A DNA stretch of 64,000 bases from a phage. Location: assembly GCA_020773975.1 (NCBI GenBank), contig GCA_020773975.1_3638.1, one strand, 5' to 3'. The notes beneath the pieces were generated by a model. The model did no database searches. It had not been told where the DNA came from and was given only the letters and a program-made list of their open reading frames with translations. The position numbers and the translations under genes were made by a program. Positions 1 to 64,000 of the stretch are shown here, one piece after another (position 1 is the stretch's first letter; every line of letters starts with the position of its first letter).

Positions 1-9
1 ATCCTAGAT

Positions 10-261
10 TTGAAAACGAATCTGATTGCAATGATTCCTGAAGCTCATCAGGTTCTTAGGGATTTGATGAAGAATGTGAATACAAAAGACAATATCAGAG
101 AAAATATCGCTCGTTATGTTATTGAGAAAGGTGAGCAGATGCTTTCTGATTACTTTGATGAGGAAAACGAAGAGTTACTCGAAAAAGATAACTCAGAAAA
201 AGCTCCTATTAAGGCAGCTAAACCATTCTCGACGGATATTGTTCAATTCAAACAAGGTTAA
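10..261 (+). CDS. hypothetical small acidic protein (83 aa)
   Basis: ORF track; ends just before the tRNA array; no recognisable motif. Confidence 0.35.
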   Translation: MKTNLIAMIPEAHQVLRDLMKNVNTKDNIRENIARYVIEKGEQMLSDYFDEENEELLEKDNSEKAPIKAAKPFSTDIVQFKQG

Positions 262-352
262 TGTGTCGTTAGACCGTAGGGGTAGCTGGGGAGACTGTAA
301 ATCTCCTGTCTCGAAAGGGACTCGGGTAGTTCGACTCTATCACGGCACACCA
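260..352 (+). tRNA. tRNA-Tyr (anticodon GTA), class II with long variable arm
   Basis: Hand fold: acceptor GTGTCGT/ACGGCAC, anticodon stem GGAGA/TCTCC with loop CTGTAAA, T-arm GGTAG-TTCGACT-CTATC, encoded CCA. Confidence 0.6.
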
Positions 353-420
353 ACTGAATCTGTACTGGCTTTGATGTGTGACGATACCCTCCAATCGTGG
401 TTGTTGGGCCAGTACAGTTT

Positions 421-496
421 GGGAGTGTAGATCAGTTAGTAGATCGCTCGACCGATAATCGAGAGGACGTAGGGGCAGAGCCTACCACTCCCACCA
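421..496 (+). tRNA. tRNA-like, anticodon GAT (Ile) with atypical C33 and non-canonical T-loop
   Basis: Hand fold: acceptor GGGAGTG/CACTCCC, D-stem GATC/GATC, anticodon stem CTCGA/TCGAG loop CCGATAA, T-stem GTAGG/CCTAC but T-loop GGCAGAG, encoded CCA. Confidence 0.4.
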
Positions 497-501
497 AATA
501 T

Positions 502-576
502 GCATCCATAGTTTAATTGGGAAAACTACAGCCTTCCAAGCTGAAGTCGAGGGTTCGATACCCTCTGGATGCTCCA
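502..576 (+). tRNA. tRNA-Gly (anticodon TCC)
   Basis: Hand fold: acceptor GCATCCA/TGGATGC, anticodon arm CAGCCTTCCAAGCTGA as in bacterial tRNA-Gly(UCC), T-loop GGTTCGATACC, encoded CCA. Confidence 0.75.
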
Positions 577-687
577 GTTAAAAGATGTCAATGAAATCCG
601 CTTGGGTCAACTGAAGACCGTAACAAATTCCATGGTGTTGTGTTTGCGGTCCAACACCAGACATCTTCTATCTATGTACAGGCTTGA

Positions 688-1251
688 GTGCGTATGAGAT
701 ACTTGAAATATTTATCGTGGATTCTGTTAGCACCTCTTGACCCAATTATGTCGGTTCTATGTGTTATTCTGGCTCCTTTTGTTGTTCCGTTCTATAATGA
801 GAAGACAGGGCATCTACCTTATATTTTCAGGTGGATGGAAACATATGATAATCCTATAGATGGTGACAGAGGACACATAGAGAGATGGGAAGAAGTCCGT
901 AAAATAGGAAGTTTTGGTGTTTACCTACAACGAGTTGCTTGGTTGTGGAGAAATAAAGCCTACAATTTTTCCTATCACGTACTTGGACGTGAAATCACAT
1001 CTGTGACAAAGTGGAAAGGAAACATCCATGTAAGCTCTGATGTGGAGGATAATCAACAAGGCTATTTGTTGATGTGGAATGACAATGCGTGGGGTGTATT
1101 CGCGTTTGTCCCGTCTTTTAGATTGTTTGGAAAACAATTTTACTGGCGAATTTATGTCGGTTGGAAACTGAAGAGTGTGGTTCCTGAAGACAGAGCTTTT
1201 TCAAGAGAGAGAGTGATGTTGGCATTTTTCATAAGTCCTTTCCGAAAATAG
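688..1251 (+). CDS. hypothetical Trp-rich protein with hydrophobic N-terminus (187 aa)
   Basis: ORF track; embedded in the tRNA array; N-terminal hydrophobic stretch; no recognisable catalytic motif. Confidence 0.4.
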   Translation: MRMRYLKYLSWILLAPLDPIMSVLCVILAPFVVPFYNEKTGHLPYIFRWMETYDNPIDGDRGHIERWEEVRKIGSFGVYLQRVAWLWRNKAYNFSYHVLGREITSVTKWKGNIHVSSDVEDNQQGYLLMWNDNAWGVFAFVPSFRLFGKQFYWRIYVGWKLKSVVPEDRAFSRERVMLAFFISPFRK

Positions 1252-1257
1252 TTTTTA

Positions 1258-1337
1258 ATGAGAGTAGCGTAACTTCACTGGGTGAAGGCTGGCCTCCAAA
1301 ACCAGTGACTAAGAGGTTCGATTCCTCACTCTCGTGC
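1258..1337 (+). tRNA. tRNA-Trp (anticodon CCA), atypical D-arm, CCA not encoded
   Basis: Hand fold: acceptor ATGAGAG/CTCTCGT, anticodon loop CTCCAAA matching bacterial tRNA-Trp, T-loop TTCGATT; D region is long and forms a CTTCAC/GTGAAG hairpin. Confidence 0.5.
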
Positions 1338-1340
1338 AAA

Positions 1341-1416
1341 AGGGGATTAGCATAGTGGCCTAATGCAACGGGCTTTGACCCCGTGATCGGTTGTTCGAAT
1401 CAACCATCCCCTGCCA
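1341..1416 (+). tRNA. tRNA-Gln (anticodon TTG)
   Basis: Hand fold: acceptor AGGGGAT/ATCCCCT, anticodon stem ACGGG/CCCGT loop CTTTGAC, T-arm GGTTGTTCGAATCAACC, encoded CCA. Confidence 0.7.
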
Positions 1417-1425
1417 AGTTAAAAC

Positions 1426-1515
1426 GGAGAAGCAAATCGATTGGCGACGAAAACACATTGGAAATGTGCTGACTGGTAAAACGGATTGAGAGTTCGATTC
1501 TCTCCTTCTCCGCCA
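1426..1515 (+). tRNA. tRNA-Ser (anticodon GGA), class II
   Basis: Hand fold: acceptor GGAGAAG/CTTCTCC, anticodon loop TTGGAAA, long variable arm, T-arm GAGAG-TTCGATT-CTCTC, G73, encoded CCA. Confidence 0.6.
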
Positions 1516-1536
1516 GTTTTTAATTACTAAGGTATT

Positions 1537-1630
1537 GGAAGATTAACCCTAATTTGGTAAGGGGTCTCCCTGCTGAGGAGATAGTAACCCAGAAATGGGT
1601 GTGACAGTTCGATTCTGTCAGCCTCCTCCA
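1537..1630 (+). tRNA. tRNA-Ser-like (anticodon GCT), class II, acceptor stem imperfect
   Basis: Hand fold: anticodon stem TCTCC/GGAGA loop CTGCTGA, long variable arm, T-arm GACAG-TTCGATT-CTGTC plus CCA; 5' acceptor pairs with two mismatches, so 5' boundary uncertain. Confidence 0.4.
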
Positions 1631-1857
1631 AGTTATCTTTAATGTAGCTTGTTATTCTTACTTTAGCAGAGTAAATCTTCGGCAAGTGGCGGTAACCACT
1701 TTACCGATACCCCAGAGCAGTCCGCTCTTTACTGGCGTAAGTCAAACACTCATGATGGTCATGTAATCGTAATCTATCATTAGTGTGCCCTCCCTAGAGG
1801 GCTGTTGCGTATAGCTAATTATGTGCGAGTAATTAGCTATTTTAAAGATAATTTAAA

Positions 1858-1934
1858 GGATCTGTAGCCAAATGGTTTAAGGCACTCGACTTTTAATCGA
1901 GGGATTGTTAGTTCGAATCTAACCAGATCCACCA
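1858..1934 (+). tRNA. tRNA-Lys (anticodon TTT)
   Basis: Hand fold: acceptor GGATCTG/CAGATCC, anticodon stem CTCGA/TCGAG loop CTTTTAA, T-loop GTTCGAATC, encoded CCA. Confidence 0.75.
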
Positions 1935-1943
1935 AAATATTCT

Positions 1944-2034
1944 GGTTCTTTGACCGAGTGGTCGATGGTGACGGCCTGTTAAGCCGTTGGGAGGAATCTC
2001 CCCACCGAAGGTTCGAATCCTTCAGGAACCGCCA
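1944..2034 (+). tRNA. class II tRNA (Ser/Tyr-like body, long variable arm, G73) with anticodon GTT
   Basis: Hand fold: acceptor GGTTCTT/AGGAACC, Ser-like D-arm ACCGAGTGGTCGATGGT, perfect anticodon stem ACGGC/GCCGT with loop CTGTTAA, variable hairpin GGGAGG..CTCCC, T-arm GAAGGTTCGAATCCTTC, encoded CCA. Confidence 0.55.
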
Positions 2035-2120
2035 ATTCTTGACTTAATCAAGTCACAGATATCACCTAGCCAGCGATACCAGTTAGTAGATTCTGGGACA
2101 ATTAAAATCTACATCTCTCT

Positions 2121-2198
2121 CTGTCCGTAGCGCAGCTTGGGTAGCGCGGGTCACTTGGGATGATCAGGTCGTTGGTTCAAATCCAACCGGACAGACCA
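2121..2198 (+). tRNA. tRNA-Pro (anticodon TGG)
   Basis: Hand fold: acceptor CTGTCCG/CGGACAG, D-arm GCGCAGCTTGGGTAGCGC, anticodon loop CTTGGGA, T-arm GTTGG-TTCAAAT-CCAAC, encoded CCA. Confidence 0.7.
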
Positions 2199-2240
2199 AC
2201 AAACATATACATATCAAAGCAGAAATGTACAGAGGATACC

Positions 2241-2432
2241 ATGTTAACAGTTAAAGTCGTATCTCCAAATGATGAACAAATTTTTTGTGGCAAAATTGTT
2301 GGGTATTGTGCTCATCAAAAGTCTATAGCTATTTCAGGTATTGACCAAAAAGTGTTTTTGTCTGAGGATCAGACAGCTTATGTTATCAATGCCAATGGGA
2401 AAACTATTTCTGTGTATCGTGGAAAACCATAA
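2241..2432 (+). CDS. hypothetical small protein (about 63 aa)
   Basis: ORF track 2160..2432 trimmed to the internal ATG (MLTVKVVSPN) so it no longer overlaps tRNA-Pro. Confidence 0.35.
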   Translation: MLTVKVVSPNDEQIFCGKIVGYCAHQKSIAISGIDQKVFLSEDQTAYVINANGKTISVYRGKP

Positions 2433-2446
2433 CTGTTGATATAAAT

Positions 2447-2523
2447 GGGCGATTGATGGAATTGGTATACATGTCAGGCTTAGAACCTGAATTTTGGGGG
2501 TTCGAGTCCCTCATCGCCTACCA
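2447..2523 (+). tRNA. class I tRNA with anticodon TAG (would read CUA/Leu) and A73
   Basis: Hand fold: acceptor GGGCGAT/ATCGCCT, anticodon stem TCAGG/CCTGA loop CTTAGAA, short variable loop, T-arm GGGGGTTCGAGTCCCTC, encoded CCA. Confidence 0.5.
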
Positions 2524-2528
2524 ATCAT

Positions 2529-2604
2529 GTGACGGTAACTCAGTTGGTAGAGTGCCTTGCTGAAGACTAGGTGGTCACAGGTTCGAACCCTGTCCGTCAC
2601 ACCA
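2529..2604 (+). tRNA. tRNA-Phe (anticodon GAA)
   Basis: Hand fold: acceptor GTGACGG/CCGTCAC, D-arm CTCAGTTGGTAGAG, anticodon loop CTGAAGA, T-arm CACAGGTTCGAACCCTGT, encoded CCA. Confidence 0.65.
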
Positions 2605-2610
2605 AATTAT

Positions 2611-2689
2611 TGCAGAGTGGTGGAAATGGATTTACCATGTTAGGTTCATACCCTGAAGATTGCAGGTTCGACTCCTGCCTCTGCATCCA
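2611..2689 (+). tRNA. tRNA-Met (anticodon CAT; Met or lysidine-Ile)
   Basis: Hand fold: acceptor TGCAGAG/CTCTGCA, anticodon stem TTAGG/CCTGA loop TTCATAC, T-arm GCAGG-TTCGACT-CCTGC, encoded CCA. Confidence 0.6.
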
Positions 2690-2707
2690 AGAATAAGAGA
2701 GAGTATT

Positions 2708-3133
2708 TTGAAAATATGTGGTTGTTGTAATAAATTAAAGGATTTCTCTGAGTTTAGTAAAAAATCAGCAGCAAAAGACGGTTATGCAAGTAAATGTAAA
2801 GAGTGCCACAATAACTATGTTAGAACTAAATGGTATCCTAGGAATAAAAAGAAGCACATCTCTTCCGTAGCTAAATATAAGAAGCTAAACCCTTATAAAA
2901 TAATTTCACATAGGTATGGTATACCAGAAGATATTGTTGAAAATATAATGTCAAAAGGTGAATGCGAGATTTGTGGCTCAACAGAAAATCTTGTTTTTGA
3001 TCATATACATCTGACAAATACTGCTAGAGGATGTCTTTGTACTCTATGTAATATAATGATTGGAAGATTGGGTGATACGAACGAAGAGATTTTAGAAAAA
3101 CTCCCTAAAATTTTAGCCTATGTAAGTAAATAA
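2708..3133 (+). CDS. HNH homing endonuclease with N-terminal Cys-rich zinc-binding region
   Basis: ORF track 2660..3133 trimmed to in-frame TTG after AAGAGAGAG RBS (track start overlaps tRNA-Met); CxxC pairs and HNH signature ...NLVFDHIHLTNTARGCLCTLCN... Confidence 0.65.
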   Translation: MKICGCCNKLKDFSEFSKKSAAKDGYASKCKECHNNYVRTKWYPRNKKKHISSVAKYKKLNPYKIISHRYGIPEDIVENIMSKGECEICGSTENLVFDHIHLTNTARGCLCTLCNIMIGRLGDTNEEILEKLPKILAYVSK

Positions 3134-3139
3134 AATTTT

Positions 3140-3172
3140 GATTGGTTCGATTCCAATACTCGCAACCAGAAT
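3140..3172 (+). pseudogene. orphan tRNA 3' fragment (T-arm, acceptor 3' strand, CCA)
   Basis: TTGG-TTCGATT-CCAA followed by ACTCGCA-A-CCA; no complementary 5' acceptor strand upstream. Confidence 0.3.
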
Positions 3173-3298
3173 TAAAGTGGACACTAAGGAAGGTCGTGGC
3201 TGAGTAAACGGTAAGACACTCTCGACATGTAAAGGTTCCTTCGCCACTTTTCTCAAATAACTATAATAATAATCCAATCAATCTCCTCTCCTATGCCT

Positions 3299-3324
3299 AA
3301 CCCCGCCTCTTGCGGGGTTTTTCT
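3299..3324 (+). terminator. rho-independent terminator
   Basis: CCCCGC-CTCTT-GCGGGG hairpin followed by TTTTT. Confidence 0.6.
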
Positions 3325-3373
3325 TTATGTGCTAGTCTTTACGCATCTTGTTTTGTACTCAAGGATAGCTAAG

Positions 3374-4711
3374 ATGTTGCATGTTTTCAAAAAAGAAGAT
3401 TTTCAAAGAGAGTACGACATTTTGTGCTCTTTTATACCAAAAGGTGTTTATGATTTATTGTCGAAGCTGGATGTTAAGATAGCTGGCGGTGCAATAACCT
3501 CTTTGTTCTCTAATAGTAAAGTCAACGATCTTGATTTGTATTTCCCATCTTGGGAAAGCCTTGAGATATTCATTGCGTACATGATGGATAAAAATCTCTT
3601 AGGTGGAAAGTATGATTTAGCCGCACAGACAAACGGATGGGGAAATCAAAAAAGAACTTTTAGGTATTTTTATAACCTTGATAATGGGCAGGGTTCTCAT
3701 TTAGGTTTCACAGATCCTTTGTCAAGATGTAAAAATCTTCATTTTGAAGATGAAGATCTTCCAAACCTTACCAGAGTTGGTGTAACCGATAAGAGTGTGA
3801 TGCTGTACTTTGGGAAAGACCCTGTATTACAGTGTGTTGCTGTGGATGTGTTCAAAACAACAGAAGATATCTTTAGCAAAGTTGATTTTACAATCAACAT
3901 GGGCGCTTTTAACTTCAAGGATGGTGTGTGGGAATTTGATAGCAATTTCTTAAAACATATTGCTCAAAGGGTTTTAGTTGTAAATCATAAGACTGAATAC
4001 CCGATTATATCACTTTTGAGATCTGAAAAATATAAATCTCGTGGTTATACAATTTCGAAAAAAGAGACAATGAAACTGGCTATGACCATTGCTAGCCTTC
4101 AGATACAAAGTTGGGAATCGGCAAAGTCACATCTTAGCGGGATGTACGGAATGAAACTGTCTGATATCTTTGATGAGACAAAGCCGTTTTCACTTGATTT
4201 TTTGGTTGAGTGTCTAGACAGATTAGAATCTGGTTGCCAGCAGATAGACAAAAATGTTACCCCTGTGCAACCGTTGCCGTTTAATGATGTGTCCCAAGTT
4301 AATATGTTCAGTATTTTCCAAAGATTAAGAAAAGCAACAGGCAGGAAATACTTTACAAAACTATATGGGGTTTGTCCTGCTGAAGTTTTCTATCTTATGA
4401 TGCCAACAAAAGATACACATTATGTTGGGCTTCACAAAGAAGATATAGCAAATAATTTTCCAACTCTCAGACTTTATGTTGATGAAACGGAGGCAAGAGG
4501 AGAGTACAAAATTCTGTGTGAGAACGGAGAGATAGATGGCTATGGGTTTACAATATATCGGCCAGGTGCAGTTCTGTTAAAGGTTTCTGTAAGCGATACG
4601 TCAAAGATCCAATACGATATAGGTTATTTTAATGATTTGTGTATTTCTGAAAACAGAAAAACAACACTGAAAATTGAAAACATTATTGAGTGTGATGGGG
4701 ATATATCATGA
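3374..4711 (+). CDS. putative tRNA nucleotidyltransferase-like (CCA-adding/poly(A) polymerase family) protein
   Basis: ORF trimmed to ATG after AAGGA RBS; head motif KIAGGAITSLF...NDLDLYF aligns with GGAVRD...DxD, and SKVDFTINMGAF aligns with RRDxTINA at matching spacing. Confidence 0.5.
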   Translation: MLHVFKKEDFQREYDILCSFIPKGVYDLLSKLDVKIAGGAITSLFSNSKVNDLDLYFPSWESLEIFIAYMMDKNLLGGKYDLAAQTNGWGNQKRTFRYFYNLDNGQGSHLGFTDPLSRCKNLHFEDEDLPNLTRVGVTDKSVMLYFGKDPVLQCVAVDVFKTTEDIFSKVDFTINMGAFNFKDGVWEFDSNFLKHIAQRVLVVNHKTEYPIISLLRSEKYKSRGYTISKKETMKLAMTIASLQIQSWESAKSHLSGMYGMKLSDIFDETKPFSLDFLVECLDRLESGCQQIDKNVTPVQPLPFNDVSQVNMFSIFQRLRKATGRKYFTKLYGVCPAEVFYLMMPTKDTHYVGLHKEDIANNFPTLRLYVDETEARGEYKILCENGEIDGYGFTIYRPGAVLLKVSVSDTSKIQYDIGYFNDLCISENRKTTLKIENIIECDGDIS

Positions 4712-5109
4712 TATGGTTTAAAACGCTGTTAACTTTCTTTTCTAAGAACATAAAACAGATAGGTGTTGTTTTGTGTTGTGTGATGCTCGTTTGGGGTGTT
4801 GTGGAGATAAAGCATTGGTATAATGACCAGTTAACATCGTCATACAACGCAGGTGTCAGCGACACTGATCTTAAATGGGAGAGGATTAACCAGCAAGTTC
4901 GGGATCATAATAACGCTTTTAAAAAACAACAGCAGGATAAGATCGATGAGTTGTCAACCATGTTGGTGAAAGAGAGAGAAATTAATAACCAACTGAAAGA
5001 AGACCTTGATAAAAAGGTTAAAAGTTATAGCAAAACACAAGCAGGAAAACAGGTTTGCCTAGATAACCAGTTTGTTGATATTTATAACGATAGTCTGGGG
5101 GTGAAATGA
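4708..5109 (+). CDS. putative i-spanin (Rz-like)
   Basis: N-terminal TM helix followed by charged coiled-coil-like periplasmic domain; overlaps next gene start. Confidence 0.5.
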   Translation: MIWFKTLLTFFSKNIKQIGVVLCCVMLVWGVVEIKHWYNDQLTSSYNAGVSDTDLKWERINQQVRDHNNAFKKQQQDKIDELSTMLVKEREINNQLKEDLDKKVKSYSKTQAGKQVCLDNQFVDIYNDSLGVK

Positions 5110-5399
5110 AAAAGTGTGTCATCATGGTTCCTTTTCTATTATTGATGTTAATAGGGTGCACTTCACCACCTGAGAGAGTTGTTCCTGTTGCAAAAGAGAT
5201 CATAATAAGCGATATCTTAGCAAGACCACCCGCTGAGGCTATGATACCACCGAAAGAACCTGAAAAATTGCCAGGTGGTCTTAGTAATGCAGATGCTATC
5301 GAGGTGATTAAGAAAAACAACATTAAGGCTGCTGAAGATCGTATGAGATTAAGAACGTTACAGCAGTATGTGAAGACAATATTTTCTTCAGATAAGTAG
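5106..5399 (+). CDS. putative o-spanin (Rz1-like), proline-rich signal-peptide protein
   Basis: Signal peptide ending LIGC then Pro-rich mature region; immediately follows the i-spanin candidate. Confidence 0.45.
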   Translation: MKKCVIMVPFLLLMLIGCTSPPERVVPVAKEIIISDILARPPAEAMIPPKEPEKLPGGLSNADAIEVIKKNNIKAAEDRMRLRTLQQYVKTIFSSDK

Positions 5400-5407
5400 T
5401 TGACAAT

Positions 5408-5440
5408 GCCCTTATTTAATGATAAGGGCTTTATTTTTAT
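5408..5440 (+). terminator. rho-independent terminator
   Basis: GCCCTTAT...ATAAGGGC hairpin followed by T-run. Confidence 0.55.
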
Positions 5441-5494
5441 CGTTATTCGTGGTAAACTACCTTCTATGGTAGGAATAGAAAATATGGAGGTCTT

Positions 5495-6841
5495 TTGAGT
5501 AAAGTATTTGGACCTGCCAGTCCTAAACAAAAAATGATTTTGGAGAGTAAAGCCCAAATTCTAATAATTGGCGGGGCCGCCGGGTGTTTGTCTAAAGACC
5601 ACGAGGTGTTGACACCATCTGGCTGGATTAAGATATCAGAATGGTCAGGGCAGGACATTCTGCAATATGATAAAGCCACTGGGGAGGCTAAATTTATCCC
5701 TCCTTTAGAGTTTGTTAAACTCCCTTGCGACAAACTTACAAGAATAGAAGGTAATGGCATTTGTCAAGAGCTATCTGACGAACATACTGTGATTTATAAA
5801 CCAGACTATAAATCACAGCCAAGAACACTTTCTTTTTCTGAAGTGGCAGAAAGACATAACAACTCTGTTAAAAAAGGTTGGACAGGTAAGTTCATAACTA
5901 CATTTAACTATGATGGGCCTGGGATAGACATGACAGAAGGGGAATTAAGGCTTCAGGTTGCTGTCATGGCTGATGGGAGAGTTGTTAAAGAAGGGAAAGA
6001 TAATTATACACAGATGCGCTTTGCTAAAAAGCGTAAATATGACCGCTTAATCGAACTTTGTAAAAAGTTTGGATTAAGATATGAAGACAGAGGATCAAAA
6101 CCCAGTGAAAGATATACCACTGGGGAACAGTACGAGGTCATTGTATGGCCTAAATATCCTGATAAAAAATTTACAGAGAAATACTATCAGTGTTCAAATG
6201 AACAACTGGAGATAATACTTGATGAGATTTTTCATTGGGATGGTTCTTTTTGTAAGCCATATGGCGGTAAAACACATAACAGCTTTACAGGTAGATATTT
6301 TACTGCTCATAAGACGAACGCTGATTTTATTCAGTTTGTAGGATCTTCTCTTGGTTATAATACCACCATAAGCCATGACACAAGAAGTGGAAAGGACAGT
6401 TATACTGTTAATATTATGGCTAGAGGAAAAGGATTAAGGTCACTGGCTAATAAAGACAGAAAAGCTGAGTTTAAAGCGTTTACACCTACGGATGGGTTTA
6501 AATACTGCTTTGTAACACAAACAGGTTTCTTTGTTACCAGACTGGAAGATTGTGTGGTTGTCACTGGGAATAGTGGAAAATCATATCTCCTACAATTGAT
6601 GCCGCTTGCTTATGTCGATGACCCGCAGACAGCATGTATAATGTTTCGTAGGACAACACCTCAATTGACAGGTGCAGGTGGACTTTTTGATACAGCGAAA
6701 AGTATTTATTTGCAACTCGATAAGGAATGGAAGCCGAAGTTCAGGGAGAAAGCTCTGGAAGCAATTTTCCCATCTGGGGCAAAGGTGTTGTGGAGACACA
6801 TGGAGTATGAGAATAACAAATTAGATCATCAGGGTGAATAG
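5495..6841 (+). CDS. terL: terminase large subunit, N-terminal coding segment (P-loop ATPase) containing an in-frame intein
   Basis: TTG start after GGAGG RBS; Walker A split as IIGGAAG-[intein]-SGKSY; lies directly upstream of portal; ORF runs to a stop inside intron-like sequence, real exon end probably 6817-6829. Confidence 0.7.
   Translation: MSKVFGPASPKQKMILESKAQILIIGGAAGCLSKDHEVLTPSGWIKISEWSGQDILQYDKATGEAKFIPPLEFVKLPCDKLTRIEGNGICQELSDEHTVIYKPDYKSQPRTLSFSEVAERHNNSVKKGWTGKFITTFNYDGPGIDMTEGELRLQVAVMADGRVVKEGKDNYTQMRFAKKRKYDRLIELCKKFGLRYEDRGSKPSERYTTGEQYEVIVWPKYPDKKFTEKYYQCSNEQLEIILDEIFHWDGSFCKPYGGKTHNSFTGRYFTAHKTNADFIQFVGSSLGYNTTISHDTRSGKDSYTVNIMARGKGLRSLANKDRKAEFKAFTPTDGFKYCFVTQTGFFVTRLEDCVVVTGNSGKSYLLQLMPLAYVDDPQTACIMFRRTTPQLTGAGGLFDTAKSIYLQLDKEWKPKFREKALEAIFPSGAKVLWRHMEYENNKLDHQGE
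5585..6571 (+). mobile_element. intein (329 aa) with LAGLIDADG-type endonuclease motifs in the terminase P-loop
   Basis: Starts with Cys (CLSKDHEVLTPSGW), ends VVVTGN followed by Ser; internal LQVAVMADG and LDEIFHWDG motifs; removal restores GGAAGSGKS. Confidence 0.7.
6809..6817 (+). repeat. 9-bp direct repeat GAGAATAAC (copy 1) flanking the terminase intervening region
   Basis: Identical 9-mer at 8778-8786; joining the copies puts exon 1 and the C-terminal segment in frame (MEYENN-PDYLAF). Confidence 0.5.
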
Positions 6842-7537
6842 CTTGCCCTTCGTGCCTATAACGGTGGAACTCCCTATGGGAAAATACCGTGCCACAGAAT
6901 ATGGAAATATAAACTCTGGGTGTAACGACTATCTCCGATGAGTGTAGGAGAGTAGAATCACAAGCGATTGGTGATCCAAACGGCACGCCAAGGATGGAAG
7001 ATATAGTCTGTTCCACATGGAAACATGTGGCGGGTGTTTTAGCACACCGCCTCAGTGTAGCGAACTGAGGGGACAATAAGTTGCAATATACCTTTATAGG
7101 TTTCGATGAGGGTAGAACAGTGTGCTCTCTATAAACCCCTTTAATTGACGGGTAACTCTTTATACATATCACCACTAAGTAGGTATGGTAACATATTTAT
7201 GGTCAACGGTAATGACGTTGAGTATAGTAACAGTGTGAATGTTTAGACAATCCGCAGCGAAGCATCCCTACGGGATGAACGTTCAACGACTATCGCTTAC
7301 GGGCGTTAGGGCCAAGCGGTGAGGGAAACCTCCGGTTGATTATCAACCGCCGAAACAGGGGGGTGTGTAATAACACACAAGATATAGTCTGATCTGCATG
7401 GTGACATGCAGCAGCACGTAGTGGTGCGGGATAAGAGTAGCGATCTTATCTGAACAAAAACGACACAATTCACATGGTCACAGATAGATTATCTGATATC
7501 TCGTCTACGTTCAAACTCTAAATATCCGAGCAGGATG
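6830..7537 (+). mobile_element. group I intron-like intervening sequence(s) in terminase, no ORF
   Basis: Conserved core elements: P-like AATTGACGGG (7143), Q AATCCGCAGC (7250), R GTTCAACGACTATC (7282), S AAGATATAGTCTGATC (7379); a second R/S-like pair at about 6926 and 7003. Confidence 0.55.
7381..7430 (+). repeat. 50-nt intron core block (S element to P9 region), copy 1
   Basis: GATATAGTCTGATCTGCATGGTGACATGCAGCAGCACGTAGTGGTGCGGG; second copy at 8674-8723 with 2 mismatches. Confidence 0.7.
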
Positions 7538-7773
7538 GTTATCTCTTGTAACCCTGATCCAGATCATAAGATCAAGGAGTTGATTTCTTGGTATTTAGAT
7601 GATGAGGGATATCCTATACCTGAACGCGATGGGGTGATTAGATGGTTTATAAGACGTGACGGGGAGTTTATCTGGGGTGAATCAGAGCAAGAATTAATTG
7701 AAAAGTATTGGGATGGCAAGGATGAGAAAAGAAAGCCTAAACCACTTTCATTTTCCTTCATTTCCGCAACCAT
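7538..7773 (+). CDS. possible internal terminase exon (or co-converted exon fragment), about 79 codons
   Basis: Open frame between intron-like regions (VISCNPDPDHKIKELISWYLDDEG...FISAT); LISWYLDDE resembles a Walker B strand; begins right after an intron-terminal ATG and ends at CCAT before a GTGG guide-like sequence; frame relation to downstream segment unresolved. Confidence 0.3.
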
Positions 7774-7902
7774 TAAAAGAATAGTGGCTTCATGCAGTAA
7801 TGCATGTCGAATAACTTCGTTAATTGCTGGGAAACCCTTTGTATAAGGGCAATCAGCAGCTATAATTACTTTTCCGAAACTGTAGTAGGGAGAATGTTTG
7901 AG

Positions 7903-8589
7903 ATGAAAAATTTAGGATTTTTAGGGTATTCCCATTATTGTGCGACGTATGATGGAAGAATTTATAGTTTGTATTCCCACAAATTTTTACATCCTAATGT
8001 CCATAAGAAAACTGGCTATGCAATGTTAACGTTGTGTGAGGATGGTAAAAAGTTTCAAGTTCTTGTCCATAGGGTTATTGCTTTTGCTTTTGTCGAGAAT
8101 GATAGCCCTGATACAAAAACTCAAGTGAACCATTTAGATGGAAACAAACTTAATAACGCAGCGTGGAATCTTGAGTGGACAACTGCAAAGGAAAACACAC
8201 ATCACGCACATGAAATAGGGCTTAAGAAGTCTTATGTAAACAGTTACAGGCCTCTTGATGATAACACTGCCCTTGAGATATGCAGATTACTTGAGCAGGG
8301 TGCTAGAGTAAAGGATATCAGTGAGATGTTTGGTATTGGGCAGACTGTGGTTAGTAGTATCAAAGCTGGGAGAGTCTACCCAGACATTTCTAAAGAGTTT
8401 AATTTCAGGATGGTTCCTTCTTCCAACAGAATTAGTGAATCCAAAGTTATAGGGATATGTGAAGATCTGAGAGACGGTATCCTAAGCATTAATAAGATAT
8501 CTAAAAAATGGGGTGTTAGTTTTAATCTTGTTAGAAGAATAAAAGATAGAAAAACTTACATCTATATCTCAAACAACTATGAATGGTAA
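7903..8589 (+). CDS. intron-encoded HNH homing endonuclease
   Basis: ATG 9 nt after GGGAGA (alternative ATG at 7894); N-terminal GYSHY..YDGRIYS NUMOD-like motif, HNH signature VNHLDGNKLNN...NLEW...ENTHHAH, C-terminal helix-turn-helix-like repeats. Confidence 0.65.
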   Translation: MKNLGFLGYSHYCATYDGRIYSLYSHKFLHPNVHKKTGYAMLTLCEDGKKFQVLVHRVIAFAFVENDSPDTKTQVNHLDGNKLNNAAWNLEWTTAKENTHHAHEIGLKKSYVNSYRPLDDNTALEICRLLEQGARVKDISEMFGIGQTVVSSIKAGRVYPDISKEFNFRMVPSSNRISESKVIGICEDLRDGILSINKISKKWGVSFNLVRRIKDRKTYIYISNNYEW

Positions 8590-8673
8590 TGTAGTTCAAC
8601 GACTATCCCGCAAGGGAGTAGATCGCAAGCTAATGGCGTTCGAAAAGCGAAGCACCCATTATGTGTGGGTGGT

Positions 8674-8723
8674 GATATAGTCTACTCTGCATGGTGACAT
8701 GCAGCAGCACGTAGTGGTGCGGG
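8674..8723 (+). repeat. 50-nt intron core block, copy 2
   Basis: GATATAGTCTACTCTGCATGGTGACATGCAGCAGCACGTAGTGGTGCGGG; near-identical to 7381-7430. Confidence 0.7.
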
Positions 8724-8771
8724 GGTTGGCGTTGCGTCCAACCTTGAATACAAGGATTCGATAATCCTCCC

Positions 8772-9557
8772 ATGCTGGAGAATAACCCAGATTATCTAGC
8801 ATTCCTTGAAGGTCTTCCAGAGGTAGAAAAAGCCCAGTTGTTGCATGGGAACTGGAACGCAAGACCTGAAGGGGCAAACTATTTCCAGAGATCTTATTTA
8901 AAAGAGGTTCCCTGCTTACCTCTCGGTGTTGTATCTGTTCGCCCGTATGATAAAGCAGGTACAGAAAGAACATCTGGAAACAGATATCCTGACTTTACAG
9001 CATCTGTTAAGGTAAGTAAAGACAATGATGGCTTTTACTACTTGTCTGGTGATTATTGTCCTGAATTTTTTGATGATGGTAGATATTCGACTCAAACGCA
9101 GGGAAGATTCTGTAAAAAAGCTGGGGAACGTGATGTTATCATTAAGAAACAGGCTTATTTTGATGGTGATGATGTCACTATAATTTTCAGTGTTGACCCA
9201 GGACAAGCAGGAATAAGTGAATTTTTAACAAGCTCTCGTGAACTAATAGCGGAAGGGTTTACAGTAGAAAAAGATCCTACACCAAGCAATAAATCAAAAT
9301 TAACACGATTCACACCGTTTGCAAAACTTGCTCAAGCAGGTATGGTGAGAATAGTTCGTGATAGTTTTGATCCTAAAACTTATGAAGCCCTTATGACAGA
9401 GCTTGAAAAGTTCAATGGGGAAAGGAGTACGACGACAAGAAAAGACGATTGGGTCGACGCCATTTCTTCTGGGATAAATTATCTTGAAAAAGAAGAAATA
9501 GTCAAACCTGTTGTTATTCCAAAAATTGTAGCTCCTACCTTGTATAAAAGAATATAA
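8772..9557 (+). CDS. terL: terminase large subunit, C-terminal coding segment (nuclease domain)
   Basis: ORF track; VTIIFSVDPGQAG and DDWVDAISSG resemble terminase nuclease acidic motifs; in frame with exon 1 across the GAGAATAAC repeats; real 5' boundary probably 8775-8790. Confidence 0.6.
   Translation: MLENNPDYLAFLEGLPEVEKAQLLHGNWNARPEGANYFQRSYLKEVPCLPLGVVSVRPYDKAGTERTSGNRYPDFTASVKVSKDNDGFYYLSGDYCPEFFDDGRYSTQTQGRFCKKAGERDVIIKKQAYFDGDDVTIIFSVDPGQAGISEFLTSSRELIAEGFTVEKDPTPSNKSKLTRFTPFAKLAQAGMVRIVRDSFDPKTYEALMTELEKFNGERSTTTRKDDWVDAISSGINYLEKEEIVKPVVIPKIVAPTLYKRI
8778..8786 (+). repeat. 9-bp direct repeat GAGAATAAC (copy 2)
   Basis: Identical to 6809-6817; see copy 1. Confidence 0.5.
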
Positions 9558-9572
9558 CAGAGGGGATAATTC

Positions 9573-11114
9573 GTGTCAACAAGATTTGCACAACAAGAAG
9601 AGATTTCTAAAGCAGGTAATGAGAGACTTGCTGTTAGTCGTCTTCGCACCGGAGAGTTAGGCTCTGGTGCTCTTTCTCAACTTAGGGCTGAATCAGAGAT
9701 TATGAAAGTTAAGGAGTTGAGATGGCCTAATTTCATCGCCACTGTTGAAGCCATGAAGCAAGACCATACAGTTTCCACAGCCCTTGATACAAAGTATGTC
9801 TTTGTAACTAAAGCATTCAATGATTTTAAAATCTTGTATAACAGAGATAGCAGAAAATCTAAGAAAGCTGCTGAGTTTGTGGAGTATGCGCTGAAGAATC
9901 TTGCTAACCAACAAACTCTACGTGACATAGCCCGAAGCGCAGCAACGTTCAATGAGTATGGGTTTTCGATATTTGAAAAAGTTTATCGTACTGAGCCAGA
10001 GACTTCAAGGTATGCTGGGTATATTACGATTGATAAAATTGCATTCAGGCCACAGTGCAGTCTTTCTAGATCAAAGCCTTGGGTATTTGATGCCGATGGT
10101 AAGACGCTGAAGGGCATTAACCAAAGCAGTTTGGCTTTCTCCAATTTACAAAACGGAATGCTGGGGGATACTTTAAACATTATCCGTAAATTGACTAATG
10201 GTGATGATGTTTTTATTCCAGTTAATAAGTTGATGATAATGAGTTTGGGGGGTACGGAATCCAACCCTGCTGGGTTATCACCTTTGGTTGGTTGTTATAG
10301 GGCATTCCGAGAGAAGATCCTTATAGAAAATTTGGAGACTATCGGAGCATCTAAAGATCTTGGTGGTATCATAGAACTTAAGATACCCTCCCAGATCCTT
10401 AATAAAGCAGCAATAGACCCAACATCACCAGAAGCTGCTATGGTGCAAGGACTAATGGCAGATGCTGCAAACGCACACGCTGGGGAACAAGCCTATTTTA
10501 TCTTACCATCTGACCTCAATAATCAAGGTGGTAAACAATATGAAATGTCCCTTAAAGGGATCGATGGCGCAGGTAAACAATACAGCACACAAGAGCTTGT
10601 TAACTCTCGCAAGAAGGCTATTCTTGATCGTTTTGGTGCGGGGTTTATTAACTTAGGTAACGATGGGCAAGGATCTTATAATCTTTCAGAATCAAAACAA
10701 ACTATTCATGGTCATTTTGTCCAGAGAGATATTGATATTATTGTTGAGGCGTTCAATAAGAACTTAATACCTCAACTTCTTGCTTTGAACGATATAAGAT
10801 TGTCTGACGAAGATATGCCAAGACTGAAACCTGGGCTTATTCAAGAAGTCGATATGGAAGGCTTCTCTAAATTTGTTCAGCGTATTGGTGCTGTTGGGTA
10901 TTTGCCTAAAACACCTACAGTTATTAATAAAATTCTTGAGGTTGGTGGCTTTGACGAAGAAATCCCTGAAGATATGGAGCTTGATGAATTGTTGCAAATT
11001 CTTGGTCAGGATGTAAGCCGTTCTGGAGATGGTATGACACCAGGATCAACAGGTAACGGAACATCAAAAATATCTACTGTCAGGGATAATTCTGTTTCTA
11101 ATTTAGAGAATTAA
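9573..11114 (+). CDS. putative portal protein (513 aa)
   Basis: GTG start after GAGGGGA; size and position immediately downstream of terminase; acidic C-terminal tail. Confidence 0.5.
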   Translation: MSTRFAQQEEISKAGNERLAVSRLRTGELGSGALSQLRAESEIMKVKELRWPNFIATVEAMKQDHTVSTALDTKYVFVTKAFNDFKILYNRDSRKSKKAAEFVEYALKNLANQQTLRDIARSAATFNEYGFSIFEKVYRTEPETSRYAGYITIDKIAFRPQCSLSRSKPWVFDADGKTLKGINQSSLAFSNLQNGMLGDTLNIIRKLTNGDDVFIPVNKLMIMSLGGTESNPAGLSPLVGCYRAFREKILIENLETIGASKDLGGIIELKIPSQILNKAAIDPTSPEAAMVQGLMADAANAHAGEQAYFILPSDLNNQGGKQYEMSLKGIDGAGKQYSTQELVNSRKKAILDRFGAGFINLGNDGQGSYNLSESKQTIHGHFVQRDIDIIVEAFNKNLIPQLLALNDIRLSDEDMPRLKPGLIQEVDMEGFSKFVQRIGAVGYLPKTPTVINKILEVGGFDEEIPEDMELDELLQILGQDVSRSGDGMTPGSTGNGTSKISTVRDNSVSNLEN

Positions 11115-11182
11115 CACTCAACCTTCTGAAATAACTTGCAAAAGAAAAAGAACGATGTTAAAATAACTGTTATGGGGAAATA

Positions 11183-11824
11183 ATGAAATTTAAAAGCATT
11201 AAAGACCTTCCTTCATCAGTATCTGATCTGTCTCTTGTTCAAAAGAGCAAGATACTGAATATCGCTAATGGCCTGATTGCTTCAGGCCATTCTCCAGAAA
11301 TTTCTGTAGAAAAGGCTTCTGAGAGAGTTTTATCTCTAAATCTTAAAAAGAGTCTTAATAAAGAAACATCTGTAGTTAATATCCAAAAAGATGCGGAACA
11401 AATGATCTCTTATGAGGTTATTTATGAGCCAAACACCAAGGATGCCCATGGAGAGTGGATGTCTCCTGAAACGATAGTAAAGGCAAAAGAATCTTACGAT
11501 AAGGCACTCGCTGCTGGTTTGGTGAAAGAAAATTTATTCCATCTTAGCGAGACTGATGCATTCACTATTGAAAAAACTTGGATTCAAGAAGAACTGGATG
11601 TTGTGGTCATTGGGACGGAACAGATAATTAAAGCAGGAACATGGGTAGCCAAGGTTAAGTATAATGATCCTGATTTGTGGAATTTGAAAAAAGCAAATGT
11701 TGTTGGTGGTTTAAGCATCCAGTGCTCTGGGCGTGTGGACACAGCAACAGGAGAAATAACAGATGTTGATTTCGGTATCGAATGTCTGGGTTATCTAGAT
11801 GAAACAGAGGAAGAGGACGAATGA
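11183..11824 (+). CDS. putative head maturation protease or prohead core protein
   Basis: Position between portal and scaffold; acidic C-terminus; call by synteny only. Confidence 0.3.
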   Translation: MKFKSIKDLPSSVSDLSLVQKSKILNIANGLIASGHSPEISVEKASERVLSLNLKKSLNKETSVVNIQKDAEQMISYEVIYEPNTKDAHGEWMSPETIVKAKESYDKALAAGLVKENLFHLSETDAFTIEKTWIQEELDVVVIGTEQIIKAGTWVAKVKYNDPDLWNLKKANVVGGLSIQCSGRVDTATGEITDVDFGIECLGYLDETEEEDE

Positions 11825-12822
11825 CAATTGTAAAGGCCAAAGCCATTAAGGAGAAGGGTATTGCACTGTGTCATGAGCTTCAAGGGTATTCTGCTAATTT
11901 AAGACCAGTATCACTTCTTATGAAGTCTGATCTTAAACCTGAGCAGCTTACTAAAGACGTTATCAAAGCCCTCCAGCAAGTAACTGTTACAATGAGCTTT
12001 GAAGAATTTCTGCGTAGATTCTTCTACATGTGGCATGATGATGCAGAACTGCTGGCAAAACTTCTTGGTTTTGAAACTGAACTTGAATACGATGCGGCGC
12101 AAAACCCTGATGATGAATTTATTGTGGCGTGGAATGCACAACATCAAGAATTTCTTGAAGAACGCGTGCAAGCAATAACAATTGCTAAAGCTGCTCACGA
12201 AGGTAAAGAATTAGATCTCGCTAAACAATATGAGTTGCTAAAATTACAACAATTGTTTGAAAAAGGTGTTGCAGAATTAGGAGTCACTTTCGTAGAGGGT
12301 GATGATAAAGATCTCCAGGTGACTGGGGTCGTCAAAGAAGCAGGTTCAAAACCTGTAGTTGATAAATCCAAGAAAAAAGAGGAGACCTCAGTGTCTAATA
12401 ATGTTGATGTGACCAAATCTCAGGAATATCTGGATCTGGTTAAAAAATTAGAAGAAGCTGAAGCCAAAGCTGCTAAAGCTGATGAAATTATCAAAGCTGC
12501 CGTTGAAGTGGAAAAGAAAGAAGCTCTGAATAAAGCAAAAACTTTCACTTTCGCTGCTGACTCTGATCATGAAGCACTGGCTAACTTTATTATCGAGAAA
12601 GCTAATGCTCCTGTGGTGACTATTCTGGAAAAAGCACAAGCTCGTATTAAGGAGCTTGAAGAAGAAGTTAAGACTGTGAAAAAAGAATTTGCTACCGCTG
12701 AACATGGTTCCGGTGCTGAAGCTACTACAGACGACATTAATAAGTCTGCTGAAGATATTCTGAAAGCCAACGTAGAAAAAGCTCGCGCCCGTGCACGCGA
12801 AGCGGCTGCAATGAACGCGTAA
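11821..12822 (+). CDS. putative scaffolding protein
   Basis: Ala/Glu/Lys-rich predicted coiled coil (EEAEAKAAKADEIIKAA...), located just upstream of major capsid gene. Confidence 0.5.
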   Translation: MTIVKAKAIKEKGIALCHELQGYSANLRPVSLLMKSDLKPEQLTKDVIKALQQVTVTMSFEEFLRRFFYMWHDDAELLAKLLGFETELEYDAAQNPDDEFIVAWNAQHQEFLEERVQAITIAKAAHEGKELDLAKQYELLKLQQLFEKGVAELGVTFVEGDDKDLQVTGVVKEAGSKPVVDKSKKKEETSVSNNVDVTKSQEYLDLVKKLEEAEAKAAKADEIIKAAVEVEKKEALNKAKTFTFAADSDHEALANFIIEKANAPVVTILEKAQARIKELEEEVKTVKKEFATAEHGSGAEATTDDINKSAEDILKANVEKARARAREAAAMNA

Positions 12823-12840
12823 TTCGAGGAGATTAAATAA

Positions 12841-13263
12841 ATGGCTAATCCAATTCAAGGTTTCTACTCTGACATTGTACTGGGTAAAGTTGATTCTTCT
12901 GACCAAGGCTATAGCTTCAAGGAAATGGAGATTCAGTACGCAGCAGGTATGAAAGCAGGTATGATCGTTAAAGAAGATGGTACTCTAGCTGCATCTGGTG
13001 ATGCTGCGCAGGCTTATGGTGTTCTGGTTGACCATGACCTTGTACCTGCATACGAACCTGTTACCCCGTTCAAAGTAGGAACTAAATATAATTTTGTTGT
13101 TGCTGTTCGTGGCCTTACTCTGAATAAGTCCAAGATTGTGTTCTCTGATGGTTCTACTGGAATTGACGAGACTGCTATTAAAGCTCTTGAGGCAAGAGGT
13201 CTGAAAATCACCGATAAATATTACGATGGTTCTGAAGATATTAAAGTAACGGCTATCAGCTAA
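12841..13263 (+). CDS. putative capsid accessory or decoration protein (140 aa)
   Basis: Strong RBS, host-optimised codon usage similar to capsid gene, position between scaffold and capsid. Confidence 0.35.
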   Translation: MANPIQGFYSDIVLGKVDSSDQGYSFKEMEIQYAAGMKAGMIVKEDGTLAASGDAAQAYGVLVDHDLVPAYEPVTPFKVGTKYNFVVAVRGLTLNKSKIVFSDGSTGIDETAIKALEARGLKITDKYYDGSEDIKVTAIS

Positions 13264-13286
13264 TTTGCATCAAGGAGAATTTATAA

Positions 13287-14300
13287 ATGGCAGCAGTACA
13301 GACTAACGACTTTCAAATCGTAAACCTTGGCGCAGCACTGGAACTTGTTCCACGTCAGTATCGCCTGATTACCAACATGGATCTGTTCACCGCTTACCAT
13401 GGTGAAACCACAATTGCTCGTGTTGAGCGTGTTGACGAAATTGTTGCGGATATTCCTGCACGTCGTCGTGGTGGAGAACGTAACTATGTGGGTAGTGAAA
13501 AAGCCCAAATCAAGAACTTCAACATTCCGTTCTTCCCTCTGGATCGTCAGATCACTGCGGCAGATGTTCAGAACTTCCGTAAATACTTCACTACGGACGC
13601 TCCGAGAACTGTTGAAGACGTAGTTGCTCGCGTAGTTAAGCGTATTCGCGTTTCTCATGAACAACTGAAAGAAAAAGCAATGGTTCAGGCAATCATGGGT
13701 AAATCATGGTCTCCACAAGATCCGACCGCACAGTACAACTACTTTACTGAGTGGGGAGTTACCCAGCATACTGCCAATATCAACTTCACAGATGTTGCAG
13801 TTGACCCGTCTGACCTGATTGAGAAAGACGCTCGTGCATACATTATCGACAATGCAGGTGATAACGGCAATAACTACAATATCATTGTTCTGGCTTCTCG
13901 TAAATGGTTCTCTGCTCTGATCGCCCATCCGCTGATCATGAACGCTTACCAGTATTACTCTTCTACCCAAGAGCCGCTGCGTCGTCGTCTGGGTATGGGT
14001 TCTGAGAATGCCAACAACCGTATGTTTGTTCATAAGAACGTAACCTACATTGAAGACATCTCTGGATATATCCCAGATGGTGAGGCGTACATCCTGCCGC
14101 AAGGTATTGATGATATGTTCCAGATCCATTACGCTCCGGCAGACGATGTTCGTGAAGCGAACACTGTAGCTGAAGAACTGTACCTGTGGTACAAATCTTC
14201 TGCATATCTGCGTGAAGAGAAAGTTGAATCTGAGACTTCCTTCTTGACGGTTAACACCCGTCCTGAACTGGTTGTACGTTCTACAGGTACTTTCGCATAA
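13287..14300 (+). CDS. putative major capsid protein (337 aa)
   Basis: Strong RBS AAGGAGA, highly biased codon usage (CGT, CTG, GGT) typical of abundant virion proteins, followed by a strong terminator; synteny. Confidence 0.6.
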   Translation: MAAVQTNDFQIVNLGAALELVPRQYRLITNMDLFTAYHGETTIARVERVDEIVADIPARRRGGERNYVGSEKAQIKNFNIPFFPLDRQITAADVQNFRKYFTTDAPRTVEDVVARVVKRIRVSHEQLKEKAMVQAIMGKSWSPQDPTAQYNYFTEWGVTQHTANINFTDVAVDPSDLIEKDARAYIIDNAGDNGNNYNIIVLASRKWFSALIAHPLIMNAYQYYSSTQEPLRRRLGMGSENANNRMFVHKNVTYIEDISGYIPDGEAYILPQGIDDMFQIHYAPADDVREANTVAEELYLWYKSSAYLREEKVESETSFLTVNTRPELVVRSTGTFA

Positions 14301-14325
14301 GATAGCTTAAATGCTACCTCTAATG

Positions 14326-14355
14326 AGGGGAGGTGATAATTCACCTCCCCTTTTT
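14326..14355 (+). terminator. rho-independent terminator after capsid gene
   Basis: AGGGGAGGTGA-TAAT-TCACCTCCCC hairpin followed by TTTTT. Confidence 0.7.
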
Positions 14356-14431
14356 CACATTCTGACTTTAATAATAACCACTTATCCTGTATTGTAAAGT
14401 GGTTTTTACTAAGGAATAAAAAGGAGAATTT

Positions 14432-14938
14432 ATGGCGAATCAAAATTATCGTATTTTCCCTAACAAAGTTGAGCTGTTTAAATTTTTCGGAGCATATGCA
14501 CCACAATTGAATGCAGCAGTATCTGCAAGACTGCCTTTGAACGGTTTGTGTGTGGGGACACAACACAAGGCATTCCGAAATACGGTTGAATTTTTCACTG
14601 CTCTTGCTGAGATGTCTGGTCTGGATGTTGATGCGCAGCATTCTACCATTCGTATGGGTTCTTATATCGTATTCTTTAATAAAGATATTCCTAATCCAAA
14701 CAGTATGGGTAAGATAGTTGATGCTAAGATTGTTACAGCACAAGAGAAGAAAGATGGAGAGCCACTTTCAGTTGAAGAGATTTTGGCTGAAGCAGAGAAG
14801 TTGAATGACGAAACTGATAAGAAAGGTAGTAAGGATAAACTGGCTGAGTTTGCACTCTCTAAAGGTGTTACATTGGCTAAGAATAAATCTTTTGAGAAGA
14901 TGATTGCTGATTTAAAATCTGAATTAGAAGTATCCTAA
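14432..14938 (+). CDS. hypothetical virion protein (168 aa)
   Basis: ORF track; RBS AAGGAGA; no recognisable motif. Confidence 0.4.
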   Translation: MANQNYRIFPNKVELFKFFGAYAPQLNAAVSARLPLNGLCVGTQHKAFRNTVEFFTALAEMSGLDVDAQHSTIRMGSYIVFFNKDIPNPNSMGKIVDAKIVTAQEKKDGEPLSVEEILAEAEKLNDETDKKGSKDKLAEFALSKGVTLAKNKSFEKMIADLKSELEVS

Positions 14939-14956
14939 TTTTTAAGGAGTTAAGCC

Positions 14957-16234
14957 ATGACAGCAACTACAGGTGTTGGCGGGTTAATTTATGGTCGTGC
15001 ATTAGTTGACCAGAAAACAGGAAAGAAAATAAATTTTGATGAGTTGGGTGGTGGGAATATCCCAGAAGATATAACAGAACTTATTGCATCTAAAGCCCCA
15101 ATAGAAAGCCCTTCATTTACAGGGAAACCTCAAGCACCAACACCATCGGATGATGCGGTAGGGAAGGAAATAACTAATGTAGAGTATGTTAAAAATCTAA
15201 TTGCAAAACTAGTTAACTCAGCACCTGAGACATTGGACACTCTCAATGAGTTGGCAAAAGCATTAGGTGATGACCCCAATTTTGCGACAACGGTCACTAA
15301 TGAACTGGCAGGTAAACAGCCGCTGAACGACGTGCTGACGGCAATCAGTGAACTGAAGCAACGGGCAGATAATCTTCTGTGCTTTAATCAGGACGGGAAT
15401 GCTTCACTGTCCCCGCTGTCAGAAAAAGCCCGGTCACTGCTGGCACTGGACACGACAGAAGCCATGCGCACGGAGCTTGAACTGAAGGCTGCCGCGACAA
15501 TGGATGTTCAGAGCGATATCCGTGACCGCACAGAAGGGCGTCTGGCCCTGCCGGGAGCATATGGTTACGGGCGTCTGTTCGCGTACGATGAGCACCTTTA
15601 CGTGAACGACGAACCCCAGGGCAGGAACTGGATAAAGAGTGCCACGCCGGGACGGTATGCGCTTACTTTTCGCGATGTCTCCTGGCTGCTTCCCGGCGTG
15701 AAAACATTTTCCGGCATTATTGATGTACTCCAGTCACCATTCACCATCAGTGATGATGAGCGTGGTGCCAAAAACATGACACTGGTCTGTTATAACCAGC
15801 GTGGTGATGGTGAAAACAGCATTCATATAGTCAGCTACAGTGTTTCCGGTGATGAGCTGAGCTTCACATCGTCCACTGTTGTCTCAGACGGTCTTTCACT
15901 GGCCCGGTTGATGTCGGTGACGACAGGAGAGGGGCCGTCATCCTGGTACAGGTATCCGGATGTTGGCGCGCCAGTTCTGGCTGTGTATCAGGGAACAGCG
16001 GCCGGAGATAACTCAGTCAAAATAGGCCTGGGAGATACGGTGCCGGGGTCACGACTTGGTCCGGTGAGTATTACCTGTACATTCAGTCAGTCTGGCATAT
16101 CGGAGTCCACACCGTCTGTAAACACAGGAGGTGCAGGTGCATACAGTTTTCCGGGGCGTTATCAGGCGCTGTCCGGGTGGAAGCAGGGAGGGTCAGCCCG
16201 TGGCTGTATCTGCCTGTTCGTGCGCATTGAGTAA
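14957..16234 (+). CDS. tail fibre protein, mosaic (phage-like N-terminus, GC-rich C-terminal receptor-binding region)
   Basis: Conserved fibre motif SPSFTGKPQAPTPSDD...LAKALGDDPNFATT; composition switches to GC-rich at about 15300. Confidence 0.6.
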   Translation: MTATTGVGGLIYGRALVDQKTGKKINFDELGGGNIPEDITELIASKAPIESPSFTGKPQAPTPSDDAVGKEITNVEYVKNLIAKLVNSAPETLDTLNELAKALGDDPNFATTVTNELAGKQPLNDVLTAISELKQRADNLLCFNQDGNASLSPLSEKARSLLALDTTEAMRTELELKAAATMDVQSDIRDRTEGRLALPGAYGYGRLFAYDEHLYVNDEPQGRNWIKSATPGRYALTFRDVSWLLPGVKTFSGIIDVLQSPFTISDDERGAKNMTLVCYNQRGDGENSIHIVSYSVSGDELSFTSSTVVSDGLSLARLMSVTTGEGPSSWYRYPDVGAPVLAVYQGTAAGDNSVKIGLGDTVPGSRLGPVSITCTFSQSGISESTPSVNTGGAGAYSFPGRYQALSGWKQGGSARGCICLFVRIE

Positions 16235-16249
16235 CGGGGTAAATAAGGC

Positions 16250-16825
16250 ATGAAAATCAGAGCGGTAAAAGGCATCAGAAACGCACATTATCTTGAAAAT
16301 GGTGCGGTTGACTGCGAGGTGTTATTTGAAGGCGAAACGGAATTCGTTCCGTATACCGCCATGCGTGACGACAGCGCCCGGACAGGGCGGTATATCTGGC
16401 GGGAGCTGCAAAGCGGCAAATGGGGTGAAGTCGCGCCGTTTACCGTCACGCCTGAACGTATCGCTGCGGCAAAAGCAGCCAAAAAACAGGAAATCGAGGC
16501 ATGGCAAACAGAGCAGGAAGCGCTGGCGTTCACGTTCGAATGGAACGGTCGAACGTGGAATGGAGGTGCGTCCTCAGTATCCCGTCTCACGCCAGCGGTG
16601 ATGACGGCAAAGTCAGAGAGTCGCGAGGAGACAGAGTGGAGTGATGCGGAAAACAGGCGGGTGAAGCTGTCGTTGCAGAAACTGGAAGAGTTGCTTACAG
16701 CGATGGTGCAGGAGCAGGTTATTCGCAACGATGAGATTTATCGCCGGCAGCGGGAGATGAAGGATGAACTGAATAACCTGGAGGATTTAAGCTCAATCAG
16801 AGCGATGACGATTAGCAGCAGTTAG
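16250..16825 (+). CDS. tail fibre assembly protein (Tfa-like chaperone)
   Basis: GC-rich; lambda Tfa-like segments (FTFEWNGRTWNGG, C-terminal DEIYRRQREMKDELNNLEDLSSI); directly downstream of the fibre gene. Confidence 0.55.
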   Translation: MKIRAVKGIRNAHYLENGAVDCEVLFEGETEFVPYTAMRDDSARTGRYIWRELQSGKWGEVAPFTVTPERIAAAKAAKKQEIEAWQTEQEALAFTFEWNGRTWNGGASSVSRLTPAVMTAKSESREETEWSDAENRRVKLSLQKLEELLTAMVQEQVIRNDEIYRRQREMKDELNNLEDLSSIRAMTISSS

Positions 16826-17192
16826 CGGTCAATTAGCCCAGAAAAAAAAACGCGAAGTTACAAAAGAGTGGAGAAAACGGGAAGAAAGCTCTACAACTAT
16901 TGTTTCCTATAATGGTGCAAGGTATGATGTTGATAATGCAACTCTTGATCGTATTTATCCAGTATTATTAGCACAAAAAGCATCCTCGGCTAGGCAAGCT
17001 GTGATTTGGAGAGATGTTGATAACAGACCTGTTGAGATGAGTAGCTCTGAATTTGAAAATCTTGTTGTAGCTATGTCTTCCGAGTTGGCAACCAAGAATG
17101 ATACAATATACACTAGGCAACGAGAGATGAAAGACCAAGTGCTTTCAGCCTCTACAGTTGAGGAATTGCAAAGTATAACAATTGGGTGGTAG
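16826..17192 (+). pseudogene. remnant 3' portion of an AT-rich tail fibre assembly gene (displaced tfa)
   Basis: Frame open from about 16809 with no start; translation is homologous to the C-terminal half of 16250..16825 (DTIYTRQREMKDQVL vs DEIYRRQREMKDELN); ORF track shows only 17001..17192. Confidence 0.45.
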
Positions 17193-17494
17193 CTACGGAT
17201 TATAAGGATAAAGTTGTCAATGCTGAAGTTATACTTCCAGATGGGCATAGTATTGGAGGATCAGGACTCCCAAACCAATCTTTTAAATTATACACAGAAG
17301 ACACCGCGACCATAAAACTTTCAGGTAATGGTGAAAAAGCAACACCACTTAAAGGTGTTGTTGTGGTGGCAGAAGATGAAAATAATGCTCTCCAAGCTGG
17401 AGATAATGGGTTAGCTGGAGTAATACCCGAAGCAGGTGCTGATGAAGCCTCACATGAATTTAATTATGTTGTTCAATATAGTTACACAAGTTAA
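17186..17494 (+). CDS. hypothetical protein (102 aa)
   Basis: ORF track. Confidence 0.3.
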   Translation: MVATDYKDKVVNAEVILPDGHSIGGSGLPNQSFKLYTEDTATIKLSGNGEKATPLKGVVVVAEDENNALQAGDNGLAGVIPEAGADEASHEFNYVVQYSYTS

Positions 17495-17505
17495 AAGGAG
17501 AAAAT

Positions 17506-17763
17506 ATGGCAACAAATGGCGTAGCAGGTAAAGTATATGCATCAAGCCTTATTGATATAAAAACTGGAAAATCTGTGAAAATCGAAGATATTGTTGCTGG
17601 AGGCTCAGATAGCTATGTTCTTCCAGCGGCTACGGAATCAGTATTAGGAGGTGTTAAGAAAGCACAAACACAAGCAGATTCTGTGGCTTCAGATGTCTCT
17701 ACGTTGGTCAACGATTTTAATGCTTTGCTTGCCAAATTGAAAGCCGCTGGTATTATGTCGTGA
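17506..17763 (+). CDS. small protein sharing the N-terminal motif of the tail fibre (85 aa)
   Basis: MATNGVAGKVYASSLIDIKTGKSVKIEDIVAGG aligns with the N-terminus of 14957..16234; RBS AAGGAGA. Confidence 0.4.
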   Translation: MATNGVAGKVYASSLIDIKTGKSVKIEDIVAGGSDSYVLPAATESVLGGVKKAQTQADSVASDVSTLVNDFNALLAKLKAAGIMS

Positions 17764-17765
17764 TA

Positions 17766-17792
17766 AAAAGACCCTTCGGGGTCTTTTATTTT
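17766..17792. terminator. bidirectional rho-independent terminator
   Basis: AGACCC-TTCG-GGGTCT hairpin flanked by A-run and T-run; sits between convergent genes. Confidence 0.65.
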
Positions 17793-18190
17793 AGGATTCC
17801 TTGCACTCCTTTATCCAAGTTTGCATTAATATACACTTCCCGCCCATCTTTGTAAAAAGTGCAGATGTATTTTCCAGTGTAAGATTGTTTTCCTGAGATA
17901 ATTGCGACATCATCAAAATATTGATATGCTTCCGCCTGTTCTGCTATCCTACCCTCGAAACCTGATGACACAACAATAACGCCTGGTTTAAATGCTTCTC
18001 TAAATCTCTTATCGCAAGATAATTGTACAATACGGCTAATTGCCTCATCTTTTTCTTCTGGCGACAACCAACTTGCCTCGACAGATTTATAATCATTAAT
18101 ATCTGGGTTCTTTTTCACATATTGGAAAGTTCCCGCTGCAATAACAGCACAGACGCACAGACCAATTGTAATTTTTAAAATATTTTTCAT
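17786..18190 (-). CDS. secreted (signal-peptide) protein of unknown function, moron-like
   Basis: Only minus-strand gene in the structural module; N-terminal signal peptide MKNILKITIGLCVCAVIAAG; GGAGG RBS; own promoter and terminator. Confidence 0.55.
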   Translation of the reverse strand: MKNILKITIGLCVCAVIAAGTFQYVKKNPDINDYKSVEASWLSPEEKDEAISRIVQLSCDKRFREAFKPGVIVVSSGFEGRIAEQAEAYQYFDDVAIISGKQSYTGKYICTFYKDGREVYINANLDKGVQGILK

Positions 18191-18216
18191 AAATCCTCCA
18201 TAGCAATTGTTGTGTT

Positions 18217-18245
18217 TATCTTACCTACGGAATTTTTCGTGTCAA
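18217..18245 (-). promoter_or_regulatory. putative sigma70-type promoter for the secreted-protein gene
   Basis: On minus strand TTGACA, 17-nt spacer, AAGATA, about 25 nt upstream of the RBS. Confidence 0.35.
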
Positions 18246-18317
18246 GCGTTTTTAATGACAAAAATTGTATTTTGTGATAATATAGTTACTGACAAGTAAC
18301 ATAAAATGGAGAGTTAG

Positions 18318-18836
18318 ATGACAGACCAAGAAATTGTTGATTACATCAGGCTCCTGCTTGGGTCAATATCCCCAGAGGCACTACCTGATGAAGTTATCAT
18401 GGCATTCCTTGAGATGGAGAAAAAAAGAGCAAACTGGCCTAACCCATCATCCACGCCTTGCGACATGTGGAAAGTGGTCTATAACACAATGGTGGCTGTA
18501 TTAAGATGGTTAATTCTTCAAGAGATAAATTCTGGCGAGGCATCCATCACAGAAAGATTGGAAAAGATAGGTGATGAGACAATACAGGTGAAAGGCGGCT
18601 CATCATACCAGAACTGGAAAGATTTTCTGGACTGGCTACTGCAAAACCCTGATTACGTCAATAGTTGTCTGAATGGTGTCTCTGGTTTGATTATTGTAGG
18701 TGGTGTGCGGCAGGATGAGTTTTGGCGTGTCAAGAACAATCCAAACTCCAGAAGCCCGTTTGATGTTTCTGGTATAGTTCCTCAAACAGGAGTCCCCGGT
18801 ATTCCTCGGAGATACCCAAAACACAGGTATTATTGA
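18318..18836 (+). CDS. hypothetical protein, possible head-tail connector component (172 aa)
   Basis: ORF track; position between fibre block and sheath; upstream ATGACA/TAATAT promoter-like sequence. Confidence 0.35.
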   Translation: MTDQEIVDYIRLLLGSISPEALPDEVIMAFLEMEKKRANWPNPSSTPCDMWKVVYNTMVAVLRWLILQEINSGEASITERLEKIGDETIQVKGGSSYQNWKDFLDWLLQNPDYVNSCLNGVSGLIIVGGVRQDEFWRVKNNPNSRSPFDVSGIVPQTGVPGIPRRYPKHRYY

Positions 18837-18901
18837 CAATCGTATTCCTAATTATTGATTTTGCTTGGATAATGTGGTAAAATACCTTAACGGGAGTTCT
18901 T

Positions 18902-19378
18902 ATGAGAACAAAATTTAAATCTCATCAAGATTTAAGTGCTTTGGAGAATTTTTATAACTCTGTACAGCAACTTGATAAAAAACAAGTCTCCTATGGTTAT
19001 TATGATGACCCACACTATTCAGGACTAAATACTGCAACTCTGGCAGCTATCCATGAACAAGGCTGGAATAATCTTCCAGCCCGTACATTCATAACTAGCG
19101 CGGCTGTGTCCTTTCAAAAGGATTTGGAGAAATTACAGAAGGAGTTATTCGGCACGTTAGCATCTGGAAGTAATAATCCAACCCCAATGCTGAAAAAAAT
19201 TGGTAAAGCAGGTGCTGAAAAAATTAAGTTTGTAATAGACTCTGGTCTTTTCCCTCATAATACTGTATCAGATGCATGGGCAGATGTCAAAGGTTTTAGC
19301 GCAGCTATGTATCATTATGGGGATTTAAGAGATTCCACAACTTATAAAATTTCGAACAGAAGAGGTTCAGGGGCGTAA
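18902..19378 (+). CDS. hypothetical virion protein (158 aa)
   Basis: ORF track; synteny. Confidence 0.35.
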   Translation: MRTKFKSHQDLSALENFYNSVQQLDKKQVSYGYYDDPHYSGLNTATLAAIHEQGWNNLPARTFITSAAVSFQKDLEKLQKELFGTLASGSNNPTPMLKKIGKAGAEKIKFVIDSGLFPHNTVSDAWADVKGFSAAMYHYGDLRDSTTYKISNRRGSGA

Positions 19379-19381
19379 ATT

Positions 19382-19816
19382 ATGGCGGGATACAAACTTA
19401 TAGGCAAGAACAAATTGATACCCAGAGTCACCATGAAAGGTAGACACAGACAGTTCAAAAAGACAGACTTAGATAATCCATTTGAAAATGGTGGGTTGGA
19501 TATTGAGTATGTTGAATTTGATGTACCTGAATGTGTCGTTCAACCTATTAGTGGTAAAGCAGCTAGGGATTATACGTCCCAATTAGTTCCTGAAGGTGGT
19601 AGGCAGTATGATTCCTTTACTGTGTATTCATCTGTGATGTTGAAAGGCCCAGTTGAAGGGTCTGATAACATGGCTGATCAGATCCTATTAATGAACTCTC
19701 GTGGTGAGATGGAGTGGTTCACAGTTATTAAATCTGATTTGTATCAGACCACAGGTGTCTCTAGGTTCAGAGCTTATGTGGTGGCAATACCAGAAGGGAC
19801 AAACGGAGGTATTTAA
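19382..19816 (+). CDS. hypothetical virion protein (144 aa)
   Basis: ORF track; tight spacing with flanking genes. Confidence 0.35.
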   Translation: MAGYKLIGKNKLIPRVTMKGRHRQFKKTDLDNPFENGGLDIEYVEFDVPECVVQPISGKAARDYTSQLVPEGGRQYDSFTVYSSVMLKGPVEGSDNMADQILLMNSRGEMEWFTVIKSDLYQTTGVSRFRAYVVAIPEGTNGGI

Positions 19817-20346
19817 TGACTGATTTTATCAGTACAGATGAAATCTTCGATGCTTTGACGAAAACAATAGGTTCTTTTTGTAAAGAAGTTACTGGTAGGA
19901 AAGTCGTGCTGGCAGGGGAAGATGAAATACCTAAAGTTGATGGTGAGTTTATTCTAGTGGATCTTACTGCTGTAGATCAGCTTGACTGGCAATCAGACGA
20001 TGGATTTACTGATGATGGTCGAGCGATGACAGTTCATAACTATGAAATTGTATATACATTGACTGCTTATCGTGGTAAAGCACCAAATGCCCTAAGTCGT
20101 ATTTTACAAGCTATGAACTTACCTTTTATATACGATAAGTATTTCCCAACTAATTCACCTTTTGCATATTCCTCCTCTTCAACAATATCTCGGTTGAGAG
20201 TTCCTTTGAATGTCCAAAAATATGAAACTCGGGCTGTAGTGCTGATAACTTTTAATGTTTGCTTTGCAGAAACAGACACTGGAGTTTTCGAAGATTTGGA
20301 AACCCTCAATGCGCAACTTTCATATCATTTTCCGAAAGAGGATTAA
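19816..20346 (+). CDS. hypothetical virion protein, possible tail completion protein (176 aa)
   Basis: ORF track; overlapping start/stop with upstream gene. Confidence 0.35.
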   Translation: MTDFISTDEIFDALTKTIGSFCKEVTGRKVVLAGEDEIPKVDGEFILVDLTAVDQLDWQSDDGFTDDGRAMTVHNYEIVYTLTAYRGKAPNALSRILQAMNLPFIYDKYFPTNSPFAYSSSSTISRLRVPLNVQKYETRAVVLITFNVCFAETDTGVFEDLETLNAQLSYHFPKED

Positions 20347-20472
20347 AAGAAATATTTTGGTTATTGATAAGCACTGGCTTATTGGTGATCACGATGTGGA
20401 GAAATAACCCACAACACAGCACAAATAAGTGCTGGTCAATAACTGTACGTACAGAAATAAAAGAGGAAATCG

Positions 20473-21885
20473 ATGGCTTATAATGACAAGGTGGTTGATG
20501 TAACAGTCACACTTGGTACTCAACCAATCGACACAAAAGGGTTTGAAACCCCACTGTTCCTTGCGATCCATAATGTCTTCCCAGAAAGAGTTCGTGCTTA
20601 TACCGAACTTAGTCAATTAGTTGATGATGGATTTGCTGTTGGAACACCTGCATATAATTATGCATCTAAGGCATTTTCTGGAACATTCCGTCCACAATAT
20701 CTGATGATTGGTCGCCAAGGCTTCACCAATACGATTGTGGATTTTACAGACCAGACAAACACAGACCCAGAAACACCTGTAGCTCTAAACTTTGTGACAG
20801 GGGCTTATCAAAAGAGCATACTTGTCAATGTAAATGCATCTTCAGAGCCTTCTACAATTGCTACATCTCTGGCTAACGCTATTAATGCGGATACAACGCT
20901 GAAGACTGTACTTACGGCAACAGCAAGCAAGGCTAAAGTAACAATTGCCCCAAAAGATAGTGGCAAGTTTAGTGTTGGTAAAGACAGCGGAAATATGGTC
21001 ATCACCAATACCTCCGATGAGACAGTTTCTTCTGTTCTTCCGCAGGTTATGACCGCAAATGAGAACTGGTATTTTGTCAGCACTGAGTCACACACAAAAA
21101 CATCTATCTTAAGTGCCGCCGCATTCGCCGCTGCAAATTACAAGATGCATGTCTACTCAACTGCGGATGAAAAATCTAAAACTGCTGATAGTGATTCCAT
21201 CGCAGATGAACTGAAAGCTCTGCAATACGACACCTCTATTGGTATGTACGATCCGCTGGCAGACAGTGCCTATCCAGAAGGAGGAATTATCGGGGCGATG
21301 GCCTCAAATGATCCTTCCTATGGGGATTCTATCCACCTGAAGACTATGGACGGGGTTGTTGCTCCAACCTTGAGTGCAACGGAACGTATGACTATCTGGG
21401 GTAAGAATCTGAACTTCTACCGCATGATTAATGGTGTAGGATCCTTCTATGAAGGCAAATGTGCTTCCGGCAATTATGTAGATGTTGTGAGATTTGGTCA
21501 CTGGCTTAAGTTCCGCACCGAAGAAAGTGTTTTCGGATATATGTCCCGCAGATCCAACATGGGACTGTCTGTTAAAATGAGTGATGATGACCTCCCTAAC
21601 CTGAAGTCTGTCATCATGAATAACCCTATCAACGTAGGTATTTCTAACGGAGCTATTTTAACAGGTTATGATGAGGTTAACAAGGTCTTCTTCGACCCTG
21701 TAATCACAATCCCTCTGCGTGGAAGCATACCTACTAACGATCTGGCAGCACGTACACTTAACAACGTGAAAGTGGAACTGGTATACAACACACCACTACA
21801 TTTTGTCAAGATCCGTATGACTGTCATGCTGGACAAAACAGGTTCAAATTCTGGTAACGCACAGACAGTAACAGCAGGAGTGTAA
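20473..21885 (+). CDS. putative tail sheath protein (470 aa)
   Basis: Size, biased codon usage, position immediately upstream of a 157-aa tube-like gene and the tape measure gene. Confidence 0.55.
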   Translation: MAYNDKVVDVTVTLGTQPIDTKGFETPLFLAIHNVFPERVRAYTELSQLVDDGFAVGTPAYNYASKAFSGTFRPQYLMIGRQGFTNTIVDFTDQTNTDPETPVALNFVTGAYQKSILVNVNASSEPSTIATSLANAINADTTLKTVLTATASKAKVTIAPKDSGKFSVGKDSGNMVITNTSDETVSSVLPQVMTANENWYFVSTESHTKTSILSAAAFAAANYKMHVYSTADEKSKTADSDSIADELKALQYDTSIGMYDPLADSAYPEGGIIGAMASNDPSYGDSIHLKTMDGVVAPTLSATERMTIWGKNLNFYRMINGVGSFYEGKCASGNYVDVVRFGHWLKFRTEESVFGYMSRRSNMGLSVKMSDDDLPNLKSVIMNNPINVGISNGAILTGYDEVNKVFFDPVITIPLRGSIPTNDLAARTLNNVKVELVYNTPLHFVKIRMTVMLDKTGSNSGNAQTVTAGV

Positions 21886-21888
21886 TAA

Positions 21889-22362
21889 ATGAATACAGCT
21901 ATTCTAACGCCGTATGCATATGACCCTAAAAAAGTAAAATTGTATCTGATGACTCAAAGAGTAACAGGATTCGCAGCGGACACGAAAATTGTTGTGTCCC
22001 GTAATGAAGACAATATCATCCCCCACATGGGGGTTGATGGTGAGCTATCTGCTGCACTGTCCCGTAACCAATCTGGTGTTATGACGGTTTCTCTTCAGAA
22101 TACAGCATCATGGAATGGTAATTTAGCAAACTGGCAAAAACAAGCATCCGTAACTGGCCTTATTTTCTTCCCTGTTCTTCTGGAAGGTTCTCAAGGTATG
22201 GGCTTGAGTACAATTGGATGGATTCAGAAACAGCCTGACCTTACTTACGGAACGGAAGTTGGTCAGATGGACTGGGAAATTGGTATTCTGGATGCTTGGT
22301 TGAGTCCTGATACTCTGTCCTCTGTTGGCTTCGGCCTCGCTGGACTTTCCGGTATTATTTAA
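21889..22362 (+). CDS. putative tail tube protein (157 aa)
   Basis: Size and position between sheath and chaperone/tape measure genes. Confidence 0.5.
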   Translation: MNTAILTPYAYDPKKVKLYLMTQRVTGFAADTKIVVSRNEDNIIPHMGVDGELSAALSRNQSGVMTVSLQNTASWNGNLANWQKQASVTGLIFFPVLLEGSQGMGLSTIGWIQKQPDLTYGTEVGQMDWEIGILDAWLSPDTLSSVGFGLAGLSGII

Positions 22363-22437
22363 TAATTTCGTGTGCCACATGGATGTGGCCTTTATACACG
22401 TAAGGATAGTTCAACTTCTAAAGACGCAGGAGCGTGC

Positions 22438-22905
22438 ATGAAAATCAGACAAACAACTGAAATTGACCTAGCGGGTCACAACTTTGTTATTACACATTGG
22501 TCCCCAACAAAAGCATTTAAAAATATTCCTAAGATAGGACGTTATATTGCTGTTCCAATGGCATCCATTTCTGGAGCACTTATGTCTGGTGGGCAGAATC
22601 TTTCGGATGCTATTCCAACAGCAGTATTATACCTATTTGACCAGATGGAGCAAGATAATATTGAAGAACTTTTTGCCTTAATTCTGGACGATGTATCTGT
22701 TGATGGTATGGCAGGTAAGGTAGACATTGATGATATTTTCCAAGGGAAGATGATGGACCTTATCAAACTCGTGGCAAAAGTGCTGGAGGTTAACTACGGC
22801 TGTTTTTTCACGAAAGACGGTTTCGCAAGCCTTCAGGATCTTCTGGGACGCCTGGGTCAGACCCATCAACTGAACACGATGGATCAGGCAGAGGAAGCGG
22901 AGTAA
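22438..22905 (+). CDS. putative tail assembly chaperone
   Basis: ORF track 22372..22905 trimmed to internal ATG (MKIRQTTEID); position upstream of tape measure gene. Confidence 0.4.
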   Translation: MKIRQTTEIDLAGHNFVITHWSPTKAFKNIPKIGRYIAVPMASISGALMSGGQNLSDAIPTAVLYLFDQMEQDNIEELFALILDDVSVDGMAGKVDIDDIFQGKMMDLIKLVAKVLEVNYGCFFTKDGFASLQDLLGRLGQTHQLNTMDQAEEAE

Positions 22906-22940
22906 CACCGTCTAATATTTCGAAAGTTGTCCTGAGAGCT

Positions 22941-23183
22941 ATGAACTATGCAAGAAAAAATAGCTCATTGACTTGGTTCGATTATTTGTGGTGTCGTGCT
23001 CTGAAGAGTTTTAAAGGTGAGTCTTATTCCTCACTTGAGTCTGCTGACATGGCCTACCTGCTTAAACTGAACGAATATCTTGATATCGAAGAGTTTATCC
23101 AAGACGTACAGGAGAGAGAGGAACAAAGTGCAGCCAATGCTGCCGCCGCTGCAAATAGGTCGCGCCGAGGTAGAAGAGGTTAA
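22941..23183 (+). CDS. hypothetical small protein, possible second tail chaperone (80 aa)
   Basis: ORF track; acidic, Arg-rich C-terminus; upstream of tape measure gene. Confidence 0.3.
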   Translation: MNYARKNSSLTWFDYLWCRALKSFKGESYSSLESADMAYLLKLNEYLDIEEFIQDVQEREEQSAANAAAAANRSRRGRRG

Positions 23184-23188
23184 TCTCA

Positions 23189-23222
23189 AGCCAGGTTCCT
23201 TCTCGGAACCTGGCTTTTTTAT
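23189..23222 (+). terminator. rho-independent terminator
   Basis: AGCCAGGTTCC-TTCTC-GGAACCTGGCT hairpin followed by TTTTTT. Confidence 0.65.
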
Positions 23223-23234
23223 TGAGGAAAATCT

Positions 23235-25619
23235 ATGGCGAATATCATAGTAACTAAAACCGTAAATGCTGTCGAGTGGTCTGTAGATCGCACCAGTTAC
23301 GGTCGTGCAATGAAAGCTATAAAATCCCTGAAGAAGGAATGGGAAAAGACTAACAGAGCTTTCACTTCTAATAAAAGTAATCCGGCAGCAATTTATAAAC
23401 GTTCTGCGCAAGAGGCTCGTCTTGTAGCTAAAAGATTACACCAAACTGAACGTGCAGAGCAAGCAAAATCTACGGCACATGCTATTGCAATGGCAAAAAA
23501 GGAAGCTCGTGCTCGTGAACAAATAGCCAAAGTTGAGAGCGCGAGAAGAAAGCAAGCAGTAGCCAGACTAACAAACAGAAGAACACCTGAAGAACAAAAA
23601 GAATATAATGCATTAAAATCAAAGTTGAAGCAGATGGAAAAAACAGGTTCTGGATATGGAACAAATCCAGAAATATCTGCTGCCCGTCAAGCAAGATTGC
23701 AGCAAGAACTTGCAGCAAGAAAGTCTTCAGGGTCTGCCTCTGGTATTGTTGGGGATCCTAATAGTCGTCACGATCCAAGTCTTGTGGCTGCCCAGAACTC
23801 TGCTATGGAACGCTATCATAAATCTATTCCGAAAGAAAAAACAGCGGATGAGATTAAGGCAGAAAAAGATGCTAATAAGAAGAAAGAAAGAGAAGCGTTA
23901 AGAGCAGAAAGGATAAAGGCTGCAAAACAATCAACAATTGCTAATGCTGCTGTAAGACTTCGTGCTAAGTATGGTGATGATTTCAGGTCTAAAATTAAAG
24001 GTTATGATGATCTGGAAAAGAGATTTATGCAAAGCCAGACTATGAGAGCTTCTAATTTCCGTGCTGAATTGGCAGCAATGGAAACAGGACTCCGCAAAGC
24101 TAAGGCAAATACACTATCTCTTGATCAAGGATTGAAAAACCTTCGTAGCACATTAATTAGTGTTTCTGCTGCATACGGAGCTTTTAATGCTGCCGCAAGT
24201 GTTGTGAAAACAGGACAATTCTTTCAAGGCATGGAAGCTACCATGTTAATGGTTTCTGATGACTCAGAAGAAGCAGCGAAAAGAATACAGTTTGTTCGGG
24301 AGCAATCTTACAGATTGGGTTTGGATTTAAAAACCGCCGCCCAAGGTTATACCCAAATGTCCATATCTGCCAAAGGTGTTTTGAGCAAGGCGCAAAATGA
24401 CGAACTGTTCAAAGGTTTCTCAGAATATGCTACTGCACTTCAGGTTGATCCTGTAAAATACCAGCGTGGTATTACCGCTATCCAACAAATGATGGGTAAA
24501 GGTCAGATCATGGCTGAAGAATTAAAACAGCAGTTAGCCGAGGGTATTCCTGGTTCTCTTGATGTATTCCTTAAAGCCACACAAGAAGCATTCAATGATT
24601 CATCTATAGACATTGCAAAATTAATGGATATGATGAAGAATGGAGAGCTAAAGGCTTCAAAAATTCTTCCTTTGGTCGCTAAGTATTATGCCGAGGCTGC
24701 AAGAAAAGGTGGTGCACTTACCAAGGCACAACAAAGCAACCGTGTTGCTATGCAGCGTTTACAACAAACATGGATGAACTTTCAAAATAAGATATTCGAG
24801 AGTGGATTCGGGGATGAATTAACTAAAACGTTTAATACTCTAGCTGACGTATTGGATACCAATGGAGAGTTAGCCACTAATCTAGGGGAATTTGTTGCAG
24901 GATTTATACAGGGGTTTAAGGATATATCCCTAACGGTGGTAGATACACTTCTGTTTATCAACTTGGCAATAAAAAATTCTATACCACAGTGGGTAAAAGA
25001 GAGTGAGACATTCCAAAAAGCGACTAACTGGGTAGGTTGGGGTCTCGGTGCTCTATTCTTCGCGACTTCCTTGGTTAGAGTATTCAGAATCTTGGCTAAA
25101 ATTGCTGGAATAACGGGAACATTGAAAGTATTGAAGGATATCTTTGGTGATGGTGACGGCTCTGGAGGTGATAAACCTAAAAATCCAAGAAAACCAAGAA
25201 TACCAAAATTCCTGAGACGCGGGAAAGGTTGGCTCGGTTTAATAGCAACAGCCGCTATAGCAGCAACAGGTTTGGATGTTGATGACTCCGAAGAACCAAG
25301 TTCTGACCAAATACCTACAAAATCAATGCAGGAAGATTTTGTTAAGAATAGGAGTGTTTCAGGCGGCCTTTCTCAATGGTGGGATAGTTTATGGGCTGGG
25401 CATATGCAGGATAAAGCCAACTATCTTCAATCCCATAATCTAATGCCCGGCGGATCTGCTACAGGTCAAACTGTAGCTCCTATGGTTATTCCTACCGAAC
25501 CTGTCAGTGGTGAAATAACAATTAAAATAGATGCTGGAGAATTACGTAATATGATTGATCAGCAAATAGAGACAGCTAACATGGATAACATTAATCTTAT
25601 TCTCGCTGTCCCTCAATAA
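23235..25619 (+). CDS. tail tape measure protein (794 aa)
   Basis: Long Ala/Lys/Glu-rich coiled-coil N-terminal half, central hydrophobic segments, Gly-rich region; position after tube and chaperones. Confidence 0.65.
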   Translation: MANIIVTKTVNAVEWSVDRTSYGRAMKAIKSLKKEWEKTNRAFTSNKSNPAAIYKRSAQEARLVAKRLHQTERAEQAKSTAHAIAMAKKEARAREQIAKVESARRKQAVARLTNRRTPEEQKEYNALKSKLKQMEKTGSGYGTNPEISAARQARLQQELAARKSSGSASGIVGDPNSRHDPSLVAAQNSAMERYHKSIPKEKTADEIKAEKDANKKKEREALRAERIKAAKQSTIANAAVRLRAKYGDDFRSKIKGYDDLEKRFMQSQTMRASNFRAELAAMETGLRKAKANTLSLDQGLKNLRSTLISVSAAYGAFNAAASVVKTGQFFQGMEATMLMVSDDSEEAAKRIQFVREQSYRLGLDLKTAAQGYTQMSISAKGVLSKAQNDELFKGFSEYATALQVDPVKYQRGITAIQQMMGKGQIMAEELKQQLAEGIPGSLDVFLKATQEAFNDSSIDIAKLMDMMKNGELKASKILPLVAKYYAEAARKGGALTKAQQSNRVAMQRLQQTWMNFQNKIFESGFGDELTKTFNTLADVLDTNGELATNLGEFVAGFIQGFKDISLTVVDTLLFINLAIKNSIPQWVKESETFQKATNWVGWGLGALFFATSLVRVFRILAKIAGITGTLKVLKDIFGDGDGSGGDKPKNPRKPRIPKFLRRGKGWLGLIATAAIAATGLDVDDSEEPSSDQIPTKSMQEDFVKNRSVSGGLSQWWDSLWAGHMQDKANYLQSHNLMPGGSATGQTVAPMVIPTEPVSGEITIKIDAGELRNMIDQQIETANMDNINLILAVPQ

Positions 25620-25622
25620 TTT

Positions 25623-25646
25623 GAAGGGGCTTTTGCCCCTTTTTGT
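25623..25646 (+). terminator. rho-independent terminator
   Basis: AAGGGGC-TTTT-GCCCCTT hairpin followed by TTTTG. Confidence 0.6.
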
Positions 25647-25698
25647 TGTTTTAATAAAATATTTATGATAAAATCATACAATAACAAGTGAGGTTTTT

Positions 25699-26550
25699 AT
25701 GGCTTCAGTTTCCAATAACCAGTCAAAACCACAGCAAGGGAAAGCTACAGCAAATGTCGAAAGAAAGGTGAGTAGTGCACAGGAAACAAGTTCCGGCATT
25801 AAGTATACACTTTTCGCAAGTGGCTTGAATTATGGTGGGCGTAATATTGAACTGAAAGATAAAAATTATACAGATGATTTAGCTATAATTTTTGATGTTG
25901 TTGAAGAACACTCCTATACAAGAACTGTGGATAAAACTTCGTATGCAGTTGAAGATAGGGTTAAGTTCAGTGACCACGGTGTAATAGGAGATGGGAAATT
26001 CTCTTTTAGTGCAAGGGTTAGCTCATCACCACTTTCAATTATTCAGTTTAATTATATAGATAAAGATACCGATAATCAGAACCCCGCTGCCTCAAAAAGA
26101 CCAGAAAAAGCTCTGGAAGTGCTTGAGCGTCTCATAGACCAACGACAAATTGTAACCCTTGTGACAGAGGATAGAATCTTAGATAATTATATCCTTACTT
26201 CAATGGAGGCATCTCGTAGCAATTCAGATGGTGCGGCATTAGTTTTTCAATTAGAGTTTACAGAGTTCCGTACATTCACATTAGGAAAGACTGTTTTAGC
26301 TACTATCTACACAGATCCTAAAAAATCAGGTAAAACAAAACAAAAAGGCGCTGTCCAGTCATCTGCTACACAACAAGAAGTTGATATCATGGTGCATAAA
26401 AGTATTTTTAATGGTCCTTGGACAAAAGATGCGTATGCACAAATGGCTAAAGATATGCATTGGGATGGTGCGACAGTATTACGCAAAGCAGGTACATACA
26501 ATCCTACAACAGGCCAATGGAAGGATTTGGATGGTAATCCTATGAAATAA
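25699..26550 (+). CDS. hypothetical tail/baseplate protein (283 aa)
   Basis: ORF track; synteny downstream of tape measure. Confidence 0.35.
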   Translation: MASVSNNQSKPQQGKATANVERKVSSAQETSSGIKYTLFASGLNYGGRNIELKDKNYTDDLAIIFDVVEEHSYTRTVDKTSYAVEDRVKFSDHGVIGDGKFSFSARVSSSPLSIIQFNYIDKDTDNQNPAASKRPEKALEVLERLIDQRQIVTLVTEDRILDNYILTSMEASRSNSDGAALVFQLEFTEFRTFTLGKTVLATIYTDPKKSGKTKQKGAVQSSATQQEVDIMVHKSIFNGPWTKDAYAQMAKDMHWDGATVLRKAGTYNPTTGQWKDLDGNPMK

Positions 26551-26572
26551 TTTTGCAAACAGGAGAATACAT

Positions 26573-26923
26573 ATGTCCAAAATAACTTTTGTGTGGGATA
26601 TAGATGGTTTTGCTGATCAAACAATGAGAGTTGTCTTGGACAGCCAAACATACGAGATGAGATTTCAATGGAATGAGAGAGATGAATCTTGGTTGGTATA
26701 TTTTGGTGATGTTGGAGCAACACCAACAATTTCTTTTAAGTTGACAACTATATTTGATATCTTCGAGCCTTTCAAGTATCTTGAAAATATTCCGTCTGGG
26801 CAATTAAGGGTCTTTTCTTTTAAACAGTCTACAAAACGTGTCGGAAGATACAATATCGGATTTCTTGCAGATCTCCAACTTCTTTATTCATCTCCTGACG
26901 AGGAGTTAACAGGTGAGGAGTAA
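26573..26923 (+). CDS. hypothetical baseplate protein (116 aa)
   Basis: ORF track; synteny. Confidence 0.35.
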   Translation: MSKITFVWDIDGFADQTMRVVLDSQTYEMRFQWNERDESWLVYFGDVGATPTISFKLTTIFDIFEPFKYLENIPSGQLRVFSFKQSTKRVGRYNIGFLADLQLLYSSPDEELTGEE

Positions 26924-26928
26924 TAATT

Positions 26929-27927
26929 ATGCCATCTTACAGAACAAGAACATATAAACTAACAATAGGTAAACCAATATACATTGGAGAGAAGCCAACG
27001 AATATTTCAGATTATACAAATCAGAATAATAAGGATGCTTATGTTGTAAGTAACGAGTACGGTTCTGCAAATATAGAATTTGAAGTTAAAAAAGACAACT
27101 CAAAAGACCCCAACAAAGGTTACGTAACAATTTACAATTTAAGTGATGAGACCGTTAGCTATCTAGATGCTAATCAGAGAGAATCTCTAGCCATAGTGTT
27201 GGAGGCTGGGTTTGATGGTGAAAACCAAATGTTATTCTCTGGGACAGTAGAGTTTGTTCAGGATAAATGGGATGGAAATACTCGCCAAACAAAAATGATC
27301 CTTGGTGATGCAACCACAAATATTATGACTGCTAAAACAGCAAGATCATATAAAAAAGGAACACCTTTAGATACTGTTCTTAATGATTTAATTTCTGATT
27401 TAAAATTACCTATCGGAAAAGTTGTTAAATTCGGGAATAAGACTCTTCAACAATCAATGGCATTCACAGGGAATGCTGCTAATAATCTTGAGAGGTTAGC
27501 TAGAAATACAGGTTCCACATTTAGTGTCCAAGACGGTGCTGTGTACTGGACAACCCAAGGTAAAAGATTTAAGAACGCTGTTTTTGAAATAAGCGCAGAA
27601 TCTGGGATGCATGATTCTCCAACCCCACAAAATCCAGAACCTGCTAAAAGAAGACTTGAGAAAGAAAGCAAAAAGAAAAAAAGGAAACCTAAACCTGGCA
27701 CGGATACAAGACCAAGTAGAGCAAGAATAAAAGAAGACGCTGGGTTGGTTGTAACCACAGAGCTTAATGGGGCAATTATTCCTGAGAGCACAATTTATTT
27801 GAAGAGTCATAAATATACAGGTTTTTATAAAGTAGTATATTTGACACACAAAGGGCAACTTGAAGGTGGAGATTGGATTTCCGAAATTGGCCTTGCTGAA
27901 GCCCGTGGTGGTGTTGTGGAGGAATAA
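26929..27927 (+). CDS. putative baseplate hub protein (332 aa)
   Basis: Synteny; Lys-rich internal linker. Confidence 0.35.
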   Translation: MPSYRTRTYKLTIGKPIYIGEKPTNISDYTNQNNKDAYVVSNEYGSANIEFEVKKDNSKDPNKGYVTIYNLSDETVSYLDANQRESLAIVLEAGFDGENQMLFSGTVEFVQDKWDGNTRQTKMILGDATTNIMTAKTARSYKKGTPLDTVLNDLISDLKLPIGKVVKFGNKTLQQSMAFTGNAANNLERLARNTGSTFSVQDGAVYWTTQGKRFKNAVFEISAESGMHDSPTPQNPEPAKRRLEKESKKKKRKPKPGTDTRPSRARIKEDAGLVVTTELNGAIIPESTIYLKSHKYTGFYKVVYLTHKGQLEGGDWISEIGLAEARGGVVEE

Positions 27928-28628
27928 TGGCAGCAATTCAAAGAATGGACGCAGCATTGAATCAGTGGTTTGCGAGACAAGCTAGAGACATCCACACAGG
28001 ATTAAGGGCGAAGGTTGTTGAGGTTGATTATAGCATACCCTCAGCAACTGTACAACCTTTAGCATCCACTAATTTCGATGACGGAACAGTAGATGCATAT
28101 CCTGCTGTTTTCGATGTGCCGCTTTCGATGCCAAGCGCAAACGGCGGTAAGGCAAGACTTACATTGCCTGTTAAACCAGGTGATATTGTCGGGTTATCTT
28201 TTTCAGAGAGAAATGAGTCAGATGCTAATGACTTAACGACACACGGTTTATTTCCTGGGTGGTCAATCATTGGTGTTCACAGTGATGGGAATGCAATGGT
28301 TATCGACCCAAACAATGTGGAATTATGGAACGACCAAGTTCATTTCTCTCTTGCCCCTGAAGGAGATTTTGTATTAAAAGGCCCAGTGGGAACATTTACT
28401 GTTGATAAAGATGGTAAAATGTCTTTTACCAACGGGTCTGCGACATTGACAGCGAAGCCTGATGGGAATATAGAGATGAATGGGGCGAAGGTTACACCAG
28501 ATGGGAATATCGTGACAGCTAGAGGTGTGAATCTAAATGATTTCTACGACTGGTTTACAAGACACACACATCACTATGTTTGGACAGACCCATCTGGTGA
28601 AAGTGACACAAATGCCCCTAACAAATGA
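27927..28628 (+). CDS. putative baseplate spike/assembly protein (233 aa)
   Basis: Synteny; size comparable to gpV-type spike proteins. Confidence 0.35.
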   Translation: MAAIQRMDAALNQWFARQARDIHTGLRAKVVEVDYSIPSATVQPLASTNFDDGTVDAYPAVFDVPLSMPSANGGKARLTLPVKPGDIVGLSFSERNESDANDLTTHGLFPGWSIIGVHSDGNAMVIDPNNVELWNDQVHFSLAPEGDFVLKGPVGTFTVDKDGKMSFTNGSATLTAKPDGNIEMNGAKVTPDGNIVTARGVNLNDFYDWFTRHTHHYVWTDPSGESDTNAPNK

Positions 28629-28637
28629 GGAGTGTAA

Positions 28638-29165
28638 ATGGCAACTCTCTATTCTGATTTATTAATGGATCCTGTTACTGGGGATCTCGATGTCTCAGAA
28701 GGTCTTAAACTGATAGAATCAAACCAAGTTAGTCTTCGTCAACGTTTGTGGCTAAGGTTTAATGTCTGGCAAGGAGACTGGTATTTCGATGAGACATTCG
28801 GATTTCCATATCGAACATATATTAGCAAGAAGGTTATGAAGACTGTACTTGATAATAAGATAAAAGAGGTAACAAGGCAGGAACCGGACGTTTTGGAAAT
28901 AACTTATTTTCATTCCACAATGGATTCAGGGACAAGAAGCTATCAAGCATATTTTGAAGTGACAACCAAAGAACAAGAGGTTGTTAGGATTGCCTTTATA
29001 GGGCAGGATGAGTATTATTATCCAGAAGCTGATGCAGGGACAACAATCCTTTGCGATGATGATGGCTGGATACTTTGGGCTAACAAACTCTATTACCTCA
29101 TTAATTTCCGTTTACCTCGTACAGGTGACGCAACTTGGTGGAATAAGTGGGCAACTAATGAATAA
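28638..29165 (+). CDS. putative baseplate wedge protein (175 aa)
   Basis: Synteny upstream of baseplate J-like gene. Confidence 0.35.
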   Translation: MATLYSDLLMDPVTGDLDVSEGLKLIESNQVSLRQRLWLRFNVWQGDWYFDETFGFPYRTYISKKVMKTVLDNKIKEVTRQEPDVLEITYFHSTMDSGTRSYQAYFEVTTKEQEVVRIAFIGQDEYYYPEADAGTTILCDDDGWILWANKLYYLINFRLPRTGDATWWNKWATNE

Positions 29166-29168
29166 TGG

Positions 29169-29194
29169 AAAGGGGCTTATGCCCCTTTATTTGT
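29169..29194 (+). terminator. rho-independent terminator
   Basis: AGGGGC-TTAT-GCCCCT hairpin followed by T-rich run. Confidence 0.5.
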
Positions 29195-29270
29195 GTTTAC
29201 TATTTATAATTAAGACATATTGTGGTAAAATAACCACATCTTATAATAATTTACAAGAGGAGGCATAATC

Positions 29271-30764
29271 GTGGCTGCTCAATTTGGATTAAATGACTAC
29301 GGTTTTTCAATTCCGTCCCTTGATGACTTGATAACAGACACTAAGCAATCCCTTATTAGAGCTTTTGGTGAAAACTTTAACACCCAAACTAACTCTGTTG
29401 TTGATAAGATCACTACTATTTTCAACGAAAGGGAATATCAATTAATTCTTTTGGCTGCATCTATTTATGCAGCACAAACGCTAGCAGGGGCAGAAGGTAT
29501 ATATCTTGACGAGATTCTTGGTCGTCGTGGCATATTCCGTAGAGGAAAAGCCAAAGGGTCCGGTACTGTTCAAATGGTAATTAATAACACAGTGCCGTAT
29601 AACATGATTTATGATACCGCAACATACAGTATTGACGGTGGAAATTTTGTGTTAACAGAAGATACCGCCGTTGCTGGCAATATCATAGCGCAGCAAATAA
29701 CCAATCAAGATTGGGTTCTTGGTAACTACACCATCCAGATAGTTAACCAGAATGATGAGACAACAAAGACACTGAACCTATCTCTGAAAAACAAAACTCC
29801 AAACAGTACCGAATTAAACTCTTTTATGATGGCTATGAAAAAGTTTATAGTCGATAATACAACTTATCTGAACGAAGATAAGATCTTTATCGAATCTTCT
29901 TCAGGAAGTATGTTTATAGGTTATGATCAAAATAAGAAAATGATTGGTCTTAATGCTCCTGTGGACTTTAGAACATCACCCCTACTTGGTCAAAGAACAA
30001 TAACCATGGATGTTATTGCTGTTGAAGCAGGAGAAATATCTAGAGAAGCAGAGACAGTTACTAACATAAGCCCGACACCAAGTGGTTTTGTTAGCTTGAC
30101 GAACAGGGAAGCATTTAGTGATGGTACAGATGTTGAGACGGATACAGAATATAAGCTGAGGGCTTCGAACACCACATCAGCGGGCGCTGCCGCAACACGA
30201 CCTGCTATTGTTTCTGCTGTTTTAAATGTGCCTGGTGTAAGTAAGGTTAAAATTTTCTCCAACAATACTGGTGTGACAAACGAGTACGGTGTTCCAGCGT
30301 ATAAGTTTGAGACAGTAGTCCATGGTGGGGCCACAGAAGATATCAGTAAGGCACTTTATAATACTATAGCACTCTCTAATGCTACTTATGGTGATGTATT
30401 CTATGATGTGACTACAGAAGATGACCAAGTAGAAAGAATTTATCATAGCAAGGCAAAAGTAAGGCAACTTGAAATTCGTGTCAGATATAAAGGTAAATTA
30501 CTATCCCTTACAGAACAGAACACGATCAGGGATTCCCTTAAAGCTGTTGTTGATCCTCTTAACATTGCAGATACGTTGTACAATATCCAACTTGTTTCTG
30601 CTGTGGGGTCATCCATCTCATCAGGCAGATTTACTCAACTTTTAGTAGATGTCAAAAACAAAGGTGAGCCAGACAGTACGTACACTAATGATGATATTGT
30701 TGCTACTATGACAGAAGTTTTCGCTGTAGAGTTAAATGACATAACTTTCCAGCAAGTTCTTTAA
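29271..30764 (+). CDS. putative baseplate J-like protein (497 aa)
   Basis: GTG start after GAGGAGG; size and position typical of gpJ/gp6-like wedge subunit. Confidence 0.45.
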   Translation: MAAQFGLNDYGFSIPSLDDLITDTKQSLIRAFGENFNTQTNSVVDKITTIFNEREYQLILLAASIYAAQTLAGAEGIYLDEILGRRGIFRRGKAKGSGTVQMVINNTVPYNMIYDTATYSIDGGNFVLTEDTAVAGNIIAQQITNQDWVLGNYTIQIVNQNDETTKTLNLSLKNKTPNSTELNSFMMAMKKFIVDNTTYLNEDKIFIESSSGSMFIGYDQNKKMIGLNAPVDFRTSPLLGQRTITMDVIAVEAGEISREAETVTNISPTPSGFVSLTNREAFSDGTDVETDTEYKLRASNTTSAGAAATRPAIVSAVLNVPGVSKVKIFSNNTGVTNEYGVPAYKFETVVHGGATEDISKALYNTIALSNATYGDVFYDVTTEDDQVERIYHSKAKVRQLEIRVRYKGKLLSLTEQNTIRDSLKAVVDPLNIADTLYNIQLVSAVGSSISSGRFTQLLVDVKNKGEPDSTYTNDDIVATMTEVFAVELNDITFQQVL

Positions 30765-30774
30765 GGATGTTATT

Positions 30775-31452
30775 ATGGCAGACTATTTAAAAGATGTAAA
30801 TCATATACACACACTGCCAGATTTCGTTGAGGGAGGTATTGATTATCTCCCTGGTGATTTTCTGAAAGAGAAAAAGAATCTTGTAAAATTTCTGACAATA
30901 TACCTTGAAAGATTGAAAGCTATTGATGAGATGCTTGTAAAGCTATCAGAAGGTAGATTATTAAGGAATGCCGCAGGGCTGAATCTTGATGAGATAGGTA
31001 ATCAGGTTGGTATTGAGAGAAACGGGCTTGATGATGCCACCTATAGGGCAATAATAATGATCTTGGCTGCTGGATCTGCAAGACACGGTACAAGACCAGA
31101 GTTTATTGAAACATTAGATCAACTGTTTGGTGTTGGAAATTTTACAACTTACAAAGGGGATAATTACCGTTTTGACGTAAACGTATCGAAAAGCTGTTTC
31201 GACTTAGCAGCAGCGATAGATGAGATACTTGACCTATTACCGTTACCAACTCACCTTAGACTAACAGAGTCTGTGGGTTTGGCGTTTGGTTTTAAGAATG
31301 ACAAACATGCACTTGGATTAGGATCTGTGGCAGAGAAATCAAGAACTGGGGATGGTGGTTTAGCCCATCTAGTTTACGTACCGGATCCACCAAGAACATC
31401 GGATGACATCCTTATTTATGTTGACAATATTTCTGTAGATGCAACAGAGTAG
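30775..31452 (+). CDS. putative baseplate/tail-fibre-associated protein (225 aa)
   Basis: Synteny (gpI-like position after the J-like gene). Confidence 0.35.
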   Translation: MADYLKDVNHIHTLPDFVEGGIDYLPGDFLKEKKNLVKFLTIYLERLKAIDEMLVKLSEGRLLRNAAGLNLDEIGNQVGIERNGLDDATYRAIIMILAAGSARHGTRPEFIETLDQLFGVGNFTTYKGDNYRFDVNVSKSCFDLAAAIDEILDLLPLPTHLRLTESVGLAFGFKNDKHALGLGSVAEKSRTGDGGLAHLVYVPDPPRTSDDILIYVDNISVDATE

Positions 31453-31464
31453 AGGAGACCACAT

Positions 31465-33528
31465 ATGGCAGAGGCTATTTTCACAGCCAGAAGAGAAGAT
31501 GACTCTGTAGCTGTCAGCTTTGACTATGAAACAATATCAAACACAGCTATTGCTGGAAGAGATTATACACCCAAAGTAGGTACGGCAACAATTCCTAAAG
31601 GGGAAAAGTCTGTACAGATACCTGTGAAGATAAAACAACATCCTAAAAACTCATTACCAAGAGAATTTACCTTAAAAATGAGTAATCCGTCTTTTGGTGC
31701 AAGGCTAGACAGGCTGGCTTCCAGATGTGTTATTAGCACCAAGGAGGATATGTCTGAGTTGGGGTGGGGAACAAAAGAAGAGAAAATGTTTCTACCTAAA
31801 TATTGGACAATTGATTCTCAACCCACAGAAAGTTGCTCTATAATATCTAATGGTAATATACTTACAGCTTATATGACTAATAGAACTGTAAGCGGTTTAG
31901 CAGGGGTTATTTGGAGCACAAAAGATAAGTATGATCATAAAGGGATCTCTTTTCAAGATCACGCAGATCTTCGAAACGCTAAACTGTGGTTCGATATAGA
32001 GTTGGGCGACGGAATGCCTGATTTCAATAATGAGAAATTGACCCCGACATTAACCCTTAAACTTTTAGATGGGGCGACCCATTATATCCCTCTGTACGCT
32101 TATGCTGAAAATATCAGCGAGGATTATAAAAGAGCCACAATCAAACTTGATTTTTCAAATTTAAAATCTGGCCCTGATGTGAACGTGCCAGTGGATACCT
32201 CTCAAGTGGATCAGTTTTTCTTTTCTATGATATCTGAGAAGTATGCAGAAGGAGAAGATGTTGTCCCTAAAGAAAATCAGAACCTTATGTTGAAAATAAC
32301 TCTTAAAAAGCCTGATACAGGCTATACAATGATGAGAGTTAATAATTTGACAATTCCTGCACATGATGTGCGTATGTGTACATCCTATGATGACATGTAT
32401 AACCTGACACCTGAACGAGTGGTGGACAACTGCTTGAAACTTGGGTACAGGGATATGATAAACCACTATAATGGTATGTCGCATTATTACGAGTTCTCTT
32501 GGGAAAGCTCTGCATGGAAACTGAACAAAGATGTCCCTGTCAATAATGCAACTCTACAATGGATGAAAAACTATTTCGCACTGACACAAGCAAATGGTTA
32601 TAAGGTTATCAATTCTATTAGTTTTGAGTTGATGAGTACTGTATGTCCGGCAGAATGGGTGCAGCATGATTGGAATGATGCATTGGCTGAAACAGGATAC
32701 ACACCACCAAGTTGGGTATTATCACCTAATATTAATGAGGGTATGCAATATATCCAAAGTGTGATAAATAAAATAGCAGCCACATGCGAACAAGTTAACC
32801 AGGTTGTTATCATTCAGATAGGGGAGCCTTGGTGGTGGTATAATACTGCTACAAATTTACCTTGTGTCTATGATTATACTACAAAAGTTCGTTTTAATGA
32901 AGAGACTGGATTGTATGCTCAAGACATGGGAACAATTTATGACTTTAAGACCGGAACACCCTATGATGAGTATGTAGATTTTCTAAGACAGTGCTTAGGG
33001 GAGCGAGTGGTAAAATTCGGTGCTGATCTTAAAAAATCTTATCCTAATGCAAAAATAACACTTTTACCGTTTTTACCATCCATTATTGGTAATGGTATTA
33101 TGGAAAAGATAAATTTCCCTAGTGGTAGTTATACACCTGAGAATTTTGATTTTTATTGCTCCGAGTGCTATGACTGGTTACTTCAAGGAAAAATGGAAAA
33201 ATCATTCCAGGCCATCACCATTCCGCGAGATGTCTTAAAATTTAAAGAAGATAAGATACATTATCTGGCAGGATTTGTTCCAGACGAAGGGCTAGCACCA
33301 TTATACGGATTTGACCCTAATTCTAATTATAGAGAATATCTTTGGAAAATGATTATAGGGAACATCGTTCTTAATGAGTTTAAGTTTCCAGGTATTTATC
33401 AATACATATGGGCGTATCCACAAGTAATGCATGATTCTATAACAGTGCACAACTCTCAATCCGCAGTCTTTCATATGGGGCATACAGCATTGAAAGGGTA
33501 TTTAAAAGATACCCCACCAGAAGTTTAA
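31465..33528 (+). CDS. putative tail fibre / receptor-binding protein with N-terminal Calx-beta-like segment (687 aa)
   Basis: N-terminal FTARREDDSVAVSFDYETISNTAIAGRDYTP resembles Calx-beta repeats; large Trp/Tyr-rich C-terminal domain; synteny. Confidence 0.4.
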   Translation: MAEAIFTARREDDSVAVSFDYETISNTAIAGRDYTPKVGTATIPKGEKSVQIPVKIKQHPKNSLPREFTLKMSNPSFGARLDRLASRCVISTKEDMSELGWGTKEEKMFLPKYWTIDSQPTESCSIISNGNILTAYMTNRTVSGLAGVIWSTKDKYDHKGISFQDHADLRNAKLWFDIELGDGMPDFNNEKLTPTLTLKLLDGATHYIPLYAYAENISEDYKRATIKLDFSNLKSGPDVNVPVDTSQVDQFFFSMISEKYAEGEDVVPKENQNLMLKITLKKPDTGYTMMRVNNLTIPAHDVRMCTSYDDMYNLTPERVVDNCLKLGYRDMINHYNGMSHYYEFSWESSAWKLNKDVPVNNATLQWMKNYFALTQANGYKVINSISFELMSTVCPAEWVQHDWNDALAETGYTPPSWVLSPNINEGMQYIQSVINKIAATCEQVNQVVIIQIGEPWWWYNTATNLPCVYDYTTKVRFNEETGLYAQDMGTIYDFKTGTPYDEYVDFLRQCLGERVVKFGADLKKSYPNAKITLLPFLPSIIGNGIMEKINFPSGSYTPENFDFYCSECYDWLLQGKMEKSFQAITIPRDVLKFKEDKIHYLAGFVPDEGLAPLYGFDPNSNYREYLWKMIIGNIVLNEFKFPGIYQYIWAYPQVMHDSITVHNSQSAVFHMGHTALKGYLKDTPPEV

Positions 33529-33543
33529 GAAGGAGATACTTTT

Positions 33544-34638
33544 ATGGCTACACCAAGTATACCAATCGAGATTTGGGCAGCGGGGGATGTAATTCTCCCT
33601 AATACTCACGGGAAGAATAAAATAAGACCTATTGACGACCTTTGGTTAAAAGGTTGGGATATGGGAGAAAAACCAGCTTGTGAAGAATTTAACTATGTTC
33701 TTCATATGATGACAAGTTGGATAAAATATGTTACAGAGGATCAAATTCCTGAATTAGATACAAGATTTTTAAGAAGAAGTGAAAATCTGTCTGATTTAGC
33801 TGACAAGGAAACATCCAGAGTCAACCTTGATGTGTGGAGCAGATCAGAGGCCGACAACCGTTACGTGAATGTAACGGGAGATACAATGACAGGAGCTTTG
33901 TCATTGCCGAGATTGAATTTTCAACCTTCTGAAACAGATACTGCGTATATTACAACTACAAATCCGGCTTCTGACTGGACGTACTGGGATTTTGTTCTTG
34001 GAGATAATCCGGGAATAGCAGGGACAAACGGTGTAGATTCTATACGTTTCCGATTCTCTCCTACAGGTAACTCTGGGATGTTCACTATGATGGAGCTTAA
34101 TGCTATTAGCTCCTCAGCGGCTTTGTGTAAAGTAACAGGAAATGTTGTTGCCACAGGAACTGTACAAGGAACAAATGTTAATGGCACAGATGCAACATTC
34201 ACCACAACAAGAACATCCTTTTTGACGGCTACAGGGCAAATTCAAGGTCAGACTGTTGTAGCAACAAGCTCATTAACAACACCATCTGCAAGAGTTAATG
34301 GAACAGCAAACGTAAATGAGTTAATTGTAAATAATAACTTTGCTACGGTTGCTGGGAGAAATATCGTAAGATCTGTTAATGGTGTAGGTGCGGATGGTAA
34401 CGGCAATGTTAATATCCAAACTGGCGGTGTTCAAGATGTTAGATTAACAGGTAACACATGGTACTGGCCTGGTAGTAACCTAGTATCTTGGAACTGGCAA
34501 GCGCCAGCGGGTGCAGTTATGACAGGTATCTGTCCTCAAGATGTTGGTAAAAACTCAGCAGACAACATTGGTGGGGTTTACTATGCGTATATCCAGAAAC
34601 AAGTAAATGGTGTCTGGCACAACGTAAGTAGAGTTTAA
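33544..34638 (+). CDS. putative tail fibre protein (364 aa)
   Basis: Fibre-type motif NVTGDTMTGALSL; Gly/Thr/Asn-rich beta-repeat region. Confidence 0.5.
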   Translation: MATPSIPIEIWAAGDVILPNTHGKNKIRPIDDLWLKGWDMGEKPACEEFNYVLHMMTSWIKYVTEDQIPELDTRFLRRSENLSDLADKETSRVNLDVWSRSEADNRYVNVTGDTMTGALSLPRLNFQPSETDTAYITTTNPASDWTYWDFVLGDNPGIAGTNGVDSIRFRFSPTGNSGMFTMMELNAISSSAALCKVTGNVVATGTVQGTNVNGTDATFTTTRTSFLTATGQIQGQTVVATSSLTTPSARVNGTANVNELIVNNNFATVAGRNIVRSVNGVGADGNGNVNIQTGGVQDVRLTGNTWYWPGSNLVSWNWQAPAGAVMTGICPQDVGKNSADNIGGVYYAYIQKQVNGVWHNVSRV

Positions 34639-34655
34639 TCATTCAGGAGAGTTGC

Positions 34656-35240
34656 ATGAACAAAATATTTGGACCATTTTTCCCTTATTCTCCACTTCCT
34701 GATAATGCAACAGGAGCTACGAAAAGATTGTTGGAAGCTAACCCTTTCGCCCCTTTTTTCTATGAAGAATCTACGGGGAAAGACTATTATGAAATAGCCG
34801 AAGAATTGAAATCCCAAACAGAGCCGGGGAAATATGCTTTTCTTTCGCTGGATCTCGACGATAGGGTTTGCTGCGTTTGCTATGAAGGTTTTGATGGGTG
34901 CACTCCTTTCAGCGGCTGGAAAATAGCGGTTGTTCCGGTAGAAAATTTGCCTAAAGGCATTGAGTATGACCTCGGTGACGTGGCATTAAAAGATGGCAAA
35001 TTTGTTTATACCTATTTCCGATCTATACAAGAGGCAAAACTTCACAAGGATAAGGAAATTGCATGGGCAAGTCAATATATTCAGACATATGAAGACTATG
35101 AGCAGGTAACAGGTAAAAAACTACCAGAGCACATGGCAGATATTCTTAAGAAATTAAAGATTTATCGTTGTGAGGTATTAAGCATTAAAACTGAGGATGC
35201 TCCTAACATAACATGGGCTATAAGACCGTCAGTTGAGTAA
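34656..35240 (+). CDS. putative tail fibre assembly chaperone (194 aa)
   Basis: Position directly downstream of a fibre gene; C-terminal APNITWAIRP resembles Tfa-family ends. Confidence 0.35.
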   Translation: MNKIFGPFFPYSPLPDNATGATKRLLEANPFAPFFYEESTGKDYYEIAEELKSQTEPGKYAFLSLDLDDRVCCVCYEGFDGCTPFSGWKIAVVPVENLPKGIEYDLGDVALKDGKFVYTYFRSIQEAKLHKDKEIAWASQYIQTYEDYEQVTGKKLPEHMADILKKLKIYRCEVLSIKTEDAPNITWAIRPSVE

Positions 35241-35252
35241 AGGAGCTAAGGA

Positions 35253-35567
35253 ATGTCTATTGACCTATTTGCTATCTTAAAAGCCGTATGGGGCGTATTG
35301 ACGTTTTTCTTAGTTGGTGTTCTGAAGCTAACATACTCAGACTATAAAAAGACACAACAACGTCTTGATGAACTTGATAGGGACATCATAAGAATTAAGG
35401 CAGAAATGGTCACTAAAGAAAAACTTGATGAGATTCTTGATAAAAAACTGAAAGCTGTCCGCGATGATGTTTCAGATTTTAGAAAAGACTTAAAAGAGGA
35501 TGTAAGCAGTTTGAGAGTTGATCTTATAGACCGGCTTAAAATTCTTATAGAGAGCCAAATGAAATGA
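35253..35567 (+). CDS. small membrane protein, N-terminal TM plus coiled coil (104 aa)
   Basis: Hydrophobic N-terminus LFAILKAVWGVLTFFLVGVL followed by charged helical region. Confidence 0.4.
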   Translation: MSIDLFAILKAVWGVLTFFLVGVLKLTYSDYKKTQQRLDELDRDIIRIKAEMVTKEKLDEILDKKLKAVRDDVSDFRKDLKEDVSSLRVDLIDRLKILIESQMK

Positions 35568-36040
35568 TAAGTTCTGCACTGTACTTTATATGCTTTGCAG
35601 TGCTACTTCTTGATAATGATAAAGGTATCCGAACCATGTCAGTACTTGGCATGGTTCATATCCTGATAGAGAATATATTGTACTGGTGGTTCAGTTCCCA
35701 TATCTACGCATTTGATTTATCACTCTACCTAACTTTTTGTTGGTTTTTGGATATATCTCTGATTTTCTTTACTGCATGTGTTTTGACAGGATGGAGAAAA
35801 AAGCTAATGCTTGCACTATCTCTACCTGTTTTGTTTTGCCAAATTTTAATTATGCAGTTCCCATTTATTTTACCGAACGCATTAGGCTTCACGATAAATT
35901 CATCATATCCAACATTTATGGAAGTTCTTTTATTATGCGCTGCATACAAAACAGGTACAATAAAAGAATTGTTTAAAACTTCTGTTGTTGTTGTTGGTTT
36001 CATAATTATAGCCAGAATTGTTCCTGGAGTAAATTATTGA
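35564..36040 (+). CDS. polytopic membrane protein (158 aa)
   Basis: At least four hydrophobic helices; overlapping start with upstream gene. Confidence 0.4.
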   Translation: MISSALYFICFAVLLLDNDKGIRTMSVLGMVHILIENILYWWFSSHIYAFDLSLYLTFCWFLDISLIFFTACVLTGWRKKLMLALSLPVLFCQILIMQFPFILPNALGFTINSSYPTFMEVLLLCAAYKTGTIKELFKTSVVVVGFIIIARIVPGVNY

Positions 36041-36055
36041 GGATTCTAATGTATT

Positions 36056-36319
36056 ATGATAAAATCAATATTGAAATTTTTAAAAGATCTTGTCAGATCC
36101 CCAGTAAATCCAGAGAAAGCCTCCCACACAAAATTTTGGAGCAATATCGGATTAGCTGCAATGACAGCAGTTTTTTTGGATTGGGGTTTCAAAGGCACAT
36201 TAACGGAGTGGTATATGTGGGTGTATGCCCCCACAGTAGCTGCCCCGCAGTTAATAAGTAAGTTAATATCTCTACGCTGGGGTGTAGAAGCACAACGTAG
36301 GGAAGAGTCAGACCAATAA
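36056..36319 (+). CDS. small membrane protein (87 aa)
   Basis: Central hydrophobic segment IGLAAMTAVFLDWGF; ORF track. Confidence 0.35.
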   Translation: MIKSILKFLKDLVRSPVNPEKASHTKFWSNIGLAAMTAVFLDWGFKGTLTEWYMWVYAPTVAAPQLISKLISLRWGVEAQRREESDQ

Positions 36320-36329
36320 GGAGATTCTT

Positions 36330-38081
36330 GTGGCGGACATGACTAAATTTGAACAGGCGGTAGATCAGGTTGTAGAAGATTCTGAACGCCTTCATAAAGT
36401 TGTCAATGGGGCAGCTACTGAAACTGTAGTTACAGAGGATGGCAGTCTGATACCTACAGTCAGAAAAGCATTTCTTGACAATTTATTCTTTAAAACACCT
36501 CCACTGCCGTGGGTTGCTGGACAACAGACGACGGTATTTAATCAGTTGTATGCCTATACAGGGGAAAGAGGTGTCCAATGGTGGTATGCACCCGGTGCGA
36601 CAGAGAGTTCGCCTGTAACACTACCTCCTAATCCAGTCAATAATGTTAACTGGAGATTATACAACGATTCAGAATCTATTTCTCAGGTATTTGCGCCTAT
36701 TGACAGCCCTATTTTTACAGGGAACCCTCAAGCACCAACACCATCAGCGGATAGTAACAGTACAACTCTGGCAACAACACAATTCGTTACTAGAGCTATT
36801 GCTACTGCTTTGGCTGGAATTGCGGGTGGCAACGGTACATTCGCGGATCTTACTGTAACAGGTTTAGCGAGTCTTAATACGCTTTCTGTTGGCGGTGTGT
36901 CAACATTTAATGGGCCTGTTAATGCTGAAAATCAAACAGGAAAATTCCAGAATCTTATCTTAACAAAAGATAATTCAAGTCTATCTTTTGCCTACAGTGA
37001 TGATTCTAACCCGACGTTTATGAAAACAAGGCTTGAAGCATACTCAGCGCAGACACATCAGTTACATACAGACATCATCATAAACGGTGTGCCAGTAGCA
37101 GACAATACAACAATGTCTTTCACAGGTCTTGGTAATAATACCTTCGACTATGTTTACATTACAGGTAACTCTAAAAAAGACCCTTCTGAAGCTCGTCTTA
37201 AAGTTTCTGGGATAACAGAACTTGAAAACTTAAAGATTACAGGTACTGTAACAGGACTTTCTTTTTCTGTCAATGGGGAAGATATCTCGCCTAATTCTGT
37301 AACAACGGCACAAGGGATTACTGTAGGTGGTGATTTACAAGTCAATGGTAACACCAATCTCAACAGTACAACATGTGAGAGCTTAGAAGTTACTAACAAC
37401 CTTGTTGTTAATGGACAAGCCAGTCTCAAAGATTTCTCCTCTACAACTGGTAATGTCACAGAGCTATTAACTTTAGGGGAGGGATTCACTGCGACTGGTG
37501 ACGGGTATGTAGGTGGTGATCTAACTGTCAACGGAACTTCAACCCTTGGTAAGATAATATCTGATGGCGATGTGACTTTAAATAGATCTTCTGGCACAAC
37601 AACAGTAAACAACCTGATTGTTAAGGGGACTGTATCTGGTATTACGGTTGATTTGACAGGACAAAACGTAAACGTAGCATCTCTTTCTGCTCAAAGCAGT
37701 GTAACGACAGATCAGTTATTTGTTAACGGCCAGACACAACTTTCTTCCACCAATGTAAGTTTCCTAACTTTACAATCGGAAGAAGTTGACGATCCGACAG
37801 CAACATGGGCACCAAGCGGCACATCCAACATTTATAATGTCACAGTAAATAAAAATCTGACAATCGGAGCATGGCCTGATCCACAGCAACCTTTCTCCGC
37901 TATGATTTATCTGACGCAGGATGCCACAGGTGGGCACAGTGTGACTCTGGATCCTAATTATGTTGTCCTTAACAGTGAAACTGTTAATACAACAGCAAAT
38001 TCAGTCACCATCCTTCAATTAACCTTTAATGGTGTTGAAGGTGGGGTTATCGACACTGTTATTGTCCGTAGACCACAATAA
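36330..38081 (+). CDS. tail fibre protein (583 aa)
   Basis: GTG start; conserved fibre motif SPIFTGNPQAPTPSADSNSTTLATTQFV; long Thr/Gly/Asn/Val-rich repeats. Confidence 0.6.
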   Translation: MADMTKFEQAVDQVVEDSERLHKVVNGAATETVVTEDGSLIPTVRKAFLDNLFFKTPPLPWVAGQQTTVFNQLYAYTGERGVQWWYAPGATESSPVTLPPNPVNNVNWRLYNDSESISQVFAPIDSPIFTGNPQAPTPSADSNSTTLATTQFVTRAIATALAGIAGGNGTFADLTVTGLASLNTLSVGGVSTFNGPVNAENQTGKFQNLILTKDNSSLSFAYSDDSNPTFMKTRLEAYSAQTHQLHTDIIINGVPVADNTTMSFTGLGNNTFDYVYITGNSKKDPSEARLKVSGITELENLKITGTVTGLSFSVNGEDISPNSVTTAQGITVGGDLQVNGNTNLNSTTCESLEVTNNLVVNGQASLKDFSSTTGNVTELLTLGEGFTATGDGYVGGDLTVNGTSTLGKIISDGDVTLNRSSGTTTVNNLIVKGTVSGITVDLTGQNVNVASLSAQSSVTTDQLFVNGQTQLSSTNVSFLTLQSEEVDDPTATWAPSGTSNIYNVTVNKNLTIGAWPDPQQPFSAMIYLTQDATGGHSVTLDPNYVVLNSETVNTTANSVTILQLTFNGVEGGVIDTVIVRRPQ

Positions 38082-38085
38082 TGTA

Positions 38086-38112
38086 AAAGGCCACAGCAGT
38101 GGCCTTTGTTTT
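38086..38112 (+). terminator. rho-independent terminator
   Basis: AGGCCAC-AGCA-GTGGCCT hairpin followed by TTGTTTT. Confidence 0.5.
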
Positions 38113-38122
38113 AGGAGGTTTA

Positions 38123-38731
38123 ATGTATCCAATTCCTTGTTTCTATAATACAATTATTAACAAGATAGCGGCACAATCCATAACTTTACAACCTATAGGT
38201 ATTGCATTAAAAGGTAGTTCTAAAAAGCTGGCGTATGCGGTTTCCCCCGAAGGGGCTGATATATATGATATAACTTTTGAAGCTAATACGCCGGATTCGG
38301 TCTCTGTTAATAAAGATGGGGAAATATCCTTTATTTCAGAAGGTTACTTCAGTATATTAATGACAGCAAAGACAGTTGGAGATATAACTTTATCCGATGT
38401 TATAATTGGAAATGTAGAAGAGTTGAGATTGGACGTTGACCCTATAGGAAATAGACCAATCGGGGACAGGTTCTGGTTTGTCTATAGAGGCGATCCTTCT
38501 TTTGATCCTGGCAACCCATCCCCTAATATGGTTGGTTTTGATGTATTCCCGCCAAAGATCATGGAAGAAGATGACTTCTTTGTCTATGGGTTTGCAGAAA
38601 CACCTAACATCATAAGCATGGCTCCTAGCGGGATATTTACATGCATATCCTCTGGTGAGGCACAATGTGGATTAAAAGGTACATACAAAGATGTTTCTGC
38701 CACCCACAAAGAAACAGTAACGGTGGTTTAA
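38123..38731 (+). CDS. putative Ig-like (BIG2-type) domain protein, fibre-associated
   Basis: ORF track 38099 trimmed to ATG 5 nt after AGGAGG; ITLQPIGIALKGSSKKLAYAVSPEGA resembles bacterial Ig-like domain. Confidence 0.4.
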   Translation: MYPIPCFYNTIINKIAAQSITLQPIGIALKGSSKKLAYAVSPEGADIYDITFEANTPDSVSVNKDGEISFISEGYFSILMTAKTVGDITLSDVIIGNVEELRLDVDPIGNRPIGDRFWFVYRGDPSFDPGNPSPNMVGFDVFPPKIMEEDDFFVYGFAETPNIISMAPSGIFTCISSGEAQCGLKGTYKDVSATHKETVTVV

Positions 38732-38875
38732 TAAAGCTCTTTTATAATTTTGTAGGACATCACTTATTTTTACAAGTAAATATTTATTACAAATAATCCA
38801 CACTTTATAGGAGTATGTAATTATCATAAGATCGCCACTGTTGTATAAATCCCTAATAAACACCTAGACTTTAAT

Positions 38876-38909
38876 CAAAAAATGGAGGGGAGATCCCCTC
38901 CATTTTTAT
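38876..38909. terminator. bidirectional terminator at the switch between late (+) and early (-) gene blocks
   Basis: ATGGAGGGGA-GATC-CCCCTCCAT hairpin flanked by A-run and T-run. Confidence 0.65.
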
Positions 38910-38916
38910 GAGGTAT

Positions 38917-40134
38917 TTACAGGATGTATACCCGATGTTTACCGTACTGTAGACCTACAGGACTGAAAGGGATATCTTCATCATAGTCAAATTCAGGTGC
39001 TGGCGATTCCATATTCGGAATATCGCTATTGGAACTGTTCAAAGGTTCCTCAGCATGCTGTTTGTTCTTTTGTTGTGTCTTCCCATCACCTTTAGATAAG
39101 AACTCGTAAAACGGCTCTGATAGTGTTAGGTAAACATCTTTGGCGGCATTCAGAATACTATCTTCTGTTATTTTATCGGTTTGATGATACAAAGCACAAG
39201 CCACTAAGATAGCATTACCCGCACTAGCGCCCACCGCATTAGATTCCACATCTTTTCCTGTTTTCTCTGCCACAAAAGCCTTCATAGCTACTGTAGCGTT
39301 GTGAACCATCTTCGCGGCAGAGAGACGATCCTCGATCTTAAAACCAGCTTTAATGAGTTCCTTCACACCGTTGATGCCGTGCCCACAAGCAACACCTAAA
39401 GCATCATAGCCGCCAGATGACTTCTTAGTCTGCCCAGCAGGACCATAGGCTTTAAATCCACTTAAGACCGTACCATCACTTAGGTTAACAATCGCAGTGA
39501 CACGACCACCTACTACAACTTGCGCCAATTGCTCATCTGTGAGGACAAGGTTTCCTTGACCATTCTTCTCATCATTAACTGTCACCACATTGCCAACGAT
39601 TGCAGCAATCTCACCATAAATTTTAGTGCCTTTAACTTGGGCATTTGCAGGTGATTGGGTCGAAGATTGCTGGCGAGGAGCACTTTGACCAACTTTACTT
39701 TCATCGAGAATGCTGAAGGTCTTTCCGTTTAAAGTGCCGTTTGTATACGTTTTATCCCCACTCTTAGTAATTTTGAGAGGGAAAGAAACAACCATCCCCG
39801 CCACAATATCTTTGTATCCAGAATCAAATTTCACCTGAATTTTGTCTGCATGGCTTGGGTGAAGTTTTTTCTCACCCATAGAAATCCACTCACCTTGGCT
39901 CTGTGGGTCAATAACGTTGTTATTATCGTCAACCTCTTGCATCAGGAAACTGATTGAGTGCGTAGCCTCAATAACTTTAGCTGGTTGCCCGTTGCGAGCA
40001 GGGATATGGGTACGCCGGATACCATCTGCGTCAGCGTTTTTCACTGGACGAATATTAACATACTTGATAAAACCTTTCGCAAAATAATCAACTTTTCCGT
40101 TGATTGGATTCTTAAATTCATTGATTACGCTCAT
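38917..40134 (-). CDS. hypothetical protein, possible DNA-binding protein (405 aa)
   Basis: ORF track; acidic C-terminal region with DEDIPF reminiscent of SSB tails but not at the extreme C-terminus. Confidence 0.3.
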   Translation of the reverse strand: MSVINEFKNPINGKVDYFAKGFIKYVNIRPVKNADADGIRRTHIPARNGQPAKVIEATHSISFLMQEVDDNNNVIDPQSQGEWISMGEKKLHPSHADKIQVKFDSGYKDIVAGMVVSFPLKITKSGDKTYTNGTLNGKTFSILDESKVGQSAPRQQSSTQSPANAQVKGTKIYGEIAAIVGNVVTVNDEKNGQGNLVLTDEQLAQVVVGGRVTAIVNLSDGTVLSGFKAYGPAGQTKKSSGGYDALGVACGHGINGVKELIKAGFKIEDRLSAAKMVHNATVAMKAFVAEKTGKDVESNAVGASAGNAILVACALYHQTDKITEDSILNAAKDVYLTLSEPFYEFLSKGDGKTQQKNKQHAEEPLNSSNSDIPNMESPAPEFDYDEDIPFSPVGLQYGKHRVYIL

Positions 40135-40148
40135 TCTCTCTCCTTTTA

Positions 40149-40490
40149 TTACTTAACGCCTTCAGCAGTTTCGTTTCCAACGCTCAACATTTTATCTACC
40201 ACTAAATCTTCAACTTGATTTAGCAGGTTCAATGCAAAAGTGGAAGCAGTATTTAATTTCAACAAATTGTTGCGGTGTCCTCGGATCCATGAAATTGCAT
40301 CCTCTACCGTTTTATAGTTACCACTTTGGATGAGCTTTAGCATCTCTTCTCGAATTTCTTTCGACCCGATTACTGTTCCCATCTGGTGACTGGCGCTGGA
40401 CAAGTATACGATTGTTCCAAACTGCCCTTCATCAAGATCAAGAAAACGGATATCCTCTTTATTTTCAGGTGTTTGTTTTTCTTTAGGCAT
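40149..40490 (-). CDS. hypothetical protein (113 aa)
   Basis: ORF track. Confidence 0.35.
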   Translation of the reverse strand: MPKEKQTPENKEDIRFLDLDEGQFGTIVYLSSASHQMGTVIGSKEIREEMLKLIQSGNYKTVEDAISWIRGHRNNLLKLNTASTFALNLLNQVEDLVVDKMLSVGNETAEGVK

Positions 40491-40550
40491 GTCTATTCCT
40501 TACAAGGTTGTTGAGTATCACATCTTACACTATGCATGCATGCATGTATG

Positions 40551-40742
40551 TCAAGATGATTTTTTGTCTTTTTCTTGGAGAAAAGACAGGACAAATGCTG
40601 TAACCGCTATAATCAAAGGGGGCATGACAACAATTGCCCATGGTAGGTATAGAGGGGCAAGAACTAACCACCAAGACCAGTCTATAATCTCACACAACTT
40701 CAACGCTATGAAGAGAATGCTTAACGCAGATAAAAATCTCAT
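40551..40742 (-). CDS. small membrane protein (63 aa)
   Basis: ORF track; two hydrophobic helices. Confidence 0.3.
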   Translation of the reverse strand: MRFLSALSILFIALKLCEIIDWSWWLVLAPLYLPWAIVVMPPLIIAVTAFVLSFLQEKDKKSS

Positions 40743-40749
40743 AAAAACC

Positions 40750-41031
40750 TCAAGAGAAAAACTCTTCTATAACTTCCCAAACCCTTTCCGAACCCCCTCC
40801 TGAAAGGATACTCCAAATAACCATATCTTGATAGCCTTTCTTACACACATCCACTTGTCGAAATGCTTTGTGGAAACCCTCTGGACAACCATATTCCACA
40901 GGGAGCATATCCACATTATCTTCGAAATATTTAAGTAGCAATTCCTCTTCCAAAGAGGGGTTGTTGCGAAGTTTCTCTTTGAGATTCTCAACAAGTTGTG
41001 CACCTGTTAACTTTTTGTTTGTCATGTCCAA
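40750..41031 (-). CDS. hypothetical protein (93 aa)
   Basis: ORF track. Confidence 0.3.
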   Translation of the reverse strand: MDMTNKKLTGAQLVENLKEKLRNNPSLEEELLLKYFEDNVDMLPVEYGCPEGFHKAFRQVDVCKKGYQDMVIWSILSGGGSERVWEVIEEFFS

Positions 41032-41378
41032 TCTCCATTTTTAATTTCCAGTATATCTACGCTCTCTGTTGGTACAAAGCCAACAACAGGCTTCATACAT
41101 TTCTCTTTTACATTATCGAAGACATACATTTCATCCAATGCTTTTTGTGTTGTGCACGATTCCCAGTTTTTTGTGTACTCTTTGTAGCCATCCTCGTAAA
41201 GGAGGAAGTAGTTAATAGTTGTTGCCCCAAGAATAACGAACATAACAAAAGAGACAACAACGTGTTTCCATGTTCCTTTATACGATAAAATGAAAGCCCA
41301 AATAGAACACAACACATAAAACGATAAAGCAGGGAACCAGTTATTATGCACCTGTACCCACTCTAAAAAAGACATCAT
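41022..41378 (-). CDS. membrane protein (118 aa)
   Basis: ORF track; hydrophobic helices. Confidence 0.3.
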   Translation of the reverse strand: MMSFLEWVQVHNNWFPALSFYVLCSIWAFILSYKGTWKHVVVSFVMFVILGATTINYFLLYEDGYKEYTKNWESCTTQKALDEMYVFDNVKEKCMKPVVGFVPTESVDILEIKNGDWT

Positions 41379-41382
41379 GTTT

Positions 41383-41676
41383 CTATCCTTTATTTATATA
41401 TCTCTTCCAGTCAGAAACAATGTTAGATGCAAGCTGGTAAGTTCCGTTGGCATGTCCATCAGTTTTTGCTGCCGCTTTTACATATGGTAGGGATTGTTCG
41501 AGAGCATCCACAATCAAGGGACACATTGCAATAGCCAAAGCTAGATTCCCGTTTTCAGCGGTACAGATTGGGGAGTAGCTCTCCATTCCGTTTCCGTATT
41601 TCTCAAGACTACCTTTAACAATAACTTGGTCTTCACCAAACAAATCCTCATGATGTTCCCACATTTCTTCGATCAT
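41383..41676 (-). CDS. hypothetical protein (97 aa)
   Basis: ORF track. Confidence 0.3.
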   Translation of the reverse strand: MIEEMWEHHEDLFGEDQVIVKGSLEKYGNGMESYSPICTAENGNLALAIAMCPLIVDALEQSLPYVKAAAKTDGHANGTYQLASNIVSDWKRYINKG

Positions 41677-41898
41677 CTAGTTGTTCCTCAATTTTGCCAT
41701 TGCATTATTAAATATTTTTTCGAGTTTCCTGTATTTAATCTTTTGTTTTATGCTTAACTTTTTTCTCTCTCCGGCAACCATTGCGCCATAATACTTAAAT
41801 AAAACAACACGTCTATTGCTTACTTTTAATACTTGGGATTCCCTTTTCCTTGGCAGGAGAAGGATTTTAGCTTTGCGATTTTTCAACTTTACCTCCAA
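41677..41898 (-). CDS. hypothetical basic protein (73 aa)
   Basis: ORF track; Lys/Arg-rich. Confidence 0.3.
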   Translation of the reverse strand: MEVKLKNRKAKILLLPRKRESQVLKVSNRRVVLFKYYGAMVAGERKKLSIKQKIKYRKLEKIFNNAMAKLRNN

Positions 41899-42310
41899 TC
41901 ATCTTATCCAGTTTTCGCCACATATCCCACACACCACCATTACCTATTGTGTTTTTCGATGGAGTCACACAGGCGATAAATTCCAGATCAGTGCCCTTAT
42001 TCATAAGATATTCAGATACCAACCCTGAAGCGATCAGTTTTATATTTTCAAGGTCTTCTTCAAGCTCCTTAATACGAGCCTGTGCTTTTTCAATTTCTTC
42101 CTTATGTCTTTTGTATTCTTGAAAAGCGTGCCAAGATTGTCCTTTATGAACACTTTCACAAATGGCCTCTACTTGCTCTTTTGAGAGCACAGTGAGTGGT
42201 TGAGATGGGAAAATCATTATTTGTCCACTATCCCAATCGAATCCTGCATGTATAGATTGAACATCAACCGAAGGTGTTGCTCCAACAGTACCTGGGGAAT
42301 GAATAACCAT
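41867..42310 (-). CDS. hypothetical protein (147 aa)
   Basis: ORF track; C-terminal coiled-coil-like region. Confidence 0.35.
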   Translation of the reverse strand: MVIHSPGTVGATPSVDVQSIHAGFDWDSGQIMIFPSQPLTVLSKEQVEAICESVHKGQSWHAFQEYKRHKEEIEKAQARIKELEEDLENIKLIASGLVSEYLMNKGTDLEFIACVTPSKNTIGNGGVWDMWRKLDKMIGGKVEKSQS

Positions 42311-42432
42311 CGTTAATTTTAATCAAAGGGAAGTCAGTAATCAAGACATGATTTAAACCAACGGCAGTAACAAGGTATTTCTGCTCTGGATCCCAAGACA
42401 ATTTAGACTTGTACAAACAACCTTGTCTAATT

Positions 42433-43068
42433 TTAAAATCTTCCACACACCCACCCTTCACAGTTGTGATCACGACATCCTTCAAAATCATATGGGCTGT
42501 ACTGCCAGGTTATTTTTCCGCAGTGCGGACAATTCCAGCGCACTTTCCCGCTTCGTGACCTCTTCCTTCTGTTCTGCTTTTTCAACCAATCAGGCATGAC
42601 CAAACCTGCGCCCTGAACCATTGTTCTGCGGTTAAAGTTATTGATATTGAACGTCCGGCGCTTTGCTGCATCAGCAATGGAAAATGGCAACCAAACTATT
42701 CCTGGTTCGTTTTTGTTGGCGACGCTAAAGATGGTCGCTTTACTGAAGTCATCTGTTGGCAATCCACCGTGTTGAAGCCAGTAAACATCGTTGCCGTTCC
42801 AGCTACCTTTTTTGTAGGCCACATACGCAGTGCAATCTGACTCAATCAGGCTTTCTGTAGGGATGTACTGGCAATCAACGTGCCACACAGCCATTGCATC
42901 CACACTATCAGCGCAAACAGGTTGATCGATATCTCGACCACAATTCCAGGCTTTTTGGGCTTCTTCCAGCGTGTAAACATGAGCGCGATCGATATCATAA
43001 CTGTAACCATTGCCGTTATGGCAATGGAATGAGGCGTTATTACCCACAGTTTCACGCAAGCACATCAT
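42433..43068 (-). CDS. hypothetical protein with C-terminal CxxC zinc ribbon (GC-rich island)
   Basis: ORF track 42433..43119 trimmed to internal Met; C-terminal WNCPHCGKITW...CEGWVCGRF; enterobacterial-like composition. Confidence 0.35.
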   Translation of the reverse strand: MMCLRETVGNNASFHCHNGNGYSYDIDRAHVYTLEEAQKAWNCGRDIDQPVCADSVDAMAVWHVDCQYIPTESLIESDCTAYVAYKKGSWNGNDVYWLQHGGLPTDDFSKATIFSVANKNEPGIVWLPFSIADAAKRRTFNINNFNRRTMVQGAGLVMPDWLKKQNRRKRSRSGKVRWNCPHCGKITWQYSPYDFEGCRDHNCEGWVCGRF

Positions 43069-43082
43069 GTAAAAACGGTTGC

Positions 43083-43532
43083 TCACTGGTTGCCTCCGTT
43101 GCGAAGCTGTTCCGCACAATGCCGCAGGGCATCCGTAGCATCTTTAAGCGTAACCATCTCGTCATCATCCAGTCCTGCTCCCCTCGCATCCATGACAAAC
43201 GCTGCGCAAAGGTCGTTAAACACTTCAGCCCGTATTTCAGCCAGAAAAGCATCGGTGGCTGGGGTTTTGATATCATAAATTTCAGGAAGAATCTCTTCCC
43301 ATGTGACGATATCACCATTCAAATGCCAATCGGCAATCCCACTGGAGTTATCAGCAACATCGTGGACAGCTTTAATCGCTCTGTGCAGGGCTATATTCTC
43401 AGCAACCAATTCTGCACAACGAGTCTCCAGTTCTGAGATTTTCTTTTTATTATGGTATCCCTTTTCTAAAAGAGTTGCGCATTTACTACCTAGGCGTTTG
43501 ATTTCATTGGTGTACACTGATTTCTCAGTCAT
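43083..43532 (-). CDS. hypothetical protein, lambdoid-prophage-like (149 aa)
   Basis: ORF track; GC-rich; N-terminal coiled coil. Confidence 0.35.
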   Translation of the reverse strand: MTEKSVYTNEIKRLGSKCATLLEKGYHNKKKISELETRCAELVAENIALHRAIKAVHDVADNSSGIADWHLNGDIVTWEEILPEIYDIKTPATDAFLAEIRAEVFNDLCAAFVMDARGAGLDDDEMVTLKDATDALRHCAEQLRNGGNQ

Positions 43533-43752
43533 GGTTGGCTACCCCTTTCTTCAACAACTTGATGTTAGTTTTAAGTTCTGCAATTTGACACATAGCGTCA
43601 ATATTTGTGTCTTCTAACTTCTTAATTTCATCAAGAAGTGTCAATACAACCTCCGGTGTTACCATACTACGATAATCCGTCACCTCTTGATAAGTACCGC
43701 CATCTCTTGCTATCTCTGCTAACTTACGTAATTCTTGGTAGTCAATTTTCAT
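43525..43752 (-). CDS. hypothetical protein (75 aa)
   Basis: ORF track; GC-rich island. Confidence 0.3.
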   Translation of the reverse strand: MKIDYQELRKLAEIARDGGTYQEVTDYRSMVTPEVVLTLLDEIKKLEDTNIDAMCQIAELKTNIKLLKKGVANHD

Positions 43753-44146
43753 AACTTGATAAGTCCTGCGTTGTTTTATTTACTACATCATATGCCTCTT
43801 TGAGCACCCAGTCAACAGCATCTTTCCATGCTCCGGTTTCGACTGGTGGATTCTCACGCTTAACCTGTTCATAGAAGCGCACTGCTTTAATCAATCCTTC
43901 TAAGGTTACAGGTGTGGTGTATAACGCCTGAATTTCGTAGTTTGGTCTGTCGTTACAATCCTCTTTTGTCGGTACATATTTCCAGTCACCAACCCACGGC
44001 TCCCCCTGAGAGTCCGTAACGCCTTTTTTCACGTAGCGATATCGCCATGCAACTGGTTGTTGGGTTGCTGCTTTAAGGCTTGGTGACGAAGATGGAAGCG
44101 CAACATTAGTCATTTCCGAGATGACAGGTTGATAACCATTGCTCAT
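43742..44146 (-). CDS. hypothetical protein (134 aa)
   Basis: ORF track; GC-rich island. Confidence 0.3.
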   Translation of the reverse strand: MSNGYQPVISEMTNVALPSSSPSLKAATQQPVAWRYRYVKKGVTDSQGEPWVGDWKYVPTKEDCNDRPNYEIQALYTTPVTLEGLIKAVRFYEQVKRENPPVETGAWKDAVDWVLKEAYDVVNKTTQDLSSYEN

Positions 44147-44321
44147 TTAAATCTCCTCCTGCCTCATATGCCACTTGTAACCAATACATAAATGTTTCAA
44201 TAGAAACACAACCACAATCCACATCAATCTGGTCATGTTGTTGTTCCAACCACTGCTGAAAACGTGATTTTTGAGTATCATTCTCTGGTTGTTCTTTTAT
44301 CATTATCACCCCCATCGGCAA
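44106..44321 (-). CDS. hypothetical protein (71 aa)
   Basis: ORF track; GC-rich island. Confidence 0.25.
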   Translation of the reverse strand: MPMGVIMIKEQPENDTQKSRFQQWLEQQHDQIDVDCGCVSIETFMYWLQVAYEAGGDLNEQWLSTCHLGND

Positions 44322-44385
44322 ACTGAGTACACTGCAAAGGCTACAGCCATTACAACCCCTACCGTTGTGAATGCTTCAGGCCAAG

Positions 44386-45048
44386 TCATTGATTCATCCC
44401 CTTCTTTTTGAGCATAGCGGCACGACAGGCATTCCAGCCATCAACATAATCAAACGTATTGCTATCGTCTGGCTCGATTTCATCTGGTACTGCCAATGTC
44501 GGCTGGGCGGCAGCATTGGCAAAGGCTGCACGCAACCCTGTCTTAATCTCCTCTACCTCATCAGCACCTAGCGATGAATCTGACAGTGCATGATGGAATG
44601 CGTATGCCATGTCGTCGTTTACTGTTATCGGTTCCACTTTCTTTACTGTAAGTGTTGGCGGTACATGATACAACGGGATTACACGACGCGGGTCTGTACC
44701 TTTACCTGGTGGGTACGGCATTATCCAGCCTAAACCAATCTGATCAACATCCCGCAACTCCTCTTCGTCCGTCCATCCCACCGGTTCTGCTCTCAACTCC
44801 ACCTGCGCATTAGGGGAGGTGTAGAGTGGGATTCCTTTCCTCCCACCAGAAAATTCATTGCGAGCGTTATACTCACGACCATCTGCGTCCTCACACATCC
44901 ATGCTACAGGCTCTGTTTCCAGCACTGCCAGAGCAATTCGAGCCAGTTCTTGCGCTTCTTCTGCTGGCAGTACAACGTTGCCACCAAGTCCGTATGTTTC
45001 GCGCCATTGCTTGATTGTCAGCAGACGTTCTTTGGTAATAGTGGTCAT
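44386..45048 (-). CDS. hypothetical protein, prophage-like (220 aa)
   Basis: ORF track; GC-rich; acidic. Confidence 0.35.
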   Translation of the reverse strand: MTTITKERLLTIKQWRETYGLGGNVVLPAEEAQELARIALAVLETEPVAWMCEDADGREYNARNEFSGGRKGIPLYTSPNAQVELRAEPVGWTDEEELRDVDQIGLGWIMPYPPGKGTDPRRVIPLYHVPPTLTVKKVEPITVNDDMAYAFHHALSDSSLGADEVEEIKTGLRAAFANAAAQPTLAVPDEIEPDDSNTFDYVDGWNACRAAMLKKKGMNQ

Positions 45049-45050
45049 AA

Positions 45051-45311
45051 CTATTTCACCTTAATCTCAACATTTCTCACATCTAGCTCTACGGGGAGTT
45101 CTGACTTTCCGGTCAGTGCTAATGCAAGATTTTCTGGGGTAACAAGGACAGTTATTGTTTTTCCTCTCTCCAGACGAATAGCCATTCTTATCTTGTCATC
45201 ATCACCTGTGTTAGGTCGAGTAATTGATATTTGTCCGTTCATATATTTATCCTTTGTTATTAATATGCCAATCCTTAACAAATAGTTATGTGAATGAAAG
45301 AAAGCAACCAA
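45051..45311 (-). CDS. hypothetical small protein
   Basis: ORF track; true start may be the internal Met (MNGQISITRP). Confidence 0.3.
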   Translation of the reverse strand: MVAFFHSHNYLLRIGILITKDKYMNGQISITRPNTGDDDKIRMAIRLERGKTITVLVTPENLALALTGKSELPVELDVRNVEIKVK

Positions 45312-45642
45312 AGAATTGACTCAATAGCTGCCCAACCAATAACTGCACAAACAACACCAAGAAACAAGAAAAAACCAGTACTGGGCAAATTATTGAACAT
45401 CCTCACTCCCTTTTTTGTTATTAACACGCTGTTGGAGGTCTTTTAGATGGTCAATATTAGAGCGAACATGCTTAAGTAGCTGCTCTTTTGTAAAGGTTTT
45501 CATGATTCCCCCTCATTGAACAGAATATCTCGTAATACAGGGACGCTTTTATCCATACTTGCTTTAAATTGTTTACTGTTCGCACTTGCCCATGTATACA
45601 CAACCATTTTAGCAGCGTCGCTCAAAGTTTCATACTTATTTC

Positions 45643-45984
45643 TTAAAGCTCCTTGAACAAATCTATGTTGTCTTGTACCCATTGCAAGCGTTCTTTGTTC
45701 TCATGGCAAGCCTTTTTAAACATTTCTCTACTATAGGGACTTGTCTGGTTGAAAGGCAATCTTTTGTCTAGCCCCGCCTTTTCGAAATCATCATGCAGCA
45801 TGTCTAGTAGGTCATCTCTGTAGCAGGACAAATGATTCACATTGCACCAATCAAATAAATTAGCGCACAAACCACAGTCACGAGAGAAAATATCAGAGTC
45901 TGGTGCTCCTCTTTTTACCCAAGCATCGTAAGAAAGGTAAAAACTTTGTAGTAAGACATGTAGCTTTGTAATATCAAAATTCAT
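45643..45984 (-). CDS. hypothetical protein (113 aa)
   Basis: ORF track. Confidence 0.3.
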   Translation of the reverse strand: MNFDITKLHVLLQSFYLSYDAWVKRGAPDSDIFSRDCGLCANLFDWCNVNHLSCYRDDLLDMLHDDFEKAGLDKRLPFNQTSPYSREMFKKACHENKERLQWVQDNIDLFKEL

Positions 45985-46442
45985 TGTTCGAAATCTCCAT
46001 TACGAAGTTGTTCTGCATAAAGAAGGGCTTGCTTTCCCGCATAGATGATGCTTTCTTCTTGCTCCTGCTCTCCGATACGGATTGTGAGCATACCGTACAT
46101 ATGAACACCTTGAGCCATCATCTCTGTAGAAAACTTCTGTGTGGCTTCCAAACCAGGCATTAAAAGTGATTGATCTGCTGGGGTATATGCATCAGAGATA
46201 TCAGATTGTTCCCCATCAAAAACATAACAACTCTCACGAATGAACTTCTTTAGGAGTGCATTTTCTGATGCTACGTCAATGAACATACCCTCCAGTTTCT
46301 TGTAGTCATCGTAAGAAACCATGTCTGTACAGAAGGAACTCCCTTGTACAGGGGGTGATAAATAGTCACTTGGTATTGCATGTATCTTTACATTTCTCAT
46401 AGAAATTCTCCACAAAGTGTCAGGTAGCGAAATGATACACAA
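45981..46442 (-). CDS. hypothetical protein (153 aa)
   Basis: ORF track; overlapping stop/start with neighbour. Confidence 0.3.
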   Translation of the reverse strand: MCIISLPDTLWRISMRNVKIHAIPSDYLSPPVQGSSFCTDMVSYDDYKKLEGMFIDVASENALLKKFIRESCYVFDGEQSDISDAYTPADQSLLMPGLEATQKFSTEMMAQGVHMYGMLTIRIGEQEQEESIIYAGKQALLYAEQLRNGDFEQ

Positions 46443-46466
46443 ACAGATTGCCTATAGCAAGTGTTC

Positions 46467-46838
46467 TTAATTAGCCAATTCAGCATCCAACGACATTATA
46501 TACTCAGGTAGCTTTCGGATGTTCTCATACAGCACAATCTCTCCGTGTGTCAATGGCCTGATTTCTTTATCCACACCAACATTATTATGGTAATCCCAAT
46601 CGGCATCAACATGGACGAAGACCAGTGTTCCTCTATTGCCAGCCTTAGCGTCCTTTCTTACGATAATCTCTCCGTCTATTGAAGGTAGGCATCTTTTGAA
46701 GAATTTGTTTAAAAGTTTTTGTTGAATTGCTTCTGCCAAGATCATTTTGTCTTGGCTATCTACGATTCTTTTGATTTCAGAGTCGTTTACTTCAACATCA
46801 ATAAGTTGTGTTGTTGTCTGGGTTCCTTTTACTTTCAT
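46467..46838 (-). CDS. hypothetical protein (123 aa)
   Basis: ORF track. Confidence 0.3.
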   Translation of the reverse strand: MKVKGTQTTTQLIDVEVNDSEIKRIVDSQDKMILAEAIQQKLLNKFFKRCLPSIDGEIIVRKDAKAGNRGTLVFVHVDADWDYHNNVGVDKEIRPLTHGEIVLYENIRKLPEYIMSLDAELAN

Positions 46839-46883
46839 GCCACCTCTTCTTTTAAAAAGGTGCTTTTCAGCACCTTACCATTT

Positions 46884-47183
46884 TTAGTGAGAATCTGCCC
46901 ATGTGTATCCACAAAGATATTCTCCTGTAATTAAAACTGGAAGCCCCATTATCTTAGATGCTTTTTCTACACATTTTGTTGCAAGCTCTCCTACTGGGCA
47001 ATGCAGTATCCTGTATTTCCCATACACATCAGGTTCAACAATAACTCTACCCGCTTTCACATAATGTCCGTCGAAACGATGACCTTTTTCAAGCATCATA
47101 TCTACATAGCTTTGTGCCGCCTCTAAGTTAGAATGCTCCGTTATTGATTTAAATCTTTCCGGTACTTGTACCTGTATCTCATC
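46884..47183 (-). CDS. DNA polymerase (family A), exon 2 (motif C to C-terminus)
   Basis: Begins DEIQVQV (motif C HDE completed by exon 1 His) and ends ...GYTWADSH like Pol I-type C-termini. Confidence 0.65.
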   Translation of the reverse strand, partial: DEIQVQVPERFKSITEHSNLEAAQSYVDMMLEKGHRFDGHYVKAGRVIVEPDVYGKYRILHCPVGELATKCVEKASKIMGLPVLITGEYLCGYTWADSH

Positions 47184-47492
47184 CATCAGTTCAGAGAGTT
47201 CGTTACGCTCTCCCGCACCATTACGTGCATAGCCACAAGATTTCTCCTGTGGGTCGGACTATCTCATCCTCCTGATATTAAGGAGGCCTCCCGTTTCGAC
47301 CGCACTTGCTGGCCTACTCTACTCGCTTTCACATTACTAGTGTGCTTTCGATAGTCTCTGAACGTTCATCCCATAGGGATGCTTCGCTGCGGATTAGCAT
47401 ATTGAACTTTTGCTACTTTTACGTATAAAAGCCAGCTTAGCCTTCCCGTCAATTAGAGAGGTTTTCGACATGCATTACTGCATGAAGCCACA
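47184..47492 (-). mobile_element. group I intron (about 309 nt, no ORF) in the DNA polymerase gene
   Basis: On coding strand: exon ends CCAT, GTGG guide-like sequence 10 nt in, P AATTGACGGGAA, Q AATCCGCAGC, R GTTCAGAGACTATC, S GAGATAGTCC, terminal G before GATGAG; splicing restores VIYYH-DEIQV. Confidence 0.6.
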
Positions 47493-49913
47493 ATGTTATT
47501 TATGGTAGTAGATAACCCTCCTGACACCTTGGTCGTACCATCCCCATTTCACCAATTCCCAATGGAACAGGACTCCCATGAGGTCAAACAATGAAGCACC
47601 ACCGTTTTGTTGGTAAGCATTCAGCAGAGAATGTTTAGAACGAGTCCAAATTTTACGCCCGTCCATGCCTGGAATATAGCGTCTCCCATTTGCCTCCCAG
47701 AATTTTTCCAACCACTCCCTACGCATTTTCAACCCGAAGTTACTATCCCAGAATGCATCTATTACAGCCTGTGCTCTATTAAGGGGGATACCCAGCATTG
47801 CGGCTATCTTAGGAGCTTGTGCTCCATACATAATTCCATACGTAACCCCCTTTCCTCCAGAGCGTGTTACCTCCTTTCCTGCTGCTATTGTGTATGCTCT
47901 TGCGTTTCGTTCATGGGCATCCTCTTCCATCATGATACGTAAATACTCACCACCATCAAACTCAAAAGCCCCTGCCGCTGCAATCATACCTTCTAAGTTA
48001 GATCCATCACAACCCATCAGGTAGTAGCCTTCAGGGACTGTCCAAAGACCCCGCATTTCTTTTCCCAACAAAACCTTCGGATCAGGCTTGGGCATGTTTG
48101 CGCAAACAGTATGCTTGCACCTGCCCGTGTTAGTGATTCCAGAAAAACGTGCTGGAAGTTTTCCGTCAATGTCTAAACGAGGGTGATTTAATAACCCTGT
48201 ATCCGTCTTATCCTCATCCATTGGGTCTAAAACAGATCGCCTGTTACGAAGTGATAGCCACTTAACAATCTGTTTTGCCATATGCACATCAATTTTCTCC
48301 AAATTTGGACACAGATGCCCAAAATTATCTTTTAATTGAGGAGATGTCGGTAACTGGCGTGCTTTACGCCGAAATTTCTTAAATATCTCTGAATAACCCC
48401 TTTCAGATGCATGGCGATGGTCAAACTTACGCTCTGAAATGTTGAATTTCTCATCTGAATCATTAAGGTAGTCAAGAATAAGAGATTTATACTCAGACTC
48501 TGCCAACTCTTCTATGTACTTCTTAACTAGTACATCAATTTCAGAATCTTCACGAGTCTTTTTAAATTGATCCTTAGTAACATCTTTTACGCGCCACAGT
48601 GTAGGTTTCCAACCAGCATCTTTGATCAAATATTTTTTAATATCATCCTGATTAGAGATTTTCATTGGAACCATTAAATCTGGCATTTTTCTGTTTCGAA
48701 GGTCTTCTTTAGCCTTCTCTAGAAGATCCGGCGGTAAAGGTTCGAGTGTGTTCTCTTTGGTTCGCTGGGAACGAATGAAATCACCGTATAAAGCCGGATC
48801 TTCAATGCCATTCTGGATGCAATATCTCTCCCCTGCTGCACTTACATCCCCATTGCTCTTAAAAGCTGTTTTTGGTGGAGCTTTAAACTCCAGAGCTTCC
48901 CTGTTAACAGGATAGCCAAGTTTATATTCCAACCAATTCCACCCATGATGAGATATATTACCCGCTGTGTCAAAAGGGTTAGCTGGGAATTTTGGTTGTT
49001 GAGATTTCGTCATCTCTTTTTTTGGAAGAAGTGGTTCTACCTCTTCTTCAATTTCTCGCATCATCTTATCTATGCGATCTCTTAATTTTTCTGCCTCCTC
49101 CCGATTAAAGTATACGCCTTGTATTTCTTGCTCTATCATCAAATAGTCTGTGAGCATTCTCCTACGTAATGCATTTTTCCAATTAATCTGGTGCATCCCG
49201 TGAGGTTTATCAGTGTACATAAACTGCTTGTCATCAGGCCATCGCGTACCATTTGACTCATCAATAAGAGCTTTCCACACAAGTTCGTTAATGATAACGT
49301 CTTCCCACACACGGTTTACATATTCCCACAATGGCTGATTACGCCAATCATCAATCTGCACTTTCTTGTTTGCTACACGATAACCCCATGCCAATAAGCC
49401 GTGTGGCCCAACCCTGTCACGTTTTCCTGTTACAGGGTTCAATACAGAATCTGGGCAGCCATTAGGCAATGGGCGATCTGGGTAAAGAACACGACTCATT
49501 GAAAGAGTGTCGTAAAGATTTACCTGTTTATTACCTATCGTCCCCATACATTTTAGGTCTTTGAACATGTCATATTCAATCCCAGAAAGTTTTTTCCACA
49601 GACGTAAATCATAGCCGAACAGGTTATGTATTGCTATCCCTCTTGGCTCGGTCTGCAACCAAGAGTAAAAATCATCATAAGAAAGGATACGTAAATTAAC
49701 ACCTTCTTTGCTGCGTGCAAAATTAACTGCACTCTGGTATTCCTTGTGAGCAGGATCGAGAAACAACACCCAGTTATTTACAGCATATTCTTTAAAAAGT
49801 GTGCAGTGATATTTAGTTGCCTCTTCTAATAATCCGTCAGCTTCGTTATCTCCGACAAAAAGCCCTTTCATACTCCTCCTATTCAAGATGGGCTTGACTG
49901 TATCGTCGCCCAT
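47493..49913 (-). CDS. DNA polymerase (family A), exon 1
   Basis: Pol I-like motif B RSGGKGVTYGIMYG and pre-motif C NAYQQNGGASLFDLMGVLF...RRVIYYH; ORF track stop lies within the intron. Confidence 0.7.
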
Positions 49914-50066
49914 CTCTTAGTTGGTTATAGATTATGTGGAAAACTACCTATTTTTGATTTATGTTTCTTTGCCAAAGGGCTTCTCTTGGCGGGAATGTAC
50001 CCCTCAAGCCCCTTGGCAACACGAATAGCTAACTCATCATATTTTACATGTATCCTCTTTTTTCTC

Positions 50067-53039
50067 TCAAAATGGAGAATCGCTATCTAAATCTTCAGGT
50101 TGCTCAATCACAACAGCAGGTTCTTGTTGAGGAACAGAAACAGCAATTTTCCCCACAGGTGTTTCAAGTTCCAGACTTTGAATCATTGATTTAGGTCTTA
50201 GCATTACCTCCCCGTTGAGTTTAAACATATTGTCTTCCCACACCCATCCTGACGCATCAGAAAACTGACCATTATCATCCATAATCAGGGTATCCGCTAT
50301 GCCTAATTTTTTGTGTGGACGGTTTTTCAAAACAACACTACGAATACGCCCACGAGATCGGTCAGGGAGTTCTTCAGGCTCGACACCTAAGACAACCCAC
50401 GATAACTGTTCGAGTGCTGCACTATTTCCTGTGACAAAAATATGTCCGTTGCGGCGTGCCACCCACATACCGGATGGTAATGTAAAGCAATACTTGCGAC
50501 CATCTGGGGAAGGTACACGTTTAATAGAAGATTTATTTTTCCCTCCTTTACGTATATGCATATACTTTGTGGCACAAACTCTTACTACATACAGAGGTTT
50601 GTGATCATATTTACCATCAAACGCACCATTGCCATTTTTTACAACAGACACAGACGTTCTATGCCCACAAGCACTGTAAGCAAATTGTAGGAAATCTGCC
50701 TCAAATTTGTTAATGGTTGATACCCTGTTTCTGTTTACAGAATCACCATCCCAATACATGACTTCATCACAGATAATCTCCAACTCGTGCTGTTTAAGAT
50801 TAAACCATTCCTTTGTCACCCCTTTATACCCACAAGGGGCTTTAAATTGGTACTCTGTTCTGCCTTCATGCTTCCCGTGCAAATCAAAACTCTTGTAAGG
50901 AGTGTTCGTCTTCTTCAGTAGCATCTCAAGGCGTTGTTTCTTACGTTCTTTTTTGATGCGTACAGCTACCCTTCCCGTTGATTCAGTAAGAACCGTCCCA
51001 TCAGCATTTACAGCTATCTGTAAACGTAGTTGATCATCAGTTAACCCTAATGAACCATCACATCCAGTGGTGAATGTAGTAGGTATTTTACCACGCATAC
51101 CTGATCGTTTATTGGTATGGTCATGAACAACCTCCTGCATAGTTTTCATACGAAAAATATCAGGCGTTCGATCGTTTACATACACAACACGATGTTCATC
51201 GCTCAACATCATGTCTACAACATGGCTATTAGAAAGATGCCACATTTCATTACAAGGTAGATTAATGTACGCCTCGGGATTTACGAAGGTCATTACACCA
51301 TTTTTATCGTGTTGTGCAACCAAATCTCCTTCTACGTATTCATCAATACGTTTCCAGCCTTGCGGGGTTAAGAACTCTGTGCTTGCATCAACACAACCAC
51401 GGAGATCCTCTTTCCGCACAGGATACCAAAACGGTAACAAATTACCTTCTTTATCTTTCGGAATTTGTATATCAACACGCTTCATATGACTGATACTGAG
51501 GATAAACACGTCATATTTTTTGCAGAAGGCAGCCAATTCCGTCATGATGTTATCTAAATCTCTTCGCTCGTTATCGGATTTTAATCCTGATATCACCATC
51601 GATAAGTGATCTAAGATAATCCATCTACACCCATCAAGGAAAACCATCTGTTTCAATTTTTGTAGTAATTGGTCAGTTGGTATTGAACCAAAGTGATCGA
51701 AAATTTTAACCTTATCTTCGGCAATCCATCGTTGGTGTATAGCTAAGTGCTGCTCATCGGTAAGGAATTGTTCTGGGTCTGCAACAAATGCTTTCGGGTC
51801 AATCTTTAGCTCCTCAGCATATAAACTGTTTACAGACTCCTCCTCATCCTCCTCTAGACGAATAATTGCAATTTTCTCGTTCTCTTTCCAACCGTCTAAT
51901 CGGGGAATATCCATGTTACGGAGGTACTCGATAATTGCATACTCAATCTTTCTTGAGAAAGTTGATTTCCCAGCTCCAGATGGGCCTGTCAGTGTCCACA
52001 ATTCTCCTGTTCGTGGGCCTCTTGTTAGTTCATACAAACGAGGAAAGCACGGCAACGGAACGCCATCTTTTTTCTTTTTACGGAGATTTTCAATAGATAT
52101 TCTCTCCAACCCAATCAATTTGTCTGGAACATATTTATCCTGCGCTTTAGCAAACATATTCCAGATATCCATCCATTTACCTTTTTTGTAAATATCCCGG
52201 ATATCTTTAACACCATTTGGGTCATTGCGCTCATTTGGGTATCGTGCAACATAGATGTTGTCAGACAGTAAAAAACCTGCGACATCATCTGTGGCTTCCT
52301 TACCTTTCTTAATTCTGTGTTCTTTTTCCCTTGCTGTGGCTTCATCATTGTCTAAGCCAAGGACAATCTTTTCATATTCCCTGATAAACTTTTCGTTGTG
52401 GGCGAATGTATCCACAGCATTGGCTGTACCACAGTTCAACCCGATAAAAGGTAATGTCGGGCAATTAGAAACCTCTTCCCCATCCTGAATTGCTTTGATG
52501 CCTTTTAAAGCATTGTTTGCCCACTCACGTACTGAACGTGACGTGTTAGGATTGCTATGAAGGAATTTAATATACTCAAACCCAGCTTGCCAGCCAGCCG
52601 TTACATCACCTTCCCCCTCAACAATAAAGATCTGTTTTTTACCAGATCCCATAGAGGCCTCATGTTGACCAAAAAATTGAGAGGAAGCCTTTACTGTGCC
52701 AACAACAGAGAAATGCCCCTTTTTCTCTTTCGGAACAGTCCAGTCTCGTTTTTTGTACCCTGTCAATTTCCCATATTTGTCATAATATGGAAGATATGTT
52801 GCCACCACTGTAGTACCGTCTTTCAAATCTGTTGCAGATCTGATCTTGAAGTACTTAGCTGCATCTAAACTAATATCCATTTGGGGGACAGCCAAGATCC
52901 TTGTACTATCTAGGACAGACTCTACAGTTTCTTCTTCTTTTTTCTGATAATTCACTTTACCACCACTTTTTGTAGGTCGGAATGCTTTTGGGTTCTCACC
53001 TTCAAAGTATGCACCAGCCCCCCATTTTGTCATCTTCAT
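50067..53039 (-). CDS. primase-helicase (TOPRIM primase plus DnaB-like helicase) containing an intein
   Basis: TOPRIM IFIVEGEGDVTAGW, Walker A TGPSGAGKST, Walker B WIILDHLSMV, motif H4 split as DLRG-[intein]-SAALEQ. Confidence 0.7.
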   Translation of the reverse strand: MKMTKWGAGAYFEGENPKAFRPTKSGGKVNYQKKEEETVESVLDSTRILAVPQMDISLDAAKYFKIRSATDLKDGTTVVATYLPYYDKYGKLTGYKKRDWTVPKEKKGHFSVVGTVKASSQFFGQHEASMGSGKKQIFIVEGEGDVTAGWQAGFEYIKFLHSNPNTSRSVREWANNALKGIKAIQDGEEVSNCPTLPFIGLNCGTANAVDTFAHNEKFIREYEKIVLGLDNDEATAREKEHRIKKGKEATDDVAGFLLSDNIYVARYPNERNDPNGVKDIRDIYKKGKWMDIWNMFAKAQDKYVPDKLIGLERISIENLRKKKKDGVPLPCFPRLYELTRGPRTGELWTLTGPSGAGKSTFSRKIEYAIIEYLRNMDIPRLDGWKENEKIAIIRLEEDEEESVNSLYAEELKIDPKAFVADPEQFLTDEQHLAIHQRWIAEDKVKIFDHFGSIPTDQLLQKLKQMVFLDGCRWIILDHLSMVISGLKSDNERRDLDNIMTELAAFCKKYDVFILSISHMKRVDIQIPKDKEGNLLPFWYPVRKEDLRGCVDASTEFLTPQGWKRIDEYVEGDLVAQHDKNGVMTFVNPEAYINLPCNEMWHLSNSHVVDMMLSDEHRVVYVNDRTPDIFRMKTMQEVVHDHTNKRSGMRGKIPTTFTTGCDGSLGLTDDQLRLQIAVNADGTVLTESTGRVAVRIKKERKKQRLEMLLKKTNTPYKSFDLHGKHEGRTEYQFKAPCGYKGVTKEWFNLKQHELEIICDEVMYWDGDSVNRNRVSTINKFEADFLQFAYSACGHRTSVSVVKNGNGAFDGKYDHKPLYVVRVCATKYMHIRKGGKNKSSIKRVPSPDGRKYCFTLPSGMWVARRNGHIFVTGNSAALEQLSWVVLGVEPEELPDRSRGRIRSVVLKNRPHKKLGIADTLIMDDNGQFSDASGWVWEDNMFKLNGEVMLRPKSMIQSLELETPVGKIAVSVPQQEPAVVIEQPEDLDSDSPF
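50424..51395 (-). mobile_element. intein (324 aa) with LAGLIDADG-type motifs in the helicase domain
   Basis: Starts CVDASTEFLTPQGW, ends HIFVTGN followed by Ser; internal LQIAVNADG and ICDEVMYWDG; end blocks closely match the terminase intein. Confidence 0.7.
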
Positions 53040-53048
53040 CTCTTCTCC

Positions 53049-53240
53049 TTAGAAGGGTTTGCTAACTACAGCCATATACCAGCCATTACACACAGATATA
53101 CCACCTGAAATACAGTAACCTTTTCTAAACCAAGTGTTTAGCTTTAATTCTAATTCTGAAATACTAGTTCCTGTGAGAATCTTGACATTTTTATCCACCA
53201 GCCCTCCTAAAATCATTATATAGGAATACAGCTTTGGCAA
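53049..53240 (-). CDS. hypothetical small protein (63 aa)
   Basis: ORF track. Confidence 0.25.
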   Translation of the reverse strand: MPKLYSYIMILGGLVDKNVKILTGTSISELELKLNTWFRKGYCISGGISVCNGWYMAVVSKPF

Positions 53241-53913
53241 ATCCTCTTGGGGTTAACGATCTTATAACCTTTGTCTTTTTTGATTTACCACCCAATTTTA
53301 GGTGCTGCTCAGAATACCCGCTTACCACGGGAACAGGTAATTTCTCAGGCATCCTAAAACCATTGCCTGTCCACAAACAAGTCCTCTTAGGGTAGGCATC
53401 TCTGGGTTTTATGTATTCTGGAAAAAACGGATGAACATCATTCTCTGATAGATACCCGCCGTACTCATAAGGATGAAATGAATGATCTGGTTTACGCCAC
53501 AGAGAAGATAGAACACTAACAGGATTTTCTATCATGTAAGGGCAGTCGTATTCATCTGCCAACCTTGCTGCCACCTTTGCTGTATTTACAGCCTTTATCT
53601 GGAATAAAGGGTCTTTTGCAGCTTTTCTTGCGAAATGCGCTGCACCACTAACAGCCATGTCAGTACATGGTGGAGATGCGAATATAATACTTGGCTTACA
53701 GATCCCTATCTCTGTTGGGTTAAACTGGTCATCTATCCAAACATTAATGTATTCTATATTTTTATGTTTTACTCGGATACTTTCATAACCGCCGTGATCA
53801 GCGCCATCATAGTTAAGGCATATTACTTTGTACCCATTCTTTGCCCACTCATAACCCATGATGCCTGATCCGTCAAACATGTACAAAACCGTATCACTCA
53901 ATACACCTCCCAT
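53191..53913 (-). CDS. putative DNA methyltransferase-like protein (cytosine-5 MTase-like motifs)
   Basis: MFDGSGIMG resembles motif I (FxGxG), FASPPCTDMAVSG resembles motif IV (PPCQ with Thr for Gln), IENPVS resembles the ENV motif; shorter than typical C5-MTases. Confidence 0.4.
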   Translation of the reverse strand: MGGVLSDTVLYMFDGSGIMGYEWAKNGYKVICLNYDGADHGGYESIRVKHKNIEYINVWIDDQFNPTEIGICKPSIIFASPPCTDMAVSGAAHFARKAAKDPLFQIKAVNTAKVAARLADEYDCPYMIENPVSVLSSLWRKPDHSFHPYEYGGYLSENDVHPFFPEYIKPRDAYPKRTCLWTGNGFRMPEKLPVPVVSGYSEQHLKLGGKSKKTKVIRSLTPRGFAKAVFLYNDFRRAGG

Positions 53914-53959
53914 ACCAGAAAACAGGCCCGTAATGTGGGCCTTTTGAGTACACTAGAAA

Positions 53960-54181
53960 TCAATGCAATGCTGTATGGACAGGAGTTCCATCTGCACCGT
54001 ATGGAATGTCTTGCACTTGGGAATGCTTTCTCACTAAAGTATACACCAGCCAACCTTCAGCTTCATGCTGTCCTGCAATGTCATAGCCATCATCAAGAAG
54101 TTCAGCCAGTTTGCTCTCTACTTCTTCTCTTTTTGTTTTGCTAATTTTGAACTCAATGAGTTTAACAGTGTTTTTAACCAT
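53960..54181 (-). CDS. hypothetical protein (73 aa)
   Basis: ORF track. Confidence 0.3.
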   Translation of the reverse strand: MVKNTVKLIEFKISKTKREEVESKLAELLDDGYDIAGQHEAEGWLVYTLVRKHSQVQDIPYGADGTPVHTALH

Positions 54182-54185
54182 AATT

Positions 54186-54470
54186 CTAGAAACCTTCTTC
54201 TCTATTGTAACACCCGTTTATCTCTAGATCTCTTAGGTATTCTCTTAAATGATGGTATAGCACATCATCTGGAATGTCAAGATAGATTTGCTTACCGTTT
54301 TTGAATACAGCGCAATATTCCAGTTCCTGAAAACCGTTGTAATCCCAGTCGCTTTCTTTACTGAAGAAGTCAGGTTTTTGAACAGAAAATAGAGCTTCGA
54401 CAACCACCAATCCGCAATCCTCATGGTCGTATTCGAACTCAATGTCTACCATAGGGGATTTGCTATTCAT
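54186..54470 (-). CDS. hypothetical acidic protein (94 aa)
   Basis: ORF track. Confidence 0.3.
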   Translation of the reverse strand: MNSKSPMVDIEFEYDHEDCGLVVVEALFSVQKPDFFSKESDWDYNGFQELEYCAVFKNGKQIYLDIPDDVLYHHLREYLRDLEINGCYNREEGF

Positions 54471-54937
54471 ACTCCCCCCAACTCTTGTTTTAACTCAATA
54501 TTTTCTTTTAACAGGGCATCCACAAAAGCTAATATGTGAACAAGAGAACTATGACAACCATTAGCATATAGTTCGGCTTCTACACGCTTTTTCAATTCTG
54601 CGCCATAGCCGCCTAAGTTGTCGAGATGCTCTTTAATTTTATCATAAGCATCTCGTTTTCCTCTTAGCTCATTAATAATGTACAGAACATTATCTGGGCT
54701 TGCGGTGGCAATGTAACTGGCATCGTAGTCATTTTGCCAGTGAGATAAATTCCCGGTTCCCTCATGTCTCTTTGCCGGACCCATTTTAGGATCTGTGATG
54801 AAAACAGTTTCTATTTTATTATCATTTTGGAATGATACCATTGCATGTCCATGGCTATCTATCCACCAGTGCCCTCTGGTGGCTTTCTTTGCCAGTTTCT
54901 CAATATCTCCGATTAAGATATCAGCTTTTGTCTGCAT
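54467..54937 (-). CDS. hypothetical protein (156 aa)
   Basis: ORF track. Confidence 0.3.
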   Translation of the reverse strand: MQTKADILIGDIEKLAKKATRGHWWIDSHGHAMVSFQNDNKIETVFITDPKMGPAKRHEGTGNLSHWQNDYDASYIATASPDNVLYIINELRGKRDAYDKIKEHLDNLGGYGAELKKRVEAELYANGCHSSLVHILAFVDALLKENIELKQELGGV

Positions 54938-55247
54938 TGATATCCTCCTTCTTCAAGACTAAACTTGCTCTTGAGATCTCAGAAGAAACATACTCTATGT
55001 GACTAATCACATATGTCGTTACTTCGCTTCCATCGCCAAAAATATTATCAAGATCTACGATAACAAGATCACCATTCTCCGGTTTTTCTACATCCTCGGA
55101 TAAGATGATAACAGCTTCTGCAACCTCACCAGATTGGTTGAGACGCAGTGTAATATCGTGACCATTACCCCTATACTTAGTAAAATCAAAAACTTTTTCT
55201 GCTTTTTGGTGTGGTGGGAAAAACCACTTAAAGAGCTTCTTCAACAT
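54921..55247 (-). CDS. hypothetical protein (108 aa)
   Basis: ORF track. Confidence 0.3.
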   Translation of the reverse strand: MLKKLFKWFFPPHQKAEKVFDFTKYRGNGHDITLRLNQSGEVAEAVIILSEDVEKPENGDLVIVDLDNIFGDGSEVTTYVISHIEYVSSEISRASLVLKKEDINADKS

Positions 55248-55410
55248 TCATTCGCTCCTTAATTTCATTTAGGATGTCTTCGTATCGCTGCCACGACTCT
55301 TCGGCAGACAACTTTGCTTCAAGAAAGTTGTCTCGTGCAACATCTCGTAATTTCAACAATTTCTCAGTTGAAACTTGACTCAAATCTGTAAAGTCTTCGA
55401 CTTTAAACAT
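55228..55410 (-). CDS. hypothetical small protein (60 aa)
   Basis: ORF track 55228..55581 trimmed to internal Met after AAGGAAA RBS to avoid overlap with upstream gene. Confidence 0.25.
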   Translation of the reverse strand: MFKVEDFTDLSQVSTEKLLKLRDVARDNFLEAKLSAEESWQRYEDILNEIKERMNVEEAL

Positions 55411-55774
55411 CTTTATTTTCCTTAAAGTAGTTAAACAGATCAGTGATCTTCTCTTCCACACCTTTATAGAAGAGATACTTTGTGTCTGCCATACGAGAAT
55501 TATATGCGTCTTGGCCTTTTTCTTGTAACCAAAAGAACGCCTGTGCAAACTCACCCTCTCTAAGGGTAGGGTCATATTCAAACCCTATTCGTTTACATGC
55601 TTGCAAACACTGAAAGATAAGAACATCCAATGAGTTTATTACATGTGCAGCTATCTCAACATCCCTTGCCATACGATGCTCTCCTTTTGCAGAGAGTTCT
55701 TTAGAAATCTCTATGAGTCTGCTGTAATTCTCTTCTGCCGCTGTCTTTGCTCTTTTGCTTGTAGATGTGCTCAT
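55403..55774 (-). CDS. hypothetical protein (123 aa)
   Basis: ORF track. Confidence 0.3.
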   Translation of the reverse strand: MSTSTSKRAKTAAEENYSRLIEISKELSAKGEHRMARDVEIAAHVINSLDVLIFQCLQACKRIGFEYDPTLREGEFAQAFFWLQEKGQDAYNSRMADTKYLFYKGVEEKITDLFNYFKENKDV

Positions 55775-55776
55775 AA

Positions 55777-56202
55777 TCAGTCCTCGAACTTAATCCAACG
55801 CTTCTGGGATTTGATCTGCCCTCGTTCACCTTTACCTTTCAAACGCTGGACAGCCACCTGTTGTACAATTTTACTCCGTAAAGCAAAGCTGATAGCGTCA
55901 GGAGCTAAAACACGAGCTTTACAAACACAATTATTATGAAGTGACACAGCATCTTCAAAAGACAGGTTTAAAGGGTGTTTTTCAGAACCCCAAACACGAT
56001 AATATCCAAAACGACCATCCTTAACATCTGGGTAGTTAGGTAGTAAACGAGGTGCATATCCTAATGCAGCCATCATTTCATCAACCGATGCCATCTGGAT
56101 ATGTGTGGTGTCTTTACCATGATGAGATTCTTTATTATCCCACCAACCCTTTAATTCAGCTTTAAATTTCTTCAAAAGTTCACTTTTTGAATATGAGGTC
56201 AT
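55777..56202 (-). CDS. hypothetical protein (141 aa)
   Basis: ORF track. Confidence 0.3.
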   Translation of the reverse strand: MTSYSKSELLKKFKAELKGWWDNKESHHGKDTTHIQMASVDEMMAALGYAPRLLPNYPDVKDGRFGYYRVWGSEKHPLNLSFEDAVSLHNNCVCKARVLAPDAISFALRSKIVQQVAVQRLKGKGERGQIKSQKRWIKFED

Positions 56203-56212
56203 CAGCTATCTC

Positions 56213-57517
56213 CTACTTACCAGGGAAAGTCTCTTCATAAAACTTAACAAGACGTTGATCAACGATAATATCTTTATCCCTGATCCTACGTAATAACCTT
56301 AATCCTTTTGCACTTGTTGCTCTGCTAAAAGCCACGTATGCCATGCCTGGTGCAAAAGTCCCATTGCCAAAGTCAACATTAACTTCCGGTAATGTTAATC
56401 CTTGTGCTTTGTGTATTGTAACAGCCCACCCAAGACGAATCGGCAAAGCCCTGTACTCACCAATGATAATCTTCTCAATTTCTTCAGTTATTGTACCATC
56501 TGGGTTTTTCACCTTTATGGGGTTATACTCAACATTTTCCCACACATAAGGTTCTACGTCAACAATATCACCATTCTCAAGGCGGACTTTAACACTGTAT
56601 TTACGTAGTTCAACAATCTCCCCACGGGAACCATTCACATAACTTGGTTCATCCAGACCTCTGGGGTCATTGACAGTAATCATCACCTGCGCCCCCTCTT
56701 TCAGATATAACTCTTCAGGTACAGGTGTCTGGTTAAATTGCCCTGTCTTTTTTGCCTTGTAAACTGTTGGGATTCCAGGTATTGCATCAAAACGTTTTTT
56801 GTTTATTTTGTCTGCTGCCGCGTTTGTTGAGGTTATTGTTATAGCATCCAAGGGTTTTCCCATGTTGTAGCAATAAGTATTCATAAACTCAACAATCTCT
56901 GGAATACGCTCTCCCTTGCGAAGGCAATTAAGAAGTGTTGAAAAATGAACACTACTTTGCCTGTATATTTTATCAAGAAATACAGGATATGGGTTCAATT
57001 CTTTCCATGTTTTAGAAAAGCAACAAAGTTCTGTGTCGTGGAACTGGTAGTAGATCTCTTTTTCTTCACCTTTCAAAACAGGTGGATTCTGTAAGAAATC
57101 CCCGAACATGCACACCTGCAAACCACCGAAAGGCTCTTTAGGTTTTTTACGTGCCAGACGACATTTCATGTCCATTTCCCAAAGTTTGTCTGCCCTGAAC
57201 ATACTTATCTCTTCAATAATAAGAATCTTCAGTGCTTTACTTTTAAGCAACTTCTTAGCCTTTGCCTTTATCTCTTCTGCATCTTTTTTAGTGGACACGC
57301 CTAATGAAAGTCCGAAAGCTCTGTGTGCCGTCATACCATCCACATTAATGGCAGCAGCCCCTGTAGGGGCCACTGTCAAGACTGAACCTGCGTATAAGGA
57401 TTGGATAGTTTTTATGGTATGGCTCTTTCCAGCACCTGCATAACCACTGATAAACACATTTTCACCGGACATTATAGCGCCAAGAGCTTCTTCAACGCCA
57501 ACCCCGTATTGAGACAT
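56213..57517 (-). CDS. SF1B DNA helicase (Dda/RecD-like)
   Basis: Walker A GYAGAGKSH, GDFLQNPPV, C-terminal AVTIHKAQGLT and YVAFSRA motifs. Confidence 0.65.
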   Translation of the reverse strand: MSQYGVGVEEALGAIMSGENVFISGYAGAGKSHTIKTIQSLYAGSVLTVAPTGAAAINVDGMTAHRAFGLSLGVSTKKDAEEIKAKAKKLLKSKALKILIIEEISMFRADKLWEMDMKCRLARKKPKEPFGGLQVCMFGDFLQNPPVLKGEEKEIYYQFHDTELCCFSKTWKELNPYPVFLDKIYRQSSVHFSTLLNCLRKGERIPEIVEFMNTYCYNMGKPLDAITITSTNAAADKINKKRFDAIPGIPTVYKAKKTGQFNQTPVPEELYLKEGAQVMITVNDPRGLDEPSYVNGSRGEIVELRKYSVKVRLENGDIVDVEPYVWENVEYNPIKVKNPDGTITEEIEKIIIGEYRALPIRLGWAVTIHKAQGLTLPEVNVDFGNGTFAPGMAYVAFSRATSAKGLRLLRRIRDKDIIVDQRLVKFYEETFPGK

Positions 57518-58530
57518 CAGTCCTCCTTAGATTCTTGTAGATAAATCTCTTCAAGAATTTTACCCTGTACACCAATGACAATAATATCTGGTGCACCTGC
57601 TGGTTTTGGTGTTCCTGTCAGAACTTCATAACGACAGCAACGGCATTTTTTCTGGTTATAGTCATAAGGGACACTGACAATATCTGCCGGATCCACAGAT
57701 ACTTCTACAAGTGCCCTTGAAGTCTTCTCAAAGGTAGCGGCATAGTCAATAGATGCAACATGCAAACCTTGGCTACATGTTCTATTGGGATTATCCTCAA
57801 CCATATTACGTGGCATGGAAATCACTTGCCCTTTATAATTAGGAACTTTACCTGTATGACAATCTCGTGGGCCATCTACAGTTATCTTAATTTTCTTGTA
57901 TGCCTTAATATTTCCGTTTTCAAGGATCTCAAGATCATTATGTTTTACAAAATCATAAAGCATTTTAACAGAAGCATACGACGGGTTGTGTAGCAACTTC
58001 TGCATGAATTTGACATATCGTTCGTCAAAGCAATCATTCTCAATATCTTTAATGATTCGTTTAGCAATACTGCTTTCCTGTTTTTGACCGTGCCAATATA
58101 AAACGTTATCTATCAATACTAAATTATCACCAAAATCAATGGTCTTTTTCTTTTCTGCTTCTTTCTCTTCCAAAATACGTTGTACAGCAGCATCTATTCC
58201 TCCTGTCCAAAGGATAACACCAACTTCTTTGAAGATGGGGCTGCTACTATTTAGAGTATATTGTTCACCATTTAACAAAGTGATATGGATATTGTCTTGG
58301 GTAACAAGGACAATTGGTTGTGCAAGAGTATGCACTGGCTTCATAATACCTACAGGATCTTCCTTAGCCTTTTTGGTTGTCGGCATTCCTTTTTTGGGTG
58401 CAACTGTCCAGCGTTTAAGAACATTTAGACCACGATCAACAACCACCATATTATTTTTCTTAGCGTATTCACGAGCTTCACGACGTGACATGAATAAAGG
58501 ATTACTCACCTTTTTCTCCTTTGCTGTCAA
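57517..58530 (-). CDS. putative rIIB-like protein
   Basis: Assigned by adjacency to and co-orientation with the rIIA-like gene, and size (337 aa); no independent motif. Confidence 0.35.
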   Translation of the reverse strand: MTAKEKKVSNPLFMSRREAREYAKKNNMVVVDRGLNVLKRWTVAPKKGMPTTKKAKEDPVGIMKPVHTLAQPIVLVTQDNIHITLLNGEQYTLNSSSPIFKEVGVILWTGGIDAAVQRILEEKEAEKKKTIDFGDNLVLIDNVLYWHGQKQESSIAKRIIKDIENDCFDERYVKFMQKLLHNPSYASVKMLYDFVKHNDLEILENGNIKAYKKIKITVDGPRDCHTGKVPNYKGQVISMPRNMVEDNPNRTCSQGLHVASIDYAATFEKTSRALVEVSVDPADIVSVPYDYNQKKCRCCRYEVLTGTPKPAGAPDIIVIGVQGKILEEIYLQESKED

Positions 58531-60514
58531 TAAATTTACGATACTCTAGCATCTCTGGAGTATTGAAATGCCTAATATTAATGTATTTTAACAATGGGTA
58601 ACGATCTTTCTTAATCTGTAGTAGCTTTTTCCCAATTCTCTTCTTGGCCTCTATCATCCTTAATGCTTTCTCACGACTATCTTCGTAGCCAGGAACTGAC
58701 CAATAACTGGGTATGTTTACCTTCATCTCCCATTTTGGGAAACTAGCTACCATCACACCAAAATAGCTAAGCTCTTTAACAATGTTATGATACTCATGAT
58801 CTTTCCCCACTTCTTGATATAAATGATATTCAAGAAGGTTAGTTTTTGCAAGAGCATGAATATCCTCCTCAGTTATAACCCGTGCCTCATCTGGCAGCCA
58901 ACTTGATCTGTTTAAAGGCACAATATATAACTTACCAGCTACACCAAGATTCTTAAGAAATGTTGGTGGTTGCTTTCTCCAAGATGTTCTAAGATTTGTT
59001 CTAAGATTGGAAACGTATCCTAACGGGCATAATCCTTTCACCTGCCCACCCCAGTAGACCATAGCCGCCTCAATATCTTCAAACTGAGCACGGGAAATGC
59101 GGGTTACATCTACGGAGCCATCTTGGTTGATTATCCAAACTTTATGACCCGGTTCGTAATAACCATAGCCACCATACTTTTTATCTGCTTTTTGCACTGG
59201 TCGTTTTTCAAGTTCAGATAACTTGAAAATCATCCCTTCAAAGAATTTATCACTGTATAAGGACAGAGCGTAATCAGCATCGGTTATAAATGATCTCTTA
59301 CCAAACTTCTCTGCGAGCCAGTTACATTTAGAGCGCACATACTTGTGATCATCATTGTAAACCAGTGGATGACCATTCATCAACTCTGCGTATGAATATC
59401 TCTCATCCTTACCACGGCGTGATCCTTCGCCACCATATGTTTCACAGTAATCTATGTAAGAACCATCAGTATAATTCTTGAACTTATTTGCAATAAAAGC
59501 AGCACCGTACTTTGTAGCGAAGTACCCGCCAATAAACTTCATATGATCAAGAACTGCTTTTAACGTTGGCAGATCGCTTAATTCTTTTGTGATTTCTTCT
59601 CCGCGAAGTCGGATAGCTTTCGTCACAAAACTTTCAAGTTTATCACGAAATCCCCCGTCATTCTTTCCTTCTACTGTCCACTCCCTGCCAGGATCTACAT
59701 TACAATCCCCAATAGGGATAGATACCGTCATCATAGGCAGTTCTTTGCGAGTAGAGAGATAATCAGAGAGATATGGTTGTTGCCCCATGATGACAACACT
59801 ATCAGCGTTTCTTGAAATGCTACTATACATCTCAAGAACCCAGCCAGTCTCCTCATCCTCATACCGATACTGAACAGGATAAGTGCGATCTTCAATCTGA
59901 GTTTTAACAAAAGGATCGTTAATAATATATGGGAATTTGGCATAACGAAGGCATTTTACAATAGCCTGTCGATAAGCTCCTGTTTCCCAAGTGTTTACGT
60001 TAAATTTAACCTCTACACCATTCTCCTCTGTTGTTTCACAACAGAATAAAGGTACAACCTCTGGTATTCCGCTGTTTTTGTGAACAGAGTATGTTGTTTT
60101 CACTCCATCTTTAACAGAAACAACTGTGAACATATCTGTTACTGCAAGAGGCGCTTTTGACCCAATACCTTTCGCGCCAATCAGATCATTACTGTTTCTT
60201 TTTGTGGACTTACCAATCATCATGAATGTACGTGTTACCATCTCATGATCCATACCTAACCCTGTATCCTTAACAGAATACCAAGGTTCCAAGTCTGTTG
60301 GTGAGTGGATGATGATGGGTTTATCAGAACACCCTGCCTCTGTATGAGCATCTACAGCGTTGAAGAGAGGCTCTCGTACTGCTGCCAAAGGTTTATCTTT
60401 ATAAATTCCATCGATAAGAATACTGAAAGTCTCAGGATTCATTGCAATTGATGCTTGGTATCTTTCTACGTTCCCAGTTACCTGAACTTTGTTGTCAGAT
60501 CTTTGAATAATCAT
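58502..60514 (-). CDS. rIIA-like protein with N-terminal GHKL-type ATPase motifs
   Basis: N box LFNAVDAHTEAG, G1 box VKDTGLGM, G2 GAKGIGSKAPLAV; 670 aa. Confidence 0.55.
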   Translation of the reverse strand: MIIQRSDNKVQVTGNVERYQASIAMNPETFSILIDGIYKDKPLAAVREPLFNAVDAHTEAGCSDKPIIIHSPTDLEPWYSVKDTGLGMDHEMVTRTFMMIGKSTKRNSNDLIGAKGIGSKAPLAVTDMFTVVSVKDGVKTTYSVHKNSGIPEVVPLFCCETTEENGVEVKFNVNTWETGAYRQAIVKCLRYAKFPYIINDPFVKTQIEDRTYPVQYRYEDEETGWVLEMYSSISRNADSVVIMGQQPYLSDYLSTRKELPMMTVSIPIGDCNVDPGREWTVEGKNDGGFRDKLESFVTKAIRLRGEEITKELSDLPTLKAVLDHMKFIGGYFATKYGAAFIANKFKNYTDGSYIDYCETYGGEGSRRGKDERYSYAELMNGHPLVYNDDHKYVRSKCNWLAEKFGKRSFITDADYALSLYSDKFFEGMIFKLSELEKRPVQKADKKYGGYGYYEPGHKVWIINQDGSVDVTRISRAQFEDIEAAMVYWGGQVKGLCPLGYVSNLRTNLRTSWRKQPPTFLKNLGVAGKLYIVPLNRSSWLPDEARVITEEDIHALAKTNLLEYHLYQEVGKDHEYHNIVKELSYFGVMVASFPKWEMKVNIPSYWSVPGYEDSREKALRMIEAKKRIGKKLLQIKKDRYPLLKYINIRHFNTPEMLEYRKFIDSKGEKGE

Positions 60515-60534
60515 TCAATACCTCTATGAACTAA

Positions 60535-61080
60535 TTATGCGTCAGGATGCTTGTAAAAAATATGATTCCCAACCTTCACTGTTTTCACCATGACTTTTGC
60601 CCAAGATGGCCTAACAGTAGTTGCATGATAGTACGTTGCTGATTTTGTGTAGTCAAGAGCCTTGTATAAACTTTTGTGGTCTTTATGCAATCTCATCAAG
60701 ATTTTAGCATAAAATTTAGCTCTTAACCACCTATCCTTTTCATAGACTTTAAAGGATTGCCCACCGAATGTCCAAGAGAATTGCCCCGGCTGGTAAACTA
60801 CTTTCTTGATAGTATGCGGGAAATTCTTGTCATCTTTTCTATTCAATGTGACAAAAGCGACACCCATCATTCCATAATCACCTTCTCCTCTTCCCTCTTT
60901 ATACAAGTTACAGGCAAGAATATTAAGCTCTGTATCATTCTTCTTGCAAATGTGAAGAACTTGGGGCTTCTTTGCACTTTCTTTGGCTAGAACAGGGGTA
61001 ATAGACAGAGAAAGTGCACAGCAAACTGCAAATAATAAAGATCTTATTTTCAAAACTAACTCCAGACAAATAAGCCCCAT
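60535..61080 (-). CDS. cell-wall hydrolase (SleB/CwlJ-like) with N-terminal signal-anchor; candidate endolysin
   Basis: ORF track 60535..61155 trimmed to internal Met (MGLICLELVL...); catalytic region ILACNLYKEGRGEGDYGMMGVAFVTLNR...VVYQPGQFSW. Confidence 0.55.
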   Translation of the reverse strand: MGLICLELVLKIRSLLFAVCCALSLSITPVLAKESAKKPQVLHICKKNDTELNILACNLYKEGRGEGDYGMMGVAFVTLNRKDDKNFPHTIKKVVYQPGQFSWTFGGQSFKVYEKDRWLRAKFYAKILMRLHKDHKSLYKALDYTKSATYYHATTVRPSWAKVMVKTVKVGNHIFYKHPDA

Positions 61081-61094
61081 AAAGGGGCTTTCTG

Positions 61095-61436
61095 TTAACG
61101 ATGGGTAATATCTCCAGATACTGTGTTTACACTTCCATGGATTGTATTTGCGCAAACATCGCCAGACACCGAAGACACATTGCCTAAGATATCTTTTTCA
61201 ACATTAATATCCCCAGATGTTGAGATCACACCATTAGAGACATTTCCATAGACATTGATACCACCTGATGTTGTACGTACCTCTTTAGCATCACCTTTGA
61301 TAATAACTGTGATGTTTTTATCGTTTGTGGTATGAACTAAATCACCATTGATATAGACATTATCACCCTTAGTGGTGATAGAGATACTACCATTGGTATA
61401 GTTTCCAGAAATTGTATTACCATTAATCGTAATCAT
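61095..61436 (-). CDS. beta-helix repeat protein (bactofilin-like repeats)
   Basis: ORF track 61095..61547 trimmed to internal Met (MITINGNTISGN); tandem degenerate G-x-[IV]-x-[VI]-x-G repeats. Confidence 0.35.
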   Translation of the reverse strand: MITINGNTISGNYTNGSISITTKGDNVYINGDLVHTTNDKNITVIIKGDAKEVRTTSGGINVYGNVSNGVISTSGDINVEKDILGNVSSVSGDVCANTIHGSVNTVSGDITHR

Positions 61437-61611
61437 TGTTTTGTTTCTCTTTAACAATAGGTGCTTTCTGAACAGAGTATACAAATGTTTTATTGTCTTC
61501 AATAAACTTTCTGCCCTGTTCTTCATCTTCAAAAATAATTGTGTCACACTTTGCCTTTAACATACCACGTTCTACAGTTGTGTGTGTCGTAGAAACAATT
61601 AAAGCCATCAA
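61423..61611 (-). CDS. hypothetical small protein (62 aa)
   Basis: ORF track. Confidence 0.3.
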   Translation of the reverse strand: MMALIVSTTHTTVERGMLKAKCDTIIFEDEEQGRKFIEDNKTFVYSVQKAPIVKEKQNNDYD

Positions 61612-62642
61612 GACACCTCGTTAAGTTGTTCCATGTACCAACTACGGGCTTTATTTGTTGTAAATTTTGCCACGTCTTTCATAGAAAGAGAATTGGCTTC
61701 TAACACATCTGCTTCTTCTTTGTTGATATCGCGGTTAACCCATGCGATAAATGCCCCCAGAGATGCGATGTCCAATCCAATTTCTTGCAACCCTTGTCGT
61801 AAACGGTTCTCAGTAACTGCATACTCCACAAAATCTTTGATAGATTGCAGTTTCACAGGATCAACAGCAGCCAGGGTTTTCACTTTAGAAACAGAATGTT
61901 TTTGCCCTTTCACTTTAAACCAAAGTGCAGAAACATGTGCCAAGTGGCGATCTTTAGGTGTCCATACCACACCCTCACCAACACCAGATACGCCAAAATA
62001 TTTACCTACTGGACACTCTTTTTCCACACCTTCGGTAATCTGTGCAATTTCTGATTGCACTGTCTCTGGCATGTTAAAAGGAATATCCAGTTCCCACTTA
62101 CCAAAAGTTAAAATATTATAAATACGTTGTTCTGGTAATCCAATGCCAAGAATATCGTTTAAAGCTAACCATTTCCGATGGTCATTCTCTTTTCCTACTG
62201 CCACACGGAAAATAGTAAAGAAAGGCATGATTTCAGATACCGCAACACCTTTCTGGATACCTTTCCCTGCAAATTCCCCAGCGATTTCTACTGGGAACTT
62301 AAATTCAATACCACGATCTTCGCAGATCTGTTTGACTTGCTCCAACAGGCCTTTAGGGTCTTTTTCAACCATAAAGGCCATAAACCCATAATTATCTTCT
62401 TCCAGAGACAAAACGCGTTCTTTGGACTGGTATACAACCTCATTTTCAGAATTAAAGACTACACGGCAATTAGTCCCGTGAATTTTAACTGTTCCTACAT
62501 AAGGAATGAGATATTGGTCTGGAGAGGCAACCTTACGCTTTATATTGCCATTCTCATCACGACCATCATAAGTCAGACGGTCATTAACCGCTCGGATAAC
62601 ATTGCGAAATTGACTAGTGCTTGGGTACTTAGTTGCTTGCAT
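61608..62642 (-). CDS. ATP-dependent RNA ligase (Rnl2-like)
   Basis: Nucleotidyltransferase motif I KIHGTN, motif III AGEFAGKGIQK, motif IV EGVVWTP, motif V WFKVKGQKH; about 344 aa. Confidence 0.6.
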   Translation of the reverse strand: MQATKYPSTSQFRNVIRAVNDRLTYDGRDENGNIKRKVASPDQYLIPYVGTVKIHGTNCRVVFNSENEVVYQSKERVLSLEEDNYGFMAFMVEKDPKGLLEQVKQICEDRGIEFKFPVEIAGEFAGKGIQKGVAVSEIMPFFTIFRVAVGKENDHRKWLALNDILGIGLPEQRIYNILTFGKWELDIPFNMPETVQSEIAQITEGVEKECPVGKYFGVSGVGEGVVWTPKDRHLAHVSALWFKVKGQKHSVSKVKTLAAVDPVKLQSIKDFVEYAVTENRLRQGLQEIGLDIASLGAFIAWVNRDINKEEADVLEANSLSMKDVAKFTTNKARSWYMEQLNEVS

Positions 62643-63015
62643 TACTATCTTCCTTATTAATAAAAGTCACACCAAGAGTTGCCTGGGCAAGAAGTTTCGT
62701 GATCTCCTGGCTCCATACAGGACTGGAGATAAAATGTTGTAATTGGAGGCTACCTAAGCGATAGGCGCTGTTCATCGTAATAGCATAGATCTCCCCATCG
62801 TGCATAATCAGACTTTCGACAACAGAAGTCCTGATATTAGAACCACTAAATCCACGCTTTTTGAGGTCATCTGCTAAGTATCCGCAGATACAACGCACAT
62901 CTTTTGTATCACCAAAACCGAAATAGGGTTCAGCACCAAACAGGATACCAGCGTATCTCTTCCCACAGACATAAGTATCTTTAGATACGCCTGTTACAGA
63001 TTTACTTTCCATCAT
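62629..63015 (-). CDS. hypothetical protein (128 aa)
   Basis: ORF track; overlaps RNA ligase start, suggesting translational coupling. Confidence 0.3.
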   Translation of the reverse strand: MMESKSVTGVSKDTYVCGKRYAGILFGAEPYFGFGDTKDVRCICGYLADDLKKRGFSGSNIRTSVVESLIMHDGEIYAITMNSAYRLGSLQLQHFISSPVWSQEITKLLAQATLGVTFINKEDSNASN

Positions 63016-63197
63016 TGTCCCTCCACATCGTCAATATCTTCCATACCATCTTGCCACAGAACTTCATAGCAAGCGTCATAAATTGCGCTCATAGCATCTT
63101 TACGATCTAACACATCTACAATTTTTGGATCAATACTTTTAATTGCTTCCGCAATTTTATCGTAAGCAATATCAGGATGCATGTTCTCTTTTGCCAT
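63012..63197 (-). CDS. hypothetical acidic protein (61 aa)
   Basis: ORF track. Confidence 0.25.
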   Translation of the reverse strand: MAKENMHPDIAYDKIAEAIKSIDPKIVDVLDRKDAMSAIYDACYEVLWQDGMEDIDDVEGQ

Positions 63198-63780
63198 CTG
63201 GGATCTCCTCTTCGTTTAAGACATAAATTGTCACATCACAATCATGGAGAACAGATTCTATCATAGTTTCTATGATTTTCCAATCCCCACCTGCTAGTCC
63301 AGCACCTATTTTTGGCAGCCCGATCTTATAATCAGACATAAAGCCATCTGTGTGCCTTTGCAAACAATCTCGCATTGCTGCTAAAGAATCGTAAAGGGCG
63401 TTATAATTCAGATCCCTCACACCCATTCTACGCCCATTATATCCGTATTGTGTGTACAGATTAAAACCCGCCAGCTTACCTTCGTTCATGACAGCCCAAG
63501 TATAACTGCCCAGTTTTGTTCGATCACCTTTCTCTGTCTTTAAATCTTCAGCATACATTTTTGGGAATGTATTCTTTATTTCTTTAGCAATTCCAGACCC
63601 CATGGTGCAAAATGTATTACAACCATGAGCTATCACATTAACATCCCTTTTAAGTGCTGCCTCTATTAAGCAACCAACTTTATACTTAAGCATTGTCTGA
63701 TACCTCTTCGCATTCGTATGGATAGATATCCAGTCTTTTCCCATTCCATTCGCAAGAGTAACACTCAAGAAAACTACCAT
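63172..63780 (-). CDS. macro-domain protein (ADP-ribose binding/processing family)
   Basis: DVNVIAHGCNTFCTMGSGIAKEI and IGLPKIGAGLAGGDWKII align with macro-domain glycine-rich motifs. Confidence 0.5.
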   Translation of the reverse strand: MVVFLSVTLANGMGKDWISIHTNAKRYQTMLKYKVGCLIEAALKRDVNVIAHGCNTFCTMGSGIAKEIKNTFPKMYAEDLKTEKGDRTKLGSYTWAVMNEGKLAGFNLYTQYGYNGRRMGVRDLNYNALYDSLAAMRDCLQRHTDGFMSDYKIGLPKIGAGLAGGDWKIIETMIESVLHDCDVTIYVLNEEEIPDGKREHAS

Positions 63781-63868
63781 TAAATATTTCTTCTCTTACT
63801 TCAAGAATATCTCCTGTTTTTGGATATCCATCAACATCCGAAAAATCAGAAATCATTTTAACCTTCAT
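63686..63868 (-). CDS. hypothetical small protein (60 aa)
   Basis: ORF track. Confidence 0.25.
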   Translation of the reverse strand: MKVKMISDFSDVDGYPKTGDILEVREEIFNGSFLECYSCEWNGKRLDIYPYECEEVSDNA

Positions 63869-64000
63869 TCACAACTCCTTTCAAGGAAGGCATTCATACT
63901 TTCCAATGCCTCGCTTTTATTTTTAGCACAAACAACAAACACACGCTTATTTTTATAGGTGTATCCTGCCATGACCATATCGGATCTTTCAACCCACCAT

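What the first reader, a model, noticed from the sequence alone, without database searches (positions are those of the whole stretch)
17786..18256. Oppositely oriented secreted-protein moron inside the virion module with its own sigma70-like promoter
This is the only minus-strand gene between 5495 and 38730. It encodes a 134-aa protein with a typical signal peptide, has a strong GGAGG RBS, a TTGACA-17-AAGATA promoter-like sequence and shares a bidirectional terminator with the fibre block. Genes with this architecture next to receptor-binding genes are often superinfection-exclusion or receptor-masking factors; a periplasmic lysozyme-inhibitor-like function is another possibility.
Basis: inference. 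Interest (0 to 1): 0.55.

Follow-up and report, generated by a model that had tools for sequence, protein, structure and literature searches.

The report
Reverse-strand phage membrane-protein gene
A small gene set backwards inside the head-and-tail gene block of an rV5-like coliphage has its own conserved host-type promoter and terminator and encodes a membrane-anchored periplasmic protein; it is real but already annotated in related phages, and its function is untested.

Summary
ORF 17786..18190 (-) encodes 134 aa. It has a GGAGG ribosome-binding site, a TTGACA-16-TAAGAT promoter and a terminator hairpin shared with the upstream fibre gene. It is the only credible minus-strand gene in the roughly 38-kb plus-strand block.

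The window is an Avunavirus-like phage (Vequintavirinae). The gene is the orthologue of Av05_0081 and PVP-SE1 gp66 ("membrane protein", PHROG 11434). It sits at this exact position and orientation in Avuna-, Seuna- and Mydovirus and in metagenomic relatives. It is absent there from rV5, CR3, Henunavirus, Kashira and LTH01.

TTGACA and TAnnnT are invariant across genera while the spacer diverges. dN/dS is about 0.1.

The N-terminus is a 16-22-residue hydrophobic segment, more like a signal anchor than a typical cleaved signal peptide. It has no lipobox. The AlphaFold model (pLDDT 87) shows a small cystatin/NTF2-like periplasmic domain with two invariant cysteines.

There is no sequence or fold link to lysozyme inhibitors, spanins or known exclusion proteins. 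The gene does not co-vary with the swapped fibre genes, so receptor masking is unlikely.

Best guess, at low confidence: an early-expressed envelope protein that acts at the periplasmic face of the inner membrane, as an exclusion factor or possibly a lysis-timing factor. Modest interest.

The parts
17786..18190 (-). CDS, 134 aa. Orthologue of Av05_0081, PVP-SE1 gp66 and KP12_125 ('membrane protein', PHROG 11434).
   Evidence: ORF list. PHROG 11434 E = 2e-63 over the full length. 95.5% aa identity to phage 18-1-2/TH18 and 84% to Av-05. dN/dS 0.09-0.13.
18116..18181 (-). Codons 4-25: N-terminal hydrophobic segment. Likely a signal anchor (N-in/C-out); a cleaved signal peptide is not excluded.
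   Evidence: Uncharged run of 16 aa here and 19-22 aa in homologues; Kyte-Doolittle 19-mer mean 2.05-2.35. The model has a single helix over residues 2-27. GenBank note for the PVP-SE1 orthologue: one transmembrane domain by TMHMM and Octopus. The N-terminal Cys residues are not conserved, so there is no lipobox.
17789..18109 (-). Codons 28-134: periplasmic alpha+beta domain. It has a long helix (44-64), a five-stranded antiparallel sheet (72-125) and a C-terminal helix. Invariant residues include C59, C110 and the SWL motif.
18195..18199 (-). Shine-Dalgarno GGAGG, 4 nt upstream of the ATG.
   Evidence: Sequence. A GGAG/GAGG core is conserved in all homologous loci.
18218..18245 (-). Sigma70-type promoter TTGACA-16 nt-TAAGAT. 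The -35 box is 18245..18240 and the -10 box is 18223..18218.
   Evidence: Scan. TTGACA and TAnnnT are invariant in 13 loci across Avuna/Seuna/Mydovirus and metagenomic relatives, with a variable spacer sequence and a fixed 16-17 nt spacing.
18246..18256 (-). Conserved A-rich stretch ATTAAAAAC(G/A)C directly upstream of the -35 box. Possibly UP-element-like.
   Evidence: Invariant or near-invariant columns in alignment A3. The role is an inference.
17766..17787 (.). Bidirectional intrinsic terminator hairpin (9-bp stem, CGAA/TTCG loop, U-runs on both strands). It is shared by the reverse gene and the 85-aa mini-fibre gene.
   Evidence: Folds at -11.4 (minus) and -16.1 (plus) kcal/mol, z = -2.2 and -3.3. 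Conserved, with one compensatory stem change. Annotated as two terminators in PVP-SE1.
18255..18283 (+). Divergent promoter-like site ATGACA-17 nt-TAATAT with TGn, for the adaptor/neck/tail operon. Its -35 box lies 9 bp from the -35 box of the reverse gene.
   Evidence: Scan. TGTCAT and the TATCA block are invariant in alignment A3.
17506..17763 (+). Context: 85-aa mini-fibre gene (matches the phi29 head-fibre C-terminal region), convergent with the reverse gene. The two genes are found together, and the five other Vequintavirinae lineages examined lack the reverse gene (two of them were scanned and also lack the mini-fibre).
   Evidence: PF11133 E = 3e-17. Its N-terminus is shared with the 425-aa fibre, E = 6e-7. 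Present in KB57 and absent from rV5 and CR3.
18318..18836 (+). Context: head-tail adaptor gene, divergent from the reverse gene.
   Evidence: The orthologue in L003 carries PF26075 Phage_Adaptor_PhiTE. 269 phage records hold a homologue.

Best explanation
SHOWN
- A monocistronic unit is embedded backwards between the last capsid-proximal fibre gene and the head-tail adaptor gene of an Avunavirus-like phage.
- It has a conserved sigma70-type promoter, an SD sequence and a bidirectional terminator.
- It is under purifying selection.
- It encodes a 134-aa protein. The N-terminal hydrophobic segment should insert it N-in/C-out in the inner membrane, or export it. The remaining ~105 residues form a small cystatin/NTF2-like domain with two invariant cysteines.

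INFERRED
- The perfect -35 box, the independent terminator and the antisense placement isolate the gene from the late operon. Unmodified host RNA polymerase could therefore transcribe it as soon as the genome enters.
- The domain sits in the periplasm, and the two cysteines probably form a disulfide.
- The protein acts at the periplasmic face of the inner membrane of the infected cell. The most likely role is a superinfection-exclusion or 'immunity' factor that interferes with tail-tip penetration or DNA delivery by later-arriving phages. This would be functionally analogous to T4 Imm/Sp, HK97 gp15 or lactococcal Sie2009, but not homologous to any of them.
- The anatomy is secure (about 0.9). 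The functional assignment is a low-confidence best guess, and the confidence value given refers to it.
For: Gene, SD, promoter and terminator are present.

Conservation of the regulatory elements:
- Promoter -35 and -10 key bases are invariant across 13 loci while the spacer varies.
- The terminator is conserved, with a compensatory change.

Selection and synteny:
- dN/dS is 0.09-0.13. dN is 4-30 times that of neighbouring structural genes, as expected for an accessory, host-facing protein.
- Synteny and reverse orientation are invariant in every locus examined: Avuna-, Seuna- and Mydovirus records and six metagenomic contigs. tblastn finds the family in 66 phage records.
- The gene is absent at the same site in rV5, CR3, Henunavirus, Kashira and LTH01, so it is an accessory gene and not a core virion gene.

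Topology and fold:
- Positively charged N-terminus (K2, K6), a transmembrane-length hydrophobic run, and net-neutral downstream flank.
- Model pLDDT 87.
- C59 and C110 are invariant.

Distribution: phage-only. No relatives were found in 185,579 bacterial species genomes, and there were only four true representatives among 1.84 billion proteins.

Lysis functions are accounted for elsewhere:
- Spanins at 4708..5399.
- Exported SleB-type endolysin at about 60.5-61.1 kb.
Against: - There is no experimental datum for any family member.
- There is no sequence or structural similarity to any characterised exclusion protein.
- Expression timing is unknown. In rV5, sigma70-like promoters occur throughout the genome, including late regions (PMC3606486), so a sigma70 promoter does not prove early expression.
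- Whether the signal is cleaved is unresolved.
- Several Vequintavirinae genera manage without the gene.
Confidence: 0.3

Rival explanations
1. Lysis-timing regulator of the T4 RI type (antiholin-like). An exported or anchored periplasmic domain would bind the periplasmic part of a holin or another lysis protein and delay lysis.
For: The architecture matches RI and T-like lysis proteins: an N-terminal export signal followed by a small periplasmic globular domain with cysteines. The phage carries rIIA/rIIB homologues and an exported SleB-type endolysin that needs post-export control. In T4, the genes t and rI are also unlinked from the endolysin gene, and t lies next to the fibre genes (established knowledge).
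Against: There is no homology to RI, T or any Pfam/PHROG lysis family. rV5-like phages share the exported SleB-type hydrolase but lack this gene. No cognate holin with a periplasmic domain was identified. Whether these phages show lysis inhibition is not known.
Confidence: 0.18
2. Periplasmic inhibitor of an envelope hydrolase. The target could be a host periplasmic protease or peptidoglycan hydrolase, an incoming tail lysozyme, or the phage's own exported endolysin. This uses the cystatin-like scaffold and corresponds to the reader's 'lysozyme-inhibitor-like' idea.
Confidence: 0.12
3. Receptor-masking factor matched to the adjacent fibres (T5 Llp or Cor type). It would block the cell-surface receptor to prevent superinfection and loss of progeny on debris.
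For: The gene is convergent with a fibre gene and has its own promoter, as T5 llp does next to the receptor-binding gene (established knowledge). It evolves faster than neighbouring structural genes.
Against: There is no lipobox and no conserved N-terminal Cys, so no outer-membrane targeting is apparent. The gene stays constant (95.5% aa identity) while the distal fibre genes next to it are swapped for unrelated GC-rich sequence. Mydoviruses keep the gene although their block has only two short genes and no long fibre gene. The constant partner is a head-fibre-like mini-fibre, not a recognisable receptor-binding protein.
Confidence: 0.05
4. Morphogenetic helper or virion component linked to the mini-fibre. 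It could be a membrane-tethered assembly factor for the capsid-proximal fibres.
For: The gene is found together with the PF11133-like mini-fibre gene in every locus examined, and rV5 and CR3 lack both. dS values for the two genes against Av-05 are both higher than for the neck genes, which suggests a shared history.
Against: Virions assemble in the cytoplasm, whereas this protein's domain is predicted to be periplasmic. Opposite orientation with a separate sigma70 promoter is unusual for an assembly factor. The only 'virion' hint is a 12-kDa SDS-PAGE band in KP12 that was assigned by size alone (PMC9902359).
Confidence: 0.04

Closest known systems
Av05_0081 (YP_009111155), PVP-SE1 gp66 (YP_004893872), GAP31_206, 4MG_064, KB57_068, KP12_125; PHROG 11434
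   Same: These are orthologues at 38-96% aa identity. They have the same length, the same position between the mini-fibre and adaptor genes, the same reverse orientation, and the same promoter and terminator.
   Different: Nothing essential differs. All are annotated only as 'membrane protein' or 'hypothetical'. Some records misname the gene as 'adenosine deaminase' or 'putative portal protein'. None has a tested function.
Phage morons encoding exclusion proteins, e.g. HK97 gp15 (Cumby et al. 2012, cited in PMC9902359)
   Same: A small membrane protein gene with its own promoter and terminator, inserted in the late or virion region. It is absent from related genomes at that site.
   Different: HK97 is temperate and gp15 is expressed from the prophage, whereas this phage is virulent. 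There is no sequence similarity. The composition here is not foreign. The gene is fixed across three genera.
T5 Llp and the Cor family (receptor-blocking lipoproteins next to receptor-binding genes)
   Same: Independent transcription beside fibre or receptor-binding genes, and an envelope-targeted product.
   Different: Llp and Cor are lipoproteins acting on FhuA at the outer membrane. This protein has no lipobox. It does not co-vary with the fibres and has no homology to them.
T4 Imm, Sp (spackle) and RI
   Same: Small envelope or periplasmic proteins made by a virulent myovirus from host-type promoters. They act on incoming phage or on lysis timing.
   Different: There is no homology. From established knowledge, not tested here, Sp and RI periplasmic domains are helical and Imm is polytopic. 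Here the domain is an alpha+beta cystatin/NTF2-like fold.
Bitopic inner-membrane proteins with a periplasmic NTF2-like domain (VirB8/TraE/CagV, DotI/IcmL). By recollection only, also the colicin M immunity protein Cmi.
   Different: The domain is much smaller (one long helix plus five strands). Sequence identity is 8-13%. There is no type IV secretion context. Cmi did not appear in the listed matches, so that resemblance is a lead and not a test.

Membership tests
PHROG 11434 (phage 'membrane protein', moron/host-takeover category) | Full-length match to the family HMM | tested here: met
   E = 2.1e-63, residues 1-134 against profile positions 1-134 of 134.
Moron (independently transcribed insert in a late operon) | Own promoter upstream of the gene | tested here: met
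   TTGACA-16-TAAGAT lies 27 nt before the ATG. Its key bases are invariant in 13 loci. This is sequence-level evidence only; no transcript data exist.
Moron (independently transcribed insert in a late operon) | Own factor-independent terminator downstream | tested here: met
   A conserved bidirectional hairpin with U-runs. It is annotated in PVP-SE1.
Moron (independently transcribed insert in a late operon) | Absent between the same flanking genes in related phages | tested here: met
   rV5, CR3, pEa_SNUABM_56, Kashira and LTH01 have no reverse gene upstream of the adaptor gene.
Moron (independently transcribed insert in a late operon) | Nucleotide composition distinct from the surrounding genome (sign of recent acquisition) | tested here: not met
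   GC is 36.5% against a window mean of 40.5 +/- 3.8%, which is the 10th percentile. The gene lies in backbone-homologous DNA.
Sec-type cleaved signal peptide (secreted protein) | Positive n-region, 7-15-residue h-region and a small-x-small cleavage site | tested here: inconclusive
   The n-region MKNILK is present. The uncharged run is 16 aa here and 19-22 aa in homologues. Small residues at positions 18-20 (AAG, GAG, AGS, SGG) could serve as a cleavage site, but they are followed by conserved hydrophobic residues, Tyr and Lys-Lys. SignalP was not available. TMHMM and Octopus call one transmembrane domain in the PVP-SE1 orthologue.
Bacterial/phage lipoprotein (Llp/Cor-type, o-spanin-type) | Lipobox [LVI][ASTVI][GAS]C with a conserved Cys | tested here: not met
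   The sequences IGLC and LCVC have Leu or Val at position -1, and the cysteines are absent in Seuna/Mydovirus homologues.
Two-component spanin, i-spanin subunit | N-terminal transmembrane domain plus a coiled-coil periplasmic domain, with an adjacent or embedded o-spanin lipoprotein gene | tested here: not met
   The i-spanin and o-spanin of this phage type are other genes, at window 4708..5109 and 5106..5399 (Kongari et al. 2018 supplement; tblastn 92% identity). No lipoprotein ORF is embedded or adjacent. The domain is mostly beta-sheet.
Periplasmic lysozyme inhibitors (Ivy, PliC/MliC, PliG, PliI; T4 Sp) | Sequence or fold membership in one of these families | tested here: not met
Cystatin superfamily protease inhibitors | Cystatin fold (helix packed across a five-stranded antiparallel sheet) | tested here: met
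Cystatin superfamily protease inhibitors | Conserved QxVxG hairpin-loop motif that contacts the protease | tested here: not met
   The loop between the two long strands reads QSYTG in the window but EGFKG, KPYHA or VLATG in homologues, so it is not conserved.
T4 RI antiholin / T holin families | Homology to RI or to Phage_holin_T, and a cognate partner | tested here: not met
   No Pfam or PHROG match to these families. A partner was not searched for exhaustively. Only the topological resemblance holds.
Known anti-phage defence or exclusion proteins in PADLOC | HMM match | tested here: not met
   No families matched at E <= 1.

The most novel reading that the evidence does not exclude
The gene would be the founding, uncharacterised member of a Vequintavirinae-specific family. 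Its members would be early, host-polymerase-driven, inner-membrane-anchored periplasmic proteins with a minimal cystatin/NTF2-like domain. They would carry out a mechanistically new envelope function, for example blocking genome delivery by rival myoviruses at the inner membrane, or neutralising a membrane-embedded host defence sensor. The function would be unrelated in sequence and fold to Imm, Sp, Llp, Cor, gp15 and Sie2009.
Probability: 0.25. Interest if true: 0.5.

Novelty: new member of a known kind. Interest (0 to 1): 0.3.

Why it matters
Vequintavirinae (relatives of rV5, PVP-SE1 and Klebsiella mydoviruses) are widely used in phage-therapy and biocontrol cocktails. A conserved exclusion or lysis-timing factor would affect how such phages behave when mixed, how they compete, and how large their bursts are.

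The locus is also a clean natural example of a divergent promoter pair plus a bidirectional terminator that insulates one accessory gene inside a late operon.

The gene is already in the databases as a 'membrane protein', its fold is generic, and no evidence here points to an unexpected mechanism. Its value is as a well-defined candidate for a simple wet-lab test, not as a surprise.

Tried and rejected
- i-spanin: rejected. The spanin pair of Av-05-type phages is defined in Kongari et al. 2018 and maps to window 4708..5399.
- Lipoprotein: rejected. There is no lipobox and no conserved Cys.
- Holin of the lysis cassette: no support. KP12 (Mydovirus) has separate lysis cassettes (PMC9902359).
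- Distant homologues P0008-P0010 from the exhaustive search: spurious. Their scores are summed weak matches to unrelated repeat proteins (Ig-like, Sel1, PEGA).
- Profile searches against PDB sequences and Pfam found nothing.
- Foldseek against PDB and BFVD found only the family itself (A0A859AJP1) and non-significant matches.
- The afdb50 library was unavailable.
- Bacterial genomes hold no relative. IMG/VR holds only the same phages.
- Rfam finds nothing in 16.5-19.5 kb.
- The 12-kDa 'putative membrane protein' virion band in KP12 was assigned by size only, so it is not evidence.
- The PVP-SE1 genome paper could not be retrieved.
- Literature searches found no functional or transcriptomic study of this gene.
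- Co-occurrence with an exported endolysin: rejected. rV5-like phages have the same SleB-type enzyme without this gene.
Full report
**What is at the coordinates**

The minus strand carries an ATG ORF at 17786..18190, encoding 134 aa. GGAGG lies 4 nt upstream of the ATG, at 18199..18195.

A TTGACA box sits at 18245..18240. The best -10 register is TAAGAT at 18223..18218 with a 16-nt spacer.

Immediately after the stop codon, a 9-bp stem with a four-base loop (17766..17787) folds on both strands. The energies are -11.4 and -16.1 kcal/mol, with z-scores of -2.2 and -3.3. U-runs lie on both sides. The convergent 85-aa gene (17506..17763, +) ends 2 nt from the hairpin.

All other minus-strand ORFs of 90 aa or more between position 1 and 38731 lie within or overlap longer plus-strand ORFs. 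Annotated relatives show only this one reverse gene in the block.

**Is it more than chance?**

A consensus scan alone is not convincing. It found 29 promoter-like sites in 12 kb against 23.3 +/- 5.4 in shuffles. Two further observations make the case.
- Only seven TTGACA-N16-18-TAnnnT sites exist in the whole window on both strands, and this one sits in a 127-bp intergenic region.
- In nine aligned loci and four further ones, TTGACA is invariant. So are the T, A and final T of the -10 box and an A-rich stretch upstream. The 16-17-nt spacer and the leader diverge freely.

The SD core and the terminator are equally conserved. The terminator stem shows one compensatory change, GACCC/GGGTC to GGCCC/GGGCC.

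The same intergenic region holds a second invariant block. On the plus strand it reads ATGACA-17-TAATAT with a TGn extension (18255..18283). This forms a back-to-back promoter pair whose -35 boxes are 9 bp apart, serving the adaptor/neck/tail operon.

**What genome this is**

The region is 95% identical in DNA to Escherichia phages 18-1-2, 19-1-2, 24-2-1 and TH18, and 86% identical to Av-05 (Vequintavirinae, Avunavirus).

The gene is Av05_0081, annotated 'membrane protein'. It is misannotated as 'adenosine deaminase' in the 18-1-2 group and as 'putative portal protein' in two Salmonella phage records. It matches PHROG 11434 end to end at E = 2e-63. That family is labelled 'membrane protein' in the moron/host-takeover category.

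Pfam, NCBIfam, PADLOC and PDB sequence searches give nothing.

**Distribution**

tblastn finds the gene in 66 phage records. All belong to hosts Escherichia, Salmonella, Cronobacter, Enterobacter, Klebsiella, Raoultella and Proteus, and the records checked are Avunavirus, Seunavirus and Mydovirus.

The large protein searches agree that the family is small.
- The 5.8-billion-protein search found about ten clusters.
- The exhaustive 1.84-billion-representative search found four true relatives.
- That search also returned three repeat proteins whose scores are summed weak matches to unrelated repeats. I regard these as spurious.

No relative exists in 185,579 bacterial species genomes.

In every locus examined, the gene lies in reverse orientation between a small terminal fibre gene and the adaptor gene. 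This covers Av-05, 18-1-2, PVP-SE1, GAP31, 4MG, KB57, Ro1 and six metagenomic contigs.

Five other Vequintavirinae lineages have nothing on the reverse strand at that site: rV5, CR3, Henunavirus pEa_SNUABM_56, Kashira and LTH01. rV5 and CR3 were scanned with Pfam and also lack the phi29-head-fibre-like mini-fibre.

So the gene is an accessory gene with moron architecture. It is an old, fixed one in this clade.

**Relation to the fibres**

Against 18-1-2 and Av-05, homology breaks at about 15340 and resumes at about 17416-17453. A short shared piece lies at 16862-17417.

The swapped part comprises the distal 425-aa fibre gene and the DUF4376 gene. Its GC content is 51-53%, against 40.5% for the window. 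The reverse gene lies outside this cassette, in backbone DNA. Its GC content is 36.5%, which is ordinary for the phage.

Mydoviruses retain the reverse gene although their block contains only two short genes and no long fibre.

The constant partner is the 85-132-aa mini-fibre.
- It matches the C-terminal region of phi29 head fibre, PF11133.
- Its N-terminus matches that of the 425-aa fibre at E = 6e-7.

The block lies between the major capsid gene and the adaptor gene. The baseplate-linked tail fibres are at 31-38.7 kb.

These facts weaken the idea that the protein masks the receptor used by the adjacent fibres.

**Selection**

Against 18-1-2 and Av-05, dN/dS is 0.09 and 0.13. This is a real protein-coding gene under purifying selection.

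Its dN is 4-30 times that of the adaptor, neck, terminator and sheath genes. Between genera it retains 38-55% identity, whereas the adaptor retains 75-82%.

**The protein**

The N-terminus has two lysines and then an uncharged run. The run is 16 residues here (ITIGLCVCAVIAAGTF) and 19-22 residues in homologues. The 19-residue Kyte-Doolittle means are 2.05-2.35, and 35-55% of the residues are Gly, Ala, Ser or Thr. The run ends in a conserved Tyr-hydrophobic-Lys/Met-Lys-x-Pro-Asp motif.

Small residues at positions 18-20 would allow signal-peptidase cleavage. However, the length and the conserved interfacial Tyr-Lys-Lys fit an uncleaved N-in/C-out anchor better.

The PVP-SE1 record notes one transmembrane domain by TMHMM and Octopus. 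I could not run SignalP, so this point stays open. Either way, the remainder of the protein should be periplasmic.

The N-terminal cysteines are not conserved, and the residue before each is Leu or Val. The protein is therefore not a lipoprotein.

The invariant residues are S40-W41-L42, E46, R53, C59-D60, F63, F67, G77, E84, Y108, C110, K114, G116 and L133.

**Predicted structure**

AlphaFold2 with the 11-sequence alignment gives mean pLDDT 87 and pTM 0.71. The elements are:
- a helix at residues 2-27
- a short helix at 34-38
- a long helix at 44-64
- five antiparallel strands at 72-125
- a C-terminal helix at 127-132

C59 lies in the long helix and C110 in a long strand. A helix-to-sheet disulfide is plausible, but I could not measure the distance.

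- latexin, fetuin-B and NTF2-like proteins

Foldseek finds nothing significant in the PDB, and only a family member in BFVD.

The cystatin QxVxG motif is not conserved. No lysozyme-inhibitor family appears in the listed matches.

**Lysis genes are elsewhere**

- The Av-05-type i-spanin and o-spanin defined by Kongari et al. 2018 map to window 4708..5109 and 5106..5399.
- The endolysin is a Hydrolase_2/SleB-type enzyme at about 60.5-61.1 kb (-). It has its own N-terminal hydrophobic signal and sits next to rIIA/rIIB homologues.
- rV5-like phages, which lack the reverse gene, share that enzyme type.
- KP12, a mydovirus that carries the family, is reported to have separate lysis cassettes (PMC9902359).

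**Mechanism**

The gene is insulated from the late operon by orientation, terminator and its own promoter. The promoter has a perfect -35 box that unmodified host polymerase should recognise. I therefore infer expression from the start of infection.

There is a caveat. In rV5, sigma70-like promoters are found across the whole genome (PMC3606486), so timing must be measured.

The product is placed at the periplasmic face of the inner membrane. For a virulent myovirus, the known jobs for such proteins are:
- blocking later-arriving phage at the penetration or DNA-entry step (T4 Imm/Sp; by analogy HK97 gp15 and Sie2009)
- tuning lysis (T4 RI)
- inhibiting an envelope enzyme

I rank exclusion at the entry step first, at about 0.3. 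The reasons are that the gene is accessory, fast-evolving, host-facing and phage-only, that it is independent of endolysin type, and that it is not tied to the receptor-binding cassette.

The other readings rank lower:
- an RI-like lysis regulator, about 0.18
- an enzyme inhibitor, about 0.12
- receptor masking, about 0.05
- an assembly role, about 0.04

The remaining probability is 'something else'. None of these functions is shown.

**Novelty and verdict**

It is an already-annotated, conserved accessory gene of one Vequintavirinae clade, not a fresh insertion.

'Secreted' is probably 'membrane-anchored'. The receptor-masking and lysozyme-inhibitor ideas find no support. The gene is a reasonable, cheap wet-lab target but not a surprising finding. 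Interest is 0.3.

Noticed in passing
window 14957-16860: The 425-aa fibre gene and the 191-aa DUF4376 gene have GC 51-53% (GC3 up to 60%), against a window mean of 40.5%. This is exactly the stretch not shared with 18-1-2 or Av-05. It looks like a recent horizontal swap of a distal fibre plus its chaperone-like partner.
   Followed up: partly
window 16830-17494: The third fibre gene of Av-05 (545 aa) and 18-1-2 (593 aa) is represented here only by its ends. Positions 16862-17417 match their 5' part at 86-95% identity, and the roughly 1.5-kb middle is missing. Only short ORFs remain: 17001..17192 (63 aa) and a GTG ORF at 17186..17494 (102 aa). This may be a deletion derivative or a frameshifted gene.
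   Followed up: partly
window 18255-18283 (+) and 18218-18245 (-): A back-to-back promoter pair with -35 boxes 9 bp apart. Both are invariant across three genera. The plus-strand partner (ATGACA-17-TAATAT with TGn) would restart transcription of the adaptor/neck/tail genes after the bidirectional terminator.
   Followed up: partly
window ~60535-61080 (-): The endolysin is a Hydrolase_2/SleB-type enzyme (PF07486, E = 4e-21). It has an N-terminal hydrophobic signal (KIRSLLFAVCCALSLSITPVLA|KE), so it is an exported or SAR-type endolysin. It sits next to rIIA (58502..60514) and rIIB (57517..58530) homologues. rV5-like and Mydovirus phages share this enzyme type.
   Followed up: partly
window 35564-36040 and 36056-36319 (+): Two further membrane-protein genes lie inside the baseplate-linked tail-fibre cluster, in the same orientation as the fibres. 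One is a polytopic 158-aa protein. The other is an 87-aa protein annotated 'membrane protein' in Av-05. Neither has a Pfam match. They may be holin candidates, by analogy with T4 gene t beside the fibre genes.
   Followed up: no
window 4708-5399 (+): A separated-architecture spanin pair (i-spanin 133 aa, o-spanin 97 aa) lies directly upstream of the large terminase gene at 5495..6841, far from the endolysin.
   Followed up: yes
L001/L023 (NC_025830.1, Av-05): In the Av-05 record, minus-strand replication-type genes precede the fibre block instead of the major capsid gene. This differs from the window, 18-1-2 and PVP-SE1, and the record is only 120.9 kb. It suggests a rearranged or misassembled reference.
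   Followed up: no
GenBank records OK136180, OK181858, OK181861, ON075799, KR296684, MW006477: Orthologues of this gene are misannotated as 'adenosine deaminase' or 'putative portal protein'.
   Followed up: no
window 23188-23216 (+): A strong 12-bp-stem intrinsic terminator lies just before the tape-measure gene. It matches the terminator annotated at the equivalent place in rV5.
   Followed up: no

Follow-up and report, generated by a model that had tools for sequence, protein, structure and literature searches.

Three membrane-protein genes among the tail-fibre genes of an rV5-like coliphage as a candidate holin-type lysis module

What are three small membrane-protein genes doing between the tail-fibre genes of a myophage, and could they include a holin? 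For rV5-like phages the holin has been reported as not identified (PMC6658697, PMC9862379) and has otherwise been the subject of guesses only (PMC3606486, PMC7344957). The window (the whole stretch of DNA analysed, 64,000 nucleotides) derives from an Avunavirus-like (Vequintavirinae), rV5-like coliphage, and a sequence-only reading of it had offered a holin/antiholin set and injection/superinfection-immunity proteins as candidates for the three genes, here called A, B and C. The layout on which that reading was built, three co-oriented and tightly packed genes between a fibre chaperone and a long fibre gene, was confirmed in coordinates, strand and families:

34656-35240, + strand: tail-fibre assembly chaperone, Tfa (Caudo_TAP PF02413, 8.9e-5; phrog_136, 4.8e-16)
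35253-35567, + strand: gene A, 104 aa
35564-36040, + strand: gene B, 158 aa
36056-36319, + strand: gene C, 87 aa
36330-38081, + strand: tail-fibre protein with a GTG start (phrog_4549, 2.4e-221)

Spacing is tight throughout: 12 nt separate the chaperone stop from the start of gene A, the ATG of gene B overlaps the stop of gene A (ATGA), and gene C, which has GAGGA 12 nt upstream, ends 10 nt before the GTG of the fibre gene. Gene C is thereby embedded in a + strand structural operon of overlapping genes or genes 10-15 nt apart, within which a promoter and terminator scan returned nothing convincing (background level). Each product has a full-length match in a phage protein family (A, phrog_5345, 2.6e-45; B, phrog_7451, 4.1e-71; C, phrog_1322, 1.5e-30), with homologues in 222, 107 and at least 375 phage records, respectively, and by these sequence measures (full-length family matches and conservation) A, B and C are real genes. 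Pfam, NCBIfam and PHROG scans of the three gave no functional name.

The lysis genes that could be assigned to families lie elsewhere in the window:

4708-5109, + strand: i-spanin with an N-terminal transmembrane domain, TMD (phrog_4297 'Rz-like spanin', 1.8e-47)
5106-5399, + strand: o-spanin with a lipoprotein-type signal, LIGC (phrog_1267 'Rz-like spanin', 1.2e-21)
58502-60514, − strand: rIIA-like lysis-inhibition gene (98% identical to the Av-05 'RIIA lysis inhibitor')
60535-61080, − strand: endolysin-family hydrolase adjoining rIIA and rIIB (phrog_938 'endolysin', 1.8e-26)

The longest open reading frame of the hydrolase spans 60535-61155 (− strand), with a start at M26 (position 61080) as in the Av-05 orthologue; the protein is 96% identical to the Av-05 'endolysin' Av05_00150, and its N-terminus, MGLICLELVLKIRSLLFAVCCALSLSITPVLA, is hydrophobic and forms a signal/SAR-like segment. 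The phage group carries rIIA and rIIB, and Av-05 also has an RI-like 'lysis inhibition' gene (phrog_1246). As the sequence-only reading had placed them, the spanins (4708-5399) lie approximately 30 kb upstream and the hydrolase (60535-61155) approximately 24-25 kb downstream of gene C, which is not clustered with lysis genes here. One further small membrane-protein gene in the window, a 63-aa two-TMD ORF at 40551-40742 (− strand), was considered as a rival holin and set aside: its family is scattered and never annotated as holin, and it sits among small genes on the strand opposite to the structural operon.

Gene C proved to be small, as had been read from the sequence, but only weakly hydrophobic (KD19 max 1.2). 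AlphaFold2 placed an amphipathic helix at the N-terminus (residues 2-13) followed by two long helices (residues 24-46 and 52-75); confidence in this model was low (pLDDT 64), so it was left out of fold searching. The predicted topology is N-in/C-in, with an acidic/basic C-terminal tail (EAQRREESDQ), and the protein thus has the build of a holin (small, at least one TMD, a charged hydrophilic C-terminus), albeit with weak hydrophobicity. For rV5 gp29, TMHMM and Phobius gave no TMD, an observation that counts against a holin reading of C.

The family to which C belongs is broad. C matches phrog_1322 over residues 4-86 of 87, a profile search yielded 90 cluster representatives (all 84 of those scanned match phrog_1322), and the alignment of C matched that of a Mu-like subfamily at a probability of 99.6% (hhalign, E 3.8e-24). 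Members share the motifs SHTKxW(S/A)N ahead of TMD1 and SKxLSL(R/K)YG past TMD2, and remote relatives are 30-40% identical. Neither C nor 23 close relatives matched DUF2644 (PF10841) at E ≤ 1; 4 of the 84 remote relatives reached it (best 2e-4), and some relatives are publicly labelled DUF2644. These profile results make phrog_1322 a distant relative of Pfam DUF2644. The Vequintavirinae, phi92-like and related phages have C as a core gene, and family members also occur in prophages of Neisseria, Moraxella, Pseudomonas and the Burkholderiales. They are named 'hypothetical' or 'membrane protein', and neither PHROG nor Pfam gives them a function. Variants of the family with three TMDs, found on T4-like contigs, were considered as occupants of the T4 imm position; this was set aside, since their genes are encoded on the opposite strand, with regA-side genes to one side and the DNA polymerase gene to the other.

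To place the family in its genomic surroundings, neighbours of C-family genes were surveyed at 133 loci in bacterial genomes and viral contigs, found with the Mu-like subfamily alignment. The upstream neighbour was a peptidoglycan hydrolase in about 64-72 of the 103 distinct neighbours, spanning at least seven Pfam families and five enzyme types (VanY 20, GH108 16, Amidase_2 10, CHAP 9, Peptidase_M15_3 5, Amidase_3 4, Phage_lysozyme 3, Peptidase_M15_2 3 and GH19 2), and the downstream neighbour was a spanin of phrog_1403 in 43 of 84, with other spanin phrogs in addition. In Pseudomonas phage Bise, L007 and L010, for example, the gene order runs from Mor through endolysin (VanY-type in Bise), C-family gene and spanin to, further along, TerS. 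C homologues between endolysin and spanin genes are in holin position. Among upstream neighbours 110 aa or more in length, most (80 of 86) have no N-terminal hydrophobic segment; endolysins of this kind need a holin, and their general lack of a signal/SAR segment favours large holes over pinholes. Mu itself has no C-family gene. Because its family is found elsewhere between cell-wall enzyme and spanin genes, C is a good holin candidate, by a guilt-by-association argument that relies on distant relatives (30-40% identity), since C itself lies 24-30 kb from the endolysin and spanins.

The same survey bears on whether C-family proteins are instead lysis accessories (antiholin, regulator or spanin-associated factor), the true holin being another small membrane protein, for example one encoded beside a hydrolase. 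Such candidates have been put forward in relatives (CB7_82, PMC7344957; KP12 peg.280 and peg.320, PMC9902359), and in Av-05 the membrane proteins Av05_0064 and Av05_0066 flank a second hydrolase, but conservation across the group is seen for C and not for these alternatives. Precedent for a two-TMD protein that does not suffice comes from F1 mycobacteriophages, in which LysF1a needs a one-TMD partner (PMC13056207), and three Mu-like loci have an additional two-TMD ORF of 56-65 aa between the endolysin and the C-family gene; at 87 of 105 loci, however, no second small ORF on the same strand with two or more TM segments was found nearby, leaving the C-family protein alone to serve endolysins that nearly all call for a holin. 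We consider a purely accessory role for C unlikely.

A second component may be encoded by gene A. As the sequence-only reading had it, A is a single-pass membrane protein with a coiled-coil-like tail: its N-terminus holds a single segment of strong hydrophobicity (residues 1-27, KD19 max 2.2; TMD at about 4-27), followed by 77 residues that are predicted to be helical, 49% of them K, R, D or E. The positive-inside rule alone (charge distribution) predicts an N-out/C-in orientation. The family alignment shows an acidic N-terminus (D4), an invariant YKK (31-33) past the TMD and invariant T54, K55 and L58, and the gene lies directly 3' of the Tfa gene in all relatives. In size, TMD, predicted topology, basic residues and charged helical tail, A has the architecture of LysF1b proteins, which are 92-150 aa long, N-out/C-in, with basic residues past the TMD and 30-50% charged residues, pair with a two-TMD or four-TMD protein and have genetic evidence for holin function (PMC13056207). 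A comparable pairing recurs in the Mu-like cassettes, where a coiled-coil protein with one N-terminal TMD (in one case a DUF2730 member) was found within 2.5 kb downstream at 60 of 107 loci, so that a C-family protein with a single-TMD coiled-coil protein parallels A with C.

Sequence comparisons did not place A in either of the families that it resembles. Among the 25 families listed at E ≤ 10, PF10874 (DUF2746) appeared for none of 25 A-family members, and the alignment of A with Tweety gp33 reached a probability of 15.6% (hhalign); one A homologue, 78% identical, carries the NCBI label DUF2746, which was not reproduced here. PF10805 (DUF2730) was not matched in hmmscan, coiled-coil noise aside, and Mu gp25 was not found by BLASTP and scored 1.5% in hhalign. 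Higher hhalign probabilities were obtained with a DUF2730-seeded alignment (40.7%) and with a family from the gp25 position (83.5%, limited to 40 coiled-coil columns). Releasins lie within five genes downstream of the endolysin and are paired with a SAR endolysin, and A is approximately 25 kb from the endolysin-family gene; the hydrolase at 60535-61080 does have a hydrophobic N-terminal segment, so that the two proteins could still be functionally paired. An i-spanin (Rz) identity was rejected for A, the predicted orientation being N-out/C-in rather than N-in/C-out, with no spanin PHROG match and an Rz/Rz1 pair already present at 4708-5399. By architecture, then, A is a candidate LysF1b/releasin-like lysis partner, without sequence membership in either family.

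In the hydropathy profile of gene B, three stretches are strongly and two more weakly hydrophobic; AlphaFold2 modelled six helices (pLDDT 72, pTM 0.69) and the PVP-SE1 annotation of a homologue gives four TMDs; these models describe a polytopic inner-membrane protein with a predicted four to six helices, so that the earlier description of B as polytopic stands, and its count of four helices was an underestimate or a matter of threshold. Fold searches returned generic helical bundles only, BLASTP against Mu gp19 (four TMDs) found nothing, and homologues have a precomputed Pfam match, PF26221. B is missing from phi92 and from rV5-type phages, in which a fibre paralogue takes its slot; whole genera do without it, and it is possibly an accessory or antiholin-like component. 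For the proposed holin/antiholin set, the link to lysis gained real if indirect support from the endolysin-spanin cassettes of the C family, from the Mu gp25/LysF1b architecture of A and from the reports of rV5-like phages without an identified holin; no division of holin and antiholin roles among the three genes emerged, B has no informative relative and A falls outside DUF2730 and DUF2746.

The explanation that we favour, with middling confidence, is that A, B and C form a holin-type lysis-control module inside the presumably late tail-fibre operon, apart from the endolysin and spanins. It draws on computed evidence (gene structure, conservation, C-family homology and predicted topologies), from which we infer the functional steps. 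C would be made late, together with the fibres, and would insert, as a helical hairpin of N-in/C-in topology, into the inner membrane, building up harmlessly until it triggers at a set time and its lesions collapse the membrane potential. These lesions would give the endolysin access to the wall, or activate it, after which the spanins at 4708-5399 would disrupt the outer membrane. A, tethered by its N-terminal TMD with the charged helical domain in the cytoplasm, could act with C as a co-holin or regulator, as LysF1b does with LysF1a in mycobacteriophages, or alternatively, in the way of the releasin Mu gp25, could release the hydrolase at 60535-61080, which bears a signal. B, present in some lineages only, would be an accessory protein of the membrane and perhaps an antiholin.

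The position of the genes could instead reflect a role in tail-fibre or baseplate biogenesis, in which A, B and C, anchored in the inner membrane, would act as scaffolds or chaperones for holding or maturing fibres there. Such a role would account for the constant company of Tfa and fibre genes: A is always 3' of Tfa and C always 5' of a fibre or wedge gene in Avunavirus, Seunavirus, Vequintavirus and phi92, and this strict synteny, which persists in phi92 although a distance of four genes separates A from C, could mean a fibre-related role; the fibre paralogue in the B slot of rV5-type phages and a record that tags one C homologue 'structural protein' point the same way. The T4 holin gene t, however, keeps synteny with fibre genes without having a fibre function, and in Mu-like phages the C-family gene belongs to a lysis cassette near Mor and terminase genes, not tail genes. 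Proteins of the A, B and C types are also absent from the CB7 and rV5 virion proteomes (the CB7 mass-spectrometry list has none of the genes between Tfa, CB7_32, and fibre, CB7_36, and there is no mass-spectrometry evidence for rV5 gp29 and gp31 in the virion), and a 2026 phi92 structure paper makes no mention of gp144 and gp149. On balance, fibre biogenesis seems a quite improbable function for these genes.

Exclusion genes often sit among fibre genes in other phages, as do T5 llp, T1/phi80 cor and lambda lom. That A, B and C are superinfection-exclusion or DNA-entry proteins of the inner membrane (comparable to T4 Imm/Sp, T5 Llp or Cor), retained next to receptor-binding genes on account of a shared entry pathway, would suit the lineage-variable, moron-like distribution of B and the PHROGs category of phrog_1322 ('moron, auxiliary metabolic gene and host takeover'), but this part of the sequence-only reading found no positive support and is very unlikely: Pfam, PHROGs and NCBIfam gave no match to an exclusion family (T4 Imm-type included) for A, B or C, C is no variable moron but a core gene of two subfamilies, present in at least 375 genomes of phages with different hosts and receptors, A is also conserved across subfamilies, the C family is found elsewhere with endolysin and spanin genes, and the operon here is structural and presumably late, whereas exclusion proteins are usually needed early.

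Returning to the holin-type module, we tentatively propose a broader reading, which we hold to be possible but rather doubtful: that phrog_1322/DUF2644 is a widespread, hitherto unannotated holin family of Gram-negative phages, the source of the holin that is missing in the Vequintavirinae and Stephanstirmvirinae (rV5, PVP-SE1 and phi92), and that it works as a two-component holin with an N-out/C-in single-TMD coiled-coil partner, which would be A here and gp25-like proteins in Mu-like phages. If true, it would extend the LysF1a/LysF1b principle, so far mainly found in phages of Gram-positive hosts, to Gram-negative hosts, and would join releasins and one-TMD holins as one functional class. 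Confirmation of the module would name a family that goes under 'hypothetical protein' in hundreds of phages, as well as in the prophages of Neisseria, Moraxella, Pseudomonas and the Burkholderiales, and would add a further case for single-TMD N-out/C-in proteins as general lysis components. Phages like rV5, PVP-SE1 and phi92 rank among the coliphages most frequently isolated and serve in cocktails for therapy and biocontrol, and a concrete holin candidate with a defined partner makes their lysis timing testable and engineerable. Should the module reading fail, the synteny of A and C with fibre genes would point to an unrecognized membrane step in fibre biogenesis or entry.

Among known systems, T4 offers the nearest parallel in gene arrangement, its holin gene t lying directly downstream of fibre gene 38. 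In both phages the end of a late tail-fibre operon would carry the gene for a membrane protein of lysis timing (known in T4, proposed here), at a great distance from the endolysin and spanin genes, and rIIA and rIIB (plus an RI-like gene) are common to T4 and this phage group. The proteins themselves differ: T has 218 aa, one TMD and a large periplasmic domain, whereas C is predicted to be an 87-aa two-helix hairpin without sequence similarity to T, and the soluble domain of A is predicted to be cytoplasmic. In build, C is closer to class II holins and pinholins (phage 21 S68), being small, with two helices (one of them weakly hydrophobic), a predicted N-in/C-in topology and a charged C-terminal tail; homology to these was not detected, C has no dual-start motif, and the endolysins beside C-family genes elsewhere mostly lack a signal/SAR segment. 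Within its own family, C is a full-length member of phrog_1322, yet does not itself match DUF2644 at E ≤ 1.

For A, the releasin gp25 of Mu (DUF2730), with its N-terminal TMD, N-out/C-in orientation and cytoplasmic domain (PMC9239132), is similar in its length of approximately 100 aa, its helical cytoplasmic domain and a basic pair at the membrane junction. The settings also have features in common, in that Mu-like cassettes contain gp25-like proteins together with C-family genes and the hydrolase of this phage has a hydrophobic N-terminus that could need release; they differ in that A does not match DUF2730 (hhalign with gp25, 1.5%) and is not within five genes of the endolysin, while Mu is without a C-family gene. 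The pair as a whole most resembles LysF1a/LysF1b (DUF2746) of mycobacteriophages, in which LysF1a (approximately 88 aa, two TMDs, N-in/C-in) is replaced by a four-TMD partner in 30% of Mycobacterium smegmatis phages (PMC13056207). Here the host is Gram-negative, the genes lie outside a lysis cassette and profile homology is unsupported (A with Tweety gp33, 15.6%; C family with Tweety gp32, 1.7%). Profile comparisons of A with LysF1b and gp25, and of the C family with LysF1a, were negative, and the likeness to the LysF1a/LysF1b pair would be one of architecture, the same two designs standing side by side.

By its sequence, the window phage belongs with the rV5-like myophages (Vequintavirinae, genus Avunavirus) and has Escherichia phages 18-1-2 and TH18 (93% over the region) and Av-05 (96%) as its nearest relatives. 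The sequence-only reading had placed three membrane-protein genes, here called A, B and C, between the tail-fibre assembly chaperone (Tfa) and a fibre gene, and the ORF coordinates agree exactly with those places:

34656-35240, + strand: fibre chaperone Tfa (Caudo_TAP, phrog_136), upstream flank of the trio
35253-35567, + strand: gene A, 104 aa
35564-36040, + strand: gene B, 158 aa
36056-36319, + strand: gene C, 87 aa
36330-38081, + strand: fibre gene (phrog_4549), downstream flank of the trio

The trio sits within a long + strand structural operon, inside which a scan found no convincing promoter or terminator; the stop of A overlaps the start of B (ATGA), and GAGGA lies 12 nt 5' of the start of C. 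All three match PHROG families over their full lengths (A, phrog_5345, 2.6e-45; B, phrog_7451, 4.1e-71; C, phrog_1322, 1.5e-30), indicating that the genes are real and conserved. They are annotated as two hypothetical proteins and one membrane protein in Av-05, and in PVP-SE1 as membrane proteins gp44, gp43 and gp42, with 1, 4 and 1 TMDs, respectively. Our preferred reading, to which we give about an even chance, takes A, B and C as a holin-type lysis module: C as the candidate holin, A as its LysF1b/releasin-like partner, and B as an accessory that is optional. A function of C in lysis seems somewhat more probable than the module as a whole. The argument is wholly comparative and, for this phage, draws on relatives at 30-40% identity. 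A holin gene in a fibre operon has a precedent in T4, where gene t follows gene 38, and because holin families are many, the candidate module would be an ordinary kind of thing.

The hydrophobicity of C is weak. Its low-confidence AlphaFold2 model (pLDDT 64) comprises an amphipathic helix (2-13), two long helices (24-46 and 52-75) and a disordered charged tail, and this tail and the basic N-terminal region suggest an N-in/C-in topology. A search of 1.84 billion representatives with a profile of close homologues (E ≤ 1e-3) found 90 proteins, all small (53-158 aa) save one repetitive match of 521 aa, with two helices and a hydrophilic tail in common and the motifs SHTKxW(S/A)N ahead of the first helix and SKxLSL(R/K)YG behind the second; some members have a third, N-terminal TMD. 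All 84 relatives scanned matched phrog_1322, four matched Pfam DUF2644 (best 2e-4), none matched NCBIfam, and the public name is 'hypothetical protein' throughout. In hhalign, the window-type and proteobacterial subfamilies aligned with a probability of 99.6% (E 3.8e-24, 77 columns). One C-family gene (L041) comes from a contig (CAYGWT010000331.1) assigned to the MAG of a Bathyarchaeia archaeon; this contig is probably misbinned and of phage or proteobacterial origin. Variants with three TMDs (158-167 aa) occur at L011 (5001-5477) and on IMG/VR contigs of ~120 kb (L111-L130); that of L011 is a lone opposite-strand gene with the DNA polymerase gene on one side and, on the other, the dUTPase/regA/clamp-loader genes of a T4-like replication module. 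The extracted neighbours of these variants included neither an endolysin nor a spanin, as judged by Pfam for L011 and by ORF size only for the others.

In Mu-like elements, the C-family gene lies inside the late lysis cassette, as in the loci L007 and L008 and Pseudomonas phage Bise (Mor - VanY-type endolysin - C-family gene - 165-168-aa protein - ... - small terminase) and in L010 (Phage_lysozyme - C-family gene - ... - TraR - DUF2730 - Mu gp27). Flanking ORFs were extracted from 133 loci in bacterial genomes and IMG/VR contigs, and the 103 non-identical upstream neighbours were scanned against Pfam (VanY 20, GH108 16, 15 of these with PG_binding_3, Amidase_2 10, CHAP 9, Peptidase_M15_3 5, Amidase_3 4, Phage_lysozyme 3, Peptidase_M15_2 3 and GH19 2). 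Approximately 64-72 of them were peptidoglycan hydrolases, spanning at least seven Pfam families and five enzyme types. An N-terminal hydrophobic segment was missing from 80 of the 86 upstream neighbours of at least 110 aa, so most are endolysins that lack a signal or SAR segment and need a hole-forming holin. On the downstream side, 43 of 84 neighbours matched phrog_1403 ('Rz-like spanin') and many others matched further spanin PHROGs. This position of a small two-TMD protein, with interchangeable endolysins before it and the spanin after it, is the hallmark by which holin genes are classically recognised in genomes. That C is instead a regulator, with the real holin encoded elsewhere, we consider unlikely; at 87 of 105 loci there was no second nearby small same-strand ORF with at least two TM segments. 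Downstream of the endolysin and 130-260 nt ahead of the C-family gene, three Mu-like loci (L015, L088 and L089) have an extra two-TMD ORF of 56-65 aa (motif ADPEGRG), possibly an additional holin or antiholin component. The Mu record contains no C-family gene (its TMD proteins are gp19, gp20, gp23 and gp25), which fits the description of Mu as holin-less (PMC9239132).

Other putative lysis genes of the window, with the rII genes, are:

4708-5109, + strand: i-spanin (phrog_4297)
5106-5399, + strand: o-spanin (phrog_1267)
57517-58530, - strand: putative counterpart of Av-05 rIIB, by position and size
58502-60514, - strand: rIIA, 98% identical to the Av-05 protein
60535-61080 or 61155, - strand: endolysin-family gene (phrog_938), 96% identical to the Av-05 'endolysin'

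The spanin pair (4708-5399) lies between two large ORFs (3293-4711 and 5495-6841) in the terminase region; in relatives, introns and homing endonucleases split the large terminase gene, with the spanins beside it (PMC3606486, PMC7344957). The endolysin-family gene is directly upstream of rIIA, with the rIIB counterpart next; its longest ORF (to 61155) begins 25 codons ahead of the annotated Av-05 start, and the hydrophobic N-terminus of its product (MGLICLELVLKIRSLLFAVCCALSLSITPVLA|KE) is signal- or SAR-like in look. Beyond the span of the window, Av-05 carries an RI-like 'lysis inhibition' gene (phrog_1246), a lysozyme-like protein and another hydrolase, which has membrane proteins on both sides. 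Further small two-TMD ORFs occur among small minus-strand genes (40551-40742, 42846-43055 and 41022-41378). The first, of 63 aa, is named 'transmembrane Fragile-X-F protein' in the Av-05 RefSeq record; phages of Rheinheimera, Gordonia, Vibrio and Staphylococcus carry other, scattered members of its family, and no holin annotation was found for any member.

By tblastn, C was present in 375 phage records (Avunavirus, Seunavirus, Mydovirus, Certrevirus, Vequintavirus, phi92-like, Phapecoctavirus and some Aeromonas phages), A in 222, every one Vequintavirinae, and B in 107. Five hydrophobic stretches, three of them strong and two weaker, occur in B, which AlphaFold2 models as six helices (pLDDT 72, pTM 0.69), and each of its homologues (P0167-P0194) has a precomputed match to Pfam PF26221. 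The rV5-type order is fibre - Tfa - A - fibre paralogue - C - fibre, a fibre gene occupying the slot of B; in phi92, C (gp144) is flanked by the endosialidase and a wedge gene, and A-like gp149, a weak counterpart by position and architecture, follows Tfa four genes from gp144. A and C are therefore core genes with a constant position next to fibre genes, and B is optional. In Vequintavirus proper (L005, Murica, 4940-5983; rV5 gp30), a 347-aa short-tail-fibre paralogue lies between A and C, so membrane-protein slot and fibre gene can replace each other. The strict synteny with fibre genes suggests a role for A, B and C in fibre biogenesis, which we nevertheless regard as quite unlikely, and virion proteomics is consistent with non-structural roles: there is no MS evidence for rV5 gp29 and gp31, and the 26 proteins detected in CB7 virions include CB7_31, 36 and 37, whereas Tfa (CB7_32) and the products of CB7_33-35, which precede fibre CB7_36 and are equated with A, B and C on position, are not among them. 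A 2026 phi92 structure paper makes no mention of gp144 or gp149. A role of the three proteins in superinfection exclusion is the least probable of these alternatives.

The proposed lysis module, with C as candidate holin, offers a specific, testable answer to a gap flagged in several papers on these widely used phages: no holin could be identified in LL12 (PMC6658697) or KPP-1 (PMC9862379), and unproven guesses have been made for rV5 (gp129; PMC3606486), CB7 (CB7_82; PMC7344957) and KP12 (peg.280 and peg.320; PMC9902359).

The proposed partner, A, has the architecture of two experimentally studied lysis proteins, Mu gp25 and LysF1b. Its single strongly hydrophobic segment is N-terminal (residues 1-27), and 49% of the residual 77 residues are K, R, D or E (19 basic and 19 acidic). 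The 25 members of its family that were compared have a short acidic N-terminus and a basic cluster after the TMD (YKK; KWK in rV5 and KQK in phi92 gp149), so, by the positive-inside rule, A is predicted to be N-out/C-in. The Mu 'releasin' gp25 (DUF2730; 99 aa in the Mu record) is N-out/C-in with a cytoplasmic domain, and SAR endolysin release requires it (PMC9239132). Mycobacteriophage LysF1b (DUF2746, 92-150 aa), for which holin-like genetic behaviour has been shown, is N-out/C-in, with post-TMD basic residues and a helical tail of 30-50% charged residues; its partner LysF1a (88 aa, two TMDs, N-in/C-in) is replaced by a four-TMD neighbour in 30% of M. smegmatis phages (PMC13056207). Membership of A in either sequence family fails in our searches: Pfam returned coiled-coil noise only for A and its relatives, and hhalign gave 15.6% against Tweety gp33 (LysF1b type) and 1.5% against Mu gp25. 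Scores against a gp25-position family (83.5%, E 8e-6, limited to 40 coiled-coil columns) and a DUF2730-seeded alignment (40.7%) are suggestive at most, and an NCBI 'DUF2746' label on one 78%-identical homologue was not reproduced by family searches. At L006, a metagenomic contig, the product of the gene overlapping the C-family start (111-440) is a coiled-coil protein of 109 aa whose TMD is C-terminal rather than N-terminal; the downstream ORF has an N-terminal TMD, yet an odd strong match to GDH_ACT1. In 60 of 107 Mu-like loci, the 2.5 kb that follow the C-family gene encode a coiled-coil protein anchored by a single N-terminal TMD, so pairing of the A-C type recurs. Together, A (one TMD), B (four to six) and C (two) reproduce the LysF1-type architecture set of mycobacteriophages.

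Follow-up and report, generated by a model that had tools for sequence, protein, structure and literature searches.

Ea22 is encoded in the exo-xis region of lambda and Stx phages. It is expressed early, forms a tetrameric coiled coil with variable C-terminal domains (CTDs), and shifts both the lysis-lysogeny balance and host survival (PMC10834534, PMC7093339). The exo-xis region as a whole is dispensable in lambda (PMC10834534). Gene flow between temperate phages and large virulent phages has also been documented (Moura de Sousa et al. 2021, PMC8136500). Here, we describe genes of this temperate-phage type in a virulent phage. The window, by which we mean the whole stretch of DNA analyzed (64,000 nucleotides; GenBank assembly GCA_020773975.1, contig GCA_020773975.1_3638.1), is a virulent Avunavirus (Vequintavirinae), an rV5-like E. 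coli phage. A close relative is Av-05, with 96% nucleotide identity in the backbone, and Av-05 is strongly lytic by description (PMC4463512). The host of Av-05 is E. coli O157:H7, which bears Stx prophages with the same genes as the island described below.

Composition and extent of the island

The original prediction marked positions 42433-45048 as a GC-rich island of six small minus-strand genes that were probably captured from a host prophage. GC content is indeed raised there, at 46.1% compared with 40.5% for the whole window, though patchily: it reaches 47 to 52% at 42450-43350, 43800-44100, and 44250-45050 and drops to 37 to 38% at 43350-43800. Segments of the same length reach the GC content of the island in 3.3% of cases, and all of these lie in the island itself or in a second island at ~13.4-16.6 kb. 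That second island, at the tail-fiber tip, agrees with the virion-gene pattern of gene flow in PMC8136500. The accompanying claim of enterobacterial-like codon usage was weakly borne out. GC3 is modestly increased (0.32 to 0.49 in the six island genes versus 0.28 to 0.41 in adjacent backbone genes), but a large share of the GC gain sits at codon positions 1 and 2. The gene count held: six intact minus-strand ORFs fill the interval exactly, from the stop of a zinc-ribbon gene (42433) to the start of a 220-aa gene (45048). Acidic coiled-coil proteins had been expected among their products, and five of the six are acidic (pI 4.2 to 5.1), with a coiled-coil-type segment in the 149-aa protein.

The island lies within a variable accessory slot of ~5 kb (41383-46442, minus strand), which is downstream of the intron-split DNA polymerase gene and bounded by conserved Vequintavirinae genes at 40551-41378 and 46467-47186. 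All ORFs were compared by tblastn with the syntenic regions of SSE121 (Seunavirus) and JEP1 (Vequintavirus), and the flanking ORFs alone were conserved. Rather than being kept at this locus across related phages, the slot genes were not found at the syntenic position in either of these two other Vequintavirinae genera, in keeping with the predicted capture. Within Avunavirus, the slot is occupied in five independent assemblies (the window, Av-05, the 18-1-2 group, Logan ERR7123791, and ENA ERZ27258095), and its segment content differs between them by replacement. Among Avunavirus genomes, the island has diverged about as much as the backbone (89 to 93% and 92 to 98% identity, respectively). 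This implies that most of the block was already in place before the known Avunavirus lineages separated.

Within this 5-kb hypervariable slot, the flagged island is the part at the core that was exchanged recently (42451-45256). Its extent as originally drawn is a good fit to the six ORFs, but prophage-type homology runs from 42451 to ~45256 and takes in a further gene at 45051-45242. Beyond the island, the slot contains genes typical of virulent phages and an older, ameliorated Eae/Ea22-like gene. The latter encodes a 153-aa protein (45981-46442, minus strand; phrog_492/10746/368) with 41% amino acid identity to P22 Eae and 51% to Stx-phage ead/Ea22-like proteins. Its composition is that of the backbone (GC 0.41, GC3 0.36), and the gene was probably acquired earlier from the same ea pool. 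No direct or inverted repeats were found flanking the island. Promoter-like and terminator-like sites were no more frequent than in shuffled sequences, and none brackets the island. On these grounds, we rejected both a moron with its own promoter and terminator and a transposon. A search of Rfam identified no RNA family inside the island.

Genes of the island

In the direction of transcription, the 63-aa gene just outside the originally flagged interval comes first (45051-45242, minus strand; phrog_1222, E = 2e-35). Its product is 74 to 75% identical in amino acid sequence to proteins of L002 and Kapi1, which are encoded directly upstream of their DUF551 genes. The synteny with an EaA/DUF551 leader is found in Kapi1 and in an E. 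coli prophage, and temperate-type homology stops at ~45256 (85% by blastn over 44905-45256 in the local map). The 220-aa gene that follows (44386-45048, minus strand; alignment A2) encodes an acidic, modular EaA-type protein. It combines an N-terminal leader that ends in ...LETEPVAW with two PVxW...PLY inserts and a conserved ~75-aa domain (DDMAYAFHHALSD...GWNACRAAML). The leader is common to 6899 homologs, and the full-length form is limited to Avunavirus-type contigs. Pfam gave no match to the DUF551 domain (PF04448), and alignment A2 places the end of the protein before the DUF551 block. The EaA protein of phage 18-1-2 is missing exactly the stretch between the two PVxW repeats. Among Avunavirus copies, the 220-aa gene has a dN/dS of 0.05 to 0.30; the AF2 model of its product is poor (pLDDT of 49).

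A 65-aa, very acidic protein (44106-44303, minus strand; pI ~4.2; phrog_924, E = 7.5e-11) is encoded next. This length assumes an ATG start at 44303, whereas the mechanical ORF extends to a TTG at 44321. The protein has 65% amino acid identity to a P1-like plasmid gene product and is identical or nearly so in other Avunavirus genomes. The adjacent 134-aa protein (43742-44146, minus strand; phrog_660, E = 5e-36) has 1215 homologs, chiefly E. coli prophage proteins, and is 82% identical in amino acid sequence to its counterpart in lambdoid phage 606R7. From an “(E/Q)PVAW” linker on, its body recurs in E. coli as the CTD of Ead/Ea22-like proteins; P0341 and P0342, for example, contain both the Pfam Ead_Ea22 family (PF13935) and a 134-aa-type domain (83% identity).

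Two further genes make up a split Ea22-like unit. The 75-aa ORF (43525-43752, minus strand; phrog_368/250; GC 37.7%) aligned by BLASTP with residues 3 to 76 of lambda Ea22 (30% identity over 74 aa, E = 1e-6), which covers the N-terminal segment and the start of the coiled coil. PF13935 scored 19.3 bits on this ORF, under the cutoff of 27, and had no match on the 149-, 134-, or 153-aa ORFs. The C-terminal half of the unit is a 149-aa acidic protein (43083-43532, minus strand; phrog_492/368/614) consisting of a coiled-coil segment, with weak bZIP and Shugoshin matches at residues 29 to 57, and a C-terminal domain of the HK97 gp37/P22 Eae type. Its tblastn matches are confined to temperate phages and Avunavirus (52% to HK97 gp37 and 44% to Stx “ead/Ea22-like” proteins), and no similarity was found between this ORF and the CTD of lambda Ea22. 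It is also the most variable stretch among Avunavirus genomes, having been replaced in Av-05, L011, and L012. The two ORFs overlap by 8 nucleotides and do not form a single polypeptide. This split is conserved in Av-05, 18-1-2, and L012, and an undivided PF13935 protein of 170 aa is encoded at this position in contig L011. The split could represent decay.

The last gene encodes a basic, 217-aa zinc-ribbon protein of the HK620 hkaG/phrog_2457 family (42433-43086, minus strand). The phrog_2457 profile matched over positions 1 to 218 of 222 (E = 4e-116), which places the protein within the family. We assign its start to the GTG at 43086, which is preceded by a GGAGG Shine-Dalgarno sequence, and not to the TTG at 43119; in the sequence GTGA, this GTG and the stop codon of the gene upstream overlap. 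The protein has an alpha/beta domain of ~150 aa at its N terminus, a linker rich in Arg and Lys, and a CPxCG...C...C ribbon at its C terminus. The predicted zinc ribbon is thus present (CPHCG...C...C), and in an alignment of 35 sequences, C182, C185, and C200 are invariant and C205 is nearly so. The structure model is confident but had no match in the solved-structure and viral predicted-structure libraries that were searched. A literature search on hkaG by name returned no relevant paper.

Relationship to temperate phages

Segments of the island have 85 to 98% nucleotide identity to Stx phages, P1/P7/SJ46, P22-like phages, and prophages. The zinc-ribbon end (42451-43102) is 93 to 97% identical to Stx-converting phages, HK620-like IME10 (hkaG), P1/P7/SJ46, and P22-like phages; 43794-44396 is ~88% identical to lambdoid phages; and by blastn, 44905-45256 is 82 to 92% identical to Kapi1, mEp460, and E. 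coli prophages. Pieces of the block are found in 2211 of 5426 complete E. coli genomes. In temperate phages, the homologs belong to the early-left operon, in the stretch from the recombination genes (recT/erf) to xis. No single donor with the entire block in this gene order was found: coverage of the query is at best 37% in E. coli genomes, and in the phage collection, Avunavirus records alone cover at least 80% of the block. The predicted prophage capture therefore stands as far as direct nucleotide homology to lambdoid-type genes goes, but the island did not arrive as one colinear piece. Its genes form a mosaic whose order differs from that in temperate phages and which was put together and later modified in several events.

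Breakpoints were located at residues 48 to 50 (EPVAW) of the 220-aa protein and, in the 134-aa protein, at residue 26, immediately ahead of QPVAW. Local blastn maps and an alignment of the ends placed the left recombination junction at 42451. DNA to the right of this position is of the temperate-phage type, and DNA to the left is Avunavirus specific in the window, Av-05, L011, and L012. The junction alters the final codons of the zinc-ribbon gene, and the ORF stays open. Phage 18-1-2 has kept the temperate-phage flank at this junction. Moreover, its copy of the zinc-ribbon gene is 98.1 to 98.7% identical to the temperate copies versus 96.7% to the window copy. Taken together, these two features imply repeated exchange.

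An alternative would be an assembly chimera or contamination, with host-prophage reads mis-joined into a lytic contig. Segments of the island are 93 to 98% identical to DNA in ~40% of complete E. coli genomes, and induced prophage DNA is frequent in phage lysates. However, five independent assemblies share the locus and its flanking junctions, the 42451 junction lies within an ORF that stays open, and the full-length 220-aa protein occurs in Avunavirus-type contigs only. We consider a chimera effectively refuted and hardly credible.

The island families each number hundreds to thousands of proteins across prophages and plasmids of Enterobacterales and occur in one virulent lineage only. This wide temperate and single virulent occurrence, together with GC above that of the backbone, implies that transfer ran from temperate to virulent phages. 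It likewise argues against ancestral Vequintavirinae genes having been exported to temperate phages, or an old shared ancestry, as does the lack of homologs at the Seunavirus and Vequintavirus syntenic locus. The Ea22/Eae-like gene of backbone composition at 45981-46442 and the similar divergence of island and backbone would fit such an ancestry, but nucleotide identities to temperate copies of ~97% (window) and 98.7% (18-1-2) are incompatible with ancient divergence. An ancestral origin is therefore very unlikely. The island instead combines high nucleotide identity across unrelated backbones, absence in sister genera, and deviating GC, as expected of a recent transfer. Temperate-to-virulent gene flow is a known process, and it is well supported that the island is a new instance of it. 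The island genes go unmentioned in the Av-05 genome note and in a Vequintavirinae paper.

We believe that the island is very probably a recently exchanged slot core of ea-pool genes, captured more than once from temperate elements and used by a lytic Avunavirus. The genes are members of the modular “ea” (exo-xis/early-left) pool of Enterobacterales lambdoid, P22-like, and P1-like temperate phages. The slot has drawn from it Ea22-type N-terminal, coiled-coil, and CTD modules, an EaA-type leader protein, and an hkaG-type zinc-ribbon protein. In our model, they arrived on more than one occasion, when the lytic phage infected E. coli and recombined with prophages or phage-plasmids resident there. 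The segment replacements that came later often have their breakpoints at the edges of genes or at a short linker, “(L)EAEPVAW,” that is conserved.

Selection, candidate roles, and comparison with known systems

All ORFs are intact in the five genomes, and the genes are tightly packed with coupled start and stop codons. The minus-strand frames have dN/dS ratios of 0.05 to 0.35 overall and 0.05 to 0.30 among Avunavirus copies. Long antisense ORFs had been dismissed as artifacts of GC-rich coding sequence, and we agree: in phage 18-1-2 and in an E. coli prophage, the DNA homologous to the plus-strand ORF at 42894-43436 contains internal stops. Antisense coding was rejected on the basis of these stops and of the minus-strand ratios. 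Judged by codon substitutions, the island genes show purifying selection, and intact genes under such selection imply that the lytic phage uses them. In comparisons with temperate copies, part of the signal may come from selection acting in the temperate phages and not in the lytic phage. Because the “ea” proteins are under selection outside lysogeny, their core activity is probably general manipulation of the host cell and not specific to the lysis-lysogeny decision.

Database searches gave few pointers to function. Neither Pfam nor NCBIfam returned a significant family for any island protein, and PHROGs placed the proteins in families of “unknown function” only. A sequence search of the PDB with four proteins and the A1 profile yielded nothing significant (the best match was the eL43 zinc ribbon, E = 0.04), and neither a PDB fold search nor BFVD gave an informative match. 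The island genes would be cotranscribed with the replication genes, with a timing that we assume from position and orientation only, and may modulate the infected cell without being essential to the phage. Among their products, the acidic, oligomeric coiled-coil proteins could offer interchangeable C-terminal domains to targets of the host or of a coresident phage, and the basic zinc-ribbon protein may bind nucleic acid.

The same genes might instead be neutral hitchhikers, selfish or junk cargo kept by an insertion-tolerant slot and reseeded through prophage homology. Capsid-limited lytic phages shed useless DNA fast, which counts against this idea, as do the intact ORFs in five genomes, the Avunavirus dN/dS ratios, and the tight packing with coupled codons. 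The families without an assigned function, the split Ea22-like unit, the missing DUF551, the differences in content between close relatives, and the dispensability of exo-xis in lambda (PMC10834534) would all be accommodated by it. On balance, we find it unlikely that the genes are neutral.

A dedicated anti-defense or anti-prophage cargo, which would counter prophage exclusion or defense or control lambdoid/Stx prophages during lytic infection, is also conceivable. Counter-defense genes typically cluster in variable early accessory slots. The homologs are the earliest-expressed lambdoid genes and affect prophage induction and host survival (PMC7093339, PMC10834534), and the O157:H7 host of Av-05 bears Stx prophages with the same genes. 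However, PADLOC detected no similarity of the island proteins to cataloged defense or counter-defense proteins, and the same genes occur in temperate phages with no reported anti-defense activity. We give such a dedicated role a rather low probability, below that of neutral cargo. A more elaborate proposal, which we offer as speculation and rate as slightly less probable again, is that the lytic phage domesticated the earliest genes of prophages (Ea22-type, EaA-type, and hkaG-type) for use against or in handling resident prophages, e.g., by restraining lambdoid/Stx prophages or by mimicking early signals to avoid exclusion. The tracts of 0.15 to 0.65 kb at 92 to 98% identity would additionally serve as permanent landing pads for recombination with Stx/P1-like elements.

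With slot genes captured repeatedly from temperate elements, our preferred reading, the locus offers a clean and datable case of repeated exchange between an obligately lytic, broad-host-range coliphage lineage and lambdoid/Stx, P22-like, and P1-like elements, with breakpoints that can be mapped to gene boundaries and a short conserved linker. Phages of this lytic lineage have been suggested as biocontrol agents against E. coli O157:H7. The 650-bp tracts with 96 to 98% identity to Stx-converting phages could permit homologous recombination with toxin phages in the target hosts, a possibility that bears on the safety assessment of therapeutic phages. A lytic phage is also a simpler genetic background in which to find the targets of exo-xis “ea” proteins, and the hkaG-type zinc-ribbon protein lends itself to structural and functional study.

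One of the closest described systems is the exo-xis Ea22 of lambda and Stx phages. The 75-aa protein is homologous to its N terminus, and the 149-, 134-, and 153-aa proteins fall in ead/Ea22-like or Eae PHROGs or matches. As in Ea22 (PMC10834534, PMC7093339), the proteins are acidic with a coiled-coil segment, and the C-terminal part is the most variable. In contrast to Ea22, the unit is divided between two ORFs, its CTD is unrelated to that of lambda, and the genome is that of a virulent myovirus and not a temperate phage; the pro-lysogenic phenotype of Ea22 has no obvious meaning in an obligately lytic phage. Likeness to the P22 EaA/DUF551 proteins (e.g., E. coli YfdS) lies in the leader of the 220-aa protein (85% amino acid identity over 49 residues), in its middle “DDMAYAFHHALSD...” domain, which is common to hundreds of DUF551 proteins, and in the small phrog_1222 gene upstream, syntenic with Kapi1 and an E. 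coli prophage. The window protein differs in lacking DUF551 and in a full-length architecture found in Avunavirus-type contigs only.

The zinc-ribbon protein has its counterparts in the hkaG/phrog_2457 proteins of Stx phages and P1-like plasmids (the upf87-89 region in P7). It matches them over its full length at 96 to 97% amino acid identity and shares the identical GTG start, the coupling to an upstream Ea22-type gene, and the conserved zinc ligands. However, its last five codons or so have been replaced at the 42451 junction, and the gene comes after the other ea genes in transcription order, whereas elsewhere it comes before them. As in the temperate-virulent exchanges surveyed in PMC8136500, near-identical genes occur in phages of unrelated repertoire and different lifestyle, and the recipient is a large virulent phage. 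The preferred cargo in that survey was metabolic, packaging, and virion genes, whereas here it is early accessory or regulatory genes.

Backbone and base composition

Megablast searches with the flagged region and the DNA around it assigned the phage to Avunavirus, a genus of rV5-like myoviruses (Vequintavirinae). Escherichia phage Av-05 (40.0% GC) was 96% identical to the window over 89% of 12 kb, and the 18-1-2/19-1-2/24-2-1/TH18 group was about 94% identical. Alignment to other Vequintavirinae at the DNA level was found for the DNA polymerase gene only. Av-05 is reported to lyse E. coli O157:H7 and Salmonella strongly, and its genome note counts 9 tRNA genes (PMC4463512). The window carries 11, clustered at 263-2689 (+): Tyr, Gly, Gln, Ser (two), Lys, Asn, Pro, Leu, Phe, and Met.

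The original prediction was of a GC-rich island of six small lambdoid-type proteins captured from a host prophage. Six minus-strand ORFs do occupy 42433-45048 exactly, and the interval has 46.1% GC compared to 40.5% for the window, a value reached by just 3.3% of equal-length windows, all of them here or near 13.4-16.6 kb. GC content is patchy within the island, with three blocks at 47-52% and a dip to 37-38% at 43350-43800. Enterobacterial-like codon usage, also proposed, was weak, since GC3 was just 0.32-0.49 compared to 0.28-0.41 in neighboring genes. As expected, all but one of the six proteins are acidic, and the C-terminal CxxC zinc ribbon is genuine and conserved. The dN/dS of the minus-strand frames was 0.05-0.35. 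The long plus-strand ORFs, suspected to be artifacts, are by-products; that at 42894-43436 is broken in homologous 18-1-2 and prophage DNA.

A second, stronger GC-rich island at 14957-16825 (GC-rich at about 15100-16600; 54% versus 40.5%) holds the distal part of a tail-fiber gene (425 aa) and a tail-fiber-assembly-like gene (191 aa). Just 24-30% of it was alignable to Av-05 and 18-1-2, and a 340-nt piece shares about 80% identity with stf, the lambdoid side tail fiber gene of Rac-type prophages. The island looks like a receptor-binding module exchanged in from the temperate-phage pool. A smaller GC bump at 47100-47550 is explained by a group I intron at 47236-47511 (−) (Rfam RF00028, 81 bits), which interrupts the DNA polymerase gene, leaving ORFs of 805 aa (47496-49913) and, for the C-terminal part, 100 aa (46884-47186). 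A homing-endonuclease ORF is absent from this intron, but Av-05 has HNH endonuclease genes in the same position. Another group I intron (7086-7411, +; RF00028, 68 bits) lies within a plus-strand gene block.

A variable slot downstream of the polymerase gene

Using tblastn, we compared every ORF of 40.5-47.2 kb with the corresponding stretches of SSE121 (a Seunavirus) and JEP1 (a Vequintavirus). Just 40551-41378 and 46467-47186 were conserved, and the ORFs between them had no counterpart at the syntenic locus of either phage. Thus, the 5 kb at 41383-46442, downstream of the DNA polymerase gene, constitutes a variable accessory slot. The block was present at the same locus in five independent Avunavirus assemblies (the window, Av-05, 18-1-2, Logan ERR7123791, and ENA ERZ27258095), which rules out an assembly artifact. 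Replacement of segments has made its contents differ from genome to genome. Each genome has its own version of the Ea22-like stretch (43080-43627), in one case an unsplit 170-aa PF13935 protein; near 42310, Av-05 and ERR7123791 carry 628 bp of inserted DNA; and 18-1-2 lacks 41053-42450 and retains temperate-phage flank downstream of its zinc-ribbon gene. The window changes to Avunavirus-specific sequence at 42451, within the last codons of that gene.

The 217-aa zinc-ribbon protein (42433-43086) belongs to phrog_2457 (the hkaG family) along its full length, and its 224 homologues lack any Pfam domain and conserve the zinc ligands. The true start of the gene is GTG 43086, with GGAGG 6 nt upstream and the stop codon of the preceding gene overlapping it in a GTGA; the arrangement is identical in temperate phages. 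The DNA at 42451-43102 was 93-97% identical to Stx1a/2a/2c-converting phages, IME10 (hkaG), P1, P7, SJ46, and P22-like 611R6. The 18-1-2 copy was closer to temperate copies (98.1-98.7%) than to the window copy (96.7%), so the Avunavirus copies were re-seeded or converted more than once.

The 75-aa ORF (43525-43752) aligns to lambda Ea22 over the first 76 residues of the latter. The 149-aa ORF (43083-43532) comprises a coiled-coil segment and a C-terminal domain of the HK97 gp37/P22 Eae type, and its relatives outside Avunavirus occur in temperate phages only. The domain of the 134-aa ORF (43742-44146) doubles, in E. coli, as the C-terminal domain of PF13935 Ea22-like proteins. The 220-aa protein (44386-45048), which gave a poor structure model, has the EaA/DUF551 leader and middle domain but is missing DUF551. 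Beyond the flagged interval, a 63-aa gene (45051-45242) is the partner of the EaA-type leader by synteny with Kapi1 and with a prophage. Identity was about 88% to lambdoid phages at 43794-44396 and 82-92% to Kapi1, mEp460, JLK-2012, and E. coli prophages at 44905-45256.

The slot is not purely lambdoid, with relatives of its 147-aa and 113-aa ORFs mostly in virulent phages. The N-terminal 85 residues of the 147-aa ORF (41867-42310, −) are shared, at 45-63% amino acid identity, with virulent ~72-kb Pseudomonas phages, Klebsiella phage LASTA, and others; the rest is helical, of GreA-N or coiled-coil type, and also matches Ea22-like phrog_368. This ORF thus encodes another chimeric small slot protein. 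A 153-aa Eae/Ea22-like ORF (45981-46442; 41-51% amino acid identity to P22 and Stx-phage proteins) has backbone-like composition and is therefore presumably an older capture.

Origin and exchange of the captured genes

Direct nucleotide homology of island segments to temperate elements bears out the proposed capture of lambdoid-prophage-type genes. At least one island piece was found in 2211 of 5426 complete E. coli genomes, on chromosomes and P1-like plasmids, and no single donor for the whole block was found among the 5426. The temperate homologues lie between the recombination genes and xis in the early-left operon (the "ea" or exo-xis region), in the order zinc-ribbon, Ea22, small gene, DUF551; in the window, the zinc-ribbon gene comes last. 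The temperate origin stands, but it is mosaic and multi-event, and the prophage-type stretch runs from 42451 to about 45256, inside the slot.

Breakpoints coincide with gene boundaries and a short conserved linker, ...LEAEPVAW. In the shorter EaA protein of 18-1-2, exactly the stretch between two PVxW repeats is missing. The linker, (L)EAEPVAW or QPVAW and often ending ...PLY, occurs at 44899-44913 and 44045-44059 and in our alignment of EaA/DUF551 homologues. In thousands of DUF551, DUF550, and Ea22-like proteins of E. coli prophages, it connects interchangeable N-terminal leaders to variable bodies; it may be a recombination or domain-boundary linker of a modular protein pool.

Family distributions, the GC excess, and absence from the sister genera indicate that transfer ran from temperate to virulent phage. 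We considered a mobile element or autonomous moron and rejected both, because flanking repeats around the island were absent and its promoter and terminator signals did not exceed chance. The mechanism of entry is therefore recombination.

Possible roles and known parallels

Pfam, PHROGs, NCBIfam, and PADLOC gave no function assignment for the island proteins. Lambda and Stx-phage Ea22 is among the earliest proteins made, forms a tetrameric coiled coil with dimeric, acidic, highly variable C-terminal domains, and promotes lysogeny as well as survival of the host; cell-cycle effects and inhibition of host replication have also been tied to the exo-xis region (PMC10834534, PMC7093339). The "ea" genes of the slot are intact in five lytic genomes, and the 220-aa gene has a dN/dS of 0.05-0.30 among Avunavirus-only copies; hence, the captured genes appear to be in use by the lytic phage. 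The zinc-ribbon profile weakly resembled the rRNA-binding eL43 ribbon (E = 0.04), which, with a basic linker, makes nucleic-acid binding our best guess for the 217-aa protein. Our best reading is that the captured genes encode early, dispensable modulators that act on the infected cell or on co-resident phages. Target-binding domains would be displayed interchangeably on oligomeric scaffolds, alongside a zinc-ribbon protein that would bind nucleic acid. A specific anti-defense or anti-prophage role seems improbable.

The homology tracts are shared with Stx phages and so matter chiefly for phage-therapy safety; in addition, the lytic phage allows exo-xis proteins to be studied away from lysogeny. 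The P1-like plasmid pRM10386-1, P7, and SJ46 have a variable region with lambdoid "ea" genes (zinc-ribbon, Ea22-like, and DUF551), where they adjoin hot (a theta subunit homologue) and humD. The gene pool is thus common to at least four unrelated phage backbones. The families are known yet uncharacterized, and the captured block is a well-documented new instance of a known process, gene flow between temperate and large virulent phages being an established phenomenon (PMC8136500).
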